From: Eledone cirrhosa
Lineage: Eukaryota
NCBI GenBank assembly: GCA_964016885.1
Contig: CAXHJY010001592.1
Coordinates: 8,071 to 72,070 of the forward strand
Length of the DNA: 64,000 bases
Direction of reading: 5' to 3'
In this document: in pieces, positions 1 to 64,000 of the stretch
Layout of the letters: every line of letters starts with the position of its first letter
How positions within the stretch are numbered: the stretch's first letter is position 1
Program-made: the position numbers and the translations under genes
The notes under the pieces: generated by a model
What the model was told of the DNA's origin: nothing
Database searches by the model: none
The model's input: only the letters and a program-made list of their open reading frames with translations

Positions 1-207
1 CAACTATATGCCAAAAATCAACAGACACATTCACAAAAAAACAAAAAAACACATACTCATTTTTATATATGTGTGTGTGGTTTTATGTGTGTATATGTGT
101 GTATATGTGTTTGTGTGTGTGTTTATGGTTGCGCGTAAGTGTGTGAGTGAGTATGTGTTTTTTTGTTTTTTTTGTGAATGTGTCTGTTGATTTTTGGCAT
201 ATAGTTG
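1..207. repeat. Centre of an inverted repeat whose left arm runs off the window
   Basis: 1-59 (caactatatgccaaaaatcaacagacacattcac...) is the reverse complement of ~148-207 (...gtgaatgtgtctgttgatttttggcatatagttg). Confidence 0.9.
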
Positions 208-697
208 ATTAGTTTAAGAGAAGTTCGAAGATAATAGTAAGATATGCACTCAGTATTTTGAATCTGTCTGCAGAATTCTCTAGACCTTTGTCACTTAGTA
301 GAACCTTAATGACTTTAGCTTTTAAAGAATCTCCTTTTCTTTAATTCTATCGACCATGAATGACCCCCACTGATTTTATAGACATCTGTTAGCTTAAGAG
401 AAACTTATTGACAAGGAATGGTATGCCATCCGGAACCTGTTTATAGAATTCTGTCTGCCCTTGTTACTCTAAAAACATAAATAAATAAAAATAAAAATAA
501 ACTATAGCTTTGTAGAATTAGCTTTTAATGAATTCCCTTTTCTATCAACCAATGACCTGCACCCATCCCACTCCCCACCCTCTCCTACCACTTGTAGAGA
601 CCTATAAATACCATATTTATTTTTTGATACCCAGATTCCTGATGATTTCTAATGAATGAAACAGTTCTAGTCCTGTAGAATCTCATCTATATTAAAA

Positions 698-840
698 CTA
701 TATTATATATATATATATATTATATATATATATATATATTATATATATATATTATATATATATATATTATATATATATATATATTATATATATTATATAT
801 ATATATATTATATATATATATATATATTATATATATATAT

Positions 841-874
<34 letters not shown>

Positions 875-888
875 ATATTATATATATA

Positions 889-931
<43 letters not shown>

Positions 932-1013
932 AATATATATATATATTATATATATATATATAATATATATATATATTATATATATATATATATATATTAT
1001 ACATATATATTAC

Positions 1014-1059
<46 letters not shown>

Positions 1060-1068
1060 ATATATATT
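698..1068. repeat. Interrupted (TA)n microsatellite
   Basis: Almost pure TA with periodic TT interruptions. Confidence 0.95.
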
Positions 1069-2345
1069 AATGTAGGAGGTGAGTTTTATTGTAGTACAAT
1101 AAAGCAATGCAGATATCGGATAAGAAGCACTCTACAGTTTGTAGGACTGGAGTATGCATAATATAAGATCAAAAGATGGTTAAAGGAGTTCCATATATTT
1201 TATTATTTGCATTTCAAAAACAAACATCATCATGCAATAATATTTGTGTTTTCATCAGATAAAACAGGAGAACATGATATGAAGGCTAAAAAACACTTGT
1301 GGATAGTGCAGTTTTAAATCAACATATGAAAAGTGGTTTTAGATTGATGTGTGATATTGGGAAAAATATTTTATTTAGAGAGGGGGCGGGGAAAGGATGA
1401 AAAGGGAAGGAGATGAGAGGGAGAGATGGGTGATAGAGAGAAAGAGATAGTTTTTATAACTGAGAGGAGATATATTTTTTACATAGAGAGGTTGAAAACC
1501 GTTGGAAGATACTGTATAAATTAAAAATTTTGAAAATTAACGAAGGGAGGATATGTGCGAGGAAAAAATATTTTATTTAGGGAGGGGGGGGTGGAGAGGA
1601 TTAAAAAAAGGGGGAGGAGATGAGAGTGAAGGTGGAGAGGGAGAGATGGGTGATAGAGAGAAAGGGATAGTTTTTATAACTGAGAAAAAGATATATTGTT
1701 TTAACATAGAGAGGTTGGGAACCGTTGGAAGATAATGTATAAATTAAAGGAATTTGAAAATTAACGAAGGGAAATTATGTATGAAGATAGAGAGAAAAAA
1801 ATAATAATTGTGGATGAATATTCTAACGTCAAAAAAGAAATGTATGTATTGTGGCAATTTCAAAATTAACGAAGAGAAAAATTATTAAGGTTTGTGTGTA
1901 GAAGGATTTGAGAAAAATAATGTGAAGTTAAAGTTTGTATATTGATTGAATTGATAATATATGCGAATAAAGAGTTAATATGTGTTAATAATGAGTTCGT
2001 TGATGGGGAGAAAAAAATAATAATAAATTAAGGATGAAATTGAGATTAAAAAGATTTATGATAGAGAGAAAAAATAATAATGATTGCGGATGAATATTCT
2101 AACGTCAAAACAAATGTTATGATTTTACAAGGAGAAGATAGAATGAGGGTAATGAGTAAACAAGTATTATAGAGTGTATAATGCCCTTTAAAGTAAGGTA
2201 GATGGGTATATTTTAAAGAGGTGTATGTATATGTGCCTTTGAGAAAAGATTCTAAATTGATAAAGAATTGAATATTAACTGTATACTTTGTGAAAAGTTC
2301 TATGGAATTTATGCAGGCAGATAGAAAACAAATCTGCGCCTCTAT
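1069..2345 (-). mobile_element. Degenerate Penelope-like element remnant with ~220-bp internal duplications and an HHR
   Basis: Minus-strand translation near 2170-2240 (YTYTSLKYTHLPTLKGIIHSII) weakly resembles the PLE RT thumb motif. HHR at 1198-1264. Duplicated blocks start at ~1420 and ~1640. (TA)n lies on both sides. Confidence 0.4.
1198..1264 (-). ncRNA. Minimal type I hammerhead ribozyme motif
   Basis: Minus strand reads ttttat-CTGATGA-[aaacacaaatattatt gcat gatgatgtttgttttt hairpin]-GAAA-tgcaaa-TA-ataaaa. Confidence 0.6.
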
Positions 2346-2376
2346 TTATTATAGAATCTATATTATATATATATGT

Positions 2377-2414
<38 letters not shown>

Positions 2415-2540
2415 ATATATATATTATATTTATATATATATTATATATATATATATTATATATATATTTATATTATATATATATTATATATATATATTAT
2501 ATATATATATTATATATATATATATTATATATATATATAT

Positions 2541-2612
<72 letters not shown>

Positions 2613-2619
2613 TATATAT

Positions 2620-2651
<32 letters not shown>

Positions 2652-2718
2652 ATATATTATATATATATTATATATATTATATATATATTATATATATATT
2701 ATATATTATATATATTTA

Positions 2719-2770
<52 letters not shown>

Positions 2771-2785
2771 ATATATTTATATATA

Positions 2786-2828
<43 letters not shown>

Positions 2829-2868
2829 ATATATATATTATAAATATATATATATTATATATATATTA
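2346..2868. repeat. Interrupted (TA)n microsatellite
   Basis: Direct inspection; source of the spurious IY-rich ORFs. Confidence 0.95.
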
Positions 2869-3010
2869 TGGATTGGCAGTATCGGTAGAGGGTCGGACGC
2901 CATGCTTTCCAGCATAGTTACGTCCCTTTAAGATCTGAGTTCAAATCCCGCCGAGGTTTACTTTGCCTTTTATCCTTACGGGGTCGATAATATAAAGTAC
3001 CAGTAATGCA
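2869..3010 (+). mobile_element. tRNA-derived SINE with Nin/Deu-type central domain (truncated)
   Basis: A-box-like ggattggcagtatcggtagag, B-box gagttcaaatcc, and central tttgccttt(t/c)atccttacggggtcgataa. Confidence 0.85.
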
Positions 3011-4058
3011 TCCAGCAAATAGCTAACTCCATCCACCAGAGTATTATAGTTACTATAGACTACCCAAGCAAACACTCCAACCATCGATTACCTGTACTAG
3101 ACACAGAGCTCTGGTTAGATACCATTAATAACAAAAAACAAATCCTCCATTCCCATTATGCCAAACCCATGACTTCCAAATATCTGATCCACCGAAACTC
3201 AGCTGTTTCGGACCATACCAACATCAACATACAGATTGCGGATTTCGTACGGGTGATGAGAAACGTGTCCCGCATGTGCAACCCCGAAGAACTAGAGAGA
3301 CACATACAACACTTCATCCACCGTATGCAGTTCTCTGGTTACAATCAGAGAGATAAAATCAGAGTGTATAGAGGAGCCAGAACCAAATGGGAAAAAATGG
3401 TAAATAATGACACAAATGGGACCTGCCCCTTGTATAAGAGCAAATTTTGGAATAGAATAGAAAGAACTAGGAATAAGGCTAATAGAATAAACTCATGGTA
3501 TGATAGCAATAAATACCAGAGTGTAATGTTCATCGATACAACCCCTAGAGGTGAAATAGCTTACAAATTTAGAAGGGCCCTAGATAAACATAAACTCAAT
3601 ATTAAGATAGTAGAAAGACCAGGTACCTCCATAAAAACACTTATTAGCAAGGCATACCCTTTTCAAAGACCCCCTGTATAGATAAGAAATGTATAACCTG
3701 TAAATTATGCCCCCGTATTAACTGTAAAACTAGAAATGTAGTATAAAGCATAAGATGTACTGAAGGACAATGTAGAGACAAAAATATAGTGTACATAGGT
3801 GAGACAGCTCGTAGTATAGAGGAACGGATAAATGAACACTGGCGAGACCTTCAAGATAGTAAAGAATCATCTGTACTCTACCAACATGCTAAAATAGAAC
3901 ACAAGGGTAAATTAGAGAACATAGAAATAAAAATGGAATCTACACACAGAAAAGATGCAATGTTTAGACAAATCACAGAGGCAATAAACATAAAAGAATT
4001 ACAACCAAAATTAAATAGAAAATATGAGTGGAACAGCAACATCACAACTTACAATTAA
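3010..4058 (+). pseudogene. Penelope-like element 3' fragment: RT C-terminus, Cys-rich linker and GIY-YIG endonuclease, with stop codons
   Basis: ORF 3169-3681 (HRMQFSGY...SVMFIDTTPRGEIA...IKIVERPG) is followed by CITCKLC...CKTRNVV and YIGETARSIEERINEH...RQITEAINIKELQPKLNRK. Confidence 0.9.
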
Positions 4059-4268
4059 GGACAAAATAAAAACACACACACACATAGAACAAACAACCAA
4101 CCAATAACATGTAAATAAATAAATAAATAAACAAATAGATAAATGAACATAAACACACAGACACCCGGATGTGGCGCATGCGCAAACTGAGCACACAACA
4201 CACACACAGAAACAAAATGGCGTAGGACAGAAGAAAGGAAAGGCACAGAAACAAAGAAAGGAATCCCC

Positions 4269-4313
4269 AGTCACTGAAGAGGTCACAGAGTGTGTGACGA
4301 AAGGACTATGACT
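4269..4313 (+). ncRNA. Minimal hammerhead motif in the PLE 3' pseudo-LTR
   Basis: agtca-CTGAAGA-g gtcaca gagtg tgtgac-GAAA-ggac-TA-tgact, ~210 nt after the GIY-YIG stop. Confidence 0.75.
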
Positions 4314-4466
4314 ATATATAAACAACTATCTGGTTGTGGAACCAACCAACCAACCAGAAATTTATAAATTTGTAAATTTGTAAATTTATAAATATATAAT
4401 AAATTGAAGTGAAAGCAACTGGTGCGTGTGTTTCTTATTGGCAACATGACCCTCCCAAAGTATAAC

Positions 4467-4500
<34 letters not shown>

Positions 4501-4646
4501 TTTTGAGTTTATGTTGGTTGTATACCAACACTTCAGTATGCAGGCTGGAGCACTCGACGAAGTGCGCAGGTTGGTTTGGTTACTCCGGAGTAGTGTAAAA
4601 TAAAGTTAAATAAAAGTCAAATGATTAAAATTTAGCTTCGTTTATT

Positions 4647-4701
4647 ACTGCTATATATATTTCAGTGACAGCCATCTTTGGCTGTGACCTCTTCAGGCAG
4701 T
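4647..4701 (-). ncRNA. Minimal hammerhead motif (probable pLTR of a second, oppositely oriented PLE remnant at ~4500-5010)
   Basis: Minus strand reads actgc-CTGAAGA-ggtcacagcca aaga tggctgtcact-GAAA-tatata-TA-gcagt. Confidence 0.75.
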
Positions 4702-5015
4702 TTGAATTAGTATGGTATAGACAAGTACATATGTTATTTAGGTGTATGATATTGTCAATACTCTGATATGCCCAGTTCCTTGTTGGGTTGTTAATTCACT
4801 GGGGAACTGGAGTCATATGAATTCAAACAAACGAATTTTGGTGTCACAGGTCCCCTTCTCCTCTCATTGGTCAGTTATTAGAACATTCCTCATTCTAAGT
4901 GTTGTTATTGTTGGAGTTAGCTTAAAAATTGATAAAATGGTAGAAGGGACAAGGTGTTAAAGGAACAAAATAACAAAAAAAGTGTCAAACTTCCCATTGT
5001 TCAGTTCTGAGAGCA

Positions 5016-5047
<32 letters not shown>

Positions 5048-5235
5048 GTGTGTGTGTCTACTTGATGCAATATCAGTTCAGAGATTAGGAAAGCCACAAA
5101 TCAAGGTAGGACTCAATATAAATTTAGATGCAGAATATTTAGCCAGTTTGAACACATGCACGTATACATATGCACATGTGTGTAGTTGTCCCTACGTAAA
5201 TGACTATAATAATGATAATCGTCGATCACTATAAA

Positions 5236-5415
5236 TGTTTCTACTTTTGGCACAAGGCCAGCAATTATTTCAGTGCATTACTGGTACTTTATTTTATCGA
5301 CCCCCGTAAGGATGAAAGGCAAAGTTAACCTCGGCGGGATTTGTACTCAGACCATAAAGGGGCGTAACTCTATGCTGCAAATCATGGAGTCCGACTCTCT
5401 ACTGATACTGCCAAT
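5236..5415 (-). mobile_element. tRNA/Nin-domain SINE
   Basis: Reverse complement of the SINE consensus seen at 31061-31250. Confidence 0.85.
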
Positions 5416-5946
5416 AGTTAAGTAAATCAGTTAAAGTACCCAAGAAGATGGGAAAAAACTGAACATAGGCGCCAGTAGCTAGAAGTCTGAACATCCGGTT
5501 GACTAATGAAATATTGAGAAAATCGAAATTTGAAATGTAGTCGTCCCGACGAAAATGACTATAATAATAATATCGACTGCTAGAAATAATATTTGAGAAA
5601 AACGGTAGAATGTTATGTCGATACATTTTATACAAACACATAAATAAGAAAACTGGTTGTGTGACTTGGGCAAAGTGTTTAAAAACTAAATTCTGTACAA
5701 GAGGAAGTTACTCTTCCTTCCTTCTTAAATCATGTGGAGATAACTTTTTTCTACTGTGGACAGTTCAGTGAAATAAATGACTTGACATTTTTTACACAAA
5801 AGTAGTTTGAAGTTTCTATATTTACCTAAAAACCTTCCATCACATTTGTATGTACGATTGTTATGTTACAATCCAAACACCAGTTTAATAATTTTAATAA
5901 TGAAAAATAAATACTGTTCACACACACACAATATATATATATATAT

Positions 5947-6136
5947 AATTGTTTCTACTTTTGGCACAAGACCAGCAATTACCCAGTGCATTACTGGTAC
6001 TTTATTTTATCGACCCCGTAAGGATGAAAGGCAAAGTTAACCTCGGCGGGATTTGAACTCAGAATGGCAAGGACCGTAACTCTATGCGTCAAAGCATGGC
6101 GTCCGACCCTCTACCGATACTGCCAATCCACCGCCC
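5947..6136 (-). mobile_element. tRNA/Nin-domain SINE, full length
   Basis: aattgtttctacttttggcacaag...gatttgaactc...tgccaatccaccgccc. Confidence 0.9.
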
Positions 6137-6294
6137 TATGTTAGGTGTATAACAACAGGCAGCGCGCTGTTATATATATATATATATATACACACACAGG
6201 ATGCCCCCCCCCCCCCCCAAAAAAAAAATGTATACACACTTCAACAGCATTCAAATAAATATGTATATATTTTTGGGGGACAGACAACCTGTGC

Positions 6295-6326
<32 letters not shown>

Positions 6327-7214
6327 AGTGCCCATTTTGTGGGTGGAGTATAATGAATGCTATGTAGGTGAGGCTTACACGTGTAGTAGAATTTGAATTG
6401 CAGTGAGAAGTATGGATTGTTCTTAATAGGAGCTAGAGTGATTGAGTTGGCAAATAAGAAAACTACCAATCTGAAAGAGAAGATATTTTAATGCTGGTCT
6501 TTAAAAAATCACAAAGGCTGGAAGTGCTATAAATTCTCAAAGATCTACCGACTAATACAGAACTTTCCAATACACGGAAGCTACAAAAAGATTCAACAAT
6601 AGAAACATTTAACTAATTTTTCTTATTTTTGCCCCAAGTGCTTCTTCTCTCTCTCTCGTTTTTTTTTCTTAATTATAAGACAGATATTTTCTCAACCAGC
6701 CATAGCTTACCAGCTCTACACAGATGTTTAAATTGATTAAGTGGATAAAAAGATAAAAGCAGATTTATATGTGAGATATGCGTTGGTGTGCAACGACCAC
6801 ATAAAATGTAGGTGTGGTTGCAAAAAATACTGAATAGAAATTTAGAAAAAGTGTTTGTAAAAATAAATTCAATACAATGAGAGCGTGTTTGAGTTAGTCG
6901 ATATCAGTCATGCGTGGGTCAGACAAAAGTTTGTAAGAAATATTCAAAGTCATTCTAGAATGAATGGATAAATACCAATACGCCTATGCTTTCTAAATTT
7001 ATGTTTATATATCAATGTGCTTGATAATCATATATATTTATATATATTGTATGAGGCAACGAAGTTTCACTTTAAAATGTCTTTATTCCATATCGAACAT
7101 CGCATATGTTTCACAAATGATCGGATAGAGATCTTTATCGATATGATAGAGCTGACTTCAGTATGGGTTTGCTTATCAGACGTATAGATTTCAGTCAAGA
7201 TATTTTATATACTC

Positions 7215-7297
<83 letters not shown>

Positions 7298-7584
7298 AAC
7301 AAATAACGAAACGAAATTAAATTTCGTTTCGCTTCTAACTCACTTTTGTATGACTGACACTTAAACAATTAAGTTAAAGTGTACATCCACATATGTATAC
7401 GGAAGTATTAGTATGCATATAAATACACACATGTATACATATGTACATGTACTGAGTTTTTCACTAGACACTTTACAGTGAGTGTCAGCTAGTCTGTATG
7501 TAACCACACAGATGGACCGGGTTTTAGAGTCATACGAGTTTTCAAGGAAAAACATTTCCTCTATTCTCCAGAGGGCCAGACAGG

Positions 7585-7628
7585 AATATTGGACTAGTTT
7601 CGATGTATTACATCTCATCAGCAATATT
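7585..7628 (-). ncRNA. Minimal hammerhead ribozyme, family 1
   Basis: Reverse complement of the 8419-8463 motif with a 1-nt deletion in stem-loop II. Confidence 0.8.
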
Positions 7629-8052
7629 TACCCATCTTCCGGCTTCTCTGGAGAATTGTAAAAGCACATATCGTTATATGCTTTTTCTATGAAAATTAGT
7701 AGTGGGTAGACCAATTTGCATAGAACGTGAGTTATTGTACGCACCGGTTCAGCGGAAACGATAAAAACAAATAACGAAACGAAATTAAATTTCGTTTCGC
7801 TTCTAACTCACTTTTGTATGACTGACGCTTAAACAATTAAGTTAAAGTGTACATCTACATATGTATACGGAAGTATTAGTATGCATATAAATACACACAT
7901 GTATACATATGTACATGTACTGAGTTTTTCACTAGACACTTTACAGTGAGTGTCAGCTAGTCTGTATGTAACCACACAGATGGACCGGGTTTTAGAGTCA
8001 TACGAGTTTTCAAGGAAAAACATTTCCTCTATTCTCCAGAGGGCCAGACAGG

Positions 8053-8097
8053 AATATTGGACTAGTTTCGATGTTATTACATCTCATCAGCAATATT
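8053..8097 (-). ncRNA. Minimal hammerhead ribozyme, family 1
   Basis: Exact reverse complement of the 8419-8463 motif. Confidence 0.85.
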
Positions 8098-8418
8098 TAC
8101 CCATCTTCCGGCTTCTCTGGAGAATTGTAAAAGCACATATCGTTATATGCTTTTTCTATGAAAATTAGTAGTGGGTAGACCAATTTGCATAGAACGTGAG
8201 TTATTGTACGCACCGGTTCAGCGGAAACGATAAAAACAAATAACGAAACGAAATTAAATTTCGTTTCGCTTCTAACTCACTTTTGTATGACTGACGCTTA
8301 AACAATTAAGTTAAAGTCACGTTCTATGCAAATTGGTCTACCCACTACTAATTTTCATAGAAAAAGCATATAACGATATGTGCTTTTACAATTCTCCAGA
8401 GAAGCCGGAAGATGGGTA

Positions 8419-8463
8419 AATATTGCTGATGAGATGTAATAACATCGAAACTAGTCCAATATT
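8419..8463 (+). ncRNA. Minimal hammerhead ribozyme, family 1
   Basis: aatattg-CTGATGA-GATGT aata ACATC-GAAA-CTAG-TC-caatatt: full catalytic core, 7-bp stem I, palindromic CTAG in place of stem III, GUC cleavage triplet. Confidence 0.9.
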
Positions 8464-8890
8464 CCTGTCTGGCCCTCTGGAGAATAGAGGAAATGTGTTT
8501 CCTTGAAAACTCGTATGACTCTAAAACCCGGTCCGTCTGTGTGGTTACATACAGACTAGCTGTAAACACTCACTGTAAAGTGTCTAGTGAAAAACTCAGT
8601 ACATGTACATATGTATACATGTGTGTATTTATATGCATACTAATACTTCCGTATACATATGTAGATGTACACTTTAACTTAATTGTTTAAGCGTCAGTCA
8701 TACAAAAGTGAGTTAGAAGCGAAACGAAATTTAATTTCGTTTCGTTATTTGTTTTTATCGTTTCCGCTGAACCGGTGCGTACAATAACTCACGTTCTATG
8801 CAAATTGGTCTACCCACTACTAATTTTCATAGAAAAAGCATATAACGATATGTGCTTTTACAATTCTCCAGAGAAGCCGGAAGATGGGTA

Positions 8891-8935
8891 AATATTGCTG
8901 ATGAGATGTAATAACATCGAAACTAGTCCAATATT
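8891..8935 (+). ncRNA. Minimal hammerhead ribozyme, family 1
   Basis: Same motif as 8419-8463. Confidence 0.9.
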
Positions 8936-9159
8936 CCTGTCTGGCCCTCTGGAGAATAGAGGAAATGTGTTTCTTTGAAAACTCGTATGACTCTAAAACC
9001 CGGTCCGTCTGTGTGGTTACATACAGACTAGCTGACACTCACTGTAAAGTGTCTAGTGAAAAACCCAGTACATGTACATATGTATACATGTGTGTATTTA
9101 TATGCATACTAATACTTCCGTATACATATGTAGATGTACACTTTAACTTAATTATATAT

Positions 9160-9540
9160 AGTATTAAGGATACTATTTATGGTTATGTATATACTAAAAC
9201 TTTTTATAGTTATAATAATCTTATATAAATAAAATACACATGCATGCCCCACGTGTAACTATTGCATACACTAACTACTTCAAACTGTCCTCTTGCATTA
9301 TCTTCGTAAACTGCCGATGTTGTATTTTAACTTTAATTTTGTTTTAATATGATTTTAATTTTTGAATATAAATTGGCATGCAAAAATATTATAATGGACG
9401 TAACCCCACCGTGCATCGATATATACATATGTTTCTGCATGTCTCTTGTGTTGGAAAGGAGGTCATGTATGTAAACAATCATTGAAAAATTGCTCCGAAG
9501 ACTCCAAACCTCGGTTTGGACGAAACTATTGATTCATGTG

Positions 9541-9545
<5 letters not shown>
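9160..9545 (+). mobile_element. Diverged 3' tail of the PLE family at 36796-42035, with a partial HHR at 9491-9530
   Basis: tgtctct...aaaggaggtcat...aaattgctccgaagactccaaacctcggtttggacgaaac matches 41730-41816. Confidence 0.7.
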
Positions 9546-9587
<42 letters not shown>

Positions 9588-9800
9588 TCCTGGAATTCAA
9601 GAAAATATTAGAACAGGAGGCCAGTTATTGCTCAGGCCAAGTGTTGAGTAAAAATAAAATTAAAACGTTTGATAGGATGAAAGTAGTAAGTTGTAACGCT
9701 AAAAATAACTCACTAACTCTCGACTAAAAACTGCTCGACTAAGCCAGGTGTAATGAGAGAAGCTAAAAGCCCAAGGCCTCAGGAAACTACATATCTGATA

Positions 9801-10235
9801 TACTCTTGGGTCTCGAGTAATCATCTCCCTCCCCGCTTATTAATTCTTCAGATTTTTTCCAACAACACCGCTTTTATCCCCCGCACCCGCTTATTAAATT
9901 TTGCTCATCTATCTCCGGCGAAATTTTATTTTAAGTGGTAGCATTCCTGAGATAATTAATTTTCTTTAGATATAAAAGAAAACCCATTATACATGACCGA
10001 AAAAAAGTATATTACTTGAAATCCCATACGTTATATGATAAATAGGATGGTTTTGGGCGTCTCAATGTGTAAACTTAACGACTAATTCTGGTTTTTTAAA
10101 AAATCAACGGAGACAACCTAGAAAATTTACCGATTTTCCAACCTCCCCACTTATCCCACCTCTTCTTATTCCAACTCTCCAGTTTATCAACTCCCCCGCT
10201 TATCCCCTCCCCCTATTATTTGGGACCCGAGAGTA
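9801..10235. mobile_element. MITE with TA termini (Tc1/mariner-superfamily type)
   Basis: Imperfect TIRs tactcttgggtctcgagtaat / attatttgggacccgagagta. Confidence 0.7.
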
Positions 10236-10498
10236 CATATATATATAAATATATATTGTGTGTGTGTGTTGAGATATATGTATCTGTGTTCGTGTCTATT
10301 CTGTCGTTATAAATGTAGCAGCTGTTCTCAACACATAACCGAATAACAGAATATGTCTGGTTAAATCTAGTGACACAGTTTTACGTTATTGTCATAACTG
10401 TCGACGCTGTGACATTTATGCTGAAATAAACGCAGACAATAGGGACATGTTTGTGTGTGTGGGTGTGAGTCCGTTTATCTATTAGCATGTCTATCTAT

Positions 10499-11486
10499 GG
10501 GCGCCTGGCACACTGAGTGTGCCCAGGCGCTCACCGCCCTCTGGCAGGCGGATCCGGTTGTCAGTGGAGACTCCACCGCAACATTCTATAGAGGGCTGGT
10601 ACGCAGCAGGTGCGACGACGCCCTCGGAGAAGCCCTAGACATGGAGGAGGACGAACTGGCCAGCCTGTTCGGTAGGACATTCAGCCCGGGACCTATGGAC
10701 AACTTCCAGAAGTCCCTGGCCTGGCAGTGCTACCGAGGGGCTTTACCCGTTCGAGAAAGGCTCTACAGACACGGGCGCCCGGGTAGGGACCCCGCCAAAA
10801 AGATCTGTCCCAGATGCGTGTGCGACGAGGAAACCGTTGCACACGCATTGGTACACTGCTCGGGCGTAGCCGATCTGTGGGGCTATGTCGAACAACTGCT
10901 GTCAAGGGTGGGACCGATCCGGTTGACCACCGAGTCTATTGTAATGATCAAGCCGCCTCCCCCCTTCAAAGATGAAGCAGAGGCGGTGTTTCTGTGCGTA
11001 ATAGCCATGGCGAAAGAGGTTGTATGGTGGACGCGTCTGAAAGGACTGAGGTCGGGCACCTTTCTCTCTGGCCAACAACTGGTCCGTTTCTTCCGATATC
11101 ATTTCGGAAGAAGGATCAGGATGGAGAGAGAGGTGCTGCACCCCAGCCGTTTCTATGAAAGATGGGTGAAAGTGGCGAGAATGGCCCGTGTGAATGGGCC
11201 TTCACTCTACATCAGACTATAGGTGAGGAAGATGAAAGACCAAGGGAGCACCCCTTCTCTGTGCTCCTGAGGAGAAGGGTTGCACACTTTTTTCGGGGGT
11301 GTGTGCGACCCCCCAAGGCGCCTCCTCTCTATTGAGGATTTTGTTAAAAATTTTATTTTTTGTTATATCTTATTTTATTTTTATATTTTGTTATTGCCTC
11401 CTCCTTATTGAGGACGCCTTTTTGTGTAAACTCCCCCCTTTGTACTTGTCCCACTTTTGATGCCCTAGTGGCAAATAAAAGAAATA

Positions 11487-11488
<2 letters not shown>
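10499..11488 (+). mobile_element. 5'-truncated Tx1/L1-clade non-LTR retrotransposon (ORF2 C-terminal zinc-binding region to stop 11222, plus 3' UTR)
   Basis: LAWQCYRGALPVRERL...CPRCVCDEETVAHALVHC (zf-RVT CCHC). GC-rich. AATAAA followed by (TCTA)n, with tctatctat also at the 5' junction. Confidence 0.85.
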
Positions 11489-11563
<75 letters not shown>

Positions 11564-11654
11564 CTCTATCAGTCTATCTATCTACACACACATTTATATA
11601 TATCGATATGTCTGTCTCTTGATTTCTTTCTGCCCTCTCTGTTTATACATATGT

Positions 11655-11741
<87 letters not shown>

Positions 11742-12305
11742 AGGATGTTGACCAGTTCTCCTTTTCGGGTAGTGTTTTCGATGCTCAGAGAGTGGGAATG
11801 GTCGAGTGCAAGGCCTTTCTCCATTAAAAAAAACTTCAATTTTCTGTAATCTGACGAGCGATTGCAATACTCTTAGCAGAGTTTGCAGCCATCATGTATG
11901 CAGTGCAAGTTGAAGATCTTGCGGTACTTGTGTGATTATATAAAAGCGTCTACTAATTAGAGCCAGGAGGTCTTAGCTATATTCGTCGATTAAATGGAGG
12001 ATTGAATGATCTTATTTTCCTCCTCTCTTAAGCGCAGGTGGCTTGTTCTCCATGTATACTATTTTTTCTTTAAATCCACTTTTCTCTATTCCCTTATTGT
12101 AATGGGATGTCTCTGTTGAAGATATGTTTATTGGAGAATAAGCTAGAGATTCTTCTGGAAAGTCCCGTTTCCAAGGTTTCTAACTATAGTTATAGTTGGA
12201 ATTCCTATGTATATATACCGTTTGCACATTAAGCTTCTTAGAGGCGGAGGATGGGGTGCTTACCAGTATTGAGCACCAAAATGACGTCCAGAACGTTGAC
12301 TTTGG

Positions 12306-12536
12306 TTAACCCTTTAGTATTTACATTACGTTATATATATACTATTATATTATTGTGTTAAAGGCTTTATCTCACGTAATTATTCCGCATAATATAGAAT
12401 CTATGGGATTTTGATATTATTTATTTTGAGAACAATACATTTACATCAGTATGAGTCACTAGTTATGACCTGTTTGAATAGAAAGAGGTGAGAAAATTCT
12501 GGTCGGATATCGACTGTTTAAATGCTAAAGGGTTAA
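12306..12536. mobile_element. piggyBac-type MITE with TTAA target duplication
   Basis: TTAA-ccctttagtattta ... taaatgctaaaggg-TTAA. Confidence 0.8.
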
Positions 12537-12854
12537 GTTAATGTTAACCGTGGTGTTTAATTTGAACTCTGAAGATCCTTACACAATTTGTTTAAACCTT
12601 TCCATCGCGTGACCGTTCACTATTTGCCCATAGTGAACGAAAGAAAAAAAGAACACAAAACAAAAGACGACGTGATATACAAATTGAAGTTATTATGCTG
12701 ATGCTAAGGAGAAGTGAAAAGGAATTGTTGGTGACATTTTAGACTATATCCTTCTCCGAAGGATGAAAAAAAATGAAGAAAAAATTAAAGATAAGAAAAT
12801 AGAGAAAAAATAGGTTGAGGCAAATTGTCATGTGTGTACATAAGGGTCACACAC

Positions 12855-12920
<66 letters not shown>

Positions 12921-13186
12921 CTATTTTTATACCCGTTGAGTGGGTTATGAATTTCGTATTTTTACTAACCTAAAGTACGTTTTTGACCATGAGAAATAGT
13001 CCAAGTTCAGCATATAAACTCCTGGAAACAGAAAATAATTATGGAAACGTGTGCTGGAAATAAAATGATGTATATATACACACACACATACATACACACA
13101 CACATGCACACCCACCCACACACAAACACACACACGTGTTTGTGTGTATATATATATATATATGTATGCATATATATATGTATATA

Positions 13187-13251
<65 letters not shown>

Positions 13252-13385
13252 GTATATGTATGAATGTATGTATATATGTATGTATATATATATTTATGTG
13301 TATATATATGTATGTATATATACATGTATGTATATATATATATATACACATATATACATACACATATATATACACACACACAAAC

Positions 13386-13416
<31 letters not shown>

Positions 13417-13934
13417 TATATATACACATATATACATACACACATATATATACACACACATATATATATACACACATATATATATACATACATGTATATA
13501 TACATACATATATATATACACATAAATATATATATACATACATATATATATACATTCATATATATGTATATATATATATATATATACACTTATATACATA
13601 CTACATCCTTATTTCAATATAAATGTCAGGCATGAACAAATGAAGCCATTGTTATTCAGATACAGTAATAAATTCTTATATCGCTGTTGTTATTGCTGCA
13701 GTTGGCGTCGGCATTGTCGTTTCTGGTGTTGTTATTATTGTTGTTATTGTTGTTGTTATGATATGTCATCACCCCAAACTCTCTCCCCAACCCTTCCCCC
13801 TCAACCCAGGATGCCAGTAATGTGTCGACATTTTTACAACTGCCGTTAAAGGGTATCTCCCAGACTCTATGTGAAATATTCGAAATATCGCACCAACTGC
13901 TCGTACAGAGAGAGAGAGAGAGAGACAGAGAAAT

Positions 13935-13967
<33 letters not shown>

Positions 13968-14246
13968 GAGAAAGGGGTTGAGATACAGAGAGAAAGGGGT
14001 TGAGATAGAGAGAGGGAGGTATGATGATGATGATGTTGTTGTGAGAGATAGAAAGAGAGGGAGACCGGGTGTGTGAGAGAGAAATGCACTGATTCGAATC
14101 CACAGAAACGCGGGCGGTGCGTGCAAAAAGAGATATATACACATATAAGCATATTATCTCTGTCCGCTCACTCCCCCACTCTCTCTCTGAATATATATAT
14201 ATATATATATATATAATAAATGTAATCTGAGTTTTTCGAATATTAA

Positions 14247-14437
14247 TAATTGTTTCTACTTTTGGCACAACGCCAGCAATTACCCGGTACTTTACTGGTA
14301 CTTTATTTTATCGACCCCGTAAGGATGAAAAGCAAAGTTAACCTTGGCGGGATTTGAACTCAGACCATAAAGGGCCGTAACTCTTTGCTGCAAAGCATGG
14401 CGTCCGGGCCTCTACCGATACTGCTAATTCACCGCCC
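14247..14437 (-). mobile_element. tRNA/Nin-domain SINE
   Basis: Matches the SINE consensus. Confidence 0.9.
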
Positions 14438-14566
14438 TTATAATAATATTCTCAGATGAATAAACTCAGATTACATATATTGTATTCAGCCATGTAGAGT
14501 GGAAATTTATATATATGTATATATATATGTAAACGGTAAACAGAAATAACAGCACAAACGGTACAG

Positions 14567-14608
<42 letters not shown>

Positions 14609-15065
14609 TGTATACATACATACATACGCGCACACGTGAAATATTAATTAATCAGAGAGTGGCGTTTGCGTTACAATATTCAATTAACGTAAGTATAAGC
14701 CAAATTAAACACTCCACTACTAACTAACAGATCCAATAGTATTGTATGGTATGGTTCCGTAACACCTGATAGAGTCGAGGGGCGCCGTACGGTGTTTCTT
14801 GGGCAATTCAAAAATGGCGGATCCCTTCCTTTTCCAGGAATGACTACAGCAGATTTCTTCTAGAGAAATATAGAAATTGAGAGAGTGTAATTGAGAAAGA
14901 GATACAGAGGAAGAATCAACTCCAGTACTAGACTGTAACTTTATTTATTGACCTAGAATGGATGAAAGGCAAAGTTGACCTCGGCGGGACTTGAACTCAG
15001 AAAGCTGAAACGGACACAGCAAAGCATTCTATCCGACGTTTTACGCTTGATATAGTAGGAAATGA

Positions 15066-15102
15066 GTCTTAACGTTTGGGAAGCTTGTCCTTCATCAGAA
15101 AA
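15066..15102 (-). ncRNA. Degenerate minimal hammerhead (same family as 59984-60022)
   Basis: Minus strand reads tttt-CTGATGA-aggacaagcttcc-cAAA-cg-TT-aagactc; the G of GAAA is mutated. Confidence 0.4.
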
Positions 15103-15304
15103 TAGAATGGAAAATTAAAGAGGAAATAGAAAGACAGAGGAGAGTGGGTAGTGGGAGAAACGAAAAAAAAAAGTTCTATTCAAGTCGCCATCTCTTGGAA
15201 AGCTGTTGATCTGGCATTGTTGTATAAGAAAATTTGTTGGTCCTGTAGTGTTCAGAGGAGAGAGAGAAAGAGAGATTGAGATAGATAGATAGATAGATAG
15301 ATAA

Positions 15305-15385
<81 letters not shown>

Positions 15386-15672
15386 TGAAGCAACAAAGCA
15401 ACAAAGATATGGACAGATTGAAATGAAAGAGAGAAACCTATTTTAGTGACCGACATTTGGAAGAGAGAGAGACTGATAAATAACAGATTGACAGATGGAG
15501 AAATAGAGAAAGAGAGAGAGACAGAGCGAGGGGTGTAGAGATTTGGATATATTAAAATAAACCAGTAAAAAAAAACAAAAAAAAACAAGAGGGACCTAGT
15601 TTAATGGCCGACATTTTGAAAGTAGTGATGTGAGTGTGACGTAACAATGGAGATTAGTAGACTAATATGAAA

Positions 15673-16555
15673 TAATTGTTTCTACATTTGGCACAAGGCC
15701 AGCAATTACCCAGTGCATTACTGGTACTTTATTTTATCGACCCCGTAAGGATGAAAGGCAAAGTTAACCTCAGCGGGATTTGAACTCATAATGGCAAGGA
15801 CCGTAACTCTATACGTCAAAGCATGGCGTCAGACCCTCTACCGATACTGCCAATCCACCGCCCTTCTAATATGAAATAATTGTTTCTACTTTTGGCACAA
15901 GGCCAGCAATTACCCAGTGCATTACTGGTATTTTATTTTATCGACCCCGTAAGGATGAAAGGCAAAATCAACCTCGGTGGGATTTGAACTCAGATCGTAA
16001 AGGGACGTAACTATGCTGGAAAGCATGGCGTCCGACCCCCTACCGATACTGCCAATCACCTCGATGAAATAATTGTTTGTACGTTAGGCACAAGGCCAGC
16101 AATTACCCAGTGTGATTAGTTGTATAGTACAGTTGTACAGCTGTAATTAACTCCCTTTTTTACACAGCTCATCACACATACCTTTATTATTGTGAGGGCG
16201 GTGGATTGGCAGTATCGGTAGAGGGTCTGACGCAATGCTTTACAGCATAGAGTTACAACTCTTTATGATATGAGTTCAAATCCTGCTGAGGTTAACTTTA
16301 CCTTTCATCCTTACGGGGGTCAATAAAATAAAGTACCAGTTACGTACTGAGGCTGATTCAATCGACTTTCCCTTCCCCCAAAATTGCTGGCCTTGTGCCT
16401 ATATAAGAAATCATTATTATAAGGGCGGGGGATTGGCAGAATCGGTAGAGGATCGGACACCATGATTAGCAGCATAGAGTTACGGCCCTTTACTGTCCGA
16501 GTTTAAATCCCGCCGGTGTCGATAAAATAAAGTACCAGTAATGTACTGAAGTCGA
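15673..16555. mobile_element. Cluster of tRNA/Nin-domain SINEs (minus: 15673-15863, 15877-16057, partial 16070-16111; plus: 16195-16420, 16422-16555)
   Basis: Repeated SINE consensus; duplicated flank ctaatatgaaataatt at ~15662 and ~15866. Confidence 0.9.
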
Positions 16556-16574
16556 TATATTCTATATTCCCTCT

Positions 16575-17130
16575 TTCTTTCTTTCTTTCTTCTCCGCTTA
16601 TTTATTCCTGAGAGGGTCGTGAGGACAAAGTCCTCAAACACTCCCTGCAGTGGGTCCTGTAAGAAGCAACCGTCTCCATCTAATCTGGCTGGGTCCTCAA
16701 GTATGACCAGTCAAGCTCATGGATGTTAGCCAACTATCTTGTTCGGGTTCTACCTCTGGGTTTCCTATAAAATCTGTCCAGCAATATATGTTGTTATCCA
16801 AAGGAAAGACAGTGTCAGCTTGGCACCAGTGTCATCTCTATATACACTTATTTGCCCACTTATTCCTGAGAGAGTTGTGGGGACAGAGTCCTCAAACACT
16901 CCTTCCAGTGGGTCCTGTCAGAAGCAACCATATCCAGCTGATCCGGCTGGATCCCCAAGCGAGACCAGCTAAGCTCATGGATGTTATCCAACCATCTGGG
17001 TCTCCTGCCGGTTAGATTTGCTCGTAAAATCTGTCCAACGATTCTTTCCTGAGACATTCTAACCACATGCCCATAGATTGGAGCTGTGATCTCTCCCCAT
17101 AAATTGCTGACCTTCTGCTTCATTACAATT
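16575..17130 (-). mobile_element. RTE-clade LINE 3' end with a duplicated terminal segment
   Basis: YGHVVRMSQERIVGQILRA...GRRPRWLDNI...W..LGI...DRTHW. 16600-16780 repeats 16860-17040. (GAAA)n tail. Confidence 0.8.
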
Positions 17131-17339
17131 AAATAAAGATACTATTACAATATCGTCACTTCCGCTTCAGATGCCAACCGCTCATCACATCCGTCGTCCT
17201 TGTCGCCTTTACAACGATATCACCGCCATCTTTTTAATCGACCTCTCAACCAACTGTTTTTTTTGTCATTGGTTTGGCTTTGTTGTTTCTTTTTATTTAT
17301 TCTCTCGTGTCTTGCTGTCCTCATTCTTGTCGACGTCAT

Positions 17340-17650
17340 CGTGGTCATGGTCCTCCTCCTCCTTATCATCATCATCATCATCACCAACGCCACCGCCGCC
17401 AGCGCCACCACCACCATTATCACTACAATCACCACAATCACCACCACCATCACTACCATCACCACTACCACCACCACCAATAGCATCACCACCACCACCA
17501 CCACCACGACCACTAACAAGGGAATCCTCTTAACTCGATCTGCCAGAAATAACAACGAAATCTCTCTTAAAATAACTTTCTCAGCTGACCGAGGCTAATC
17601 ATCACCGCCACCACCACCACCACCATTAATAGCAACAACAACAACAACAA
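17340..17650. repeat. (CAC/CAT/CAA)n trinucleotide low-complexity tract
   Basis: Direct inspection. Confidence 0.9.
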
Positions 17651-18039
17651 AGAAACCAACCAACTGCCTAGCCTGGCCTGGTGTCAGCCAAACTGAGAAA
17701 TCCTGGTTATCTATCGTTAGTGGTGGTCATGTTTGTACTTGTAGTTCCATTGCTGGCGCCATCAAACCATTTCCTTGATGTGGAAGTTTCATAAAAGTTC
17801 AAAGGAAGCTACAGATACTTGCTACCATATAAGGTCTCGGTAATTCTGAAAAAACATCAAAGGGGAATCCTTCCTTCTTTTTGTCTCCCTCTCTCTCTCC
17901 CCCTCTCTCGCTATATATCCAACCATATATGTATCTATATATTTGTCTGTCATCCTGTCTATGTATGTATGTATGTATGTATGTATGTATGTATGTATGT
18001 ATGTATGTATGTATGTATGTATGTATGTATGTATGTATG

Positions 18040-18092
<53 letters not shown>

Positions 18093-18144
18093 GTATATAT
18101 GTATGTATATATATATGTATGTATATATATATGTATGTATGTAT

Positions 18145-19143
18145 GTTTTCTCTTTCTCTTAATTTCGAGTATATTTTTTTTGACCGGCCACCTTCCTGGT
18201 GGCAAGGTTGTAAAAGAAAAGAAATTGTCATCCCTTGAATCGCAATAATGTTTTGCATATTTTGAAGGTGCCAGCTATCGCAGCCATTTGTAGACTATGA
18301 ATTAGGGAGCTGCGCTTTTTGTCCGCAAATCCAAGTTCGGTCATACTTTGGTCCAAGCGGGTTGGTATATAACCCGTAGCACCAATAATGATGGGTATGA
18401 AGCTAAAGGTGTATCTTGGATACTGGATTTGTAAGCTCCTCATCAATGGTCCGTAGATGTCCTCCTTCTCCTGTATTTTTCTGACAACGTTTACATCAAG
18501 TGGGCAGCTTATCTCCACAACAGAACACGTTTTCAATGTGTGGTCCCAAACTACAATATCAGGCCGGTTGTGCTTTAATTTGGTGGCAGTTTTTATTTTC
18601 AGGTTCCACCAGTATTCCTTAGTGCCATCTGTCTCAATATATTCTTCCTCGTTTGTTGTTAATTTTGTTTTCCGAAGTGCGTTCCAGATAGTTCTAGCTA
18701 TCCCATCGTGTCTCATGGGGAGGTAGTAGCGAGATGACATTCTTTCGCAGCTGGCAACAATGTGGCTTACATCCTCGATCTTTGTTTTACATAGCCTACA
18801 TTTATTGTCAGCTGCTGGCCCTCCTCTTTTGTGCAGCAGATATTTGGTAGGGAGTTCTTGTTCCTGTATTGCATAGAGATATCCCTCAAGGTGTGATGTC
18901 ATAAACTTGTCGGAACTCCATGCCAGGCTTTTTGAGTGGTTTATCCCCTCTATGGTCTGTGTTTTACGCCTCAAGTATCCATGCACAACTTTCTCTGTAA
19001 ATTGGTCAATTTTTTTTTCTTGTTTGAACATTGAATAGGATCTTCCGATTTCTCTGGGTGAGAGATTTATATCAGGCTTTATTCCATATCTCTCCTCCAG
19101 ATCAGTCGCTATTCTAATGATATTTCTTTTTTCATGCTCATAA
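18145..19143 (-). mobile_element. 5'-truncated non-LTR retrotransposon with restriction-like endonuclease (R4/Dong-type), inside (TATG)n
   Basis: Open frame to stop at 18228: CRLC...EDVSHIVASC zinc knuckle, RHD, KHNRPDIVVWD...VVEISCP...KEDIY (PD..E/D-xK type RLE). (TATG)n on both sides. Confidence 0.9.
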
Positions 19144-19302
19144 TGTATGTATGTATGTATGTATGTATGTATGTATGTATGTATGTATGTATGTATGTAT
19201 GTATGTATGTATGTATGCATGTATGTATGTATGTATGTATGTATGTATGTATGTATGTATGTATGCATATATGTATGTATGTATGTATATATGTATGTAT
19301 AT

Positions 19303-19711
19303 GGGAGAGATGACCCCTTAGCCTTTGTCAAGGCAGAATTCTAGGAGAAGGAAAACTCTGATATAGCACCTGCAACCCTGATGGTATCCAATGATGTTGA
19401 CTTGTTCTTCTTTTTGGTAAATATCATCTTGGTTAAGAGAGTGGGACTGGCTTTGTGCAGTGCCTTTGCTCACTATAAAAGCTTCACGGCACAAGCATTG
19501 CTTTATATCTGGAGATCTCTCTGCACTTGTCGTCACATGGTCCCATGGGCCCAGCACTAAGTGTCAATAATTGTCACAAGTGTAGTGTTTGTACCAGAGT
19601 TTTCAAGTCGCTGGCTGGACTAAAAAGTCACACTCGTTCAGCGCATCGGTAGGGGTTCTCCTACATGGATATAAAGTAGTGGCCGTACTCGAAAACGAGT
19701 TGGCAGCCACG
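19303..19711 (+). mobile_element. Non-autonomous bipartite RTE-derived element, 5'-truncated copy
   Basis: RTE 5'-UTR-like motif tctaggagaaggaaaactctga joined to a 3' end encoding [24 protein letters not shown]; hairpin actcg-aaaa-cgagt; (ATGT)n tail. Confidence 0.75.
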
Positions 19712-19778
19712 ATGTATGTATGTATGTATGTATGTATGTATGTATGTATGTATGTATGTATGTATGTATGTATGTATG

Positions 19779-20385
19779 TCAGGTCACCAGTTGGTGCTAC
19801 TGGTAACATGTATGCCAGTACAACCCGTCTCATGGTCGGGTCGTTGGCGACTAAACTGGCAACCCCACCAATGTTTCTTGGTGAGGAGGGTGACTTTCGA
19901 CACCCTGCAGGACTAAAAACAAAACCTGTCAAAGGGCAAAGGAGCTCTTAAGAGTCAATGGCCATCCAAAATCACCGGGAGAGATGACCCCTTAGCCTTT
20001 GTCAAGGCAGAATTCTAGGAGAAGGAAAACTCTGATATAACAGCTGCAACTCTGATGGTATCCAATGATGTTGACTTGTTCTTCTTTTTGGTAAATATCA
20101 TCTTGGTTAAGAGAGTGGGACTGGCTTTGTGCAGTGCCTTTGCTCACTATAAAAGCTTCACGGCACAAGCATTGCTTTGTGTCTGGAGATCTCTCTGCAC
20201 TTGTCGTCACATGGTACCATGGTCCCAGCACTATGTGTCAATAATTGTCATAAGTGTAGTGTTTGTACCAGAGTTTTCAAGTCGCTGGCTGGACTAAAAA
20301 GTCACACTCGTTCAGCGCATCGGTAGGAATTCTCCCACATGGATATAAAGTAGTGGCCGTACTCGAAAACGAGTTGGCAGCCACC
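19779..20385 (+). mobile_element. Non-autonomous bipartite RTE-derived element, longest copy (~600 bp)
   Basis: Same sequence as 19303-19711 plus ~200 bp more at the 5' end; no RT or APE coding region between the two halves. Confidence 0.75.
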
Positions 20386-20595
20386 ATATATATATGTATA
20401 TATATATGTATATATGTGTGTATGTGTATGTATATATGTATATATGTATTTATATATATATGTATATGTATATATATATATGTATATGTGTATGTGTATG
20501 TATGTGTATATATATGTATATGTGTATGTGTGTATAGATGTATGTGTGTATATATGTATATGTATATATGTATATATGTGTATGTGTGTATATAT

Positions 20596-20627
<32 letters not shown>

Positions 20628-21018
20628 GTATATGTATATGTGTATGTATATGTGTATGTATATATGTATGTGTATGTATGTGTATGTGTATGTGTATGTA
20701 TATGTGTATGTATGTATGTGTATATGTATATGTATGTATATGTGTATGTATGTATATGTATATGTATATGTATGTATGTCTATATGTATATATATGTATG
20801 TGTATATGTATGGGTGTATGTATATGTATATGTATGTGTTTGTATGTCTATATGTATATATATGTATATATATGTGTATGTGTATGTATATGTATGTATA
20901 TGAATGTATATGTATATGTATATGTGTATGTATATATATATATGTATATGTGTGTATATGTATGTATATGTATGTATATATGTGTGTATGTATATATATA
21001 TATATGTATGTATATATA

Positions 21019-21410
21019 TCAAAGGGCAAAGGAGCTCTTAAGAGTCAATGGCCATCCAAAATCACCGGGAGAGATGACCCCTTAGCCTTTGTCAAGGCAG
21101 AATTCTAGGAGAAGGAAAACTCTGATATAGCACCTGCAACCCTGATGGTATCCAATGATGTTGACTTGTTCTTCTTTTTGGTAAATATCACCTTGGTTAA
21201 GAGAGTGGGACTGGCTTTGTGCTGTGCCTTTGCTCACTATAAAAGCTTCACAGCACAGGCATTGCTTTATATCTGGAGATCTCTCTGCACTTGTCGTCAC
21301 ATGGTACCATGGGCCCAGCACTATGTGTCAATAATCGTCACAAGTGTAGTGTTTGTACGAGAGTTTTCAAGTCGCTGGCTGGACTAAAAAGTCACACTCG
21401 TTCAGCGCAT
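21019..21410 (+). mobile_element. Non-autonomous bipartite RTE-derived element, truncated copy
   Basis: Near-identical to 19930-20320. Confidence 0.75.
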
Positions 21411-21426
21411 ATGTATATATATGCGC

Positions 21427-22420
<994 letters not shown>

Positions 22421-22957
22421 AAAAAAATATATATATATATTTTATGTTTATTTTAACACGTCTGTTGAGAACTCTTATTCGATATGTGATTTTTTGTATT
22501 ACAAAATTTACACTTACTGAATTCTTTCGCCACGTGCGTCCAGTAACAGGTCCCCCTGTATTCTTGAACGAAACATCCGTTGAGAAAGCACGTTCCACGT
22601 TCATCTTTACTAGAAGTCAGATATTTTTTTTATGTGGGCTGACAGTAATTGATTAAGGAACTGCAGAAACCCAAAAAGCTAGAATTTAACATCCTTCTAG
22701 CGGGTCCAGGTGAGTTTTTTACATTCATTTAATCTATTAATTTATTAATTTTTTATTTGAATGACCCGAATTTTCCTGGTCGTTTTTTTTCGGTTGTGCG
22801 ATTGATTCTAAGCATCGTCTTTATGTGTTGGTATTTTAACGATAGTTATAGCTCTGGTTCATCCAAACTATTGAGCCCTCTGCTACACATGTCGAAGTTT
22901 GTTTATCGTTATTTCGTGGGCCGAAATTCTGATTCTCGATTATTTACTTATATATAT

Positions 22958-24640
<1,683 letters not shown>

Positions 24641-24661
24641 TAAATAATAATTTTTTTCTGT

Positions 24662-25332
24662 ATACGAGAATAAATCCAGGATGCAGTTGCAGGAAGCCGG
24701 ATGAATGCCCATTGCAGGGTAAATGTAACACCAAATCTGTTGTTTATGAGGCTAAGATAACACCGGTAATCAACAACCAGCCAGCCAGGAGTGAGCGATA
24801 TGTCGGTATGACCCAGGACAGGTTTAAAACCAGATTTTACTCACATGTCGCTTCTTTTAAGCACTCCGATAAACGAACATCAACACCCCTCGCAAGTAAG
24901 GTGTGGGAACTCAAGGATAGTAACATCCCGTACTCTATTGATTGGTCTATATTAGACCATTCGAGCGAGTACCAAAGGGGCACGAAGAATTGTTCTTTGT
25001 GTACCACAGAAAAGTATAGGATTTTGCTAAAATTGAGAGCCACTTCCGCTTGCCTTAACTCAAAGACTGAGATCTTCAGTTGCTGTCCTCATCTGAAATC
25101 GCATCTGATCTGTAACTGGATTGACACTCCTATGATAAATCAACCGCCTTGAACTCCTTCTCTGCTCTTTACTTCTGGTACGGTTTTTATTTTGCTGAAT
25201 CTACGTTCTGTACTCTTGTATATATATTTTTTTCTCCCTTACCTCCCCTTATATTTCACCTTTTCCTATGTCCCCCCCCCCCATATATTCTTTTTGCCTT
25301 GCCCTTCACATACCTATGTGTATGTGTATGTG

Positions 25333-25429
<97 letters not shown>

Positions 25430-25647
25430 TTGTGTGTGTATATGTATGTATATGAGGATAGACCAGGTATTTTCATTCTGAAGATTGAAGGAAAAACTTT
25501 TTGCTTTTAATAAACCACTGGTGAATGGAATAATTGCTTTATGTTGCTTATTACTTTATTACCTTACTACTATATATATGTAAGGTTCATATGAATTATC
25601 TAAGACTGAGTTTTACACACACACACATGTATATGTGTATGTATGTG

Positions 25648-25712
<65 letters not shown>

Positions 25713-26141
25713 ATGTGTGTGTGTTTGTATTTGGTTGTGCGTGTTTATGATATGTACGTATTTGTATGTGTATAATTGTATAGCTATGTACGTATATGTG
25801 TGTGTGTATGTATACATATATGTGTGTGTGTGTATTTTTATATTTATGTATATATATATATATATGTATGTGTATATAATTACATATACATATGTGTGTG
25901 TGTATGTGTGTGTATATGTGTGTGTATATGTGTGTATATATAATTGTATACGTGTGCGTGTGCGTGTTTGTGCATGTATTTGTGTATGTGTATGTATGTG
26001 TTTATGTATTTGTATATGTATATTTATGTGCGAGAGTGTGTGTATGTATTTACTATTTCGTACGTATGTATACGTGCATTTGTGTGTATTACTTACCACG
26101 CGTGTCTGTCCAGTTACCTGCAGTTTGAATCGCTGTCAAAA

Positions 26142-26147
<6 letters not shown>
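24662..26147 (+). mobile_element. Inverted duplicate of the PLE 3' portion (GIY-YIG ORF 24712-25152 + tail)
   Basis: Reverse complement of 22958-24407 with few substitutions; degenerate HHR at ~25473-25530 (TAAA instead of GAAA). Confidence 0.9.
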
Positions 26148-26223
<76 letters not shown>

Positions 26224-27434
26224 AAAGTTATATGTAAATTGTTGGGTTACAACTAGTAAATATTTATAACTGATATAAAAGCACTCAACAAGTATTTGGA
26301 GTATATTTACGATATTAAATAAATGGTTTTTATTTTTAATATGTAATATCTTTAATATGTAATATTTTTTTAGTTTTCTATTTTATTTATTTGTTTATTA
26401 TATTTATTTTTATTTTTATTATTATTATTATTATTATTTTTTGTTTTTGTTTCTGATATTTTTTTATATTTTTTATTAATATATTGAAATCTGCTCTCTA
26501 TTTCTGCTTGATAGATAATCATGCAGAGTAAAGACAAGAATAGTATTGTTAAAATTAATATAGACTCTATATATATATGTGTATATATACACATATATGT
26601 ATACTTAAATTTTTATAGCACAATGAGAATGTTCTCCGTGTGAAATAGGGGTTTGCAGAGTTGATCACGTAAATTCACATCGATGTTTGTAGTTATCATA
26701 TAAACATATGAATTTTTAAAACTAGACATAAGATCATTACTTTTCACACATTATGGATACGTGTCTCCTTCAGGAATACTGATATTTACATTATAGTGCC
26801 TGGTTTTTATACGAACTAATATTTCTACATTAAAACATAGGGTTTAAATTTTGCCTCGCCTATGTCTGGTTACTTTCATTTTTCTCTCTATATAACGGCT
26901 GGTTTCTTTCCTAACCACATATATCTCCCTTACATTAATACTAGAGCTAAATAAATAAATAAATAAATAAATGTATCATTGATACGTTCATCCAACGGAT
27001 GTCCAACTACCTACTTTTCTCTATATATGTCTATCTCTATCTATTTCCTCTCTCTCTATATATCTCTCTCTGTTTCTTTACATGAAGTTCTTCTCTTTAT
27101 CTATCTTTCCATCTCTCTATTTTGTTGCATGCATTTCTTCTTTTTCTTCTTTTTCTTCGTTTTCTTTCTTTTTCCTTCTTTCTCTCTTTCTTTCTTTCTG
27201 TTTACAATTTTTCACTGCCAAATCAACTTTTTCAAATACAAGTCGATGTTGAACGGTATGTCAAATCTATTTATCTATAAAACTGTCTATATTGTATTTT
27301 GTCTGAGGAAGGCATAACATATTGTTAATATGATATCCCTGAAATATATACAATGAAATAAATATGGTTTTATAAATATAGTTTCCATTTATTTAATATC
27401 GTATATATATATATATATATATTTTTTTTTTCCT

Positions 27435-28138
<704 letters not shown>

Positions 28139-28153
28139 TATATATATATATAT

Positions 28154-28672
28154 AAACGGAAAAAATGAAACGAAATTTCATTTCCCACTCTTAGTACGAC
28201 TGTTACTTAAATATAAGTATGTACACGTACATACATATATGTATACAGACGTACAGTAGTATGTATATATATATACATACATGCACACATATATATATAT
28301 ATGTACGTATGGATTCACCGAACATTTATTATAATGCTCGGTGTGTTTGTAAACAAACATCCCGTATTAAGCCGTAGTATCCAGCAACCATCGTTGCTCG
28401 TTTTTTCAACACTGACAAAGGAACGCTGTACTAGTTTCAAGCTTATTAGCTATCGTCAGCAACGTATACCTTCCTGCCAGATTGTTGAACGTATATACTT
28501 ACCTTATGCATATTAACGGCTGAGTAGCCCAATTTGCATATCGAGTGGGTTAATTAGCCGGGTGCACCGAAAACGATAAACGGAAAAATGAAACGATATT
28601 TCATTTCCCACTCTTAGTACAGCTGTTACTTAAATATAAGTATGTACACGTACATACATATATGTACGTGTA
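28154..28672 (-). mobile_element. ~424-bp HHR-containing tandem unit, ~1.2 copies (retrozyme-like, family 2)
   Basis: Unit start aaacggaaaaatgaaacg recurs at 28154 and 28578. Shares ccaatttgcata, ccgg..ca.cg.aaacgataaa and a hairpin with family 1. Confidence 0.75.
28423..28465 (-). ncRNA. Minimal hammerhead ribozyme, family 2
   Basis: Minus strand reads acgttg-CTGACGA-tagct aata agctt-GAAA-CTAG-TA-cagcgt. Confidence 0.8.
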
Positions 28673-29195
28673 CATATTTCATTGCTGAAATAAATAGCTA
28701 AGTAGCTAAATGATCAAAGGTGGCAGATATCAGAATCGATAGAAAAGATGAGACAAAATGGTTAGCAGTGTTTCGTAACTTATGTTTATGTGCGTGTGTA
28801 TGTGTGTGTGTGTTTTTTTGTGTGTGTGTGTAGGTCTATGTGTGTGCTTGTGTGTGTATGTATGTGTATGTACTTGTGTGTTTGTGTATGTGTGTGTTTT
28901 TGTAGGTCTATGTGTGTGTGCTTGTGTGTGTGTGTTTGTATATGTATGTGTGTGTGTTTGTGTAGGTCTATCACCCATATATATCTATTCACCCATATCC
29001 CTCAATTTTCCCCACCATGAAACACATCTCACCTATGTCTGTAATGTAATATAAACAGTGAAACTATCAGATCTGGGGCAGCTTCACATAAAACGTTAAT
29101 TGAAATCAGACCAATTCATTCTCGATCTTCAATATCTTTGGCTATGGTATGTTAAGTAGGCAATTAGTACATGTGGTATATGTTTATGGTTATCT

Positions 29196-29270
<75 letters not shown>

Positions 29271-29641
29271 CGTATAAAAAGGAAGTCTATTTATTTATTT
29301 GCATTCCAGCCGAGGGGTTGAGGCCATGCTGGAGCACCGCTGGACGCTAATAACACTAAATAAAATTTGTAATAGTTAAGACTTTTCGTGTTTTCAACTA
29401 ATCTGAACTCCGGTTTACTCGCCATCGACTTTTTCTCCGAAAATAAACTGAAGGTGTGGTATGGAGTTTTTGGGGGGAGATTTTACTGCTATTTCTAGCA
29501 TATTGACTCTATGGCAGGTATTCTTGGTGGTTTATACATTCATATAATTTATTTCTATCTCTGTCTATTCTTCTCTATCTTACTTAATGTCTCCCGTTAT
29601 CTCTTTCTCACTCTCCCTCTCTCCCTCTCTCCCTCTCTCTT

Positions 29642-29672
<31 letters not shown>

Positions 29673-29695
29673 GCACACGCCCACACACGTATATA

Positions 29696-30068
29696 TCTAT
29701 ATATATAAAGTTATAGTTCCTGTCTGTTTGTTTGTTTGTTTGCTCACGAACTCCTCCTATAGTTTTGGAGATAGACACCCATAACCATATATATTCTGAA
29801 ACTACATTGCCCAGGGTACTTGGATAAGTATATTTCATTTAAATAAAAGGGTTCTACGGGGGCACAAACCCCCGCTGAAAATTTTTTCCCGTCGATTTAT
29901 ATGAAATTTAAACCATAGGTAAATGACAAGATATGCAAATTTCAATAATATTAACACACCCTAATGGAGTTTTTCTCCATAAATTATATCACTTATTTAA
30001 AATCAATAATCATTTTCTTACAAAAAAAAAATGTGTGAAACGCAGCAAGGTGCGTGTAATTCGGCTAG
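29696..30068 (+). mobile_element. Non-autonomous Helitron
   Basis: 5' TCTATATATATAAAG followed by (GTTT)n; 3' hairpin acgca-gcaagg-tgcgt followed by CTAG; inserted between A and T. Confidence 0.8.
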
Positions 30069-30143
30069 TATATATATATATATATATATACGTGTGTGGG
30101 AGTGTGTACACACACATACACACACACACACATACACACACAT

Positions 30144-30179
<36 letters not shown>

Positions 30180-30439
30180 GTATATATGGAACAGCCACCC
30201 ACGACATTTTGTTTTCGACCGATCTGACATCCGCCTCACTCGCCAACGATTACTTTTTTCGAAAACGAAGATGGGGAAGCGGGACCCTCGGAGTTAGAGA
30301 TAACCACCTATCAGCCGTTTAAATTTATAGAAAAGCAATCCCTTGTTACTGTAGGATTTCTTTCCTTCATCATTTTGTATTGTTGAGGAAAGTGTTGTAA
30401 ACTTAATCAAGTATTCCCCAATTTCAAAAACTACCATTC

Positions 30440-30985
30440 CAACGAGGAGTGGTTGTGTGAAAGAGCAATCATTGCCATCCAAAACATCACAGTGAATGCC
30501 ATCAACAAAAATCTCACACAAATGATCCCTGAATGTAGCCAGACCTATAAATATCTCAACAGTCTTGAACCATCCGGTATGCTGTCATACAGCCTTGAAT
30601 TGAAGAAATGCACAGTCATCATGCTTCTCAGAAACCAGGATCAGCCATGATTGTGTAATGGGACGCATATGGCCGTGATTGAATTACAGCTTTACATTAT
30701 CGAAAATAAAAGTGGATGTGGTAAGGAAGACATCGTATTTATACCTAGAATGCCACTAATATCAACAGATGTCTTCTTTCGTTTCAAACGATTGCATTTC
30801 CCAGTGAGAGTCGGTTACACAATGACCATTAACAAGTCCCAAGGTCAAACACTGCAGCTTGTCGGTCTCCATCTAAAAGGGCTGTTATTCACAAGGTCAA
30901 TTGTATGTAGGTTGTTCCAGAGTAGGAAGCCCACACAAACCCTTCATATATGCTCCAAAGAAAACAGTTAAAAACATTGTATATA
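30440..30985 (+). pseudogene. Helitron PIF1-type helicase C-terminal fragment
   Basis: MLLRN...LCNGT...VFIPRMPL...FKRLHFPVRVGYTMTINKSQGQTL..VGL, then frameshifted GQLYVGCSRV. Confidence 0.9.
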
Positions 30986-31060
30986 CTGAATTTCAATAAA
31001 TGTTTGCCAATTTTTGTAGAATACATTTTTCTGTTATTATCTTTATTACTTTCTTTTTTT

Positions 31061-31250
31061 GGGCGGTGGATTGGCAGTATCGGTAGAGGGTCGGACGCCA
31101 TGCTTTTCAGCATAGTTACGTCCCTTTACGGACTGAGTTCAAATCCCGCCGAGGTTAACTTTGCCTTTCATCCTTACGGTATCGATAAAATAAAGTACCA
31201 GTAATACACTGGGATAATTGCTGGCCTTGTGCCAAAAGTAGAAACAATTA
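31061..31250 (+). mobile_element. tRNA/Nin-domain SINE, full length, with TSD
   Basis: A and B boxes plus Nin-like domain; ttatctttattactttct on both sides. Confidence 0.9.
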
Positions 31251-31369
31251 TCTTTATTACTTTCTGTATTTAGATATTCTAAATAGATTCTTAAAATTAT
31301 GTTATGCAATATTTAAATACCTTTTTACATATTTTATTCTAAGGAAAATTGACATTACGGCAGATAACA

Positions 31370-31630
31370 ATAGGTGACAGCCAGGCTGAATAGGAAAAAA
31401 CTGTCAAAGTATCGGTCGCTTTCTGATAGGTTTGTAGTTGAACCTGTGGCAGTGGAGACTTACGGCGTTCTTGGCCTCCGGACCACATCCTTGTTCACTG
31501 CTCTCAGAGCAGAGTTGGCAACCCGCCAGTGCGAGCTCCGCGAGGTGGAGTAGCTGGTCCAGCGCGTCTTCCTTGCTGTCTTCCAGGGCAATGTCCTGGG
31601 CCGGAACTACGAGGAGGACTGACTTTTAAG
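31370..31630 (+). pseudogene. C-terminal fragment of a CRE-type RLE non-LTR retrotransposon
   Basis: KYRSLSDRFVVEPVAVETYGVLG...REVE*LVQRVFLAVFQGN matches the KY...P.AVET.G...QR.S.AVQRGN pattern. Confidence 0.7.
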
Positions 31631-31965
31631 TTTCATTTATCGTGGTGGCATGTGGAATAGATTTACTTCTATAAGCATGAGTTGGTTGAGAAACGAAATA
31701 AGTATCAATTCAGGTTTATATTTTTTCTGATTTTTTAAACAACGAATATCTATTGCTGTAAATTAAAAATATATTACCGAAAGTTTCTTTTTTGTCTCTG
31801 TGGAAGGAAGAAAATGTTTTATTTCACGTATGGATGTGCGTACTTGAGTGTATGTGTGAAAATGTATATGTATGTGAGTGTATACTTATGTATGTGTGTG
31901 TAGGAGGTTTAATAGATTAAAAGATATATTTCATTAAAAGAATGCGTATATGATTTTGGTGTGGT

Positions 31966-32006
<41 letters not shown>

Positions 32007-32226
32007 CACCATCATCTTATATATGTGTGTATGTGAGTGTGTGTGTATGTGTGTGTGTATGTGTAAGGTGGGATGAAGAATGATGTCTTTATACAATCTG
32101 GAGAGAAAAGAATCGTTTAATAAAAATTATAGATTAGAAAATAAAAGATTTTTGGTGTACATAAATGTAGACATATTGTTGACATATTGAAAGGAGGCGC
32201 ATTCGAGTACTATATATATGTATCAG

Positions 32227-32276
<50 letters not shown>

Positions 32277-32282
32277 CACACA

Positions 32283-32349
<67 letters not shown>

Positions 32350-32775
32350 GATAGCGGGGGCATATCCAGGTTATGCTGTTAAAAACGGAATTGCGCTTGG
32401 TGGAGCATATTTCTGAGACGGAGAAAAATCGTCAGCTTAAGAATACTCTCCATTAGCCATTACTACACAGAGGTATTGAAAAAATGTAGAAATATTTCCA
32501 TCCCGTGTGTTACATTGACTATCGCTAGGTGTCTAATGTGGCCTCTGATTGTGTGGCTTGGCGTCACAAGATCCACCAGCCAGTTTCTTCGTTTGAAATT
32601 GCTCAGAGGACTGTTACCGAGAACAAAGGGAGACAGGGGAATATGCGTGGTTCAACATCATCGAACCCAGAACATAATTTTCCTTACAACCACAAACACT
32701 GGGTTTGTCGCAGCGGGCCTGAAATATATCCCTATGCTTTCTGGTTGTCTGCTCAATACAGCGCTTGACAATTTC
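32350..32775 (+). mobile_element. Degenerate RTE/BovB-like 3' fragment
   Basis: Remnants such as MLLKTELRLVEHI and VASDCVAWRHKIHQPVSSFE. Confidence 0.55.
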
Positions 32776-32784
32776 GGTCTACAT

Positions 32785-33075
32785 CAGGTATGGGCAACCT
32801 TTTTCGAGAAGGGGGCCGCATGAAATATGGCTCATCATCAGGCGGGCTGCAAGCGCTAATTTACATTTATGCCCACATTAGGAAATTAGGGCGGTAACTC
32901 AGGTTATTTTGATTTGTTTCTTCAGAATTCGTACACGTTGTTTTCCTCGATCGTGAAAATGAGAGAAAGATAAATTACGACTGAAAAGCTGGGGTAAAAA
33001 AATCAGAAAGATTTCACTAGGTGACTGAGGCGAACGATTCAGAAAGCTTCGCGGATCGCAGGTTGCCCATGACTT
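32785..33075. mobile_element. hAT (Charlie-type) MITE
   Basis: TIRs caggtatgggcaacct / aggttgcccatgact. Confidence 0.7.
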
Positions 33076-33714
33076 ATCTGGCTTTTTATACCAGGCATAC
33101 TTTTAAAAAGACGTCCACATAAAGTGCACGTTAGGTTTTGTACAGCTAAGTATATACATACATATTATGTATGTAGATAGATACGTATGTACAATTTTCA
33201 CGTGTGTATGTATATACGTACATACTACTTATGTACATATGTGTATATGCATGTACATGTGTGTACGTACATACTACGTTTGCTTAAAATATGTTTGTGT
33301 ATATATACATACTACATATGGATGTATCTATGCATGTAATTAGATAATTAAATTAATCACATAAATTGATTACACGGCACATTCTTCTTCTGATGTTGAG
33401 AACGACGTAGACATACATATATAGCAACGCCCCATGCCTTGTCGCCCTCTTCAACAATTAAAGGATCTTATCCTGAAAGTTCGCCAACATTGCAGTATAC
33501 AATATGTAAATAATTGAAAACCTTTGCCTTTATTTCCTTCTGTTTCTATTTTCTTTTTTCAATTTCTTTCATCTTCGTTTTTTTTCTTCCTCACTCTCTT
33601 TTTTGTTATCTCCATCTTCATCTCCCATCTTAATCCAGCATCTTCCACCCTCAACTCAGCATCTCTCACCCTCCATCTAGCATCCATCATACCCCACCCT
33701 TCATCTCACACAGT

Positions 33715-33790
33715 CTTCTTCTTCTTCTTCTTCTTCTTCTTCTTCTTCTTCTTCTTCTTCTTCTTCTTCTTCTTCTTCTTCTTCTTCTTT
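33715..33790. repeat. (CTT)n microsatellite
   Basis: Direct inspection. Confidence 0.95.
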
Positions 33791-34261
33791 AAAATGTTTC
33801 TAAATAATTAAAATAATATCAAAGTAACATGGAACATTGCCCAATAACTGATAAACATTATATTTCTTTATTTTACCATTTAGTCAGCGAATATAGGACA
33901 GCACCCCGTGATCCTTTATTGTTTTAGTGTCTTCGAGACTAGTGAGATGAAGGGAGGAAGTTATCCTCAAATCGGACACCTGACCTAAATACTTGCAACT
34001 TAATTATTTCCGTTAAAAGTACTCAAGGACCGGGTGTTGATATTAATCCCAGGGACGTATTAAGTTCAACACCAAAGAATTAAGGTTATAGGGAACTGGA
34101 ACAATTACCGCAAGGTATTTCAACCAAGTGTCTAAAATTTCCGGTTAATCTAATAATTGTGAAAGGATGAACAACTAAGTCAACTTCAGCAGGATTTGAA
34201 ATCAGAACATAATGCAAGCCATTTGTCTGACACTAATGAATCAGTCAATTCACCACCCTAT

Positions 34262-34447
34262 ATAATTGTTTCTACTTTTGGCACAAGGCCAGCAATCACA
34301 CCAGTGCATTACTGGTACTTTATTTTATCGTAAGGGTGAAAAGCAAAGTAAACCTCGGCGTGATTTGAACTCAGAACGTAAAGGGCCATGACTCTATGCT
34401 GCAAAGCATGGTGTCTGACGCTCTACCGATACTGCCAATCCCCCGCA
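34262..34447 (-). mobile_element. tRNA/Nin-domain SINE (older degenerate copies at 34160-34260, 34490-34550 and 35090-35220)
   Basis: Matches the SINE consensus. Confidence 0.85.
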
Positions 34448-34639
34448 CTATATGATTTCCAGTCATCTTCCGTCCATGACTGCTACTTTAATTCATCAAC
34501 CTCTGGAAGGATGAAAGACAAAGTCAGGTTCAGTGGCATTCGAACGCAGGACATATAGAACTATAACTAAATACACAATGTTCTGACATAGACACAAGAC
34601 ACCAATTATTTTCTTTTAAGGGAGGTAGGGGTGAAAATA

Positions 34640-34970
34640 CGAGGGTCGGTTGAAAATTTCATAGGCTGACCAAGATACTCTCATGGAATGACCAAATGAG
34701 ATTTATTTTCCAACATAGTCCCTGGAAAGAAACAATGCAGTTATTAATAAGAAGAGTTGAAATTAATACATGCAAGATTTCACAGCTCTAGCATCACTCC
34801 TTTATAGCCTGACCAAGATATTCTCATGGAATGACCAAATGAGGTTTATTTTCCAACATAGACTCGGAAAAGAAACAATGCAGTTATTAAAAAGAAAAGT
34901 TGAAATTAATGCAAGATTTCACAGCTCTAGTCCTTCATAGTCAGCCTATGAACCTTTCAGCCAACCCTCG
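34640..34970. mobile_element. Mariner-type MITE with an internal ~140-bp duplication
   Basis: TA-cgagggtcggttgaaaatttcataggctgac ... gtcagcctatgaacctttcagccaaccctcg. Confidence 0.8.
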
Positions 34971-35994
34971 TGCATCCTCCTAGTACTCAACTGGAACTTT
35001 ATTTAATTGATCACAGTAACATGGAAGGCACAATTGATCTTAGTGAAGTTCAAACTTAAAACATAAAGAGCCGGAATTATGGTTTATTACATAGATACAA
35101 GGACAGGAATTTAGTAGGAGGGGTTAATCAATGAAACTAACCCTAGTACTTTATTTGATCGACCATCGAAAAGACAAGGTTGATCTCGGTGAGATTTGAA
35201 CTCAGACAGTAAAGAGCTGGTATTTTGCAAGGTATTTTGCCCGTCACTCTATCGATTTTACCAATTAACTGTTCAATAGCAATGTCATAAATATATATTA
35301 TATGGGAAGACAGTGATATGACTTTGTTGAGCGCCACCTCTGGTCTCCTCATTAAAAGTCAATGTGGTCGTTGTTGTTGTTGTTGTTGTTGTTGTTACTG
35401 TTGTCTGTGTAGAAACAATAGGTACAAAGAGCTGAGTGACTCTGGTTTAGTTAGTATTAGCTAACATAAAGACACTAGCTGTCAGCTAAAATGTCACGTT
35501 GTCATTGGAAACACGTCCCAGCCTGTTGTAGCCGTTACTGTTATTGTTGTTGTTGTGGTTGCTGCTGCTCTTGTTATTTAGGCCCAGGTCAACGCCGAGT
35601 GAGTAGACCTATGATCAAAGTCATTCAATATATGACAAAGCTGGGTCTTCGAATTACAAGCAGAACCCATCCAACAGAATGTTTCCAGTCACATTCCGTC
35701 TTCTCAATTTCACTCACAAACATTGGGATGGCCGATGTAGCGGGTGTCTCTGGCCATTCTTCATGGTAATGTTTTTACCGCTTTATCTGCGGGACGTAAT
35801 TGTGGCACCGCTCAGATTGGGGTGTAGTGACTGCCCTTCCCTCTCATTTTCTTTCAAGGCTTAATTCTTCTTTCCTTTTTTCCTTTTCTCTTTTTCATTG
35901 TCTTTTTTCATTTTTCATTTTTGTTCCCTTTAATAGTTTATTTTGTTTTTCTAAGATACTGCACAACATGTACCTGTACTTTACAATAATTAAT

Positions 35995-36210
35995 GATTTC
36001 TGATTTAGGTATAAGGCCGACAATTTTTGGGGAGGGGAAAGTCGATGAAATCGACCCCAGTACATTACTAGTACTTTATTTTATCTACCCCGTAAGGATG
36101 AAAGGCAAAGTCAACCTCGGCAGAATTTGAACTCAGAACGCAAAGGGCCATAACTCTATGTCGCTAGGCATGGTGTCCGATGTTCTACCGATGCTGTCAA
36201 TCCACCGCCC
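35995..36210 (-). mobile_element. tRNA/Nin-domain SINE, long-tail variant
   Basis: SINE consensus with a ggggaggggaaagtcgat tail. Confidence 0.85.
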
Positions 36211-36645
36211 TGTACTTTACATTAATTAATAAATTAATTTATTATTTAAAGTAAAAAGGATTGGGATGAGTCAAGGCTATGATAAATAACATTTACTCAA
36301 GATGCCACACAGTGAGATTGAACCACGGACCTTATGGTTGTGAAGCGAGCATCTTAACTATTTGGACATGATGTGTCTAGATGTAAATATGACAATGGTG
36401 AAACATTATTAGTCTATCTGTGTGTTTCTTTTCCGTTATATTATTATATATTTCAATGATTAAGGTCAGAACAGCATTAAATTGCAGATTTATTAATCTC
36501 ATTATGAAAGGAGCATTATAATTAGTGAAAAAAGGTATTAATTAAACCGCGTTATACAGACAACCAATATTTTAAGCTTTTGTTTCGTACAACAAATCTG
36601 GGGATAGCTCTTAATTCATAAAATATTATATAACTTAATTCCACA

Positions 36646-36686
<41 letters not shown>

Positions 36687-36743
36687 AAGAGAGAGATAGA
36701 TAGATGTATATGTGTGTGTATGTATGTATATATTCAATTAGTT

Positions 36744-36800
<57 letters not shown>

Positions 36801-36838
36801 GAAATATAAGAATCAAAGAACTGTTCAAAACATTATTG

Positions 36839-36885
36839 TGCTTACAGCTGTTTCCTCCAAACCGAGGTTTGGATTCTTCGGAGCA
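36839..36885 (-). ncRNA. Hammerhead variant (CCGAAGA core) in the PLE tail
   Basis: Reverse complement of 41781-41827. Confidence 0.65.
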
Positions 36886-38328
36886 ATTTATTAATGCATG
36901 GACAGTTATATGACCTCCTTTTCAGCCGAGAGACATACCAATACATATTCAAACATTGATACATATTCAAACATTGTGGGTCAACATTCATTACAAAATT
37001 TAGAGTGGCAGTACACACTTCGAGATTACATTTATATTAATAGGTACAATCAAAAATCAAAGATATAGGTTAAAGTACAACATGAAGATAAGTGGTTATA
37101 TAGTGCAAATGTTATATGTGTGGCACGCATGTGCGTCTTGTTTATATAGTGTGGCAGAGAGATATGTGTGGTAGAGGCACTTAGGTAGGTAAATAAGAGT
37201 GTTAGGTTGGTAGATCTGGTGGCAAAGTCTTTATATGATTGATGTAGTCTGTGTGTGGAGAAATATTATAAGCATTAAAGATAGTGCAAGCATTAAAAGT
37301 GTTATAAGTATTGGAGATGCACAACGCAGGGATGTCAAGTAATTCATGTACTTCGGCATTTTCATGGTCAAGGGAGTGTATATTTCGATTATATGCCTTT
37401 CACATAATCCACGACAATCCAGTTAGAGATCGTAGTCTGGTGTTCTTTAGTTCGATACAGGAGGTTGTTACGTTTCGAGAGACGCCATTGAATACCGGAA
37501 GTGTGTGTGTGGCTAAGGGGAGTTAATGCATGCGGGGAGGTAACTCTGGGGTTTCTATATCTAGCCATTAAAATGTGTCCCAATATGGACCCTAAATTCT
37601 ATGGTGAGGTGCACCTTCCAAGAGAGACTTTTAAAGCATAAAGTGTACTAACTATAGAGTAGTTTAACTAAATTATGCTGAAGGTGATCATATTATTATT
37701 AAGGTGGATTAACCCATCTTAAGGTGCTACAAATGGAAATTATAGATGATGAGCGAGGATTCTAAATTAATGATCTCTGTGGTTGTAGTCTGCTCATATG
37801 ACCAGGCGCGGTGATTGCAGGATTGCTTCAGGACCCAATGATCTCTGGTAAGATCTGGGTCATCGCTTGCTACATTGGATGTCGAAAGATAATCGTCCCC
37901 AGGCAGGCCAAAGGTCAATCCGCAGTCCTCGCGACCCCTCTCTGACCGTCAGATCATCCATATACGTACAACCCGCACGGCAGTTGCATTGCATTCACTC
38001 ACTGCGCTCAGCAGCCCGGTCCTACTGGTCAACAGCGCTACTCGATTAAATCATTTTACATCTGTCTAAGGAAGGTGTTTCCTCTGCCCAACACCATCCA
38101 ACCGATCAATTCATGCTCAAATTACCCTTAGAGCGGTGTAGTGCCGTCCAGGTGGGTGGATGTTGTCACACCTGCCGTAGAGGTATAAATGGGTATTTTC
38201 CCTGCGAAGGGTTCCAGAGGGATGTCGTTGTTTGTGTTATAATGGATCAGCTAGTGTTGGGTATGTAGTATAGGGTGTGTCTCTGGTGTTTGATGCTAGA
38301 TGTGGTGTTAGGTTCCAGTCCGACATTG

Positions 38329-40680
38329 CTATATATAGGGCTTAAAGTTTTGGAAGGAATGTCTGAGGCGGTGTTGGCAAGTTGCAAACACCTCCGATTT
38401 TTTGTTAAGTAGGTTACGGTTGGAGAAGATAATATTGTGTGTCTCTAGTATACAGAGGTTACAGAATTTATTAGGTGGTTTGTACGAGGTCGCGCTGCCT
38501 ATCACTTCCCATTTGAGTGTGTATGGTTTATTTTTAGATTTTAGATAGTGTATGTAGCTAGAAAGTGAGGTGGAGTTGGCTAGGCTGTGCTTTTTGAACG
38601 AGTGGATGTGCGAGTTATATCTAATTTTGAAGCAGTTAGAAGTGGAGCCTACATAGGTTTCTGAAGAGTTATTAGTCGTGACTGTGCATGAGTATATGAC
38701 ATCCTTGGTTAGGCATTTTTTATCTAAAGGGCAGGTTCTATTAGCTCTACAGTTACAATTATTCTGTGCGTTAGTCCGCTGGTTATAATGCAATGCGGAA
38801 GTCTGTGTGGTGGATATAGGATTTTGGGTGTTCAGGTTGACAACCCTGGTGTTATTACTTATACTAGTGTTATTTCTATTGTTACTGCCGTTGCTATTGT
38901 TGCTTGCTACAGTGGTATTTAGAGGGTTTGCATCCCGTTGTGATTTTGTTTGTTGGAAGTAAGAACTAATTTTACTATTATTGCTGCTAGCTATGTGGTA
39001 TGCTAAGTTAGGCGTCGTAGAGTATGAGATTTTAATGGTGTTTTTGTTTAAGAGGTTGTGGTACTTGTGTCCTAGAGGGAAGTTTTTATCTAGTAGTGAG
39101 AAGAAAGCCCTAGGTATGTTGGTGGAGACATTTAGGTTGAAAGGAGGGTTGAAAAATGTATTATTTCTTCTTCTATTTTTGCTTTTAGTGTTTGGTGTGT
39201 TGCTTCCTCCTAAGGCCTCACAGTAGTTTCCATGGTAATGGTTACTTCCGGTGGCACCCTCCGCTTTGGTGTACTTGTGGTTGCTATTCCTATTATTAGA
39301 TTTCCTCATGGACATGTTGTGCGAGATGATGTTGTAGCTATGTGTTTTCTTAGGTAGGAACTCTATTTCTATATTATGGCCGGAGCTAGCTAATGCTTGA
39401 TTGTAATATTGTGAGTTTTTGCTAAATATGTTTGCGTCATAGGACAGACTAGAGATTCTATTGGACACCCCCTTAGAGATAGAGTTTAATATTGATCTAG
39501 GGTGATTAGACTTGGTATCTACGTAAATAAGTTTCTCATTAGGCTTATGGAAAGGTGTATATATTTTTGAGTCTAGGTATAGTGTGGCGTCAAGGAAGTT
39601 AACATTTTTAGTGTTTTTGTCCATGGTGATACTAAGGTTAAAGTTTTTGAATGTCTTATGCAGTTGTTTTCTAGTTCTTTCTATATTAAATTTTTTATAT
39701 TCTATGAGTAGAAGTGCATCATCGCGGTACAAACCACCGTTGAGGTAAGGGAGGTCTTTATGGATTTCATTGAGGAGGTATAGGCCGACCAAATCAGTGA
39801 CCTGCGCCGAGTCACTAGATCCCATGGTTATGTCGAAGTTGTTGTGCGTATCCTTGCGTGTCCATAGTTGGTCCTCGAAGGTGATTATGGTTTTACGGGC
39901 CGCAAGGATGACATCAACCTGGGCTCTAGTCAGGTCGCTATTGGTCATGGCCATGATAAGTGCCTTATTTAATAGGATAGGGGAAATAGAGGTGTAGTAT
40001 GAATTGATATCAAATTGAATAAATTTTTTGTTCTTATTATTCTTGATATCCTTAAACCATTCAATTACTTCACCCGTATTTCCCCATTGTTTAAGGTGTA
40101 TCTTGTGTTTAATTTGTGGGATGATTTTATCCAAAATCTTCTTGCTGATAATACCAATGTCGGACTTGGAAGGGCAGATAAGTCTTATCGTGGGGTTGCT
40201 GATGAAGTTCTCCTTATGGTCCTTCAGAGAGAATCTAGGGGGGTTCGGAGTGAAAGGTTGTGTATGCCTCTGTAGTCCTAGTTTAGACACTATATTATAA
40301 CCCTCTACATTAATATCTTCTAAGTTTTTCAAGGTGGTTTTTTTGTAGCTTTTATGTAGTTCATTATATATAAACTTTCTATAAGTAATATAATCTAGGC
40401 TGTATATGTTATTAGTTTTATCTGCGTGTACAATAATTTTATTACTAGTTTTGAATCCACTAATAGAAGTGTTAAGTTTGTTTAAGAAGGTGTTGCTTCT
40501 AATATGGTGCTTATTGTATTTAATGTTCTTAACTAGTTTAACTAGGTCATTTTCAAAGGAGTTAATTAGAGTGTTATGAGGGGGGCTTTTAAAGGTTTTA
40601 AAGCCGAAGGAGTCAAAATTGTTAGTATTATTCAAGTTGTTAGATTTGTTTCTATCATAATGGAATGTCCTCCATCTCAC
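38329..40680 (-). CDS. Penelope-like reverse transcriptase + C-terminal GIY-YIG endonuclease (783 aa, N-terminally truncated)
   Basis: ADKTNNIY, LKDHKENF...IRLICP, FIQFDINSYYTSI, TMGS, LYRDD, VNFLD, SNHP; CNC...CPLDKKC...VIY...YVGST...RYNSH; CNLCILE...LN..SE. No internal stops; GTG start only ~14 nt from the inversion junction. Confidence 0.95.
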   Translation of the reverse strand: MRWRTFHYDRNKSNNLNNTNNFDSFGFKTFKSPPHNTLINSFENDLVKLVKNIKYNKHHIRSNTFLNKLNTSISGFKTSNKIIVHADKTNNIYSLDYITYRKFIYNELHKSYKKTTLKNLEDINVEGYNIVSKLGLQRHTQPFTPNPPRFSLKDHKENFISNPTIRLICPSKSDIGIISKKILDKIIPQIKHKIHLKQWGNTGEVIEWFKDIKNNKNKKFIQFDINSYYTSISPILLNKALIMAMTNSDLTRAQVDVILAARKTIITFEDQLWTRKDTHNNFDITMGSSDSAQVTDLVGLYLLNEIHKDLPYLNGGLYRDDALLLIEYKKFNIERTRKQLHKTFKNFNLSITMDKNTKNVNFLDATLYLDSKIYTPFHKPNEKLIYVDTKSNHPRSILNSISKGVSNRISSLSYDANIFSKNSQYYNQALASSGHNIEIEFLPKKTHSYNIISHNMSMRKSNNRNSNHKYTKAEGATGSNHYHGNYCEALGGSNTPNTKSKNRRRNNTFFNPPFNLNVSTNIPRAFFSLLDKNFPLGHKYHNLLNKNTIKISYSTTPNLAYHIASSNNSKISSYFQQTKSQRDANPLNTTVASNNSNGSNNRNNTSISNNTRVVNLNTQNPISTTQTSALHYNQRTNAQNNCNCRANRTCPLDKKCLTKDVIYSCTVTTNNSSETYVGSTSNCFKIRYNSHIHSFKKHSLANSTSLSSYIHYLKSKNKPYTLKWEVIGSATSYKPPNKFCNLCILETHNIIFSNRNLLNKKSEVFATCQHRLRHSFQNFKPYI

Positions 40681-41780
40681 TCTATTGATAAATGTTGTAC
40701 GTATATGGATGATCTGACGGTCAGAGAGGGGTCGCGAGGACTGCGGATTGACCTTTGGCCTGCCTGGGGACGATTATCTTTCGACATCCAATGTAGCAAG
40801 CGATGACCCAGATCTTACCAGAGATCATTGGGTCCTGAAGCAATCCTGCAATCACCGCGCCTGGTCATATGAGCAGACTACAACCACAGAGATCATTAAT
40901 TTAGAATCCTCGCTCATCATCTATAATTTCCATTTGTAGCACCTTAAGATGGGTTAATCCACCTTAATAATAATATGATCACCTTCAGCATAATTTAGTT
41001 AAACTACTCTATAGTTAGTACACTTTATGCTTTAAAAGTCTCTCTTGGAAGGTGCACCTCACCATAGAATTTAGGGTCCATATTGGGACACATTTTAATG
41101 GCTAGATATAGAAACCCCAGAGTTACCTCCCCGCATGCATTAACTCCCCTTAGCCACACACACACTTCCGGTATTCAATGGCGTCTCTCGAAACGTAACA
41201 ACCTCCTGTATCGAACTAAAGAACACCAGACTACGATCTCTAACTGGATTGTCGTGGATTATGTGAAAGGCATATAATCGAAATATACACTCCCTTGACC
41301 ATGAAAATGCCGAAGTACATGAATTACTTGACATCCCTGCGTTGTGCATCTCCAATACTTATAACACTTTTAATGCTTGCACTATCTTTAATGCTTATAA
41401 TATTTCTCCACACACAGACTACATCAATCATATAAAGACTTTGCCACCAGATCTACCAACCTAACACTCTTATTTACCTACCTAAGTGCCTCTACCACAC
41501 ATATCTCTCTGCCACACTATATAAACAAGACGCACATGCGTGCCACACATATAACATTTGCACTATATAACCACTTATCTTCATGTTGTACTTTAACCTA
41601 TATCTTTGATTTTTGATTGTACCTATTAATATAAATGTAATCTCGAAGTGTGTACTGCCACTCTAAATTTTGTAATGAATGTTGACCCACAATGTTTGAA
41701 TATGTATCAATGTTTGAATATGTATTGGTATGTCTCTCGGCTGAAAAGGAGGTCATATAACTGTCCATGCATTAATAAAT

Positions 41781-41827
41781 TGCTCCGAAGAATCCAAACC
41801 TCGGTTTGGAGGAAACAGCTGTAAGCA
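41781..41827 (+). ncRNA. Hammerhead variant (CCGAAGA core) in the PLE tail
   Basis: tgct-CCGAAGA-atccaaacc tc ggtttggag-GAAA-CAGCTG-TA-agca; palindromic CAGCTG at stem III. Confidence 0.65.
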
Positions 41828-42345
41828 CAATAATGTTTTGAACAGTTCTTTGATTCTTATATTTCATATAACTGCTCTGTAAATCATCTGATGTTTTTAC
41901 ATTGAGCTACTTAACTTACTGGTAATAAGGTAGTAATACATTACTGCCTACCACTATTTAGGGTGTGTGTAAAATACTTACAACTGCTTAAGGTTTTGTG
42001 TTTACATAACCATAAATAGTATAACTAATACTATATATATATATAAACTAATTATCCATATTAAAAAAATTGTTTATAAGCCATAAATAAAAACGTACTT
42101 CCTCATCCGTTTTTACATGTCGTGGTCTTTGCCTATCAAGATCTCACGTTCAATCAACTACTACAACATCAAAAAACTATGTAGCCAAACCACAGTTGCC
42201 GTAATATGTGATTGAAAGCAACGATGCTTAATTTCATCAAATGCTTGCTAAAAAAAAAGACAACATATCGTTACCATATTTCTAATAAAAGATTCTGCCA
42301 ATGGTTTTCAATTCATTTTGAAAATAATCAATACTTTAGAGTGAT

Positions 42346-42424
<79 letters not shown>

Positions 42425-42487
42425 GTAAGAATATTTTCGAAACAGCGAGTGGATTTGAAATTATTAGAAATGTTAGCTATCATTTCT

Positions 42488-42532
<45 letters not shown>

Positions 42533-43426
42533 CTGGTCATTGTTAAGCTCGTGTTTAGAATATTGCAATATTGTTTACATAAAATTATGGTGGAAGATTT
42601 TTAGATAAATACAAACACTTTAAAACAAACAGTTGTTTATTGCGGCACCGAGAGTGGTTTCAAGCGGTTTAGTATCAAAAAGCAATTCTATTATACTCTA
42701 TTATGATAAATGGAAACAATTTATCAACCTGATACCAATGTAGCTCAAATTCAACTGCAAAGAGAATAAAATTGTCACGGAAAGCACCACCAATATTAGA
42801 ATTGTTATTCGTGATGTAGAATCATATATTGTTTCTCAGCCAACAAATGCCAAATTATCTATAACTATAGTTGTTATCGACATTTCTGTATCATCATCAA
42901 AATAGGAGGAAAGAGAAAAATATACAACATCGCCCCCTGGAGAGTATACAAACACAGTTTAGAAGTTTCAACTGGATATTTAATTTTAATTAACAAGCCT
43001 TTACTGATCATTGATATACTTCTGTTTATATAACAACACCATCATCACTACCACCATCTTCACCACCACCACCTTTATCGTCCTCCTCCTCATCATTATC
43101 ACAACCACTAACACCATAACCACCACCACCGTGTATATATATACACACATATATATATGTGTGTGTGTGTGTATATATTATATGTAGGCCAATGTAATGT
43201 GACTCGTGACTTTTCTGTGGCATCAATTGTTCACCCTTGTCCTTTTGTCGATCAGTCGACCTTTTAAACATCTGAAGGTCAACTTGCAATTTTAAAGAAT
43301 AAATTTAATACTTTTTAAAGAGAAAATTCTAAATTTTGAAAAACAGAAAATAAGTTTGTTTTAATCCTTTCGTAACCATATTTTTAATGAAAGGTTCTGC
43401 CTATGATTTGTAAATCATTTTGAAAA

Positions 43427-43531
43427 TAATTGTTTCTACTTTAGGCACAAGGCCAGCAATTACCCAGTGCATTACTGGTACTTTATTTTATCGACCCCGT
43501 AAGGATGAAAGGCAAAGTCAACCTCGGCGGG
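43427..43531 (-). mobile_element. 5'-truncated Nin-domain SINE
   Basis: 3' half of the SINE consensus. Confidence 0.85.
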
Positions 43532-43966
43532 ATTGGATAAATTTAGTGATATAATTAAATCTCTTATTATTAAGCTGGTGTTTGGAACATAACTTAAAAA
43601 AGATTCTTATATAAAACACTTTAATCCGTCCATTACCATATTCCCAACGAAAGGCATTGCATCTGATTTTCAAATAATTTTGAAAATAATCTAAAGAATT
43701 TGAAGACATTCAGTACTATAACTAACTTTCTCAATATTTTGAATGTAACTTAACAAATTCTTTTATACAAAAGTCTGATGGAAACAGTTTTCCACAGAAG
43801 TCCTATTAAAAAGATTTAAATAAATGAAGAAAATTGTACATAATTACCTGCTGACGATTTACGAGTAGAATCAAATTAGAATGAATTGCCAAAAATATCT
43901 GAGAGGTCAAAAGGCATGTCATTAAAAGTTACTAATACTCTCTCTCCCTCTTTCTCTCCCCCTCTC

Positions 43967-44012
<46 letters not shown>

Positions 44013-44017
<5 letters not shown>

Positions 44018-44205
44018 ACGAGTAGGACCCCGACGGCTGAGCTCAAGCCGTTTCGACGGCTAATTCTGTCCAGAATTAGCCGTCGAAACGGCTTGAGCTC
44101 AGCCGTCGGGGTCCTACTCGTTCCTATTACCCACTCTACTACCCTAAGTATTGAGTACTTTGGTGCGTTATGGTCCATCTGGTTCCTTACCACATTTCCT
44201 TCGTT
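44013..44205 (+). mobile_element. Hairpin element, copy 1 (near-perfect ~114-bp palindrome + ~80-bp tail) in (TA)n
   Basis: 44013-44126 is self-complementary; tail acccactctactaccctaagtattgagtact... is shared with the other two copies. Strand is nominal. Confidence 0.8.
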
Positions 44206-44310
44206 ATATATATATACAGGATGTTATACCGAAGAGGAACAGAATGTAACCAATACATTAAGTAAGAACGTACATGAAACATTTCCAGACATGTAGAATT
44301 CATTTCTATA

Positions 44311-44470
44311 TGGTATTTCCCGGCGTCGAAGACGCTACTTTTTCCCCAAAATAAGTCTTAAAAATCTACCATGCATCATAGAGGCCGAAGGTTGTTTATC
44401 CTTTTTTTTCAAATATTTCGTTGTCAAAATTGGGGTGCGTCCACGAAGACGAAGCGTCTTCGGCGCCGGA
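44311..44470. mobile_element. Tc1/mariner-superfamily (Tc2-like) MITE remnant
   Basis: Inverted ccggcgtcgaagacgc ... gcgtcttcggcgccgg. Confidence 0.55.
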
Positions 44471-44528
44471 TATATATAATATATATATATATATTGGAAA
44501 ATGTGTGTAATCCTTGGTACAGTTAGGT

Positions 44529-45750
<1,222 letters not shown>

Positions 45751-46128
45751 AGAAGAGCGATAAGCAGCCCGTGTGTACGAAAAAGTTGTATTTGTATATA
45801 AACAGAGTGGGTAACCAAGATTACGCCAATGATTATGTAAATATGCACATTTTTAATGTGCAGACATGTAAGCTTGCCAGAGAATACAAATTTCCCTGTA
45901 AATTGAAAGATTGATAAACACCCTTAATCGATTTTCGGACCTAGTTGTGTCCTCATCAAAAGGCATGTATACAACCACAAGGAACCACGTATTTGATGGC
46001 CTTATATTTCCATTGGCTGGACGTATTAATTTATATCTTAATTAACTACAAACAGGAACGATAATTATATGCAAATTAGCACGTATATCTCAGAGTACTA
46101 CTAATAGCGAATGATAGATAGATAGATA

Positions 46129-46366
46129 TGTTTCTTTATTAGCCACAGGGGCACAAAAGAAGGGGACAAATACAAAGGGGGAAGTTTACATACAATAAAA
46201 ACGTGTAAAATGTTATCACAGATGGAATTTAAAAGTTAGTCGATTTTCCCCAATAGAGGGAGACAGTTTATATGGGTAACACATACCCCCGAAAAAAATG
46301 TGCAACCCTCATCTCCAGGAGTACGAAGAGCTTGTACTCCTTTCCTCTCCTCCTCCTTTTCCTCAA
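46129..46366 (-). mobile_element. 3' UTR fragment of the Tx1-like family, inside (GATA)n
   Basis: Reverse complement resembles 11230-11488 (aaacttccccctttgtatttgtcccc...gtggctaataaagaaa); GATA repeats on both sides. Confidence 0.75.
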
Positions 46367-47034
46367 TAGATAGATAGGTAGATAGATAGAGAGATAGATA
46401 GATAGAGAGATACATAGATATATAGATAGAGAGAGTATGAGAGAGAAATATATATATATAAGTAGACCTCGGTTTCACTGCTAGTATCGGTTGCATCTCA
46501 GCGTACTCAATAGGTAATGTTATGTAAAATCCCAGAGTAGACACATAGTTTTTCGCTTCGATGCAACACACGTAAATGGGTACCTTCAATCTATACCCGT
46601 ACTCGAGTTTCTGCCACACTTAATGCAGCAATACAGTGAACAGCATCCACTGTCTGCATTTATTATGCAGCAATGCCCAATCGGCGCATGTCGCTTCATC
46701 AGCGGGTTTTGTCTAATCAATAACCAATCGATCGACAGAATTCAATTCCAGTCCGTGTCGGCTATGACAGTGAATGCGACGGTCAACAGAGTATTACATT
46801 AGCAACTGAAATCCCTACGCGTCATCACAATGCCGTCAACTGATTGGCTATTGGTTCAGAAATTTACGTGACGGTAGGAGACGAAATTCAAAATAGTTCC
46901 GCTCCCGCCATAAGCTCTCAGCCAACGTATCTCAAACACAAATTAACAATTAAGTGAAACATTGGTTATTAGAGAAAATCAGTCTCTAATCGCTGTACAA
47001 TAGAATGGTAGCATTCAGCTCCAGTCTCCAAGTA

Positions 47035-47140
<106 letters not shown>

Positions 47141-47302
47141 TACATATATAAGCACACAGACTCACACAATATCTTCAGAAGAAATTAAAGTTAAAAAAAA
47201 GTAATAAATTGTGAAGCAAAGAATGAAAGGAAGAAGTAGTGAAGTGGAGGATATGAACAGAGGTGGGGGTTATACATATATAAATATATCTATGTATGTA
47301 TA

Positions 47303-47392
<90 letters not shown>

Positions 47393-47411
47393 TATATATA
47401 TATATATATAC

Positions 47412-47474
<63 letters not shown>

Positions 47475-47477
<3 letters not shown>

Positions 47478-47699
47478 TGTACACGTACATACATATATGT
47501 ATACAAACGTACAGTAGTATGTATATATATATACATACATGCACACATATATATGTACGTATGGATTCACCGAACATTTATTATAATGCTCGGTGTGTTT
47601 GTAAACAATCATCCCGTATTAAGCCGTAGTGTCCAGCAACCATCGTTGCTCGTTTGTTCAACACTGACAAAGGAACGCTGTACAAGCTTATTAGCTATC
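47475..47699 (-). mobile_element. Truncated family 2 retrozyme-like unit with damaged HHR
   Basis: Matches 28217-28454; tagtttc is deleted from the core; (TA)n on both sides. Confidence 0.75.
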
Positions 47700-47714
47700 T
47701 ATAATATATGCAAT

Positions 47715-47748
<34 letters not shown>

Positions 47749-48268
47749 GTACGCAGTTTGATTAAGGAAGTTATTTGAGATAAACATAAAATATAAACAT
47801 TTACGTCACAAATATCCTTGAGATATTAATTAATTGAAGTTAATTACTTACGTATAAGTCAAGTAACTAGTATTGAGTTCTTCAGGCCAGTGTTGTCGCA
47901 ACTCATGTATGCACTAAATACACTATATATACACTATATATACACTATATACACAATATGTGCGCTATACAATCATGACATATGATACTGTTGGAGGAAC
48001 AAGCAAAGGTGATACATGGCACCAGAGCAACGTGAAATAATGTGTCACCTGGTCTGGGGATCGAAACTAAGACCTAACGATTATGAGCCCCAAACCCTAA
48101 CTAGTAGATCACACACTTTTACTGATATTTCAATACTCTTCATGTTTTCGATAAATCAGTACTAAAAAACCCCATTTCCTAGGTAAAACAGAAATAGATA
48201 GATAAAGAGAGAGAAAGCTTGAGCGAGAGAGAGAGAGTGAGAGAAAGAGAGAGAGAGAGTGAGATAGA

Positions 48269-48306
<38 letters not shown>

Positions 48307-48326
48307 GTGAGAGAGAGTGAGATAGA

Positions 48327-48404
<78 letters not shown>

Positions 48405-48545
48405 GTTTGTGTGGTATATTCAATGTTGCTTCAGTTTCTTTTTCTGTTTCCATTATCCCCTGTCCGCCGATGTCTCTTACATTATACACACACACACACA
48501 TATATATACATACACACGTACATTGTATGTATGGATGTATATATG

Positions 48546-48665
<120 letters not shown>

Positions 48666-48887
48666 AATTAAGTTAAAGATGTACATCCATATATGTATAC
48701 TGAAATACTAGTATGTATATGAATACACACACGTATACATATGTAGATGTACCAAGTTTTTTCACTGGTCACTTTACTGTGAGTGGCCAGCTATTCTGTA
48801 TGTAAACACACAGACAAACCGGTTTTTAGAGTCATACTGGTTTTTGAGGAAACACCTTTCCTCTATTCTCCAGAAAGCCAGACAAGG

Positions 48888-48932
48888 AATATTGAACTAG
48901 TTTCGTTGTTGTTACAACTCATCAGCAATATT
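48888..48932 (-). ncRNA. Minimal hammerhead ribozyme, family 1b
   Basis: Reverse complement of 49700-49744 with one loop change. Confidence 0.8.
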
Positions 48933-49699
48933 TACCTATCTTCCGGCCTTTCTAGAGAATCGTAAAAGCACATATCGTTATATGCTTTTTCTATGAAAAT
49001 TAGTAGTGGGCAGACTAATTTGCATAGAGTGTGAGTAAGTACCGGTTCAACGGAGACGATAAAAACAAATAACGAAACGAAATTAAATTTCGTTTCGTTT
49101 GTAACTCACTTTTGTATGACTGACGCTTAAACAATTAAGTTAAAGATGTACATCCATATATGTATACTGAAATACTAGTATGTATATGAATACACACACG
49201 TATACATATGTAGATGTACCAAGTTTTTTCACTGGTCACTTTACTGTGAGTGGCCAGCTATTCTGTATGTAAACACAGACAAACTGGCTTTCTGGAGAAT
49301 AGAGGAAAGGTGTTTCCTCAAAAACCAGTATGACTCTAAAAACCGGTTTGTCTGTGTGTTTACATACAGAATAGCTGGCCACTCACAGTAAAGTGACCAG
49401 TGAAAAAACTTGGTACATCTACATATGTATACGTGTGTGTATTCATATACATACTAGTATTTCAGTATACATATATGGATGTACATCTTTAACTTAATTG
49501 TTTAAGCGTCAGTCATACAAAAGTGAGTTACAAACGAAACGAAATTTAATTTCGTTTCGTTATTTGTTTTTATCGTCTCCGTTGAACCGGTACTTACTCA
49601 CACTCTATGCAAATTAGTCTGCCCACTACTAATTTTCATAGAAAAAGCATATAACGATATGTGCTTTTACGATTCTCTAGAAAGGCCGGAAGATAGGTA

Positions 49700-49744
49700 A
49701 ATATTGCTGATGAGTTGTAGCAACAACGAAACTAGTTCAATATT
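49700..49744 (+). ncRNA. Minimal hammerhead ribozyme, family 1b
   Basis: aatattg-CTGATGA-GTTGT agca ACAAC-GAAA-CTAG-TT-caatatt. Confidence 0.85.
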
Positions 49745-50414
49745 CCTTGTCTGGCTTTCTGGAGAATAGAGGAAAGGTGTTTCCTCAAAAACCAGTATGA
49801 CTCTAAAAACCGGTTTGTCTGTGTGTTTACATACAGAATAGCTGGCCACTCACAGTAAAGTGACCAGTGAAAAAACTTGGTACATCTACATATGTATACG
49901 TGTGTGTATTCATATACATACTAGTATTTCAGTATACATATATGGATGTACATCTTTAACTTAATTGTTTAAGCGTCAGTCATACAAAAGTGAGTTACAA
50001 ACGAAACGAAATTTAATTTCGTTTCGTTATTTGTTTTTATATATATATATATATATATACATACATACACATATACATTATCTCATACATAGGCCACATA
50101 CAAACATAAACACTGTAGTGTCAAATCAAGGTAGTTTATCAAGTTCAGTGCTATTTGCATTAGATCTTATATATTAGTTTCGGATTTAGACACAAGGCCA
50201 GCAATTTGGGACGAAGTGGAAGTTGATTGAATTATAATATAATTGACATGAAAAACAAACACATTCAATTTACTAAATCTCACAATGTCATGAAAAACCA
50301 TTGACATTATATAAAAAATAATTGAGCAATATCTAATAAAAACAAAGAACACTATTAAAGGGAGCAACAAAAGAAGAAAAAGGAAATGAAGAGAAGAAAG
50401 AGAAAAATGTGTCA

Positions 50415-51260
50415 AGCCACGAAAGAAAGTGGTGTCACAGTCTGAGCGGTTTCACAGCTGCGCCTCACGGACAAAAATGGAAAAGACGTTACCGCGGAGA
50501 ATGACCGCTGCAACAGCCACCCCACCTTACGTTCAAGAGTGAATCGGAGGCCGAGGCCAAGGCCACTGAATCTTGATGGGAATTTCACCTGTTGCCAGCC
50601 GGCGCTGTCAAAGCAAGCATTGAAGGTGAGTTCGGCATAGCGTCGGGATGGTGACATCAATTCGACAAGTCAATCTACTAGAGTGGGCCGTGTAGCCTAA
50701 AGGGGAATTTGGGGGGAGCGAAGCGGTTCCTCAGGAGGAAGAGTGCTGTGTGCGCGTCCATGTGGCGTAATATCTCTATCACCCTCGTCAGGTCAAAGAA
50801 GGAAAACGTCTTTTTATTATCTTTATGCATTTCAAACAGTCACTCGCCTAAGGCTTTCGGGAGGATAGGGGAGCCGAGAATGCAGACGGTGTTCTTCAGG
50901 GTCAGCCGAGCCCCAGTCAGGACAGGATCGATGCTGAGTACGGCGTCTTGGAATTCGACTTTACCGTAGCTCACATTAACGACCTCCGACTTGGACGGGT
51001 ACTTTATGATAGGGATGACCCGCTGGAGGTCCTCAGCAACATGCCCAACCGAACATCATAGTCGCATGTCCAATCAACAGACATTGAAGGCAAGAGGACT
51101 GAATCGACGATGCCATCAAAATCCAGTGCGATTTAGGAGAGGGCCGGGTGGGTCCTCTTGCCGGACACCTATCGCGGAGGTGATTCGTTTGTCAGCAACC
51201 ACGAGTGTGCTGGGTGTCCCACAAGAGAGGTTTGTGAGAGCGTGCAACAAGGAAGCACAT
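50415..51260 (-). pseudogene. Degenerate CRE-type non-LTR reverse transcriptase fragment
   Basis: GVRQEDPPGPLL (GVQQGDPLGPLL-like), SKSEVV, ILGSPI, MDAHTALFLLRNRFAPPK, WQQVKFPSRFSGLGL; many disruptions. Confidence 0.75.
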
Positions 51261-51586
51261 CTTTTTATTATTCTTATACATTTAAGATATTATTGTGGTT
51301 TCAGAATAACTACCTCTATGATTTTATGTACGGAGGAATAGATGAAAGTGTTTATATTTCACACTTCATTCTTATCACAGTTATTGCTGTTCTAGCTAAA
51401 TATATATTTCAAAACACACCCACTGTATTGCCATTAACTAAAATGTGTGCATTCTGAACTACGGGTTGCAGTATCATTACTACAACCTCGAGATTTATTG
51501 AGTGGGTGAGGCGTTGGCCGGAGACCGTTGAGTTAACATCAACGATTTTCGTAAACCTTGTGTTTATTATTTTACTAAGTTACTAA

Positions 51587-51908
51587 GGGCGGCGGATTGG
51601 CAGTATCGGTAGAGTCGGACACCATGCTTTGCAGCATAGAGTTACGGTCTTTACGGTCTGAGTTCAAATCCCGCGAAGGTTAACTTTGCCTTTCATCGTT
51701 ACGGGGTCGATAAAATAAAGGACCAGTAACGTACTGGGGTCGATTTAATCGACTTTCCCCTCCCCCAAATTATTGGCTTTGTGCCTATATTAGAAATCAT
51801 TATTTTACGAGGTTAACTTTGCCTTTCATCCTTACGGGGTCGATAGAATAAAGTACCAGTAATGTATTGGGTAATTGCTGGCCTTGTGCCAAAAGTAGAA
51901 ACAATTAT
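51587..51908 (+). mobile_element. SINE dimer (full long-tail copy + truncated short-tail copy)
   Basis: SINE consensus twice; attttactaagttactaa flanks the pair. Confidence 0.85.
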
Positions 51909-52104
51909 TTTACTAAGTTACTAAAGGTGTACACGTAATGCAAATTGAACTAAGCATTTCGGGTACTATCTATATTCTGTATGACATATGTGTAGCGTTA
52001 CTATAGCAACATTCCACCGCACATGGGATCATACGAGTAGTTATTCTCTGATGAGGAGACAAAAATCTCTGATATGTACATAAAGACAATAGGCTTCTAA
52101 TTCC

Positions 52105-52139
<35 letters not shown>

Positions 52140-52719
52140 ACATATATATATACATATATATGCATGTATACACACACACACACACACACACAAATACATA
52201 TATAATTATAAAGAAGAATGTTTTTCGGTGCAAAAGAATTTACGAGAGTGTTCCGGTTGCTGAGTGAGTATATTTGTATGTGCATGTGTATGTTTAAATA
52301 TGTATGTGCATATGTATGTGTATGTGTATGTGATATGTCTGTGTGTGTATGAGAGTGTATGTGTGATTATGTCCTTATACCAATGTCTAATGATGTGGTA
52401 TTTCACCTGCATTTCTGGAAATCAATCTCTACACAGATCAATATTGTTATGGTCAGTTTATGAATGTTTGAGAGATTTTGATATGTCAAATCAATCAAAC
52501 ATAAAACAGTAGTCATTATTACAACAGCAACAACATCAACAACAACAACAACAATACTTATTGTTTTAGGTTGTTTGGTCTGTTTTATGTGAAAGAGGGA
52601 GGGGGAGTATTCCGGTTATTGGTATTTCATTGTTTTTTTACAATAAATTCCATTATAACAAACACACACCCGACCAACGACACAGACACCACCAATACTA
52701 CTACTATTAATAATAATAA

Positions 52720-53155
52720 TAATTGTTTCTACTTTTGGCACAAGGCCAGCAATTACCAGTGCATTACTGGTACTTTATTTTATCGACCCCGTAAGGATGA
52801 AAGGCAAAGTTAACCTCGGCGGGATTTTAATGTTTCTACTTTTGGCACAAAGCCAGCAATTACCCAAGTACATTACTGGTGCTTTATTGTATCGACCCCG
52901 TAGGGATGAAAGGCAAAGTTAACCTCGGCTGATTTGAACTCAGAAATAAAGGGCCATAACTCCATACTGCAAAGCATGGTGCTTGACCTTCTTCCAAATA
53001 ATAATTGTTTCTACTTTTGGCACAAGGCCAGCAATTATCCCAGTGCATTACTGGTACTTTATTTTATCGACCCCGTAAGGCATAATAATAGTCTTTGATT
53101 TAGGTACAAAGCCAACAATTTTTTGGGAGGTGAAAGTCTATTAAATCGACCCCAG
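52720..53155 (-). mobile_element. Stack of four partial Nin-domain SINEs
   Basis: Repeated tgtttctacttttggcacaa...atcgaccccgta. Confidence 0.85.
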
Positions 53156-53407
53156 GTACTTTAGTCTAGTATAGACACTATACTAGAACTGTTCATTCGT
53201 TTGATTGATTTCATACGAATGAAATAATTCTAGTCCTGTAGAAGTTATTTCTATATAAAATAAAGATGTCAATACTCTACCAACGTATTTAGTATCTTTT
53301 TTAACTGTGGTTACCTCCCGACACCACTCGGGAACCTACATATTATATATATATATATGTGTTACACACAGGCACACATACACACACATATACATATATA
53401 CACATAT

Positions 53408-53550
<143 letters not shown>

Positions 53551-53564
53551 TACACGCACACACA

Positions 53565-54880
53565 TATTTTATAGACCTAACCACAGTTTTCAAAACTGTG
53601 AACAGAAATGCTCTCTGGACAGTTCTCAAAAAAAAAAAAAAAAATATTTGCATGATAAGATGCTAAATGTCATCATTTCCTTTGATGAAGGAATGAAAGC
53701 ATTTGCTTTATCAGATGGTCAACTTTAAAAATTTTCCGACGTTTCGAACAGCTCAAAACAAGGTTGTCTCAAGGCCCCAGTTCCTTTTATATGTTTATTT
53801 TTAGCCATGTTTCCCCACGTTTATGGCTATCTAGATTTAGATCTACAGTTTGAATTCTTTAATAAGTGTGGCCTTTGCTATCACCAGTGTTTTACAGCAA
53901 AAACTTGTCCAAATGGCAGTCATATATAACCTCTTGTATGCTGCACCTTTTGCAACATCGATCAAAGAAGCACAATAGCTTGTTAGTCAATTTTCTAACA
54001 TTAAAAATATTGAAGTCGTCCAAAAGCCAAGGCCCACCACCAAGCAAATAAGAGGCATAAAACAGCAACAACCCGTTCAACAGTTTCCTACTTCTCTCAT
54101 CCTCATCGATGGCAAAACCTGAAATGTGTAGACACTTTCACATATCTAAGGGGCGTATTGAACTCAAGTACCTCTCTTGTTGATGAAATAGTCAACGATA
54201 TAGTCGAAGCTAGCATTGCTTTCGCCTAACTTTGTCTTCGTCTCTGGGATGCAATGAGAATAATCTCATTAGAAACCAAAATTAATCTCTACCAATCTGT
54301 AGATCTTTCCGATCTCTTGTTCAGATTATAATCTCGGGTCCCCTATCGATCATATATTAACCAGCTTGATATCTTTCATAAACGATGTCTTCAGACCATT
54401 TGTGGATACAGCTTAAATGATGAAATTTCGAATATTCTCTAAATGTAAAATTAGTGGAATCGGATTCTTTCTTTGCAATACCAATTAAGATCTATCTGTC
54501 ATGTCATTAAAATGAGTGACAACAGAATTTTAAAACGTTTTCATGTACAGGAAGTTCCAAGTTGGAAGGAAAAATGTAGGAGAACCATAGTTGAGGTACA
54601 AAGACAAGCACAAAGTTAACATGAAAGCGACAAAGATTCATTTCAATTACAATGAATGGAGAATCATTTTCTATAAAACCATAAGCAAGCTATGAAATAC
54701 GCCTTCTGGATCATCTTAAAAGATTGAACTCAAAGAAAGAATCGATTTTTATCTTGCCAGCCATTTTGAATAACCATCCTCTCTTATGTACAATCTATGA
54801 TATAGATTGCAAATCATTGAGACTTAAACATGAAAATAAAATAAAAACTTAGCTGTTGGACCTTCGTACGTCGAAATCAA
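53565..54880 (+). pseudogene. Degenerate RTE/BovB-like reverse transcriptase and C-terminus
   Basis: [66 protein letters not shown]. Confidence 0.8.
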
Positions 54881-55014
54881 TGGGAGTTGCGACCAGCAAT
54901 GGAAAGATGGAATTATAGTTACCTAGGTCAGATTTGACCATCGGCTCCTTTTCTTTTTGTTGTGTTGTCGTTGCTTTTGTATAGCCACAAATTGGCAGAG
55001 CCGTTAAAGCGTCA

Positions 55015-55220
55015 GTCTGTGTTTAAACCAGGACCACATCCCGATCAGCGCTTGACCCAGAATCCTAACCCGGTCTTCGATTGACTCAGGATTATTCCTC
55101 GGTTTGTGCTTTGATCAAGACCACACCCGGTCTGCGCTTGACCCACGATCACACCCAAGTCTTCACTCGATCCAGGATGCACCTCGGTCTGTGCTTGACC
55201 CAGGACCACACTTGGACTCG
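55015..55220. repeat. Degenerate ~28-29-bp minisatellite (~7 units)
   Basis: Units resemble gtgcttgacccaggaccacacccggtct. Confidence 0.75.
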
Positions 55221-55800
55221 ACAATATCCCTACATCTCTTTGCCAGGTACTTAGCATAGACTTTCTTGGGGAGGCTTAACAAGGAAATTCCTTTATTAAT
55301 AAAGCAATCTCTCTTCTCTTCGTTTTTGAAAATTGGGATTATTCTCCCGATTGCGATTGCATTGGTACCTTTCCAGAGATCCAGGCCGCCTGACACACAT
55401 GTGTCAACGAGAGCATACCTTCGCTGTTTAAGGCTTTTAACATCAGCGGAACTGCATAAGTTTCAGTCTTAGTTCATGTCTGTGCAACATTAGTGAAGTT
55501 ATCCCACATTGCGTTATAGTTGGCGTTGATAGCAGATGCACTTACTTCCACATGAAAACCCTCGTAAAAGCATACTTTTCAGTCTGGTTAGGTGGTATCA
55601 ATGGAGGTTTTTAAAAACATTTTTGAGCAGCGTCACTTATTTTAAACATCTAAGATCGGGTAATACAGACTTCTTGGCGGTGTGGGGTGGGAGTGACCTT
55701 GAAAGGCTCATCTAAATGTTGCTTAGCTGCTACTATTTTTCCAGAAAATTCCCACGTCACGTGGGAATTTGTGCTTAAGAATCACACAGACCCCTGCTGA
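55190..55800 (-). pseudogene. RTE-clade RT N-terminal fragment
   Basis: IIPIFKNEEKRDC..KGISLLSLPKKVYAKYL.KRCRDIVESK. Confidence 0.75.
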
Positions 55801-56198
55801 TGTTTTCAACAAATGTCTATCCGTTGGTGTTTGTTAGGACTAGTTCCCTAAAGCCCTTCATTTATGTTTTCAAATTATTGTTGTGTGGTATGGACTCCGA
55901 ACAATTCGCATTATATTTTACAATGGTATTGAGGGGAGAGTGTTTTGTGTGTACTTGGTTGTTGGATTTCTGGCTGCTGCTGATGCTGTTGTTGTTACTG
56001 CTGTAGGTGGCAAATTAGCAGAGTCGTTTGAGCATCGGATTAAGTGCCTTAGTATTTGATTCGGTTCTTCTGCAAGGGGTTGCGACTGGCAGATAGTATT
56101 AGCCATGGAAAACCAATGGAAGTATAGTTTTCTTGGTCCGATTTAACCACTGGCCCCATGCTATTTTGTTGCGTATGTATGTATGTATGTATGTATGT

Positions 56199-56487
56199 AT
56201 CATCTTGGTTAAGAGAGTGGGACTGGCTTTGTGCAGTGTCTTTGCTCACTATAAAAGCTTCACGGCACAGGCATTGCTTTATATCTGGAAATCTCTCAGC
56301 ACTTGTCGTCACATGGTACCATGGGCCCAGCACTATGTGTCAATAATTGTCACAAGTGTAGTGTTTGTACCAGAGTTTTCAAGTCGCTGGCTGGACTAAA
56401 AAGTCACACTCGTTCAGCGCATCGGTAGGGGTTCTCCTACATGGATATAAAGTAGTGGCCGTACTCGAAAACGAGTTGGCAGCCACC
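56199..56487 (+). mobile_element. 5'-truncated copy of the bipartite RTE-derived element in (TATG)n
   Basis: Near-identical to 19422-19711. Confidence 0.8.
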
Positions 56488-56564
56488 ATGTATGTATGTA
56501 TGCATGCATGTCAGGGTATGCATGTATGTATGTATGTCAGGGCATTCACACACACATATATATA

Positions 56565-56890
56565 GAGGCCCTACTCGGTCACGAATGACCATGGTTTTGC
56601 ACCTAGAAAGTTTCCCTCCGAGGCACAAGCCTGGGCAAGGTATGTTTTGTGGAAGACCAGTAGTGGCCCATGCATACCAGTCACCCCTCTCCACACCACC
56701 GATGTACAAGGGAAAGGCAATGACCGATACAACTTGGCACCAGTGTCGTCGCAACTCTTTTCTACGGCTGAGTAAACTGGAGCAACGTAAAATAAAGTGT
56801 CTTGCTCAAGGACACAACGTACCACCCGGTCCGAGAATCGAACACACAACCTCTCAATTGCAAGCTGAATGCTCTGACCACTAAGCCATA
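56565..56890 (-). mobile_element. tRNA-derived CORE-type SINE
   Basis: Minus strand: ggcttagtggtcagagc (A box), gttcgattc (B box), gtgtccttgagcaagacacttta (CORE-like). Confidence 0.8.
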
Positions 56891-57100
56891 CGCATATATA
56901 TGTGTGTGTGTGTATGTATGTATATGTGCGTATCCGAATCTGCGTTTTCGTTTGTGCATGTGTTTATATCTCGTAACATAGCAATCCGACAAAAAGAGAA
57001 TGATAAAATATGTTCCGAGCTCTAAAATGTAAGCACTCGGGTCGATATAATCGAAAATATTAAGGCGGTACCCCAGCGGTAACCAGTTAGAGAATAAAAG

Positions 57101-57420
<320 letters not shown>

Positions 57421-57424
57421 ATAA

Positions 57425-57482
<58 letters not shown>

Positions 57483-57837
57483 CATATATATTCATACACA
57501 CACACGACTTCCGTGTTATTGATAAATAAAGAAAGTATATATGTAAAAAAGTGGTGAGACGTGTGCATAGATAAATCAACAAAATATTTTGTTATTTAAA
57601 TTTGCCCGAGGAAGTCAACAAAGAACAAAAACAAGTGTTGTGAAAAAGTAGTTGTCACATTCTTGCCTGGAACAGTCAGCCGCGTGGTTGTGTATGTAAT
57701 ATATACAGACGCACACACACTTCTGTCTATCTATATAATATATATTATATATATAAATACAGACACACACTTCTATTTATTTATTTATCTATCTATAAAT
57801 ACATACATACATATATATTTATAGCTGTGAGCTGTAT

Positions 57838-57870
<33 letters not shown>

Positions 57871-59642
57871 GAACACAGCCACACTTCTATCCATCTATCT
57901 ATCCACAGTCACTCCCACCCCCATATTTCTATATATATATATCTACATCTATATAAATACATCTATACCTATACATTATTTCTACTATTAGACGAAGGAA
58001 ATACATAGATAAGATAAGTAAAGTTTAAAAGGATATAAAATTTTGGATAATTTACTGACCAATACCTACAATTATGGCGGCAGAGACCAACAACACCAAC
58101 GGCCACACCAACGGAGAATTAACTACATTTATGAAAAACAAATATGAACATATTTTTCATCTTCTTTATGGTAAGTAAAATCTACTTATTATGACTAAGG
58201 ACTGAAGACCGATATTTTTCTTCTTTAGATGAACGCTCAACTTTTACAAGTTTCACTTGATGGGAAAATAAGGGTAGCGAGAGAGAAGTGGTGCTTTCTA
58301 GCTAATCTGTTGAAAGGTGTATGATAGTGGCGAGCATGGTCCGAATGAACAAGCCCGTTCTGACCATGCACCTGTAGATTGAAGGGCAATTGGGAGAAGT
58401 TACTTGGTTTAAGGCTTTGGGTGACCGTGGCTTTTTCGTGGGTTTTTTCCACGTGTGGCCTTCTGAAGTTTCCGCCTTTTGGGGGATTTTCTTTGTTTTA
58501 AGTTTATTGTTACATCTTTTCTTTTTTTTTTTTTGTCCCCGTTACTTTTCATTTTTACATGTTCCCACAAAATCACACTGTATCATATTATACCTCCTTA
58601 ATATTTAAAACCTTTTGTGGTTAATAAAGAAAACTTTATCACCGGACTCGATAAACTAAAATGCCAGTTCAGCACTAGTTTCTATTTAATCGACTTTCCG
58701 ATGTTTATAATGTTCATTGTAATATATATGCGAACCCTTTCTGGTTAATTAATGAAACAATTATTATCATTATATTATATTTTACTATGAAAAACATAAG
58801 TGCGTGTGAGGGAGCCTCTACGTGATTGTCCGATCTGCTAAAAATTGCAGCTAAACTTCTCCCTTATCAAATATCAATCTTGAACAATAGGGTGGTAGGC
58901 GACATACTATAGATATTTGGGATATGAAGCTAGACAATTCCGATGAAAGATTTGTGCTATTGTTGTTGTACTGTCCTGCAATGTCGTGGGCCCTTGTGGC
59001 CAATATAAGATATACATACCGTGCACACACGCACCATACACGCACACACACATATCATACAAACAACATACGCACACCGTATACATACACACACATACAC
59101 ACACACATACACCACCCGCGCCGGCGGAGGATCCTAATCGTAACCCTAACGTGTATGTGGATATACGCGAGGAATTTGGTAAATCGAACATGATATTTTC
59201 GTTTTCTTATTTCCAGATCCGTTGTTGGGGACTACCTATATTTTTAAGGAGAGAGAGAATTGTTTGGTCTCCTATTACCGCTGATCCAGCTGCTTTTTTA
59301 GGGGTTCTTAAAAGTTCACTGGTATCTGAAACATATTTTATAACCCCTTAAAACTACATATTTTATGTAACCATAAAGGAGGTTATGGTGTGATTTGATA
59401 GACTTTTAGCTGTTATTTCTAGCATCTCTTCGAACTACCTCGTACTGTCTCTTGCTGGTTCAATAAGCACAGTTTTATTATTTACTATTTACAATTGATT
59501 AGCTGACAGCACATTTTGTGCTCACGGACTACATTCTGTACAGAAGCAGGCTTGTGTTGTGTATGTGTGTGTATGTATATATACTTTTACCTGTTCCAGT
59601 CATCCGGCTGCAGCTTACTGGGGCACCGAATATATATATATA

Positions 59643-59857
59643 TCAGAAAGGGTGTGGTAAAATACCAGGTTGACCATAAACCCAACAGAGTACTCGATAC
59701 TTGGGGTAGTTAGTGGGTACTATGAAAAGATTCAGGACCCCGACGGCTGAGCTCCGGTCGTTTCGACAGCTAGATTCGAACAATCTGTCGAACAGCTGTT
59801 CAGATCTAGTTGTCGAAACGCCCGGAGCTCAGCCGTCGGGGTCCTGAATCTTTTCAT
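59643..59857 (-). mobile_element. Hairpin element, copy 3 (diverged)
   Basis: 59722-59857 palindrome; homologous tail on the minus strand (acccactaactaccccaagtatcgagtactctg). Confidence 0.75.
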
Positions 59858-59983
59858 CTATCTATCTATCTATCTATTTCTGACTGACTGAATACGCACG
59901 TGCGTTTTTTTTTCCCTCCTTTTTTCCCGTTCCTTCCTCTTCTCATTCTTTATCTTTTCTATTTTATCTTTTATTTCTAACTC

Positions 59984-60022
59984 TATCTTCTGATGAAAGA
60001 CTAGTGTCCGAAATGTTAAGAC
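59984..60022 (+). ncRNA. Minimal hammerhead-like motif
   Basis: tctt-CTGATGA-aagac tagt gtcc-GAAA-tg-TT-aaga. Confidence 0.5.
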
Positions 60023-60248
60023 TCTTTTCCTGTTATTTCAAGCGTTAAACTAATATATTTCTTCAATCTACTGTGTCGTTTATATAGGATATAATGCTCG
60101 ACGGTGTAGCTTAAACCGTTTCGGTGGCTACATGATTTAAGCTTGACCGCCGGGAATTATACCCAATATCTGTATATAGCCTATTTAGTTAATTATGGAG
60201 TTCTAAGTTGAATAACGCTGTTACTGGGCTTAACTAGTAACATTTCTC

Positions 60249-64000
<3,752 letters not shown>

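What the first reader, a model, noticed from the sequence alone, without database searches (positions are those of the whole stretch)
7297..9152. Candidate retrozyme family: ~469-bp non-coding tandem units, each with an intact minimal hammerhead, probably copied from a circular or multimeric RNA
Seen: every unit carries stemI-CTGATGA-stemII-GAAA-CTAG-TC-stemI. The arms are ~2.2 and ~1.8 units long, so each runs through the predicted cleavage site. Array ends do not coincide with that site; they fall at AT-rich positions (…aacttaatt|ata, …tatttgttt|ata) joined to (TA)n. Known: minimal HHRs with a palindromic stem III work as dimers in tandem repeats and PLE pLTRs, and non-LTR retrozymes yield circular RNAs. 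Inference: a cleaved linear monomer cannot template cDNA across its own cleavage site, so the template was a circRNA or an uncleaved multimer, reverse-transcribed in trans by a PLE. I do not know of this family being described, but cannot check.
Basis: partly seen in the sequence, partly recalled or inferred. Interest (0 to 1): 0.9.

Follow-up and report, generated by a model that had tools for sequence, protein, structure and literature searches.

The report
Hammerhead retrozyme with Penelope two-end footprint
A 469-base, protein-free repeat carrying a predicted self-cutting RNA motif sits here as two back-to-back runs that end at two fixed sites; it is likely a known kind of RNA parasite (a retrozyme) pasted in by a Penelope-type retrotransposon enzyme, and its cutting and RNA circle are untested.

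Summary
Window 7297-9153 is two head-to-head arms (2.2 and 1.8 units) of a non-coding 469-bp unit, with four type I hammerheads. The genome holds 9,455 exact matches to the ribozyme motif.

Of 53 two-armed insertions, 45 end at site A on one arm and site B (65-71 nt upstream) on the other; none is AA or BB. That is the Penelope-like (PLE) "tail" footprint. A young Hydra-clade PLE in the same window shows it too (14 of 14). The arms still run through the predicted cut site, so the template was a circle or an uncut multimer. DNA does not decide which: variants fixed across whole arrays favour a one-unit bottleneck, a few variants shared between arms favour multimers, and long arrays also grew as DNA.

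The ribozyme is canonical type I, not "minimal". The helper PLE was not identified; one Hydra chimera was found. Cleavage and circles are untested.

Verdict: new member of the known metazoan non-LTR retrozymes. This scan has already reported the same two-end pattern on other DNA of this genome.

The parts
7297..8317 (-). Left arm, 2.18 units; outer 3' end at fixed site A
8314..9153 (+). Right arm, 1.79 units; outer 3' end at fixed site B
8314..8317 (.). Inversion junction, 4-nt overlap (microhomology)
7297..7366 (-). 'Tail': the ~70 nt between sites B and A, present at the outer end of the left arm only; holds a strong hairpin
8414..8466 (+). Type I hammerhead; core starts 8426, predicted cut after 8456 (GUC)
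8886..8938 (+). Type I hammerhead; core starts 8898, predicted cut after 8928
8050..8102 (-). Type I hammerhead; core starts 8090
7582..7633 (-). Type I hammerhead with one base missing from loop 2; core starts 7621
7215..7296 (.). (TA)n target microsatellite, left flank
48661..50036 (.). Second insertion of the same family (subfamily ~88% identical), two-armed, B end left and A end right; hammerheads at 48925 (minus) and 49707 (plus)
28152..28666 (-). Copy of a sister family (422-433-bp unit, ~68% identical over part of the unit), one arm ending at its A site
36801..42032 (.). Young Hydra-type PLE insertion, two-armed; 814-aa open frame 38329-40773 (minus); its own two ends are 164 nt apart; candidate helper, not shown

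Best explanation
This is a non-coding, hammerhead-bearing repeat (a non-LTR retrozyme) that is likely copied into TA microsatellites by the enzyme of a Penelope-like retrotransposon, probably of the Hydra clade, which likely primes one cDNA from each cut DNA strand at two fixed internal RNA sites. Steps: (1) inferred: arrays are transcribed, the hammerheads cut as dimers and monomers are ligated to ~469-nt circles; (2) inferred: a PLE RT-endonuclease dimer nicks both strands of (TA)n; (3) shown as a footprint: one arm ends at site A, the other at site B, 65-71 nt apart; (4) shown: copying runs through the cut site and stops at random places; (5) inferred: the two cDNA ends anneal through 1-9 nt of microhomology, giving the head-to-head shape; (6) shown: some arms later expand as DNA. 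I put the template at about 55% circle, 35% uncut linear multimer, 10% other.
For: End census: 45 of 53 two-armed insertions are A+B, 0 AA, 0 BB, 8 with one odd end (three differently picked sets gave 24 of 29, 11 of 12, 10 of 12); chance under independent ends about 3e-14. 92 of 93 A or B ends abut TA-rich sequence by a loose criterion. The sister family ends at the homologous two sites. The Hydra PLE of this window shows one short and one long end in 14 of 14 copies with both ends in view, of 18 examined. A purified PLE protein cuts and extends both strands, starts at two internal RNA sites that bound the tail, and is predicted to be a dimer (PMC11167929). Junctions overlap by 1-9 nt in 33 of 53. 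Inner ends avoid no region and do not cluster at the cut (1 of 106 within 5 nt, 2.5 expected). Both arms share an array-wide variant in 25 of 27 arrays; 7 variants are unique to one array yet present in every covering unit of both arms. Selection acts at transmission: 0 of 16 core and stem III columns vary between subfamilies against 108 of 479 overall, the tail region 8 of 91, while inserted copies mutate in the core at the background rate (5.4 vs 4.9 per kb). The monomer folds as a circle at z = -8.4 with the hammerhead formed. No ORF above 84 codons. One chimeric insertion joins a retrozyme A arm to Hydra sequence whose opposite arm ends at the Hydra short end (L038).
Against: No cleavage or RNA was observed. 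Only 1 of 9 Xenopus retrozyme dimers cut in vitro, and PLE insertion in vitro did not need hammerhead cutting. Seven variants are shared by only some units of both arms (1.17 expected), weakly in register from the outer ends (5 vs 2.6, p about 0.03): this fits a mixed multimer or gene conversion, not a single monomer circle. No Hydra family with a homologous pLTR was found among 120 loci searched with a profile, and the window's Hydra PLE shares no sequence with the unit. The chimera is a single copy among 40 scored candidates with only 2 nt of overlap, and could be a deletion between neighbours. The census covers about 70 of probably thousands of insertions, and the largest set was picked by similarity.
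Confidence: 0.8

Rival explanations
1. Same PLE twin priming, but the template is an uncut linear read-through transcript of an existing array; the hammerhead is slow or blocked and no circle is needed.
For: Unprocessed RNA was the dominant substrate for a PLE in vitro. Seven partial variants are shared across arms, best in L033 where units 2 and 3 from each outer end carry the same change. 8 of 9 Xenopus dimers did not cut.
Against: Variants unique to one array but present in all its units need a one-unit bottleneck at some generation. The catalytic core is conserved between subfamilies. Related animal retrozymes accumulate as circles (PMC7229834).
Confidence: 0.3
2. One cDNA is made and folds back on itself (self-priming); the endonuclease then resolves the ends, which gives the inverted arm and the tail, as proposed for rotifer PLEs.
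For: Proposed in PMC3846280 (passages) and PMC8557442. It would also make both arms share variants.
Against: Inner ends of the two arms are not close in phase (3 of 53 within 25 nt, 5.8 expected). Either arm can be the longer (A 22, B 15). In L196 neither arm is contained in the other (one case). The tail was shown in vitro to come from two RT start sites.
Confidence: 0.1
3. These are truncated pLTR pieces of an autonomous PLE whose ORF was missed, later amplified as satellite DNA.
For: Xenopus retrozymes are homologous to pLTRs. DNA-level expansion is real. Two loci adjoin Hydra sequence (L032, L038).
Against: Units follow units directly and never run into an ORF in 53 two-armed insertions. 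In 29 other copies of the Hydra family beside L032 the downstream sequence is its own 3' region with a different hammerhead. Short two-armed insertions already cross the unit border.
Confidence: 0.07
4. A foldback DNA transposon or satellite spread without RNA.
For: Long inverted arms; very long single-strand arrays exist.
Against: The two ends are unequal and fixed, inner ends are randomly truncated, and an RNA structure is conserved with two-sided changes.
Confidence: 0.02

Closest known systems
Metazoan non-LTR retrozymes (Cervera and de la Pena 2020, PMC7229834; passages and parts 2 and 4 of 6 read, supplement not opened)
   Same: Short low-GC non-coding tandem units with one type I hammerhead each, thousands of dispersed copies, highly self-paired monomer, PLE proposed as helper.
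   Different: Unit 469 bp (their range 150-450). Two-armed insertions with two fixed ends are not described in the parts read ('inverted' occurs 0 times in the main text). They showed cleavage and circles; neither is shown here.
Vertebrate retrozymes as non-autonomous PLE derivatives (Li, Clavereau, Pollet 2026, bioRxiv 10.64898/2026.07.22.740005; parts 1-3 of 5 read, supplements closed)
   Same: Hammerhead tandem repeats (51-972 bp) that co-occur with PLEs.
   Different: Their link is pLTR homology and co-occurrence; no mollusc was sampled. Here the link is the insertion footprint, and no homologous pLTR was found.
PLE insertion mechanism, Poseidon of Anolis (Frangieh et al. 2024, PMC11167929; parts 1-2 of 4 read)
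   Same: Two internal start sites bounding a tail, AT-rich target, both strands extended.
   Different: Autonomous element; tail 30-40 nt against 65-71 here; start sites there are not homologous to the target, whereas site A here overlaps (TA)n by up to 4 nt.
Hydra clade of PLEs (Craig et al. 2021, PMC8557442; section 11 and passages read)
   Same: (TA)n targeting, canonical hammerheads, inverted 5'-truncated copy with a tail at one end.
   Different: Hydra elements encode RT and endonuclease; this unit encodes nothing. Non-autonomous head-to-tail elements are mentioned there for Chlamys.

Membership tests
Metazoan non-LTR retrozyme | Short tandem unit with a type I hammerhead in each copy | tested here: met
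   469-bp unit; 209 of 221 units examined keep core and stem III; Rfam HH9 E 1.9e-6
Metazoan non-LTR retrozyme | Non-coding, low GC, no LTR layout | tested here: met
   Longest stop-free frame 84 codons, GC 0.37; pure tandem arms. PBS and PPT were not scanned separately.
Metazoan non-LTR retrozyme | Many dispersed copies, dimers to long multimers | tested here: met
   9,455 motif matches; arrays from under 2 units to at least 40 kb
Metazoan non-LTR retrozyme | Self-cleavage of the transcript | not testable with these tools
   Only fold and conservation
Metazoan non-LTR retrozyme | Expressed as unit-length linear and circular RNA | not testable with these tools
   No read evidence was obtained; see Tried and rejected
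Metazoan non-LTR retrozyme | Target-site duplication when present | tested here: inconclusive
   Insertions lie in (TA)n, where a duplication cannot be read
PLE-mediated insertion | Inverted 5'-truncated copy, tail at one end only | tested here: met
   45 of 53 A+B, none AA or BB
PLE-mediated insertion | Identified autonomous partner sharing cis ends | tested here: inconclusive
   No homology in 120 loci; one chimera; at least 6,303 RT-motif matches exist, so most copies were not examined
Ordinary pLTR of an autonomous PLE | Repeat flanks an RT-endonuclease ORF | tested here: not met
   No ORF inside any two-armed insertion; two isolated adjacencies only
min-HHR of PLEs (PMC4209133, passages read) | Helix II 7-8 bp, helix I 4-5 bp, extra base before helix II, helix III dispensable | tested here: not met
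   Helix II 5 bp, helix I 7 bp plus extension, no extra base, helix III 2 bp with palindromic loop = canonical type I
Hydra clade (for the PLE at 36801-42032) | RWK-like motif, DKT, CxCx5C linker, C-terminal GIY-YIG without CCHH, (TA)n target | tested here: met
   Read by eye from the translation (RWR, DKT, CxCx5C) against the text; no tree was built; Pfam gave no hit

The most novel reading that the evidence does not exclude
A monomeric 469-nt hammerhead circle is the template: one Hydra-clade RT-endonuclease dimer nicks both strands of (TA)n, its two subunits start at sites A and B of the same circle and roll round it, so each insertion is a direct DNA record of twin-primed rolling-circle reverse transcription, and the young Hydra family in this window is the helper.
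Probability: 0.25. Interest if true: 0.65.

Novelty: new member of a known kind. Interest (0 to 1): 0.4.

Why it matters
How animal retrozymes move has only been proposed, and PLE integration is poorly understood. A short protein-free RNA that leaves a strict one-A, one-B footprint is a ready minimal substrate: it predicts two start sites, a ~70-nt cis element and dimer action, all testable with the existing in vitro PLE assay. With its sister family it accounts for more than 25,000 ribozyme motifs in one genome. The class, the PLE link and the one-sided tail are all in print, and this scan has noted the pattern before, so the gain is a sharper test and not a new system.

Tried and rejected
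RNA: no RNA holder listed (7 runs, all contigs); no reads were laid, so expression is open either way.
Rfam gathering search: 0 hits.
Helper search: the window's Hydra PLE has no DNA similarity to the unit. The Hydra fragment beside L032 was rejected as a partner, because the array sits where that older family has a TA-rich stretch and 29 other copies carry their own hammerhead. Two hammerheads 4.2 kb apart proved to lie inside a long array. 40 loci from about 18 RT-motif variants showed only independent retrozyme insertions nearby; the output was cut and only part was seen. L307 looked chimeric but is separated by a B end and a TA run.
One search used a mis-registered structure string and is discarded; one search is the corrected count, on 9 sequences that I picked.
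The dimer cofold is more stable than two monomers (-38.8 vs -30.4 kcal/mol), but its structure was not inspected, so it is not used.
Variant tests left out the other subfamily (W2, L056) and, six loci that are not cleanly two-armed. Searches count slightly differently (37 of 43; 45 of 53 with 18 more loci and a two-unit reference).
Literature: searches found no paper describing an octopus retrozyme family or paired fixed ends in retrozymes; subscription papers, Repbase and Dfam were not searchable, and supplements were not read (the Hydra HHR file of PMC8557442 and Fig. S9 of PMC7229834 could bear on this).
Host: probably an octopus, from a recalled SINE-like repeat, genome size and earlier AI notes; not tested.

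Full report
Observation. The stretch 7297-9153 is two arms of a 469-bp unit, head to head: 7297-8317 reads sense on the minus strand (2.18 units) and 8314-9153 on the plus strand (1.79 units), overlapping by 4 nt. Four hammerhead cores are present. Helix I has 7 bp plus an extension, helix II 5 bp, helix III 2 bp with a palindromic loop; 90% of cells pair and 6 of 17 pairs change on both sides across nine sequences of related families. Rfam finds HH9 at E 1.9e-6, below gathering. By the definitions in PMC4209133 (passages) this is a canonical type I ribozyme expected to need a dimer, not a min-HHR. The unit has no frame above 84 codons and 37% GC.

Family. The 3.0-Gb genome has at least 443 BLAST matches and 9,455 exact matches to the ribozyme pattern, control 0. 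Subfamilies are 87-100% identical; a second insertion lies at window 48661-50036. A sister family with a 422-433-bp unit gives 16,164 matches to a second pattern, control 1 (the first 100 rows were seen) and has a copy at 28152-28666.

Ends are fixed. I mapped three sets of loci, picked by full-unit similarity, by position on the first chromosome, and by a short probe. Of 53 two-armed insertions, 45 have one arm ending at site A and the other at site B, 65-71 nt upstream; none is AA or BB; 8 have one odd end. A further 24 arms were single; several have a short stub of the complementary end. Nearly all A and B ends abut TA-rich DNA (92 of 93, loose criterion). The sister family ends at the homologous positions. 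Inner ends are scattered, do not cluster at the cut site, and mostly overlap by 1-9 nt.

This is the PLE footprint. PLE insertions often have an inverted truncated copy and a tail at one end (PMC8557442; PMC3846280), and a purified PLE protein extends both target strands from two internal RNA sites that bound the tail (PMC11167929). The window itself holds a Hydra-type PLE (36801-42032; motifs read). Its family is young: 150 of 150 scored hits are 100% identical over the endonuclease part, many in 832-codon frames, and 3' regions are 97.5-99.8% identical. Its copies end at two sites 164 nt apart, one of each in 14 of 14 copies with both ends in view.

Template. Most arms cross the predicted cut (33 of 37 A arms, 34 of 37 B arms), so a cut linear monomer is excluded unless the enzyme jumps templates repeatedly. 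For a one-unit bottleneck: 25 of 27 arrays share an array-wide variant in both arms; seven variants unique to one array occur in every covering unit of both arms; units differ by 2.1 changes within an arm, 2.9 across arms and 5.9 between arrays. For mixed multimers or conversion: seven variants are shared by only some units of both arms, against 1.17 expected, weakly in register from the outer ends. Length is no proof of rolling circle: blocks of units are duplicated within arms, and one array spans at least 40 kb. The monomer folds as a circle far better than 40 shuffles (z = -8.4) with the hammerhead formed, but that does not separate circle from multimer.

Selection. Between subfamilies the core and stem III do not vary (0 of 16 columns, against 108 of 479), and the tail region varies little (8 of 91); inserted copies mutate in the core at the background rate. 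So the ribozyme and the tail matter when the element is copied, not after it lands.

Helper. Not identified. The window's Hydra family shares no sequence with the unit, nor did any of about 18 sampled RT-motif variants. One insertion, L038, has a retrozyme A arm joined in sense to that Hydra family's 3' region, with the opposite arm ending at the Hydra short end. It is single and may be a template switch or a deletion.

Comparison and novelty. It meets every DNA-testable feature of the metazoan non-LTR retrozymes (PMC7229834; bioRxiv 2026); cleavage and circles could not be tested. It is not an ordinary pLTR. Five literature searches found no description of this family or of paired fixed ends in retrozymes, within a library that lacks most subscription papers and Repbase. 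Earlier notes of this scan report the same two-end pattern and similar families in this and related genomes; they are AI notes and not independent support. I had mapped the fixed ends before reading them.

Verdict. Real, well formed, a new member of a known kind. PLE-driven two-site priming about 0.8; circle as template about 0.55 given that. Interest 0.4.

Noticed in passing
window 36801-42032: Young two-armed Hydra-type PLE with ~4.2-kb unit and a hammerhead with a CCGAAGA core; both of its fixed ends are followed in the RNA by the same short motif (AACTGCTC), a candidate start signal.
   Followed up: partly
L038:3321-5548 (G000 C376): Chimeric two-armed insertion: retrozyme A arm plus Hydra 3' region, opposite arm ending at the Hydra short end.
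   Followed up: partly
G000 C1:95631000-95670999 (L358, L223, L224, L359): At least 40 kb single-strand array of the unit with a 9-unit duplication: a retrozyme turned satellite. Neither end was reached.
   Followed up: partly
window 28152-28666; L071-L100: Sister retrozyme family whose hammerhead has U opposite U at the first pair of helix II in place of G-C, and cut triplet GUA; a further variant (L194, L307, L329) has an internal (TA)n of varying length inside the unit.
   Followed up: partly
window 49707; L167, L180: The ~88% subfamily has cut triplet GUU and a compensatory change in helix II; across families the triplet is GUC, GUU or GUA, never GUG.
   Followed up: yes
window 23757-25314: Two-armed fragment of a second Hydra-type PLE (endonuclease end only).
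   Followed up: no
window 639, 4274, 4696, 9490-9530, 21646, 23573, 25478, 27303, 28055, 59990: Other hammerhead-like motifs, several near TA runs; some match 3' ends of other Hydra families.
   Followed up: partly
window 3007-3681: Fragment resembling the C-terminal RT part of a Naiad-type PLE (label recalled, not tested).
   Followed up: no
window 19304-19710, 19929-20385, 21019-21410, 56198-56487: Four near-identical (96-98%) copies of an unidentified ~400-bp repeat, each set in microsatellite.
   Followed up: no
window 44528-45655: A 1.1-kb near-perfect inverted repeat with a 15-nt spacer, unrelated to the retrozyme.
   Followed up: no
L161:8211-8773: One insertion of the family lies in a (CAT)n repeat in place of (TA)n.
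   Followed up: no
window 60249-64000: 3.7 kb of degenerate (TA)n reaching the end of the contig.
   Followed up: no

Follow-up and report, generated by a model that had tools for sequence, protein, structure and literature searches.

Do the short blocks that recur in hammerhead ribozyme (HHR)-bearing repeats of this DNA constitute an internal promoter, and if so of what kind, or do they serve the RNA? A first-pass annotation had read an octamer and its neighbouring blocks, shared by two repeat families, as a promoter of snRNA type joined to a ribozyme and an RT-recognition hairpin. We examined this reading across the window, by which we mean the whole 64-kb stretch, an AT-rich region (GC mostly 0.25-0.44) with 137 tandem-repeat rows, microsatellites, SINE-like repeats and retrotransposon fragments. 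The annotation's block sequences are written on the strand opposite to the ribozyme. Throughout, T1 and T2 denote two candidate reverse-transcription (RT) start sites, and H1 the hairpin between them.

Three colinear subfamilies of one retrozyme

Families 1 and 2 (F1 and F2) had been described as keeping the blocks in the same order while the rest of the repeat diverges. The order is indeed kept, but the second part of that statement is not confirmed: the entire unit aligns colinearly, with 413 of 463 positions identical (89%) between F1 and family 1b (F1b), 257 of 411 (62.5%) between F1 and F2 and 260 of 411 (63%) between F1b and F2, and 242 of the 483 columns of the three-way alignment are invariant. 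The blocks share their order because it was inherited with the whole unit. Unit periods are 468-469 bp in F1, 467 bp in F1b and ~424 bp in F2. The three arrays contain no ORF of at least 120 aa, and nhmmer over the window, low-complexity matches aside, yielded no further diverged member. As judged by these alignments, F1, F1b and F2 are colinear homologues, subfamilies of one 424-469-bp non-LTR hammerhead retrozyme.

Self-BLAST, repeat periods and mapped ends delimit the F1 insertion to 7293..9153, with two inverted arms, one of 2.2 units with its RNA sense on the minus strand (7293-8317) and one of 1.8 units with its RNA sense on the plus strand (8318-9153). The F1b insertion (48661..50040) also has inverted arms, with octamers at 49018 and 49607, and its T2 end (48661) and T1 end (50040) both lie on (TA)n. 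F2 is represented by 1.2 units of ~424 bp on the minus strand (28152..28666; octamer at 28532-28539, HHR core at 28459), with a T1 end on (TA)n, and by a 5'-truncated copy, F2b (47473..47699, minus strand), which has a T2 end and a hammerhead with a 7-nt deletion. Along the RNA strand the order of elements is the small hairpin holding T2, H1, TTTATCGT (T1), CGGTR, the ATGCAAAT hairpin, a TATA-like word and the hammerhead. One cleavage-to-cleavage monomer, the predicted linear or circular retrozyme RNA, would correspond to 7592..8060 on the minus strand, 468 nt between successive GAAACTAGTC sites. The tandem F2 copies at 28152-28243 and 28576-28666 differ at four of 89 positions; one of these differences is a two-base swap which, inspected by eye, keeps the pairing with its long-range helix partner in both variants, and which points to a template that was multimeric and heterogeneous instead of a single rolling circle.

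The ribozyme and the folding of the unit RNA

The F1 unit carries a type I hammerhead with a minimal palindromic stem III (ACTAGT) at 7586..7627 on the minus strand (Rfam Hammerhead_1, 29 bits, E 1.5e-4); cleavage is predicted between 7592 and 7591, and stems I and II show changes on both sides. Seven type I cores occur in the three arrays, on the strand opposite to ATTTGCAT, and the ACTAGT palindrome is invariant in F1, F1b and F2. Compared with Rfam, the four F1 cores matched HH9 (31.8 bits, E 1.4e-5) or Hammerhead_1 (29 bits), both below the gathering threshold; no hammerhead was among the 69 Rfam matches for the F2 core, which has a U-U at the base of stem II, and the F2 ribozyme may be weak. 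Non-LTR retrozymes have a tandem non-coding unit of ~150-450+ bp, a size that the present units fit, and a recent preprint (bioRxiv 10.64898/2026.07.22.740005) calls active those with at least two consecutive hammerhead-bearing units. Both F1 arms have at least two such units in succession (8090 with 7621, and 8426 with 8898), and neither the F1b nor the F2 insertion does.

The predicted RNA is highly self-paired (66-69% of bases). Circular folds of the ribozyme strand gave z values of -9.8 (F1), -11.9 (F1b) and -6.9 (F2), against -7.5, -6.6 and -4.6 for the antisense strand (60 dinucleotide shuffles each). Separate predictions for F1 and F2 placed four helices at homologous columns (H1, an extended form of stem I, stem II and a hairpin that follows the ribozyme), and eight of their 30 pairs show both-side changes. 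Among the 135 pairs common to F1 and F1b, 57 are unchanged in F2, 12 changed on one side, 12 changed on both sides, 28 broken and 26 gapped, part of the 28 breaks being register shifts of the alignment. By this comparison of sequences, the predicted hammerhead RNA fold is backed by compensatory changes. A long-range helix is also predicted, in which AGTCATAC (7816..7823, minus strand) pairs with GTATGACT (7996-8003); its arms can pair in F2 too, yet the helix is absent from the predicted F2 ensemble. Sub-threshold miRNA matches at a (TA)-rich hairpin were rejected as compositional.

Insertion ends point to an RT-start RNA domain

Six outer ends of the four insertions could be mapped, three at T1 and three at T2. 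The T1 ends of F1b (50040) and F2 (28152) fall exactly at TTTAT|CGT and that of F1 (7293) within 4 nt of it, and the T2 ends of F1 (9153), F1b (48661) and F2b (47473) fall in a small upstream hairpin, within ~5 aligned nt of each other. The internal equivalents within an F1 unit, both on the minus strand, are the TTTAT/CGT block at 7758..7765 (ACGATAAA on the plus strand) for T1 and the small hairpin at 7828..7846 for T2; T1 and T2 are 74, 69 and 64 nt apart across the families. Long (TA)n adjoins five of the six ends, and 9153 adjoins just ATATATA. Each of the two-armed insertions, F1 and F1b, has one T1 end and one T2 end, and both show an inverted 5'-truncated arm and partial tandems, with inner inversion points that differ between them.

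These are features known from Penelope-like elements (PLEs), for which a terminal extension ("tail") at one end only and an inverted truncated copy are described as hallmarks (PMC8557442); the tail of anole Poseidon reaches from one internal RT start to the other, and the element needs RNA lying 3' of these starts (PMC11167929). In minimum-energy folds of all three families, T1 lies in the same setting. An enclosing stem (7727..7811, minus strand; 7804-7811 paired with 7727-7734; arms GTGAGTTA/TAACTCAC in F1 and GAGTGGG/CCCACTC in F2) closes both H1 (7773..7801, minus strand), where F2 has a compensatory change from C-G to U-A, and a T1 stem (7742..7763, minus strand) formed by TATCG (7763-7759) and CGGTR (7746-7742), the latter corresponding to the annotated CCGG block.

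The hairpins and the CCGG/CGG block themselves read as the annotation had described them. Its "RT-recognition hairpin" gains direct genomic support, with insertion ends mapping on both sides of that hairpin, and its use of CCGG and ACGATAAA as promoter boxes gives way to an RNA start site of reverse transcription, which explains both better. Because the insertion ends cluster at T1 and T2 and the folds agree, we read the non-octamer blocks (H1, ACGATAAA and CCGG) as an RT-start RNA domain, and consider this assignment probable. The invariant UAU may pair with a nicked (TA)n primer. A degenerate H1 pattern scan of genome contigs returned six bacterial loci, whose profile matches cover the hairpin alone (best 13 bits) with no octamers, and these were attributed to chance.

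Conservation of the octamer

On the ribozyme strand the octamer reads ATGCAAAT and lies 80-100 nt 5' of the catalytic core. It is invariant in F1 (7714..7721, minus strand), F1b and F2, with exact plus-strand ATTTGCAT at 7714-7721, 28532-28539 and 49018-49025, the last as annotated for family 1b, and further copies at 8183, 8326, 8798 and 49607; the CCA that precedes it is CTA in F1b. Exact octamers number 14 in the window, seven of them within these repeats and seven in the 56 kb outside. The pattern AATTTGCATA-N20-45-ACGATAAA matched six times, always inside the repeats, and 100 shuffles gave no match. At the nine other HHR sites examined, the 300 nt upstream contain no exact octamer, and in the 584,131 characters of the PMC8557442 supplement the octamer appears 11 times, with no sign of a hammerhead link in those passages.

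The octamer lies in the 5' arm of a hairpin (7686..7724, minus strand) whose 3' arm (7689-7696) is a 7/8 inverted octamer; this hairpin starts 33-39 nt 3' of T1, and most of its pairs have probabilities of 0.86-1.0 in all three families. Eight of its 11 pairs are unchanged and none has changed on both sides (Fisher test against both-side changes in the other helices, P=0.16; pair-count shuffles were uninformative, 156/500). Between F1 and F2 the octamer arm differs at none of 12 positions and the partner arm at three of 12, the mismatch differing from lineage to lineage, compared with 20 of 60 positions (33%) in the four other shared helices; at that rate of change, 0/12 has P=0.008 and 0/8 has P=0.04, both post hoc. 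The octamer block is also the longest exact F1/F2 run (12 nt; column shuffles, P=0.10) and shares first place among the three-way runs (10 nt; P=0.20). Per 50 columns, invariant positions number 34 from the octamer onward, 32 in the ribozyme, 32 in the hairpin/T1 region and 37 in the (TA)-rich hairpin, and 34/50 as a window maximum is not significant (P=0.28). An exact octamer is expected by chance with a probability of 0.027-0.056 per unit and nine of 476 8-column windows are invariant, which gives a joint chance of ~0.0005-0.001 for presence plus invariance, a post hoc value uncorrected for the number of recognisable motifs. All these conservation statistics come from three lineages and are hence weak and post hoc. 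By substitutions (0/12 versus 20/60), the octamer is under tighter constraint than the ordinary stem arms of this RNA. Our most likely reading is that the octamer would be the one block under constraint on its sequence rather than on its pairing.

Candidate promoters around the octamer

That the octamer serves as a promoter element in the DNA, whatever its kind, has in our view about an even chance. Downstream of the octamer, each of the three families has a sole match to [CT]ATA[AT]A in the next 110 nt, at +41, +41 and +42 from the octamer start (CATATAA in F1, 7674..7680, minus strand; TATATAC in F2), from which a start near 7649-7655 would be predicted; matches of six out of seven to such a word occur in essentially every shuffle, that is, they are common by chance. 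From the octamer to +50, 38 of 52 positions are identical, with a single-base indel at two places and larger indels on both flanks, and the F2 word is without a strong pairing partner in the predicted fold. Another TATA match, at 7888, occurs in F1 alone and was discarded. This spacing fits a compact Oct-TATA Pol II promoter, the type found at immunoglobulin and H2B genes, better than it fits an snRNA DSE. In mouse Nos2, an OCT site plus a TATA box within 62 bp is a working minimal Pol II promoter (pNOS-62; PMC3891534), which the present arrangement resembles in that some tens of bp separate an upstream ATGCAAAT from a TATA box. Counting against this reading, the sole mapped Penelope promoter, that of Drosophila, is described as TATA-less with a DPE (PMC2377424). 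Compact Oct-TATA promoters are known from vertebrate protein-coding genes, whereas here there is a sequence arrangement alone, with an imperfect TATA, in an invertebrate retroelement. That the octamer and the TATA-like word would form such a promoter is the reading we favour among promoter types, though at less than even odds.

The snRNA-type internal promoter proposed by the annotation is unsupported: no PSE-like score exceeded shuffles on either strand, at any distance. In this reading the octamer would act as a DSE, or as an RPPH1-like DSE beside a PSE, and a lineage-specific PSE would bring in Pol II or III. It draws on the invariance of the octamer in three families and on newt satellite 2 as a precedent (as cited in PMC2220036, which gives newt and schistosome precedents for internal promoters in hammerhead repeats); conservation is moderate in the 18-column windows that adjoin the octamer on its 3' side (14, 12 and 12 of 18), with the TATA-like box at their end, an arrangement loosely resembling RPPH1, where the DSE is adjacent to the PSE (PMC9652321). 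PSEs diverge between lineages (PMC1761439), so that of the host could be unrecognisable, and we found no mollusc PSE in the literature. However, in six family/strand scans each, neither the human key-position PSE pattern (lowest P 0.12) nor the predicted S. japonicum PSE (PMC5460494; lowest P 0.23) rose above 300 shuffles, and the best scores of both fell at non-homologous places among the families. The Drosophila PSEA invariant positions (PMC1761439) were matched by eye at four of seven, the stringent position 5 being missed. Spacing argues the same way. In snRNA genes the PSE lies 40-70 bp upstream of the start and the DSE at -250 to -170 (PMC9652321), but 100-210 nt from the octamer, where a PSE would then be expected, lie the ribozyme and covarying stems, and the non-ribozyme stretch at that distance is the least conserved half of the unit (22-23 of 50 columns invariant). 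Octamers look dispensable in mosquito U6 promoters (PMC13662585), and 5-T runs inside the unit would stop Pol III, yet the inserted arms exceed one unit. Altogether we judge an snRNA-type promoter improbable.

Searches for other promoter signals gave little. Against consensus motifs, the best 3' box matched 7-8 of 10 positions (P 0.39-0.99) and A and B boxes, as in a tRNA-type Pol III promoter of the schistosome Sm-alpha kind, were not above shuffles in the unit; the window contains no tRNA or tRNA-derived head and had no Rfam hit at the gathering threshold, and so offers no snRNA gene for deriving the PSE of the host. A plus-strand promoter, with GTGAGTTATTG by the octamer resembling the predicted S. 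japonicum PSE (13/21, P=0.23; 11/21 in F2), was rejected, the stretch being an arm of the enclosing stem and the promoter one for the wrong strand, and so was a vertebrate-PSE-like word in the post-ribozyme half of F1 and F1b (by eye, against a consensus), which F2 does not keep and which is an arm of the long-range helix. A SECIS element was dropped after inspection by eye, and a sigma-70 promoter scan is inapplicable to a eukaryotic host.

Two further explanations dispense with a promoter at the octamer. Its hairpin could be an RNA element, read by a PLE or host RNA-binding protein 3' of the RT start, with the Oct match coincidental. The hairpin is highly probable in all three families, keeps eight of 11 pairs and begins where an RT-binding element would be expected, and the anole PLE needs RNA 3' of its internal RT starts (PMC11167929). 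This account leaves unexplained why the invariant word should be the canonical octamer (~3-6% per unit by chance) and why the octamer-TATA-like spacing should be fixed, given indels on both flanks; we hold it possible but on the unlikely side. Alternatively, the octamer may be under no special constraint: in an RNA that is 62% identical and highly paired, a run of this length could arise by chance, with transcription by read-through from flanking DNA. Runs of at least 12 in 10% of column shuffles, and seven exact octamers in the 56 kb outside the repeats, are compatible with this, but other shared stems change at 33% of positions and octamer presence together with invariance has a joint chance of ~0.001, and we consider pure chance unlikely.

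PLEs and other repeats in the window

The retrozymes share the window with PLEs. A Hydra-clade PLE insertion (36796-41870, frame on the minus strand) contains an 814-aa stop-to-stop frame (38329-40773) with RT and C-terminal GIY-YIG regions and RWR, DKT, CxCX5C and YVGST motifs. Because a 1177-bp perfect inverted copy of its 3' region occupies 40694-41870, the true ORF probably lacks its 5' part, being cut off at 40693. The terminal hammerhead of this insertion has the variant core CCGAAGA (~41786 and 36880). Among the 120 relatives listed for the ORF, the sole one with a named taxon is an Argonauta hians protein 39% identical to it, and Octopus bimaculoides is a described source of Hydra-clade PLEs with (TA)n targets (PMC8557442 supplement); from both, the host would probably be an octopod cephalopod. 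No Pfam family was assigned to this ORF or to two other PLE fragments (three of the five proteins were without a match). By its motifs, the 814-aa frame is a candidate for the kind of enzyme that would mobilise the retrozyme. The PLE has no DNA in common with F1 or F2, and neither an autonomous partner nor a pLTR homologue was found within the 64-kb window.

Other PLE-related sequences were noted. Near the F1 array, 9427-9546 is a 3'-end fragment 80% like the Hydra element terminus, with a shortened CCGAAGA hammerhead-like core and a (TA)n end. Another HHR repeat forms an inverted pair at 21498-22400 and 27440-28140 (cores at 21646, minus, and 28055, plus), one of its 3' ends being longer than the other by a 63-nt tail; the F2 copy sits in (TA)n at the short end of this repeat. 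Nested between its arms is an inverted PLE 3' fragment (22941-26170), which includes a GIY-YIG of Hydra type (CSCRKPDEC, 23917-25152), has hammerheads at 23573 and 25478 and carries a 3' region that is long and microsatellite-like. Near-perfect palindromes by (TA)n at 44012-44127, 57227-57333 and 59722-59857 look like a hammerhead 3' half (GAAA, stem III, GTC, stem I arm) that doubles back on itself at stem II, with an inverted copy in place of the CUGAnGA half, and isolated hammerhead-like cores (CTGATGA...GAAA) occur on the plus strand at 59990-60020 and 639-670. A 1245-bp self-inverted (95%) element between (TA)n runs at 44470-45714, with no ORF of 120 aa, is probably another PLE-type fold-back insertion, and 3007-4040 is a broken PLE fragment in which an RT thumb is followed by a GIY-YIG-like stretch after a stop at 3679-3681.

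The remaining repeats include LINE 3' fragments with zf-RVT at 10443-11222 (plus, E 4.5e-6) and 18228-19340 (minus, E 4e-6), and a degenerate (AT)n array of 3.7 kb at 60249-64000. An abundant ~190-bp repeat, probably a SINE, has copies 82-97% identical, some in tandem (5230-5415, 5939-6137, 14240-14438, 15662-16548, 31061-31257, 34259-34451, 36049-36214, 51586-51911, 52712-53080 and others).

A proposed cycle and its relation to known systems

We are nearly certain that the element is a non-autonomous PLE-type retrozyme, and lean, with less assurance, towards a whole model of a PLE-mobilised retrozyme in which a probable Pol II promoter of compact Oct-TATA type follows the RT-start RNA domain and would fire shortly upstream of the ribozyme. 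Tandem units would be transcribed on the ribozyme strand, with a POU factor on the octamer and the TATA-like box 41-42 bp downstream acting as the compact Pol II promoter. The start would fall ~70-75 nt beyond the octamer, immediately before stem I and 35-60 nt before the cleavage site; with a start just before the ribozyme, every unit could launch a monomer, to be cut out by the next ribozyme pair. The minimal hammerhead with its palindromic stem III would cut multimers into 424-469-nt monomers, whose circularisation would be expected from their class. A PLE RT/GIY-YIG protein, acting in trans, would nick (TA)n DNA and prime RT at T1 (UUUAU|CGU) or at T2, the small hairpin 64-74 nt upstream, and each complete insertion carries one end of each kind and an inverted 5'-truncated arm.

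Newt satellite 2 offers the nearest parallel for such a promoter. Coats, Zhang and Epstein reportedly showed experimentally in 1994 that its octamer and a PSE stand in snRNA spacing, and its transcripts in newt ovary are said to start shortly upstream of the ribozyme, which the predicted start in the retrozyme would match. The two systems share a tandem unit, a minimal dimer-type hammerhead and an internal octamer, and differ in that no PSE was found here and the octamer lies ~70 nt from the predicted start, with the TATA-like box between.

In other respects the element resembles metazoan non-LTR retrozymes as described by Cervera and de la Pena in 2020 (PMC7229834) and in the preprint of Li, Clavereau and Pollet (bioRxiv 10.64898/2026.07.22.740005), which argues that they are non-autonomous PLE derivatives: non-coding tandem units of a few hundred bp with low GC, one type I hammerhead per unit, a highly self-paired RNA and PLEs alongside. 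It departs from published retrozymes in that its insertion ends bear the PLE tail and inversion signature and in that a candidate promoter can be located. With Poseidon of Anolis (PMC11167929) and the (TA)n-targeting Hydra clade (PMC8557442) it has in common two internal 3' termini, an inverted 5'-truncated arm, partial tandems, a hammerhead and (TA)n targets. Unlike these PLEs it is a retrozyme without an ORF, its tail is 64-74 nt compared with 30-40 nt in published PLEs, and its RT starts lie ~210-300 nt rather than ~85-125 nt 3' of the cleavage site. Earlier publications cover the retrozyme class, its connection with PLEs and the internal promoters of hammerhead satellites. The text of the preprint makes no mention of promoter, octamer, snRNA, mollus- or tail, and this family, a cephalopod retrozyme promoter and the tail signature on a retrozyme were not found in a search of mostly open-access literature.

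Animal retrozymes are abundant circular RNAs whose promoters, newt and schistosome apart, are unaddressed in the literature examined, and their mobilisation by PLEs has so far been argued from co-occurrence and pLTR homology. The insertion ends described here give the two-start tail of PLEs on a retrozyme, with exact candidate RT start sites, and the octamer with its TATA-like word offers one candidate promoter that can be mutated and for which a start is predicted. Should this promoter be real, it would be an invertebrate parallel to newt satellite 2; if false, the hairpin becomes a candidate PLE protein-binding element. We suggest, tentatively and at less than even likelihood, that an invertebrate retrozyme, independently of newts, has built a ~450-bp mobile module from a POU-octamer promoter (Oct-TATA or compact SNAPc) firing shortly before a hammerhead and, back-to-back with it, a three-way-junction RNA that sets two PLE RT starts; in it, the same 40 nt may double as DNA enhancer and RNA hairpin. 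Such a module, if true, would explain the high expression of animal retrozymes and would provide the first defined cis-elements for PLE mobilisation.

What the first reader, a model, noticed from the sequence alone, without database searches (positions are those of the whole stretch)
44013..44205. ~200-bp hairpin elements holding only half a hammerhead (GAAA-stemIII-GUC), mirrored on both strands
Seen in three copies (44013, 57230, 59643). In copy 1 the central hairpin GACGG…CCGTC is followed by GAAA-CGGCT-tgagctc-AGCCG-TC-ggggtcc, which fits stem II, GAAA, stem III, a GUC triplet and a stem I strand. Where CUGANGA should lie, the mirror image of that half appears instead. The outer arms differ among copies (ctactcgttcc / atactttctcc / ctgaatcttttcat) yet stay complementary and end at the same point. 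GAGCTC is kept in all three, although stem III pairing is weaker in copies 2 and 3. Inference: either cDNA snap-back at stem II regenerates the palindrome, or this is a stable family acting as a trans-cleaved substrate or dsRNA source.
Basis: partly seen in the sequence, partly recalled or inferred. Interest (0 to 1): 0.75.

Follow-up and report, generated by a model that had tools for sequence, protein, structure and literature searches.

The report
Penelope run-off hairpins record ribozyme cuts
These 200-base hairpins are the shortest insertions of a Penelope-like jumping gene, present at over 15,000 sites; they likely form when two DNA copies run off the start of its RNA, which likely lies inside its hammerhead ribozyme, and a rarer hairpin class ends exactly at the predicted cut site, suggesting the ribozyme cuts in living cells.

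Summary
The three copies are short head-to-head insertions (tail-less inverted arm, direct arm, 82-nt tail, in (TA)n) of a Penelope-like retrotransposon with Hydra-clade protein motifs. At least 15,251 such palindromes exist, and 40 of 50 sampled centres differ, so each is made anew. Longer relatives carry a complete type I hammerhead with a U3-A8 core (UUGANAA), which a CUGANGA search misses. Of 100 unselected arms, 79 stop at -10 to +18 around an initiator-like TYAGTY in loop II, 3 stop at -11 to -60, and 18 run on. Where both arms reach +1 with one extra base, it is G/C in 46 of 50 although parents have T (61 of 64): a cap-like footprint. So +1 is likely the transcription start and the arms are run-off cDNAs. 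A second class (389 or more loci) is centred on the predicted GUC cut; in a control, 50 of 50 loci reach it and 44 do not pass it by two or more bases. That is genomic evidence of cleavage in vivo. No RNA data were available.

The parts
44015..44206 (+). Copy 1: head-to-head mini insertion of the Penelope-like element (subfamily B), flanked by (TA)n
   Evidence: direct arm plus tail 97% identical over 149 nt to long relative L120
44015..44068 (-). Copy 1 inverted tail-less arm (parent positions +5 to +58); shares 1 base with the direct arm
44068..44124 (+). Copy 1 direct arm (+2 to +58): end of loop II, stem II 3' strand, GAAA, stem III, GUC, stem I 3' strands
   Evidence: alignment to parents, pair counts
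44085..44107 (+). Hammerhead G12-A14, stem III with palindromic GAGCTC loop, and GUC triplet; predicted cut after 44107
   Evidence: sequence; a second palindrome class is centred on this bond
44125..44206 (+). Copy 1 tail (about 82 nt). In full-length elements it runs on into the 5' UTR and ORF
   Evidence: L138 and L196-L225
57230..57421 (+). Copy 2 (subfamily A): inverted arm 57230-57281 (to +7), direct arm 57282-57339 (from +1), tail 57340-57421
59643..59857 (-). Copy 3 (subfamily C): tail about 59643-59721, tailed arm 59722-59781 (from +2), tail-less arm 59798-59857 on + (from +2)
   Evidence: C-type parents L095, L102
59782..59797 (.). 16-nt filler between the two arms of copy 3, resembling pieces of the adjacent arm (end-joining-type insertion, inferred)
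   Evidence: one search compared with C-type parents

Best explanation
The hairpins are short head-to-head insertions of a Hydra-type Penelope-like retrotransposon, likely made when its reverse transcriptase primes on both strands of a cut (TA)n target, copies the element RNA from two internal start sites near its 5' end, and runs off a likely capped transcription start inside loop II of the element's hammerhead. Shown: the parent element (RT, then GIY-YIG); the complete U3-A8 hammerhead sequence in parents; one tailed plus one tail-less arm per palindrome; diverse centres; a sharp wall of arm ends at about +1; an extra G/C at +1; a second wall at the GUC bond. Inferred: +1 is a capped start site; the two cDNAs are joined by end-joining; the GUC wall records self-cleavage in the germ line. 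So RNA started at the element's own promoter would carry only the 3' half of the ribozyme, while read-through RNA carries all of it and is sometimes cut.
For: Parent: longer relatives continue into a pLTR and an ORF with YRDDG, DKT, CxC-x5-C, VIY..YIG, CxxC..CxH; atlas top hit 0.96, cluster with GIY-YIG on 27% of members. L138 is a 2.86-kb monomer starting at about -10 whose tail runs into the ORF. Hammerhead: 500 exact parent-core matches; N7 varies A/G/T among 110 parent copies picked by a core-like pattern; 93.8% of 499 cells paired, 3 stem II pairs with double changes; L113 folds unprompted into the three-way junction. Made anew: 40 distinct centres in 50 loci; copy-1 and copy-2 centres recur in both subfamilies A and B (hand tally). 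One tailed plus one tail-less arm in 22 of 23 classifiable palindromes, 8 of 31 unclassified. Wall: 79 of 100 arms end at -10..+18, 3 at -11..-60, 18 further up (p 8e-32). 6 of 30 ORF-bearing copies start at -10..+10. Cap-like base: 46 of 50 G/C against T in 61 of 64 parents. Cut-site class: 389 loci; 24 of the first 50 have both arms ending exactly at the cut with untemplated filler, 8 more with no filler; control 50 of 50 reach the cut, 44 do not pass it by 2 or more bases; single fillers there are A/T in 10 of 11. Precedent: both-strand priming and two internal RT starts in PAc (PMC11167929).
Against: No RNA evidence: start site, cap and cleavage are read from DNA junctions only. A one-base filler cannot tell cDNA+C from cDNA+G. 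Many arms, mostly subfamily B, run 3-5 bases past +1 into TTT, so the start may be spread over -5..+1 or the RT may add A's. The TATA-like word at about -30 is absent in subfamily C. Stem II pair 38-77 is unpaired in 8 of 21 rows; the fold z-scores of three parents are weak (-1.3 to -1.9) and two do not give the hammerhead as the best fold. Pfam and PDB searches found nothing for the broken ORF pieces. Samples are the first listed places on contigs C1-C3, chosen by exact patterns. Both arms usually share subfamily, so one or two RNA templates cannot be told apart.
Confidence: 0.86

Rival explanations
1. One tail-primed cDNA snaps back on itself at stem II and copies itself to rebuild the palindrome.
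For: Centres often show 1-3 bases of microhomology; both arms usually share subfamily variants; self-priming was proposed for palindromic Penelope junctions in PMC3846280 (passages).
Against: Tail-less arm reaches further 5' in 10 of 22 palindromes. Both arms can end at +1 or at the cut with untemplated filler between them. It gives no reason for the second arm to stop at a fixed site before the tail. The native stem II 5' strand is absent from the hairpins.
Confidence: 0.05
2. A few master mini-elements are transcribed whole and copied as units (non-autonomous, SINE-like Penelope derivative).
For: The 30 best hits to copy 1 share ends and nearly all the same centre at 98-99% identity. D. virilis Penelope has an internal promoter (PMC2377424 passages), so short copies might be transcribed.
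Against: Those 30 were selected by similarity. Unselected centres are 40 distinct of 50; the same centre recurs in different subfamilies and in both orientations relative to the tail (L094 against L098). Minor secondary copying is not excluded.
Confidence: 0.04
3. The +1 wall is not a transcription start but an RT stall, a splice acceptor or a nuclease cut in loop II.
For: TTTAG resembles a 3' splice site; Penelope pLTRs can hold introns (PMC4209133); ends are spread over about 20 bases.
Against: Ends peak at +1/+2, not +3, and no shared upstream exon follows. The wall is in a loop, past the stem II strand. The G/C filler at +1 (46 of 50) against A/T at the uncapped cut (10 of 11) is what a cap predicts (p 1e-7). 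TYAGTY is kept in three subfamilies while the rest of the loop drifts.
Confidence: 0.04
4. A DNA-transposon MITE, or a host-maintained half-ribozyme or dsRNA gene family.
For: Short, high-copy, hairpin-forming, TA-flanked. Any read-through transcript would form a 50-bp duplex.
Against: No terminal inverted repeats at the two ends (an 82-nt tail sits outside the palindrome); every part is colinear with an RT-encoding parent; centres are not conserved. dsRNA or small-RNA output as a side effect was not tested.
Confidence: 0.01

Closest known systems
Hydra clade of C-terminal EN+ Penelope-like elements (Craig et al. 2021, PMC8557442; section 11 and passages read)
   Same: Under 3 kb, single ORF with RT before GIY-YIG, DKT, RW(K/R), CxCX5C linker, no CCHH, CxxC and CxH around E and N, (TA)n targets, inverted 5'-truncated copy and one-sided tail.
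   Different: Hammerhead core is U3-A8 with a long stem II and stable stem III rather than canonical; tail is about 82 nt rather than 30-40; most insertions are 200-bp run-off hairpins. Supplementary files of that paper were not read and may hold related families.
PAc Poseidon element of Anolis (Frangieh et al. 2024, PMC11167929; parts 1-2 of 4 read)
   Same: Cuts AT-rich DNA, extends both strands, starts RT at two internal sites that define the tail, uses mostly uncleaved RNA.
   Different: That study found no RNA-seq reads beginning or ending at the hammerhead cut; here hundreds of insertions end at it. In PAc the RT start sites lie within the ORF; here they lie in the 5' UTR.
U3-A8 hammerheads of Schistosoma Cercyon PLEs and PLE hammerheads generally (Cervera and de la Pena 2014, PMC4209133; parts 1-2 of 4 read)
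   Same: Type I fold in the pLTR, U3-A8 covariation, G10.1-C11.1 pair, palindromic loop 3.
   Different: Stem III has 5-6 pairs, so it need not dimerise; the likely start site falls inside loop II.
D. virilis Penelope promoter (Schostak et al. 2008, PMC2377424; passages read)
   Same: Promoter with initiator inside the pLTR.
   Different: Here mapped only from insertion junctions; no DPE match or intron seen.
Retroviral strong-stop DNA, L1 twin priming and cap-derived G, R2 5' ends set by an HDV ribozyme (recalled, not tested by a call)
   Same: Works like them: run-off cDNA, inverted two-primer insertions, extra G at capped ends, ribozyme-defined 5' junctions.
   Different: Not a member of any; here the run-off products themselves are integrated by the tens of thousands.
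Non-LTR retrozymes (bioRxiv 10.64898/2026.07.22.740005; part 1 of 5 read)
   Same: Non-coding, pLTR-related, hammerhead-bearing repeats.
   Different: Retrozymes are head-to-tail tandems with complete ribozymes; these are head-to-head and lack the core 5' strand.

Membership tests
EN+ Penelope-like element (parent) | Single ORF, RT followed by GIY-YIG endonuclease | tested here: met
   Motif order in L138 and raw translations of 60 loci; atlas hit. Pfam gave no hit.
EN+ Penelope-like element (parent) | pLTR, inverted 5'-truncated copy, tail on one end only | tested here: met
EN+ Penelope-like element (parent) | Hammerhead in the pLTR | tested here: met
Hydra clade | DKT, RWK-like motif, CxCX5C linker, no CCHH, CxxC and CxH around E and N | tested here: met
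   SDKT in L138 and L165, RWR, CNCPDRSTC, VIYQC..YIG with one Cys, CNLC..EE..N..CKH against section 11
Hydra clade | Length under 3 kb and insertion in (TA)n | tested here: met
   L138 monomer 2,861 nt, a decayed copy; flanks
Hydra clade | Placement in RT phylogeny | not tested
   No reference PLE proteins fetched, no tree built
Hydra clade | Canonical CUGANGA hammerhead | tested here: not met
   Core is UUGANAA; described for the clade but not a diagnostic protein feature
Neptune / Poseidon clades | CCHH motif in the endonuclease; CX2-5CxxC linker (Neptune) | tested here: not met
Naiad / Chlamys | Endonuclease N-terminal to RT | tested here: not met
Type I hammerhead (parent copies) | Core nucleotides and stems I-III | tested here: met
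   U3-A8 variant; 93.8% of cells paired. Rfam listed no hammerhead at the half copies among the 150 of 251 rows shown.
Type I hammerhead (parent copies) | Self-cleavage after NUH | not testable with these tools
   Indirect only: junction wall at GUC
Type I hammerhead (the 200-bp hairpins) | Core 5' strand and stem I 5' strand | tested here: not met
   Replaced by the inverted arm
MITE of a DNA transposon | Terminal inverted repeats at both ends, uniform internal sequence | tested here: not met
   Tail outside the palindrome; 40 distinct centres of 50
Non-LTR retrozyme | Head-to-tail tandem units each with a complete hammerhead | tested here: not met

The most novel reading that the evidence does not exclude
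This element has put its promoter inside its own ribozyme: RNA started at the pLTR carries only half a hammerhead and cannot cut itself, while read-through RNA carries the whole ribozyme, is cut at GUC in the germ line, and yields a second, uncapped template that is reverse-transcribed, full-length copies included (L197). The tens of thousands of run-off hairpins are then a base-resolution fossil map of start site, cap, ribozyme cut and both RT start sites of a Penelope-like element, and direct genomic evidence that PLE hammerheads work in vivo.
Probability: 0.7. Interest if true: 0.72.

Novelty: new variant of a known kind. Interest (0 to 1): 0.6.

Why it matters
The role of hammerheads in endonuclease-bearing Penelope-like elements is stated to be unclear (PMC8557442), and the one in vitro study found no RNA ends at the cut site (PMC11167929). 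Here insertion junctions stop at the predicted cut to the base, and at a capped-looking start inside the ribozyme. This makes an open question testable in any genome with many PLE copies, using DNA alone. It also explains a very abundant hairpin repeat that looks like a MITE, and shows that CUGANGA-only searches miss whole PLE families.

Tried and rejected
Tail-only DNA search returned nothing because common words are skipped: uninformative. CUGANGA upstream of the half core: 48 hits, 30 inspected, mixed junctions to unrelated DNA, fillers or other repeats; none forms a family. Rfam: only weak miRNA-type matches at the copies among the rows shown. Pfam on 7 ORF pieces and PDB on 1: no useful hit. 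First working label Neptune was dropped after the motif check. No RNA holder listed: no evidence on expression. Contigs of four coded runs laid on L120 show depth falling 20- to 40-fold past +1 in X1 and X4, and a few pieces in X5 and X6; contig depth is no copy number and X1 may be the source sample, so this is not counted. Earlier findings: none returned. Lunse et al. 2017 is not held and was not read. Literature searches listed no paper describing run-off hairpins, cap footprints or cut-site junctions in PLEs; I saw listings for most and read parts of eight papers, no supplements, and subscription journals are not covered. The O. vulgaris repeat paper (PMC13282606, passages) has no occurrence of 'hammerhead'. 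The host looks cephalopod-like (3.0 Gb, TA-rich), which is my recollection and was not established.

Full report
Observation. The three copies are present as described. Each is a tail-less inverted arm, a direct arm and an 82-nt tail between simple repeats, mostly (TA)n. Copy 1 folds far better than shuffles (z -16.3). The genome (3.0 Gb) holds at least 15,251 short palindromes and 67,602 arms by exact patterns; reversed-pattern controls gave 0.

Parent element. A CUGANGA search gave 48 mixed junctions, but one of them (L058) exposed sequence upstream of the palindrome centre. Searching with it led to a pLTR and then an ORF. L138 is a decayed 2.86-kb monomer in which arm and tail run on into a 5' UTR and the ORF. 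Raw translations show DKT, RWR, YRDDG, a CxC-x5-C linker, a GIY-YIG core without CCHH, and CxxC and CxH at the end. These are the Hydra-clade features in section 11 of PMC8557442. The atlas ranks GIY-YIG-bearing clusters first (0.96); Pfam and PDB gave nothing. No tree was built. Copy 1's direct arm and tail are 97% identical to the long relative L120.

The missing half. Parents read ACCCC-TTGANAA-G..CGGCTATTT-loop-AAATAGCCG-TC-GAAA-stem III-GTC-GGGGT. This is a complete type I hammerhead with U3-A8 in place of C3-G8, a variant reported from Schistosoma PLEs (PMC4209133). There are 500 exact matches for one core form. In 110 parent copies collected from my loci with a core-like pattern, position 7 varies among subfamilies. 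On 21 hand-picked rows, 93.8% of 499 cells pair and three stem II pairs change on both sides; related rows inflate such counts, and one stem II pair fails in 8 of 21. One of three parents folds unprompted into the three-way junction.

Made anew at each insertion. The 30 best hits to copy 1 look clonal but were chosen by similarity. The first 50 unselected centres give 40 distinct strings, and the copy-1 centre (6 of 50) and copy-2 centre (5 of 50) each occur in subfamilies A and B (hand tally). One arm has the tail and the other not in 22 of 23 classifiable palindromes, with 8 of 31 unclassified. Among 22 palindromes with both arms measured, the tailed arm reaches further 5' in 9, the tail-less in 10, equal in 3 (hand tally). 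A single tail-primed cDNA folding back cannot make the tail-less arm the longer. Two cDNAs primed on opposite strands from two internal start sites can, as shown in vitro for PAc (PMC11167929).

Why half a hammerhead. Number the A of TTAGTC in loop II as +1. Of the first 100 arms on contig C1, all fetched, 16 end at -10..-1, 49 at +1..+10, 14 at +11..+18, 3 at -11..-60 and 18 run further; +1 and +2 are the peak with 11 each. The anchor excludes arms shorter than +18. Six of 30 ORF-bearing copies also begin at -10..+10, against 12 that extend 60 bases or more upstream; the other 12 begin further downstream or are rearranged. TYAGTY is kept in subfamilies A, B and C while the rest of the loop drifts; it resembles the animal initiator (recalled). 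Where both subfamily-A arms reach +1 with one extra base, that base pair is G/C in 46 of the first 50 of 149 loci, although parents have T at -1 in 61 of 64. Copying of the cap is the simplest reading (recalled from other retroelements). All three window copies fit: longest arms start at +2, +1 and +2. Against: many arms extend 3-5 bases into TTT, and no RNA run was listed.

A second wall at the cut. L197, an ORF-bearing copy, begins at the base after GUC, with a tiny inverted arm ending at the same base. A pattern search found 389 such palindromes. In the first 50: 24 have both arms ending exactly at the cut with untemplated filler, 8 have no filler, 10 have one arm three or more bases past, 4 have one arm at or near the cut and the other past it, and 4 have both past. 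A control that allowed shorter arms found 171 loci in one subfamily; in the first 50, every locus has an arm reaching the cut, none has both arms shorter, and 44 have no arm two or more bases past it (hand tally; these overlap the loci). A stall at the foot of stem III would end one base further. Single fillers here are A/T in 10 of 11, opposite to the +1 class (p 1e-7). All 15 loci viewed have the same tail and (TA)n layout. I read this as cleaved, uncapped RNA used as template. It is a small class, a few percent of the +1 class, though the patterns cover different subfamilies.

Model. Shown: parent, complete ribozyme sequence, two walls, filler bias, arm asymmetry. Inferred: the promoter starts RNA inside loop II, so it carries only the 3' half of the ribozyme; the protein binds near the 5' end and primes twice at a (TA)n break; both cDNAs run off after about 60 and 140 bases and are end-joined. 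Priming at the 3' pLTR copy gives the long insertions. Read-through RNA has the whole ribozyme and is sometimes cut. Whether that cut is in cis or in trans, and whether hairpin transcripts yield small RNAs, was not testable.

Novelty. Inverted copies, tails, pLTR hammerheads, U3-A8 and internal promoters are known for PLEs. Eight searches listed no description of run-off hairpins, a start site inside the ribozyme or cut-site junctions; coverage is limited to open literature, I read only parts of eight papers, and unread supplements (for example of PMC8557442) may bear on this. Verdict: a new variant of a known kind; ordinary as a repeat, valuable as a record of mechanism. Interest 0.6.

Noticed in passing
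window 36796-41870: A related, apparently near full-length Penelope-like element on the minus strand (ORF region about 38338-40692, 38-56% amino-acid identity to L138 in tblastx pieces) between 1,177-bp perfect inverted repeats.
   Followed up: partly
window 23776-25293: 632-bp inverted arms holding endonuclease-side ORF pieces similar to L138; a longer head-to-head insertion of another family.
   Followed up: partly
window 7600-9158 and 48661-49971: Another repeat family with canonical CTGATGA hammerheads (HH9 matches below gathering score at 8038-8108, 8408-8478, 8880-8950, 48872-48943, 49689-49760) in long inverted repeats with a one-sided extension.
   Followed up: no
window 60085-60150 (minus strand): Distant relative of the arm: GAAA-CGGT-loop-ACCG-TC half core ending in TATA, probably a fourth family.
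   Followed up: no
window 44594-45588: 490-bp inverted arms with a 15-nt centre, an extension on one side and (TA)n beyond the right arm; same head-to-head layout, family not identified.
   Followed up: no
L058:1340-1570: Palindromic insertion whose two arms carry different subfamily ends, suggesting two RNA templates in one event.
   Followed up: partly
L257 and G000:C1:55270256: Poly(A)/poly(T) filler of 16-17 bases at the palindrome centre, suggesting untemplated A addition at run-off.
   Followed up: no
L021, L026 flanks: Short solo tail-less arms flanked by (TA)n on both sides, ending near GAGCTC or TTTCGA.
   Followed up: no
window 60200-64000: About 3.8 kb of nearly pure AT low-complexity sequence (GC 0.4-5%).
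   Followed up: no
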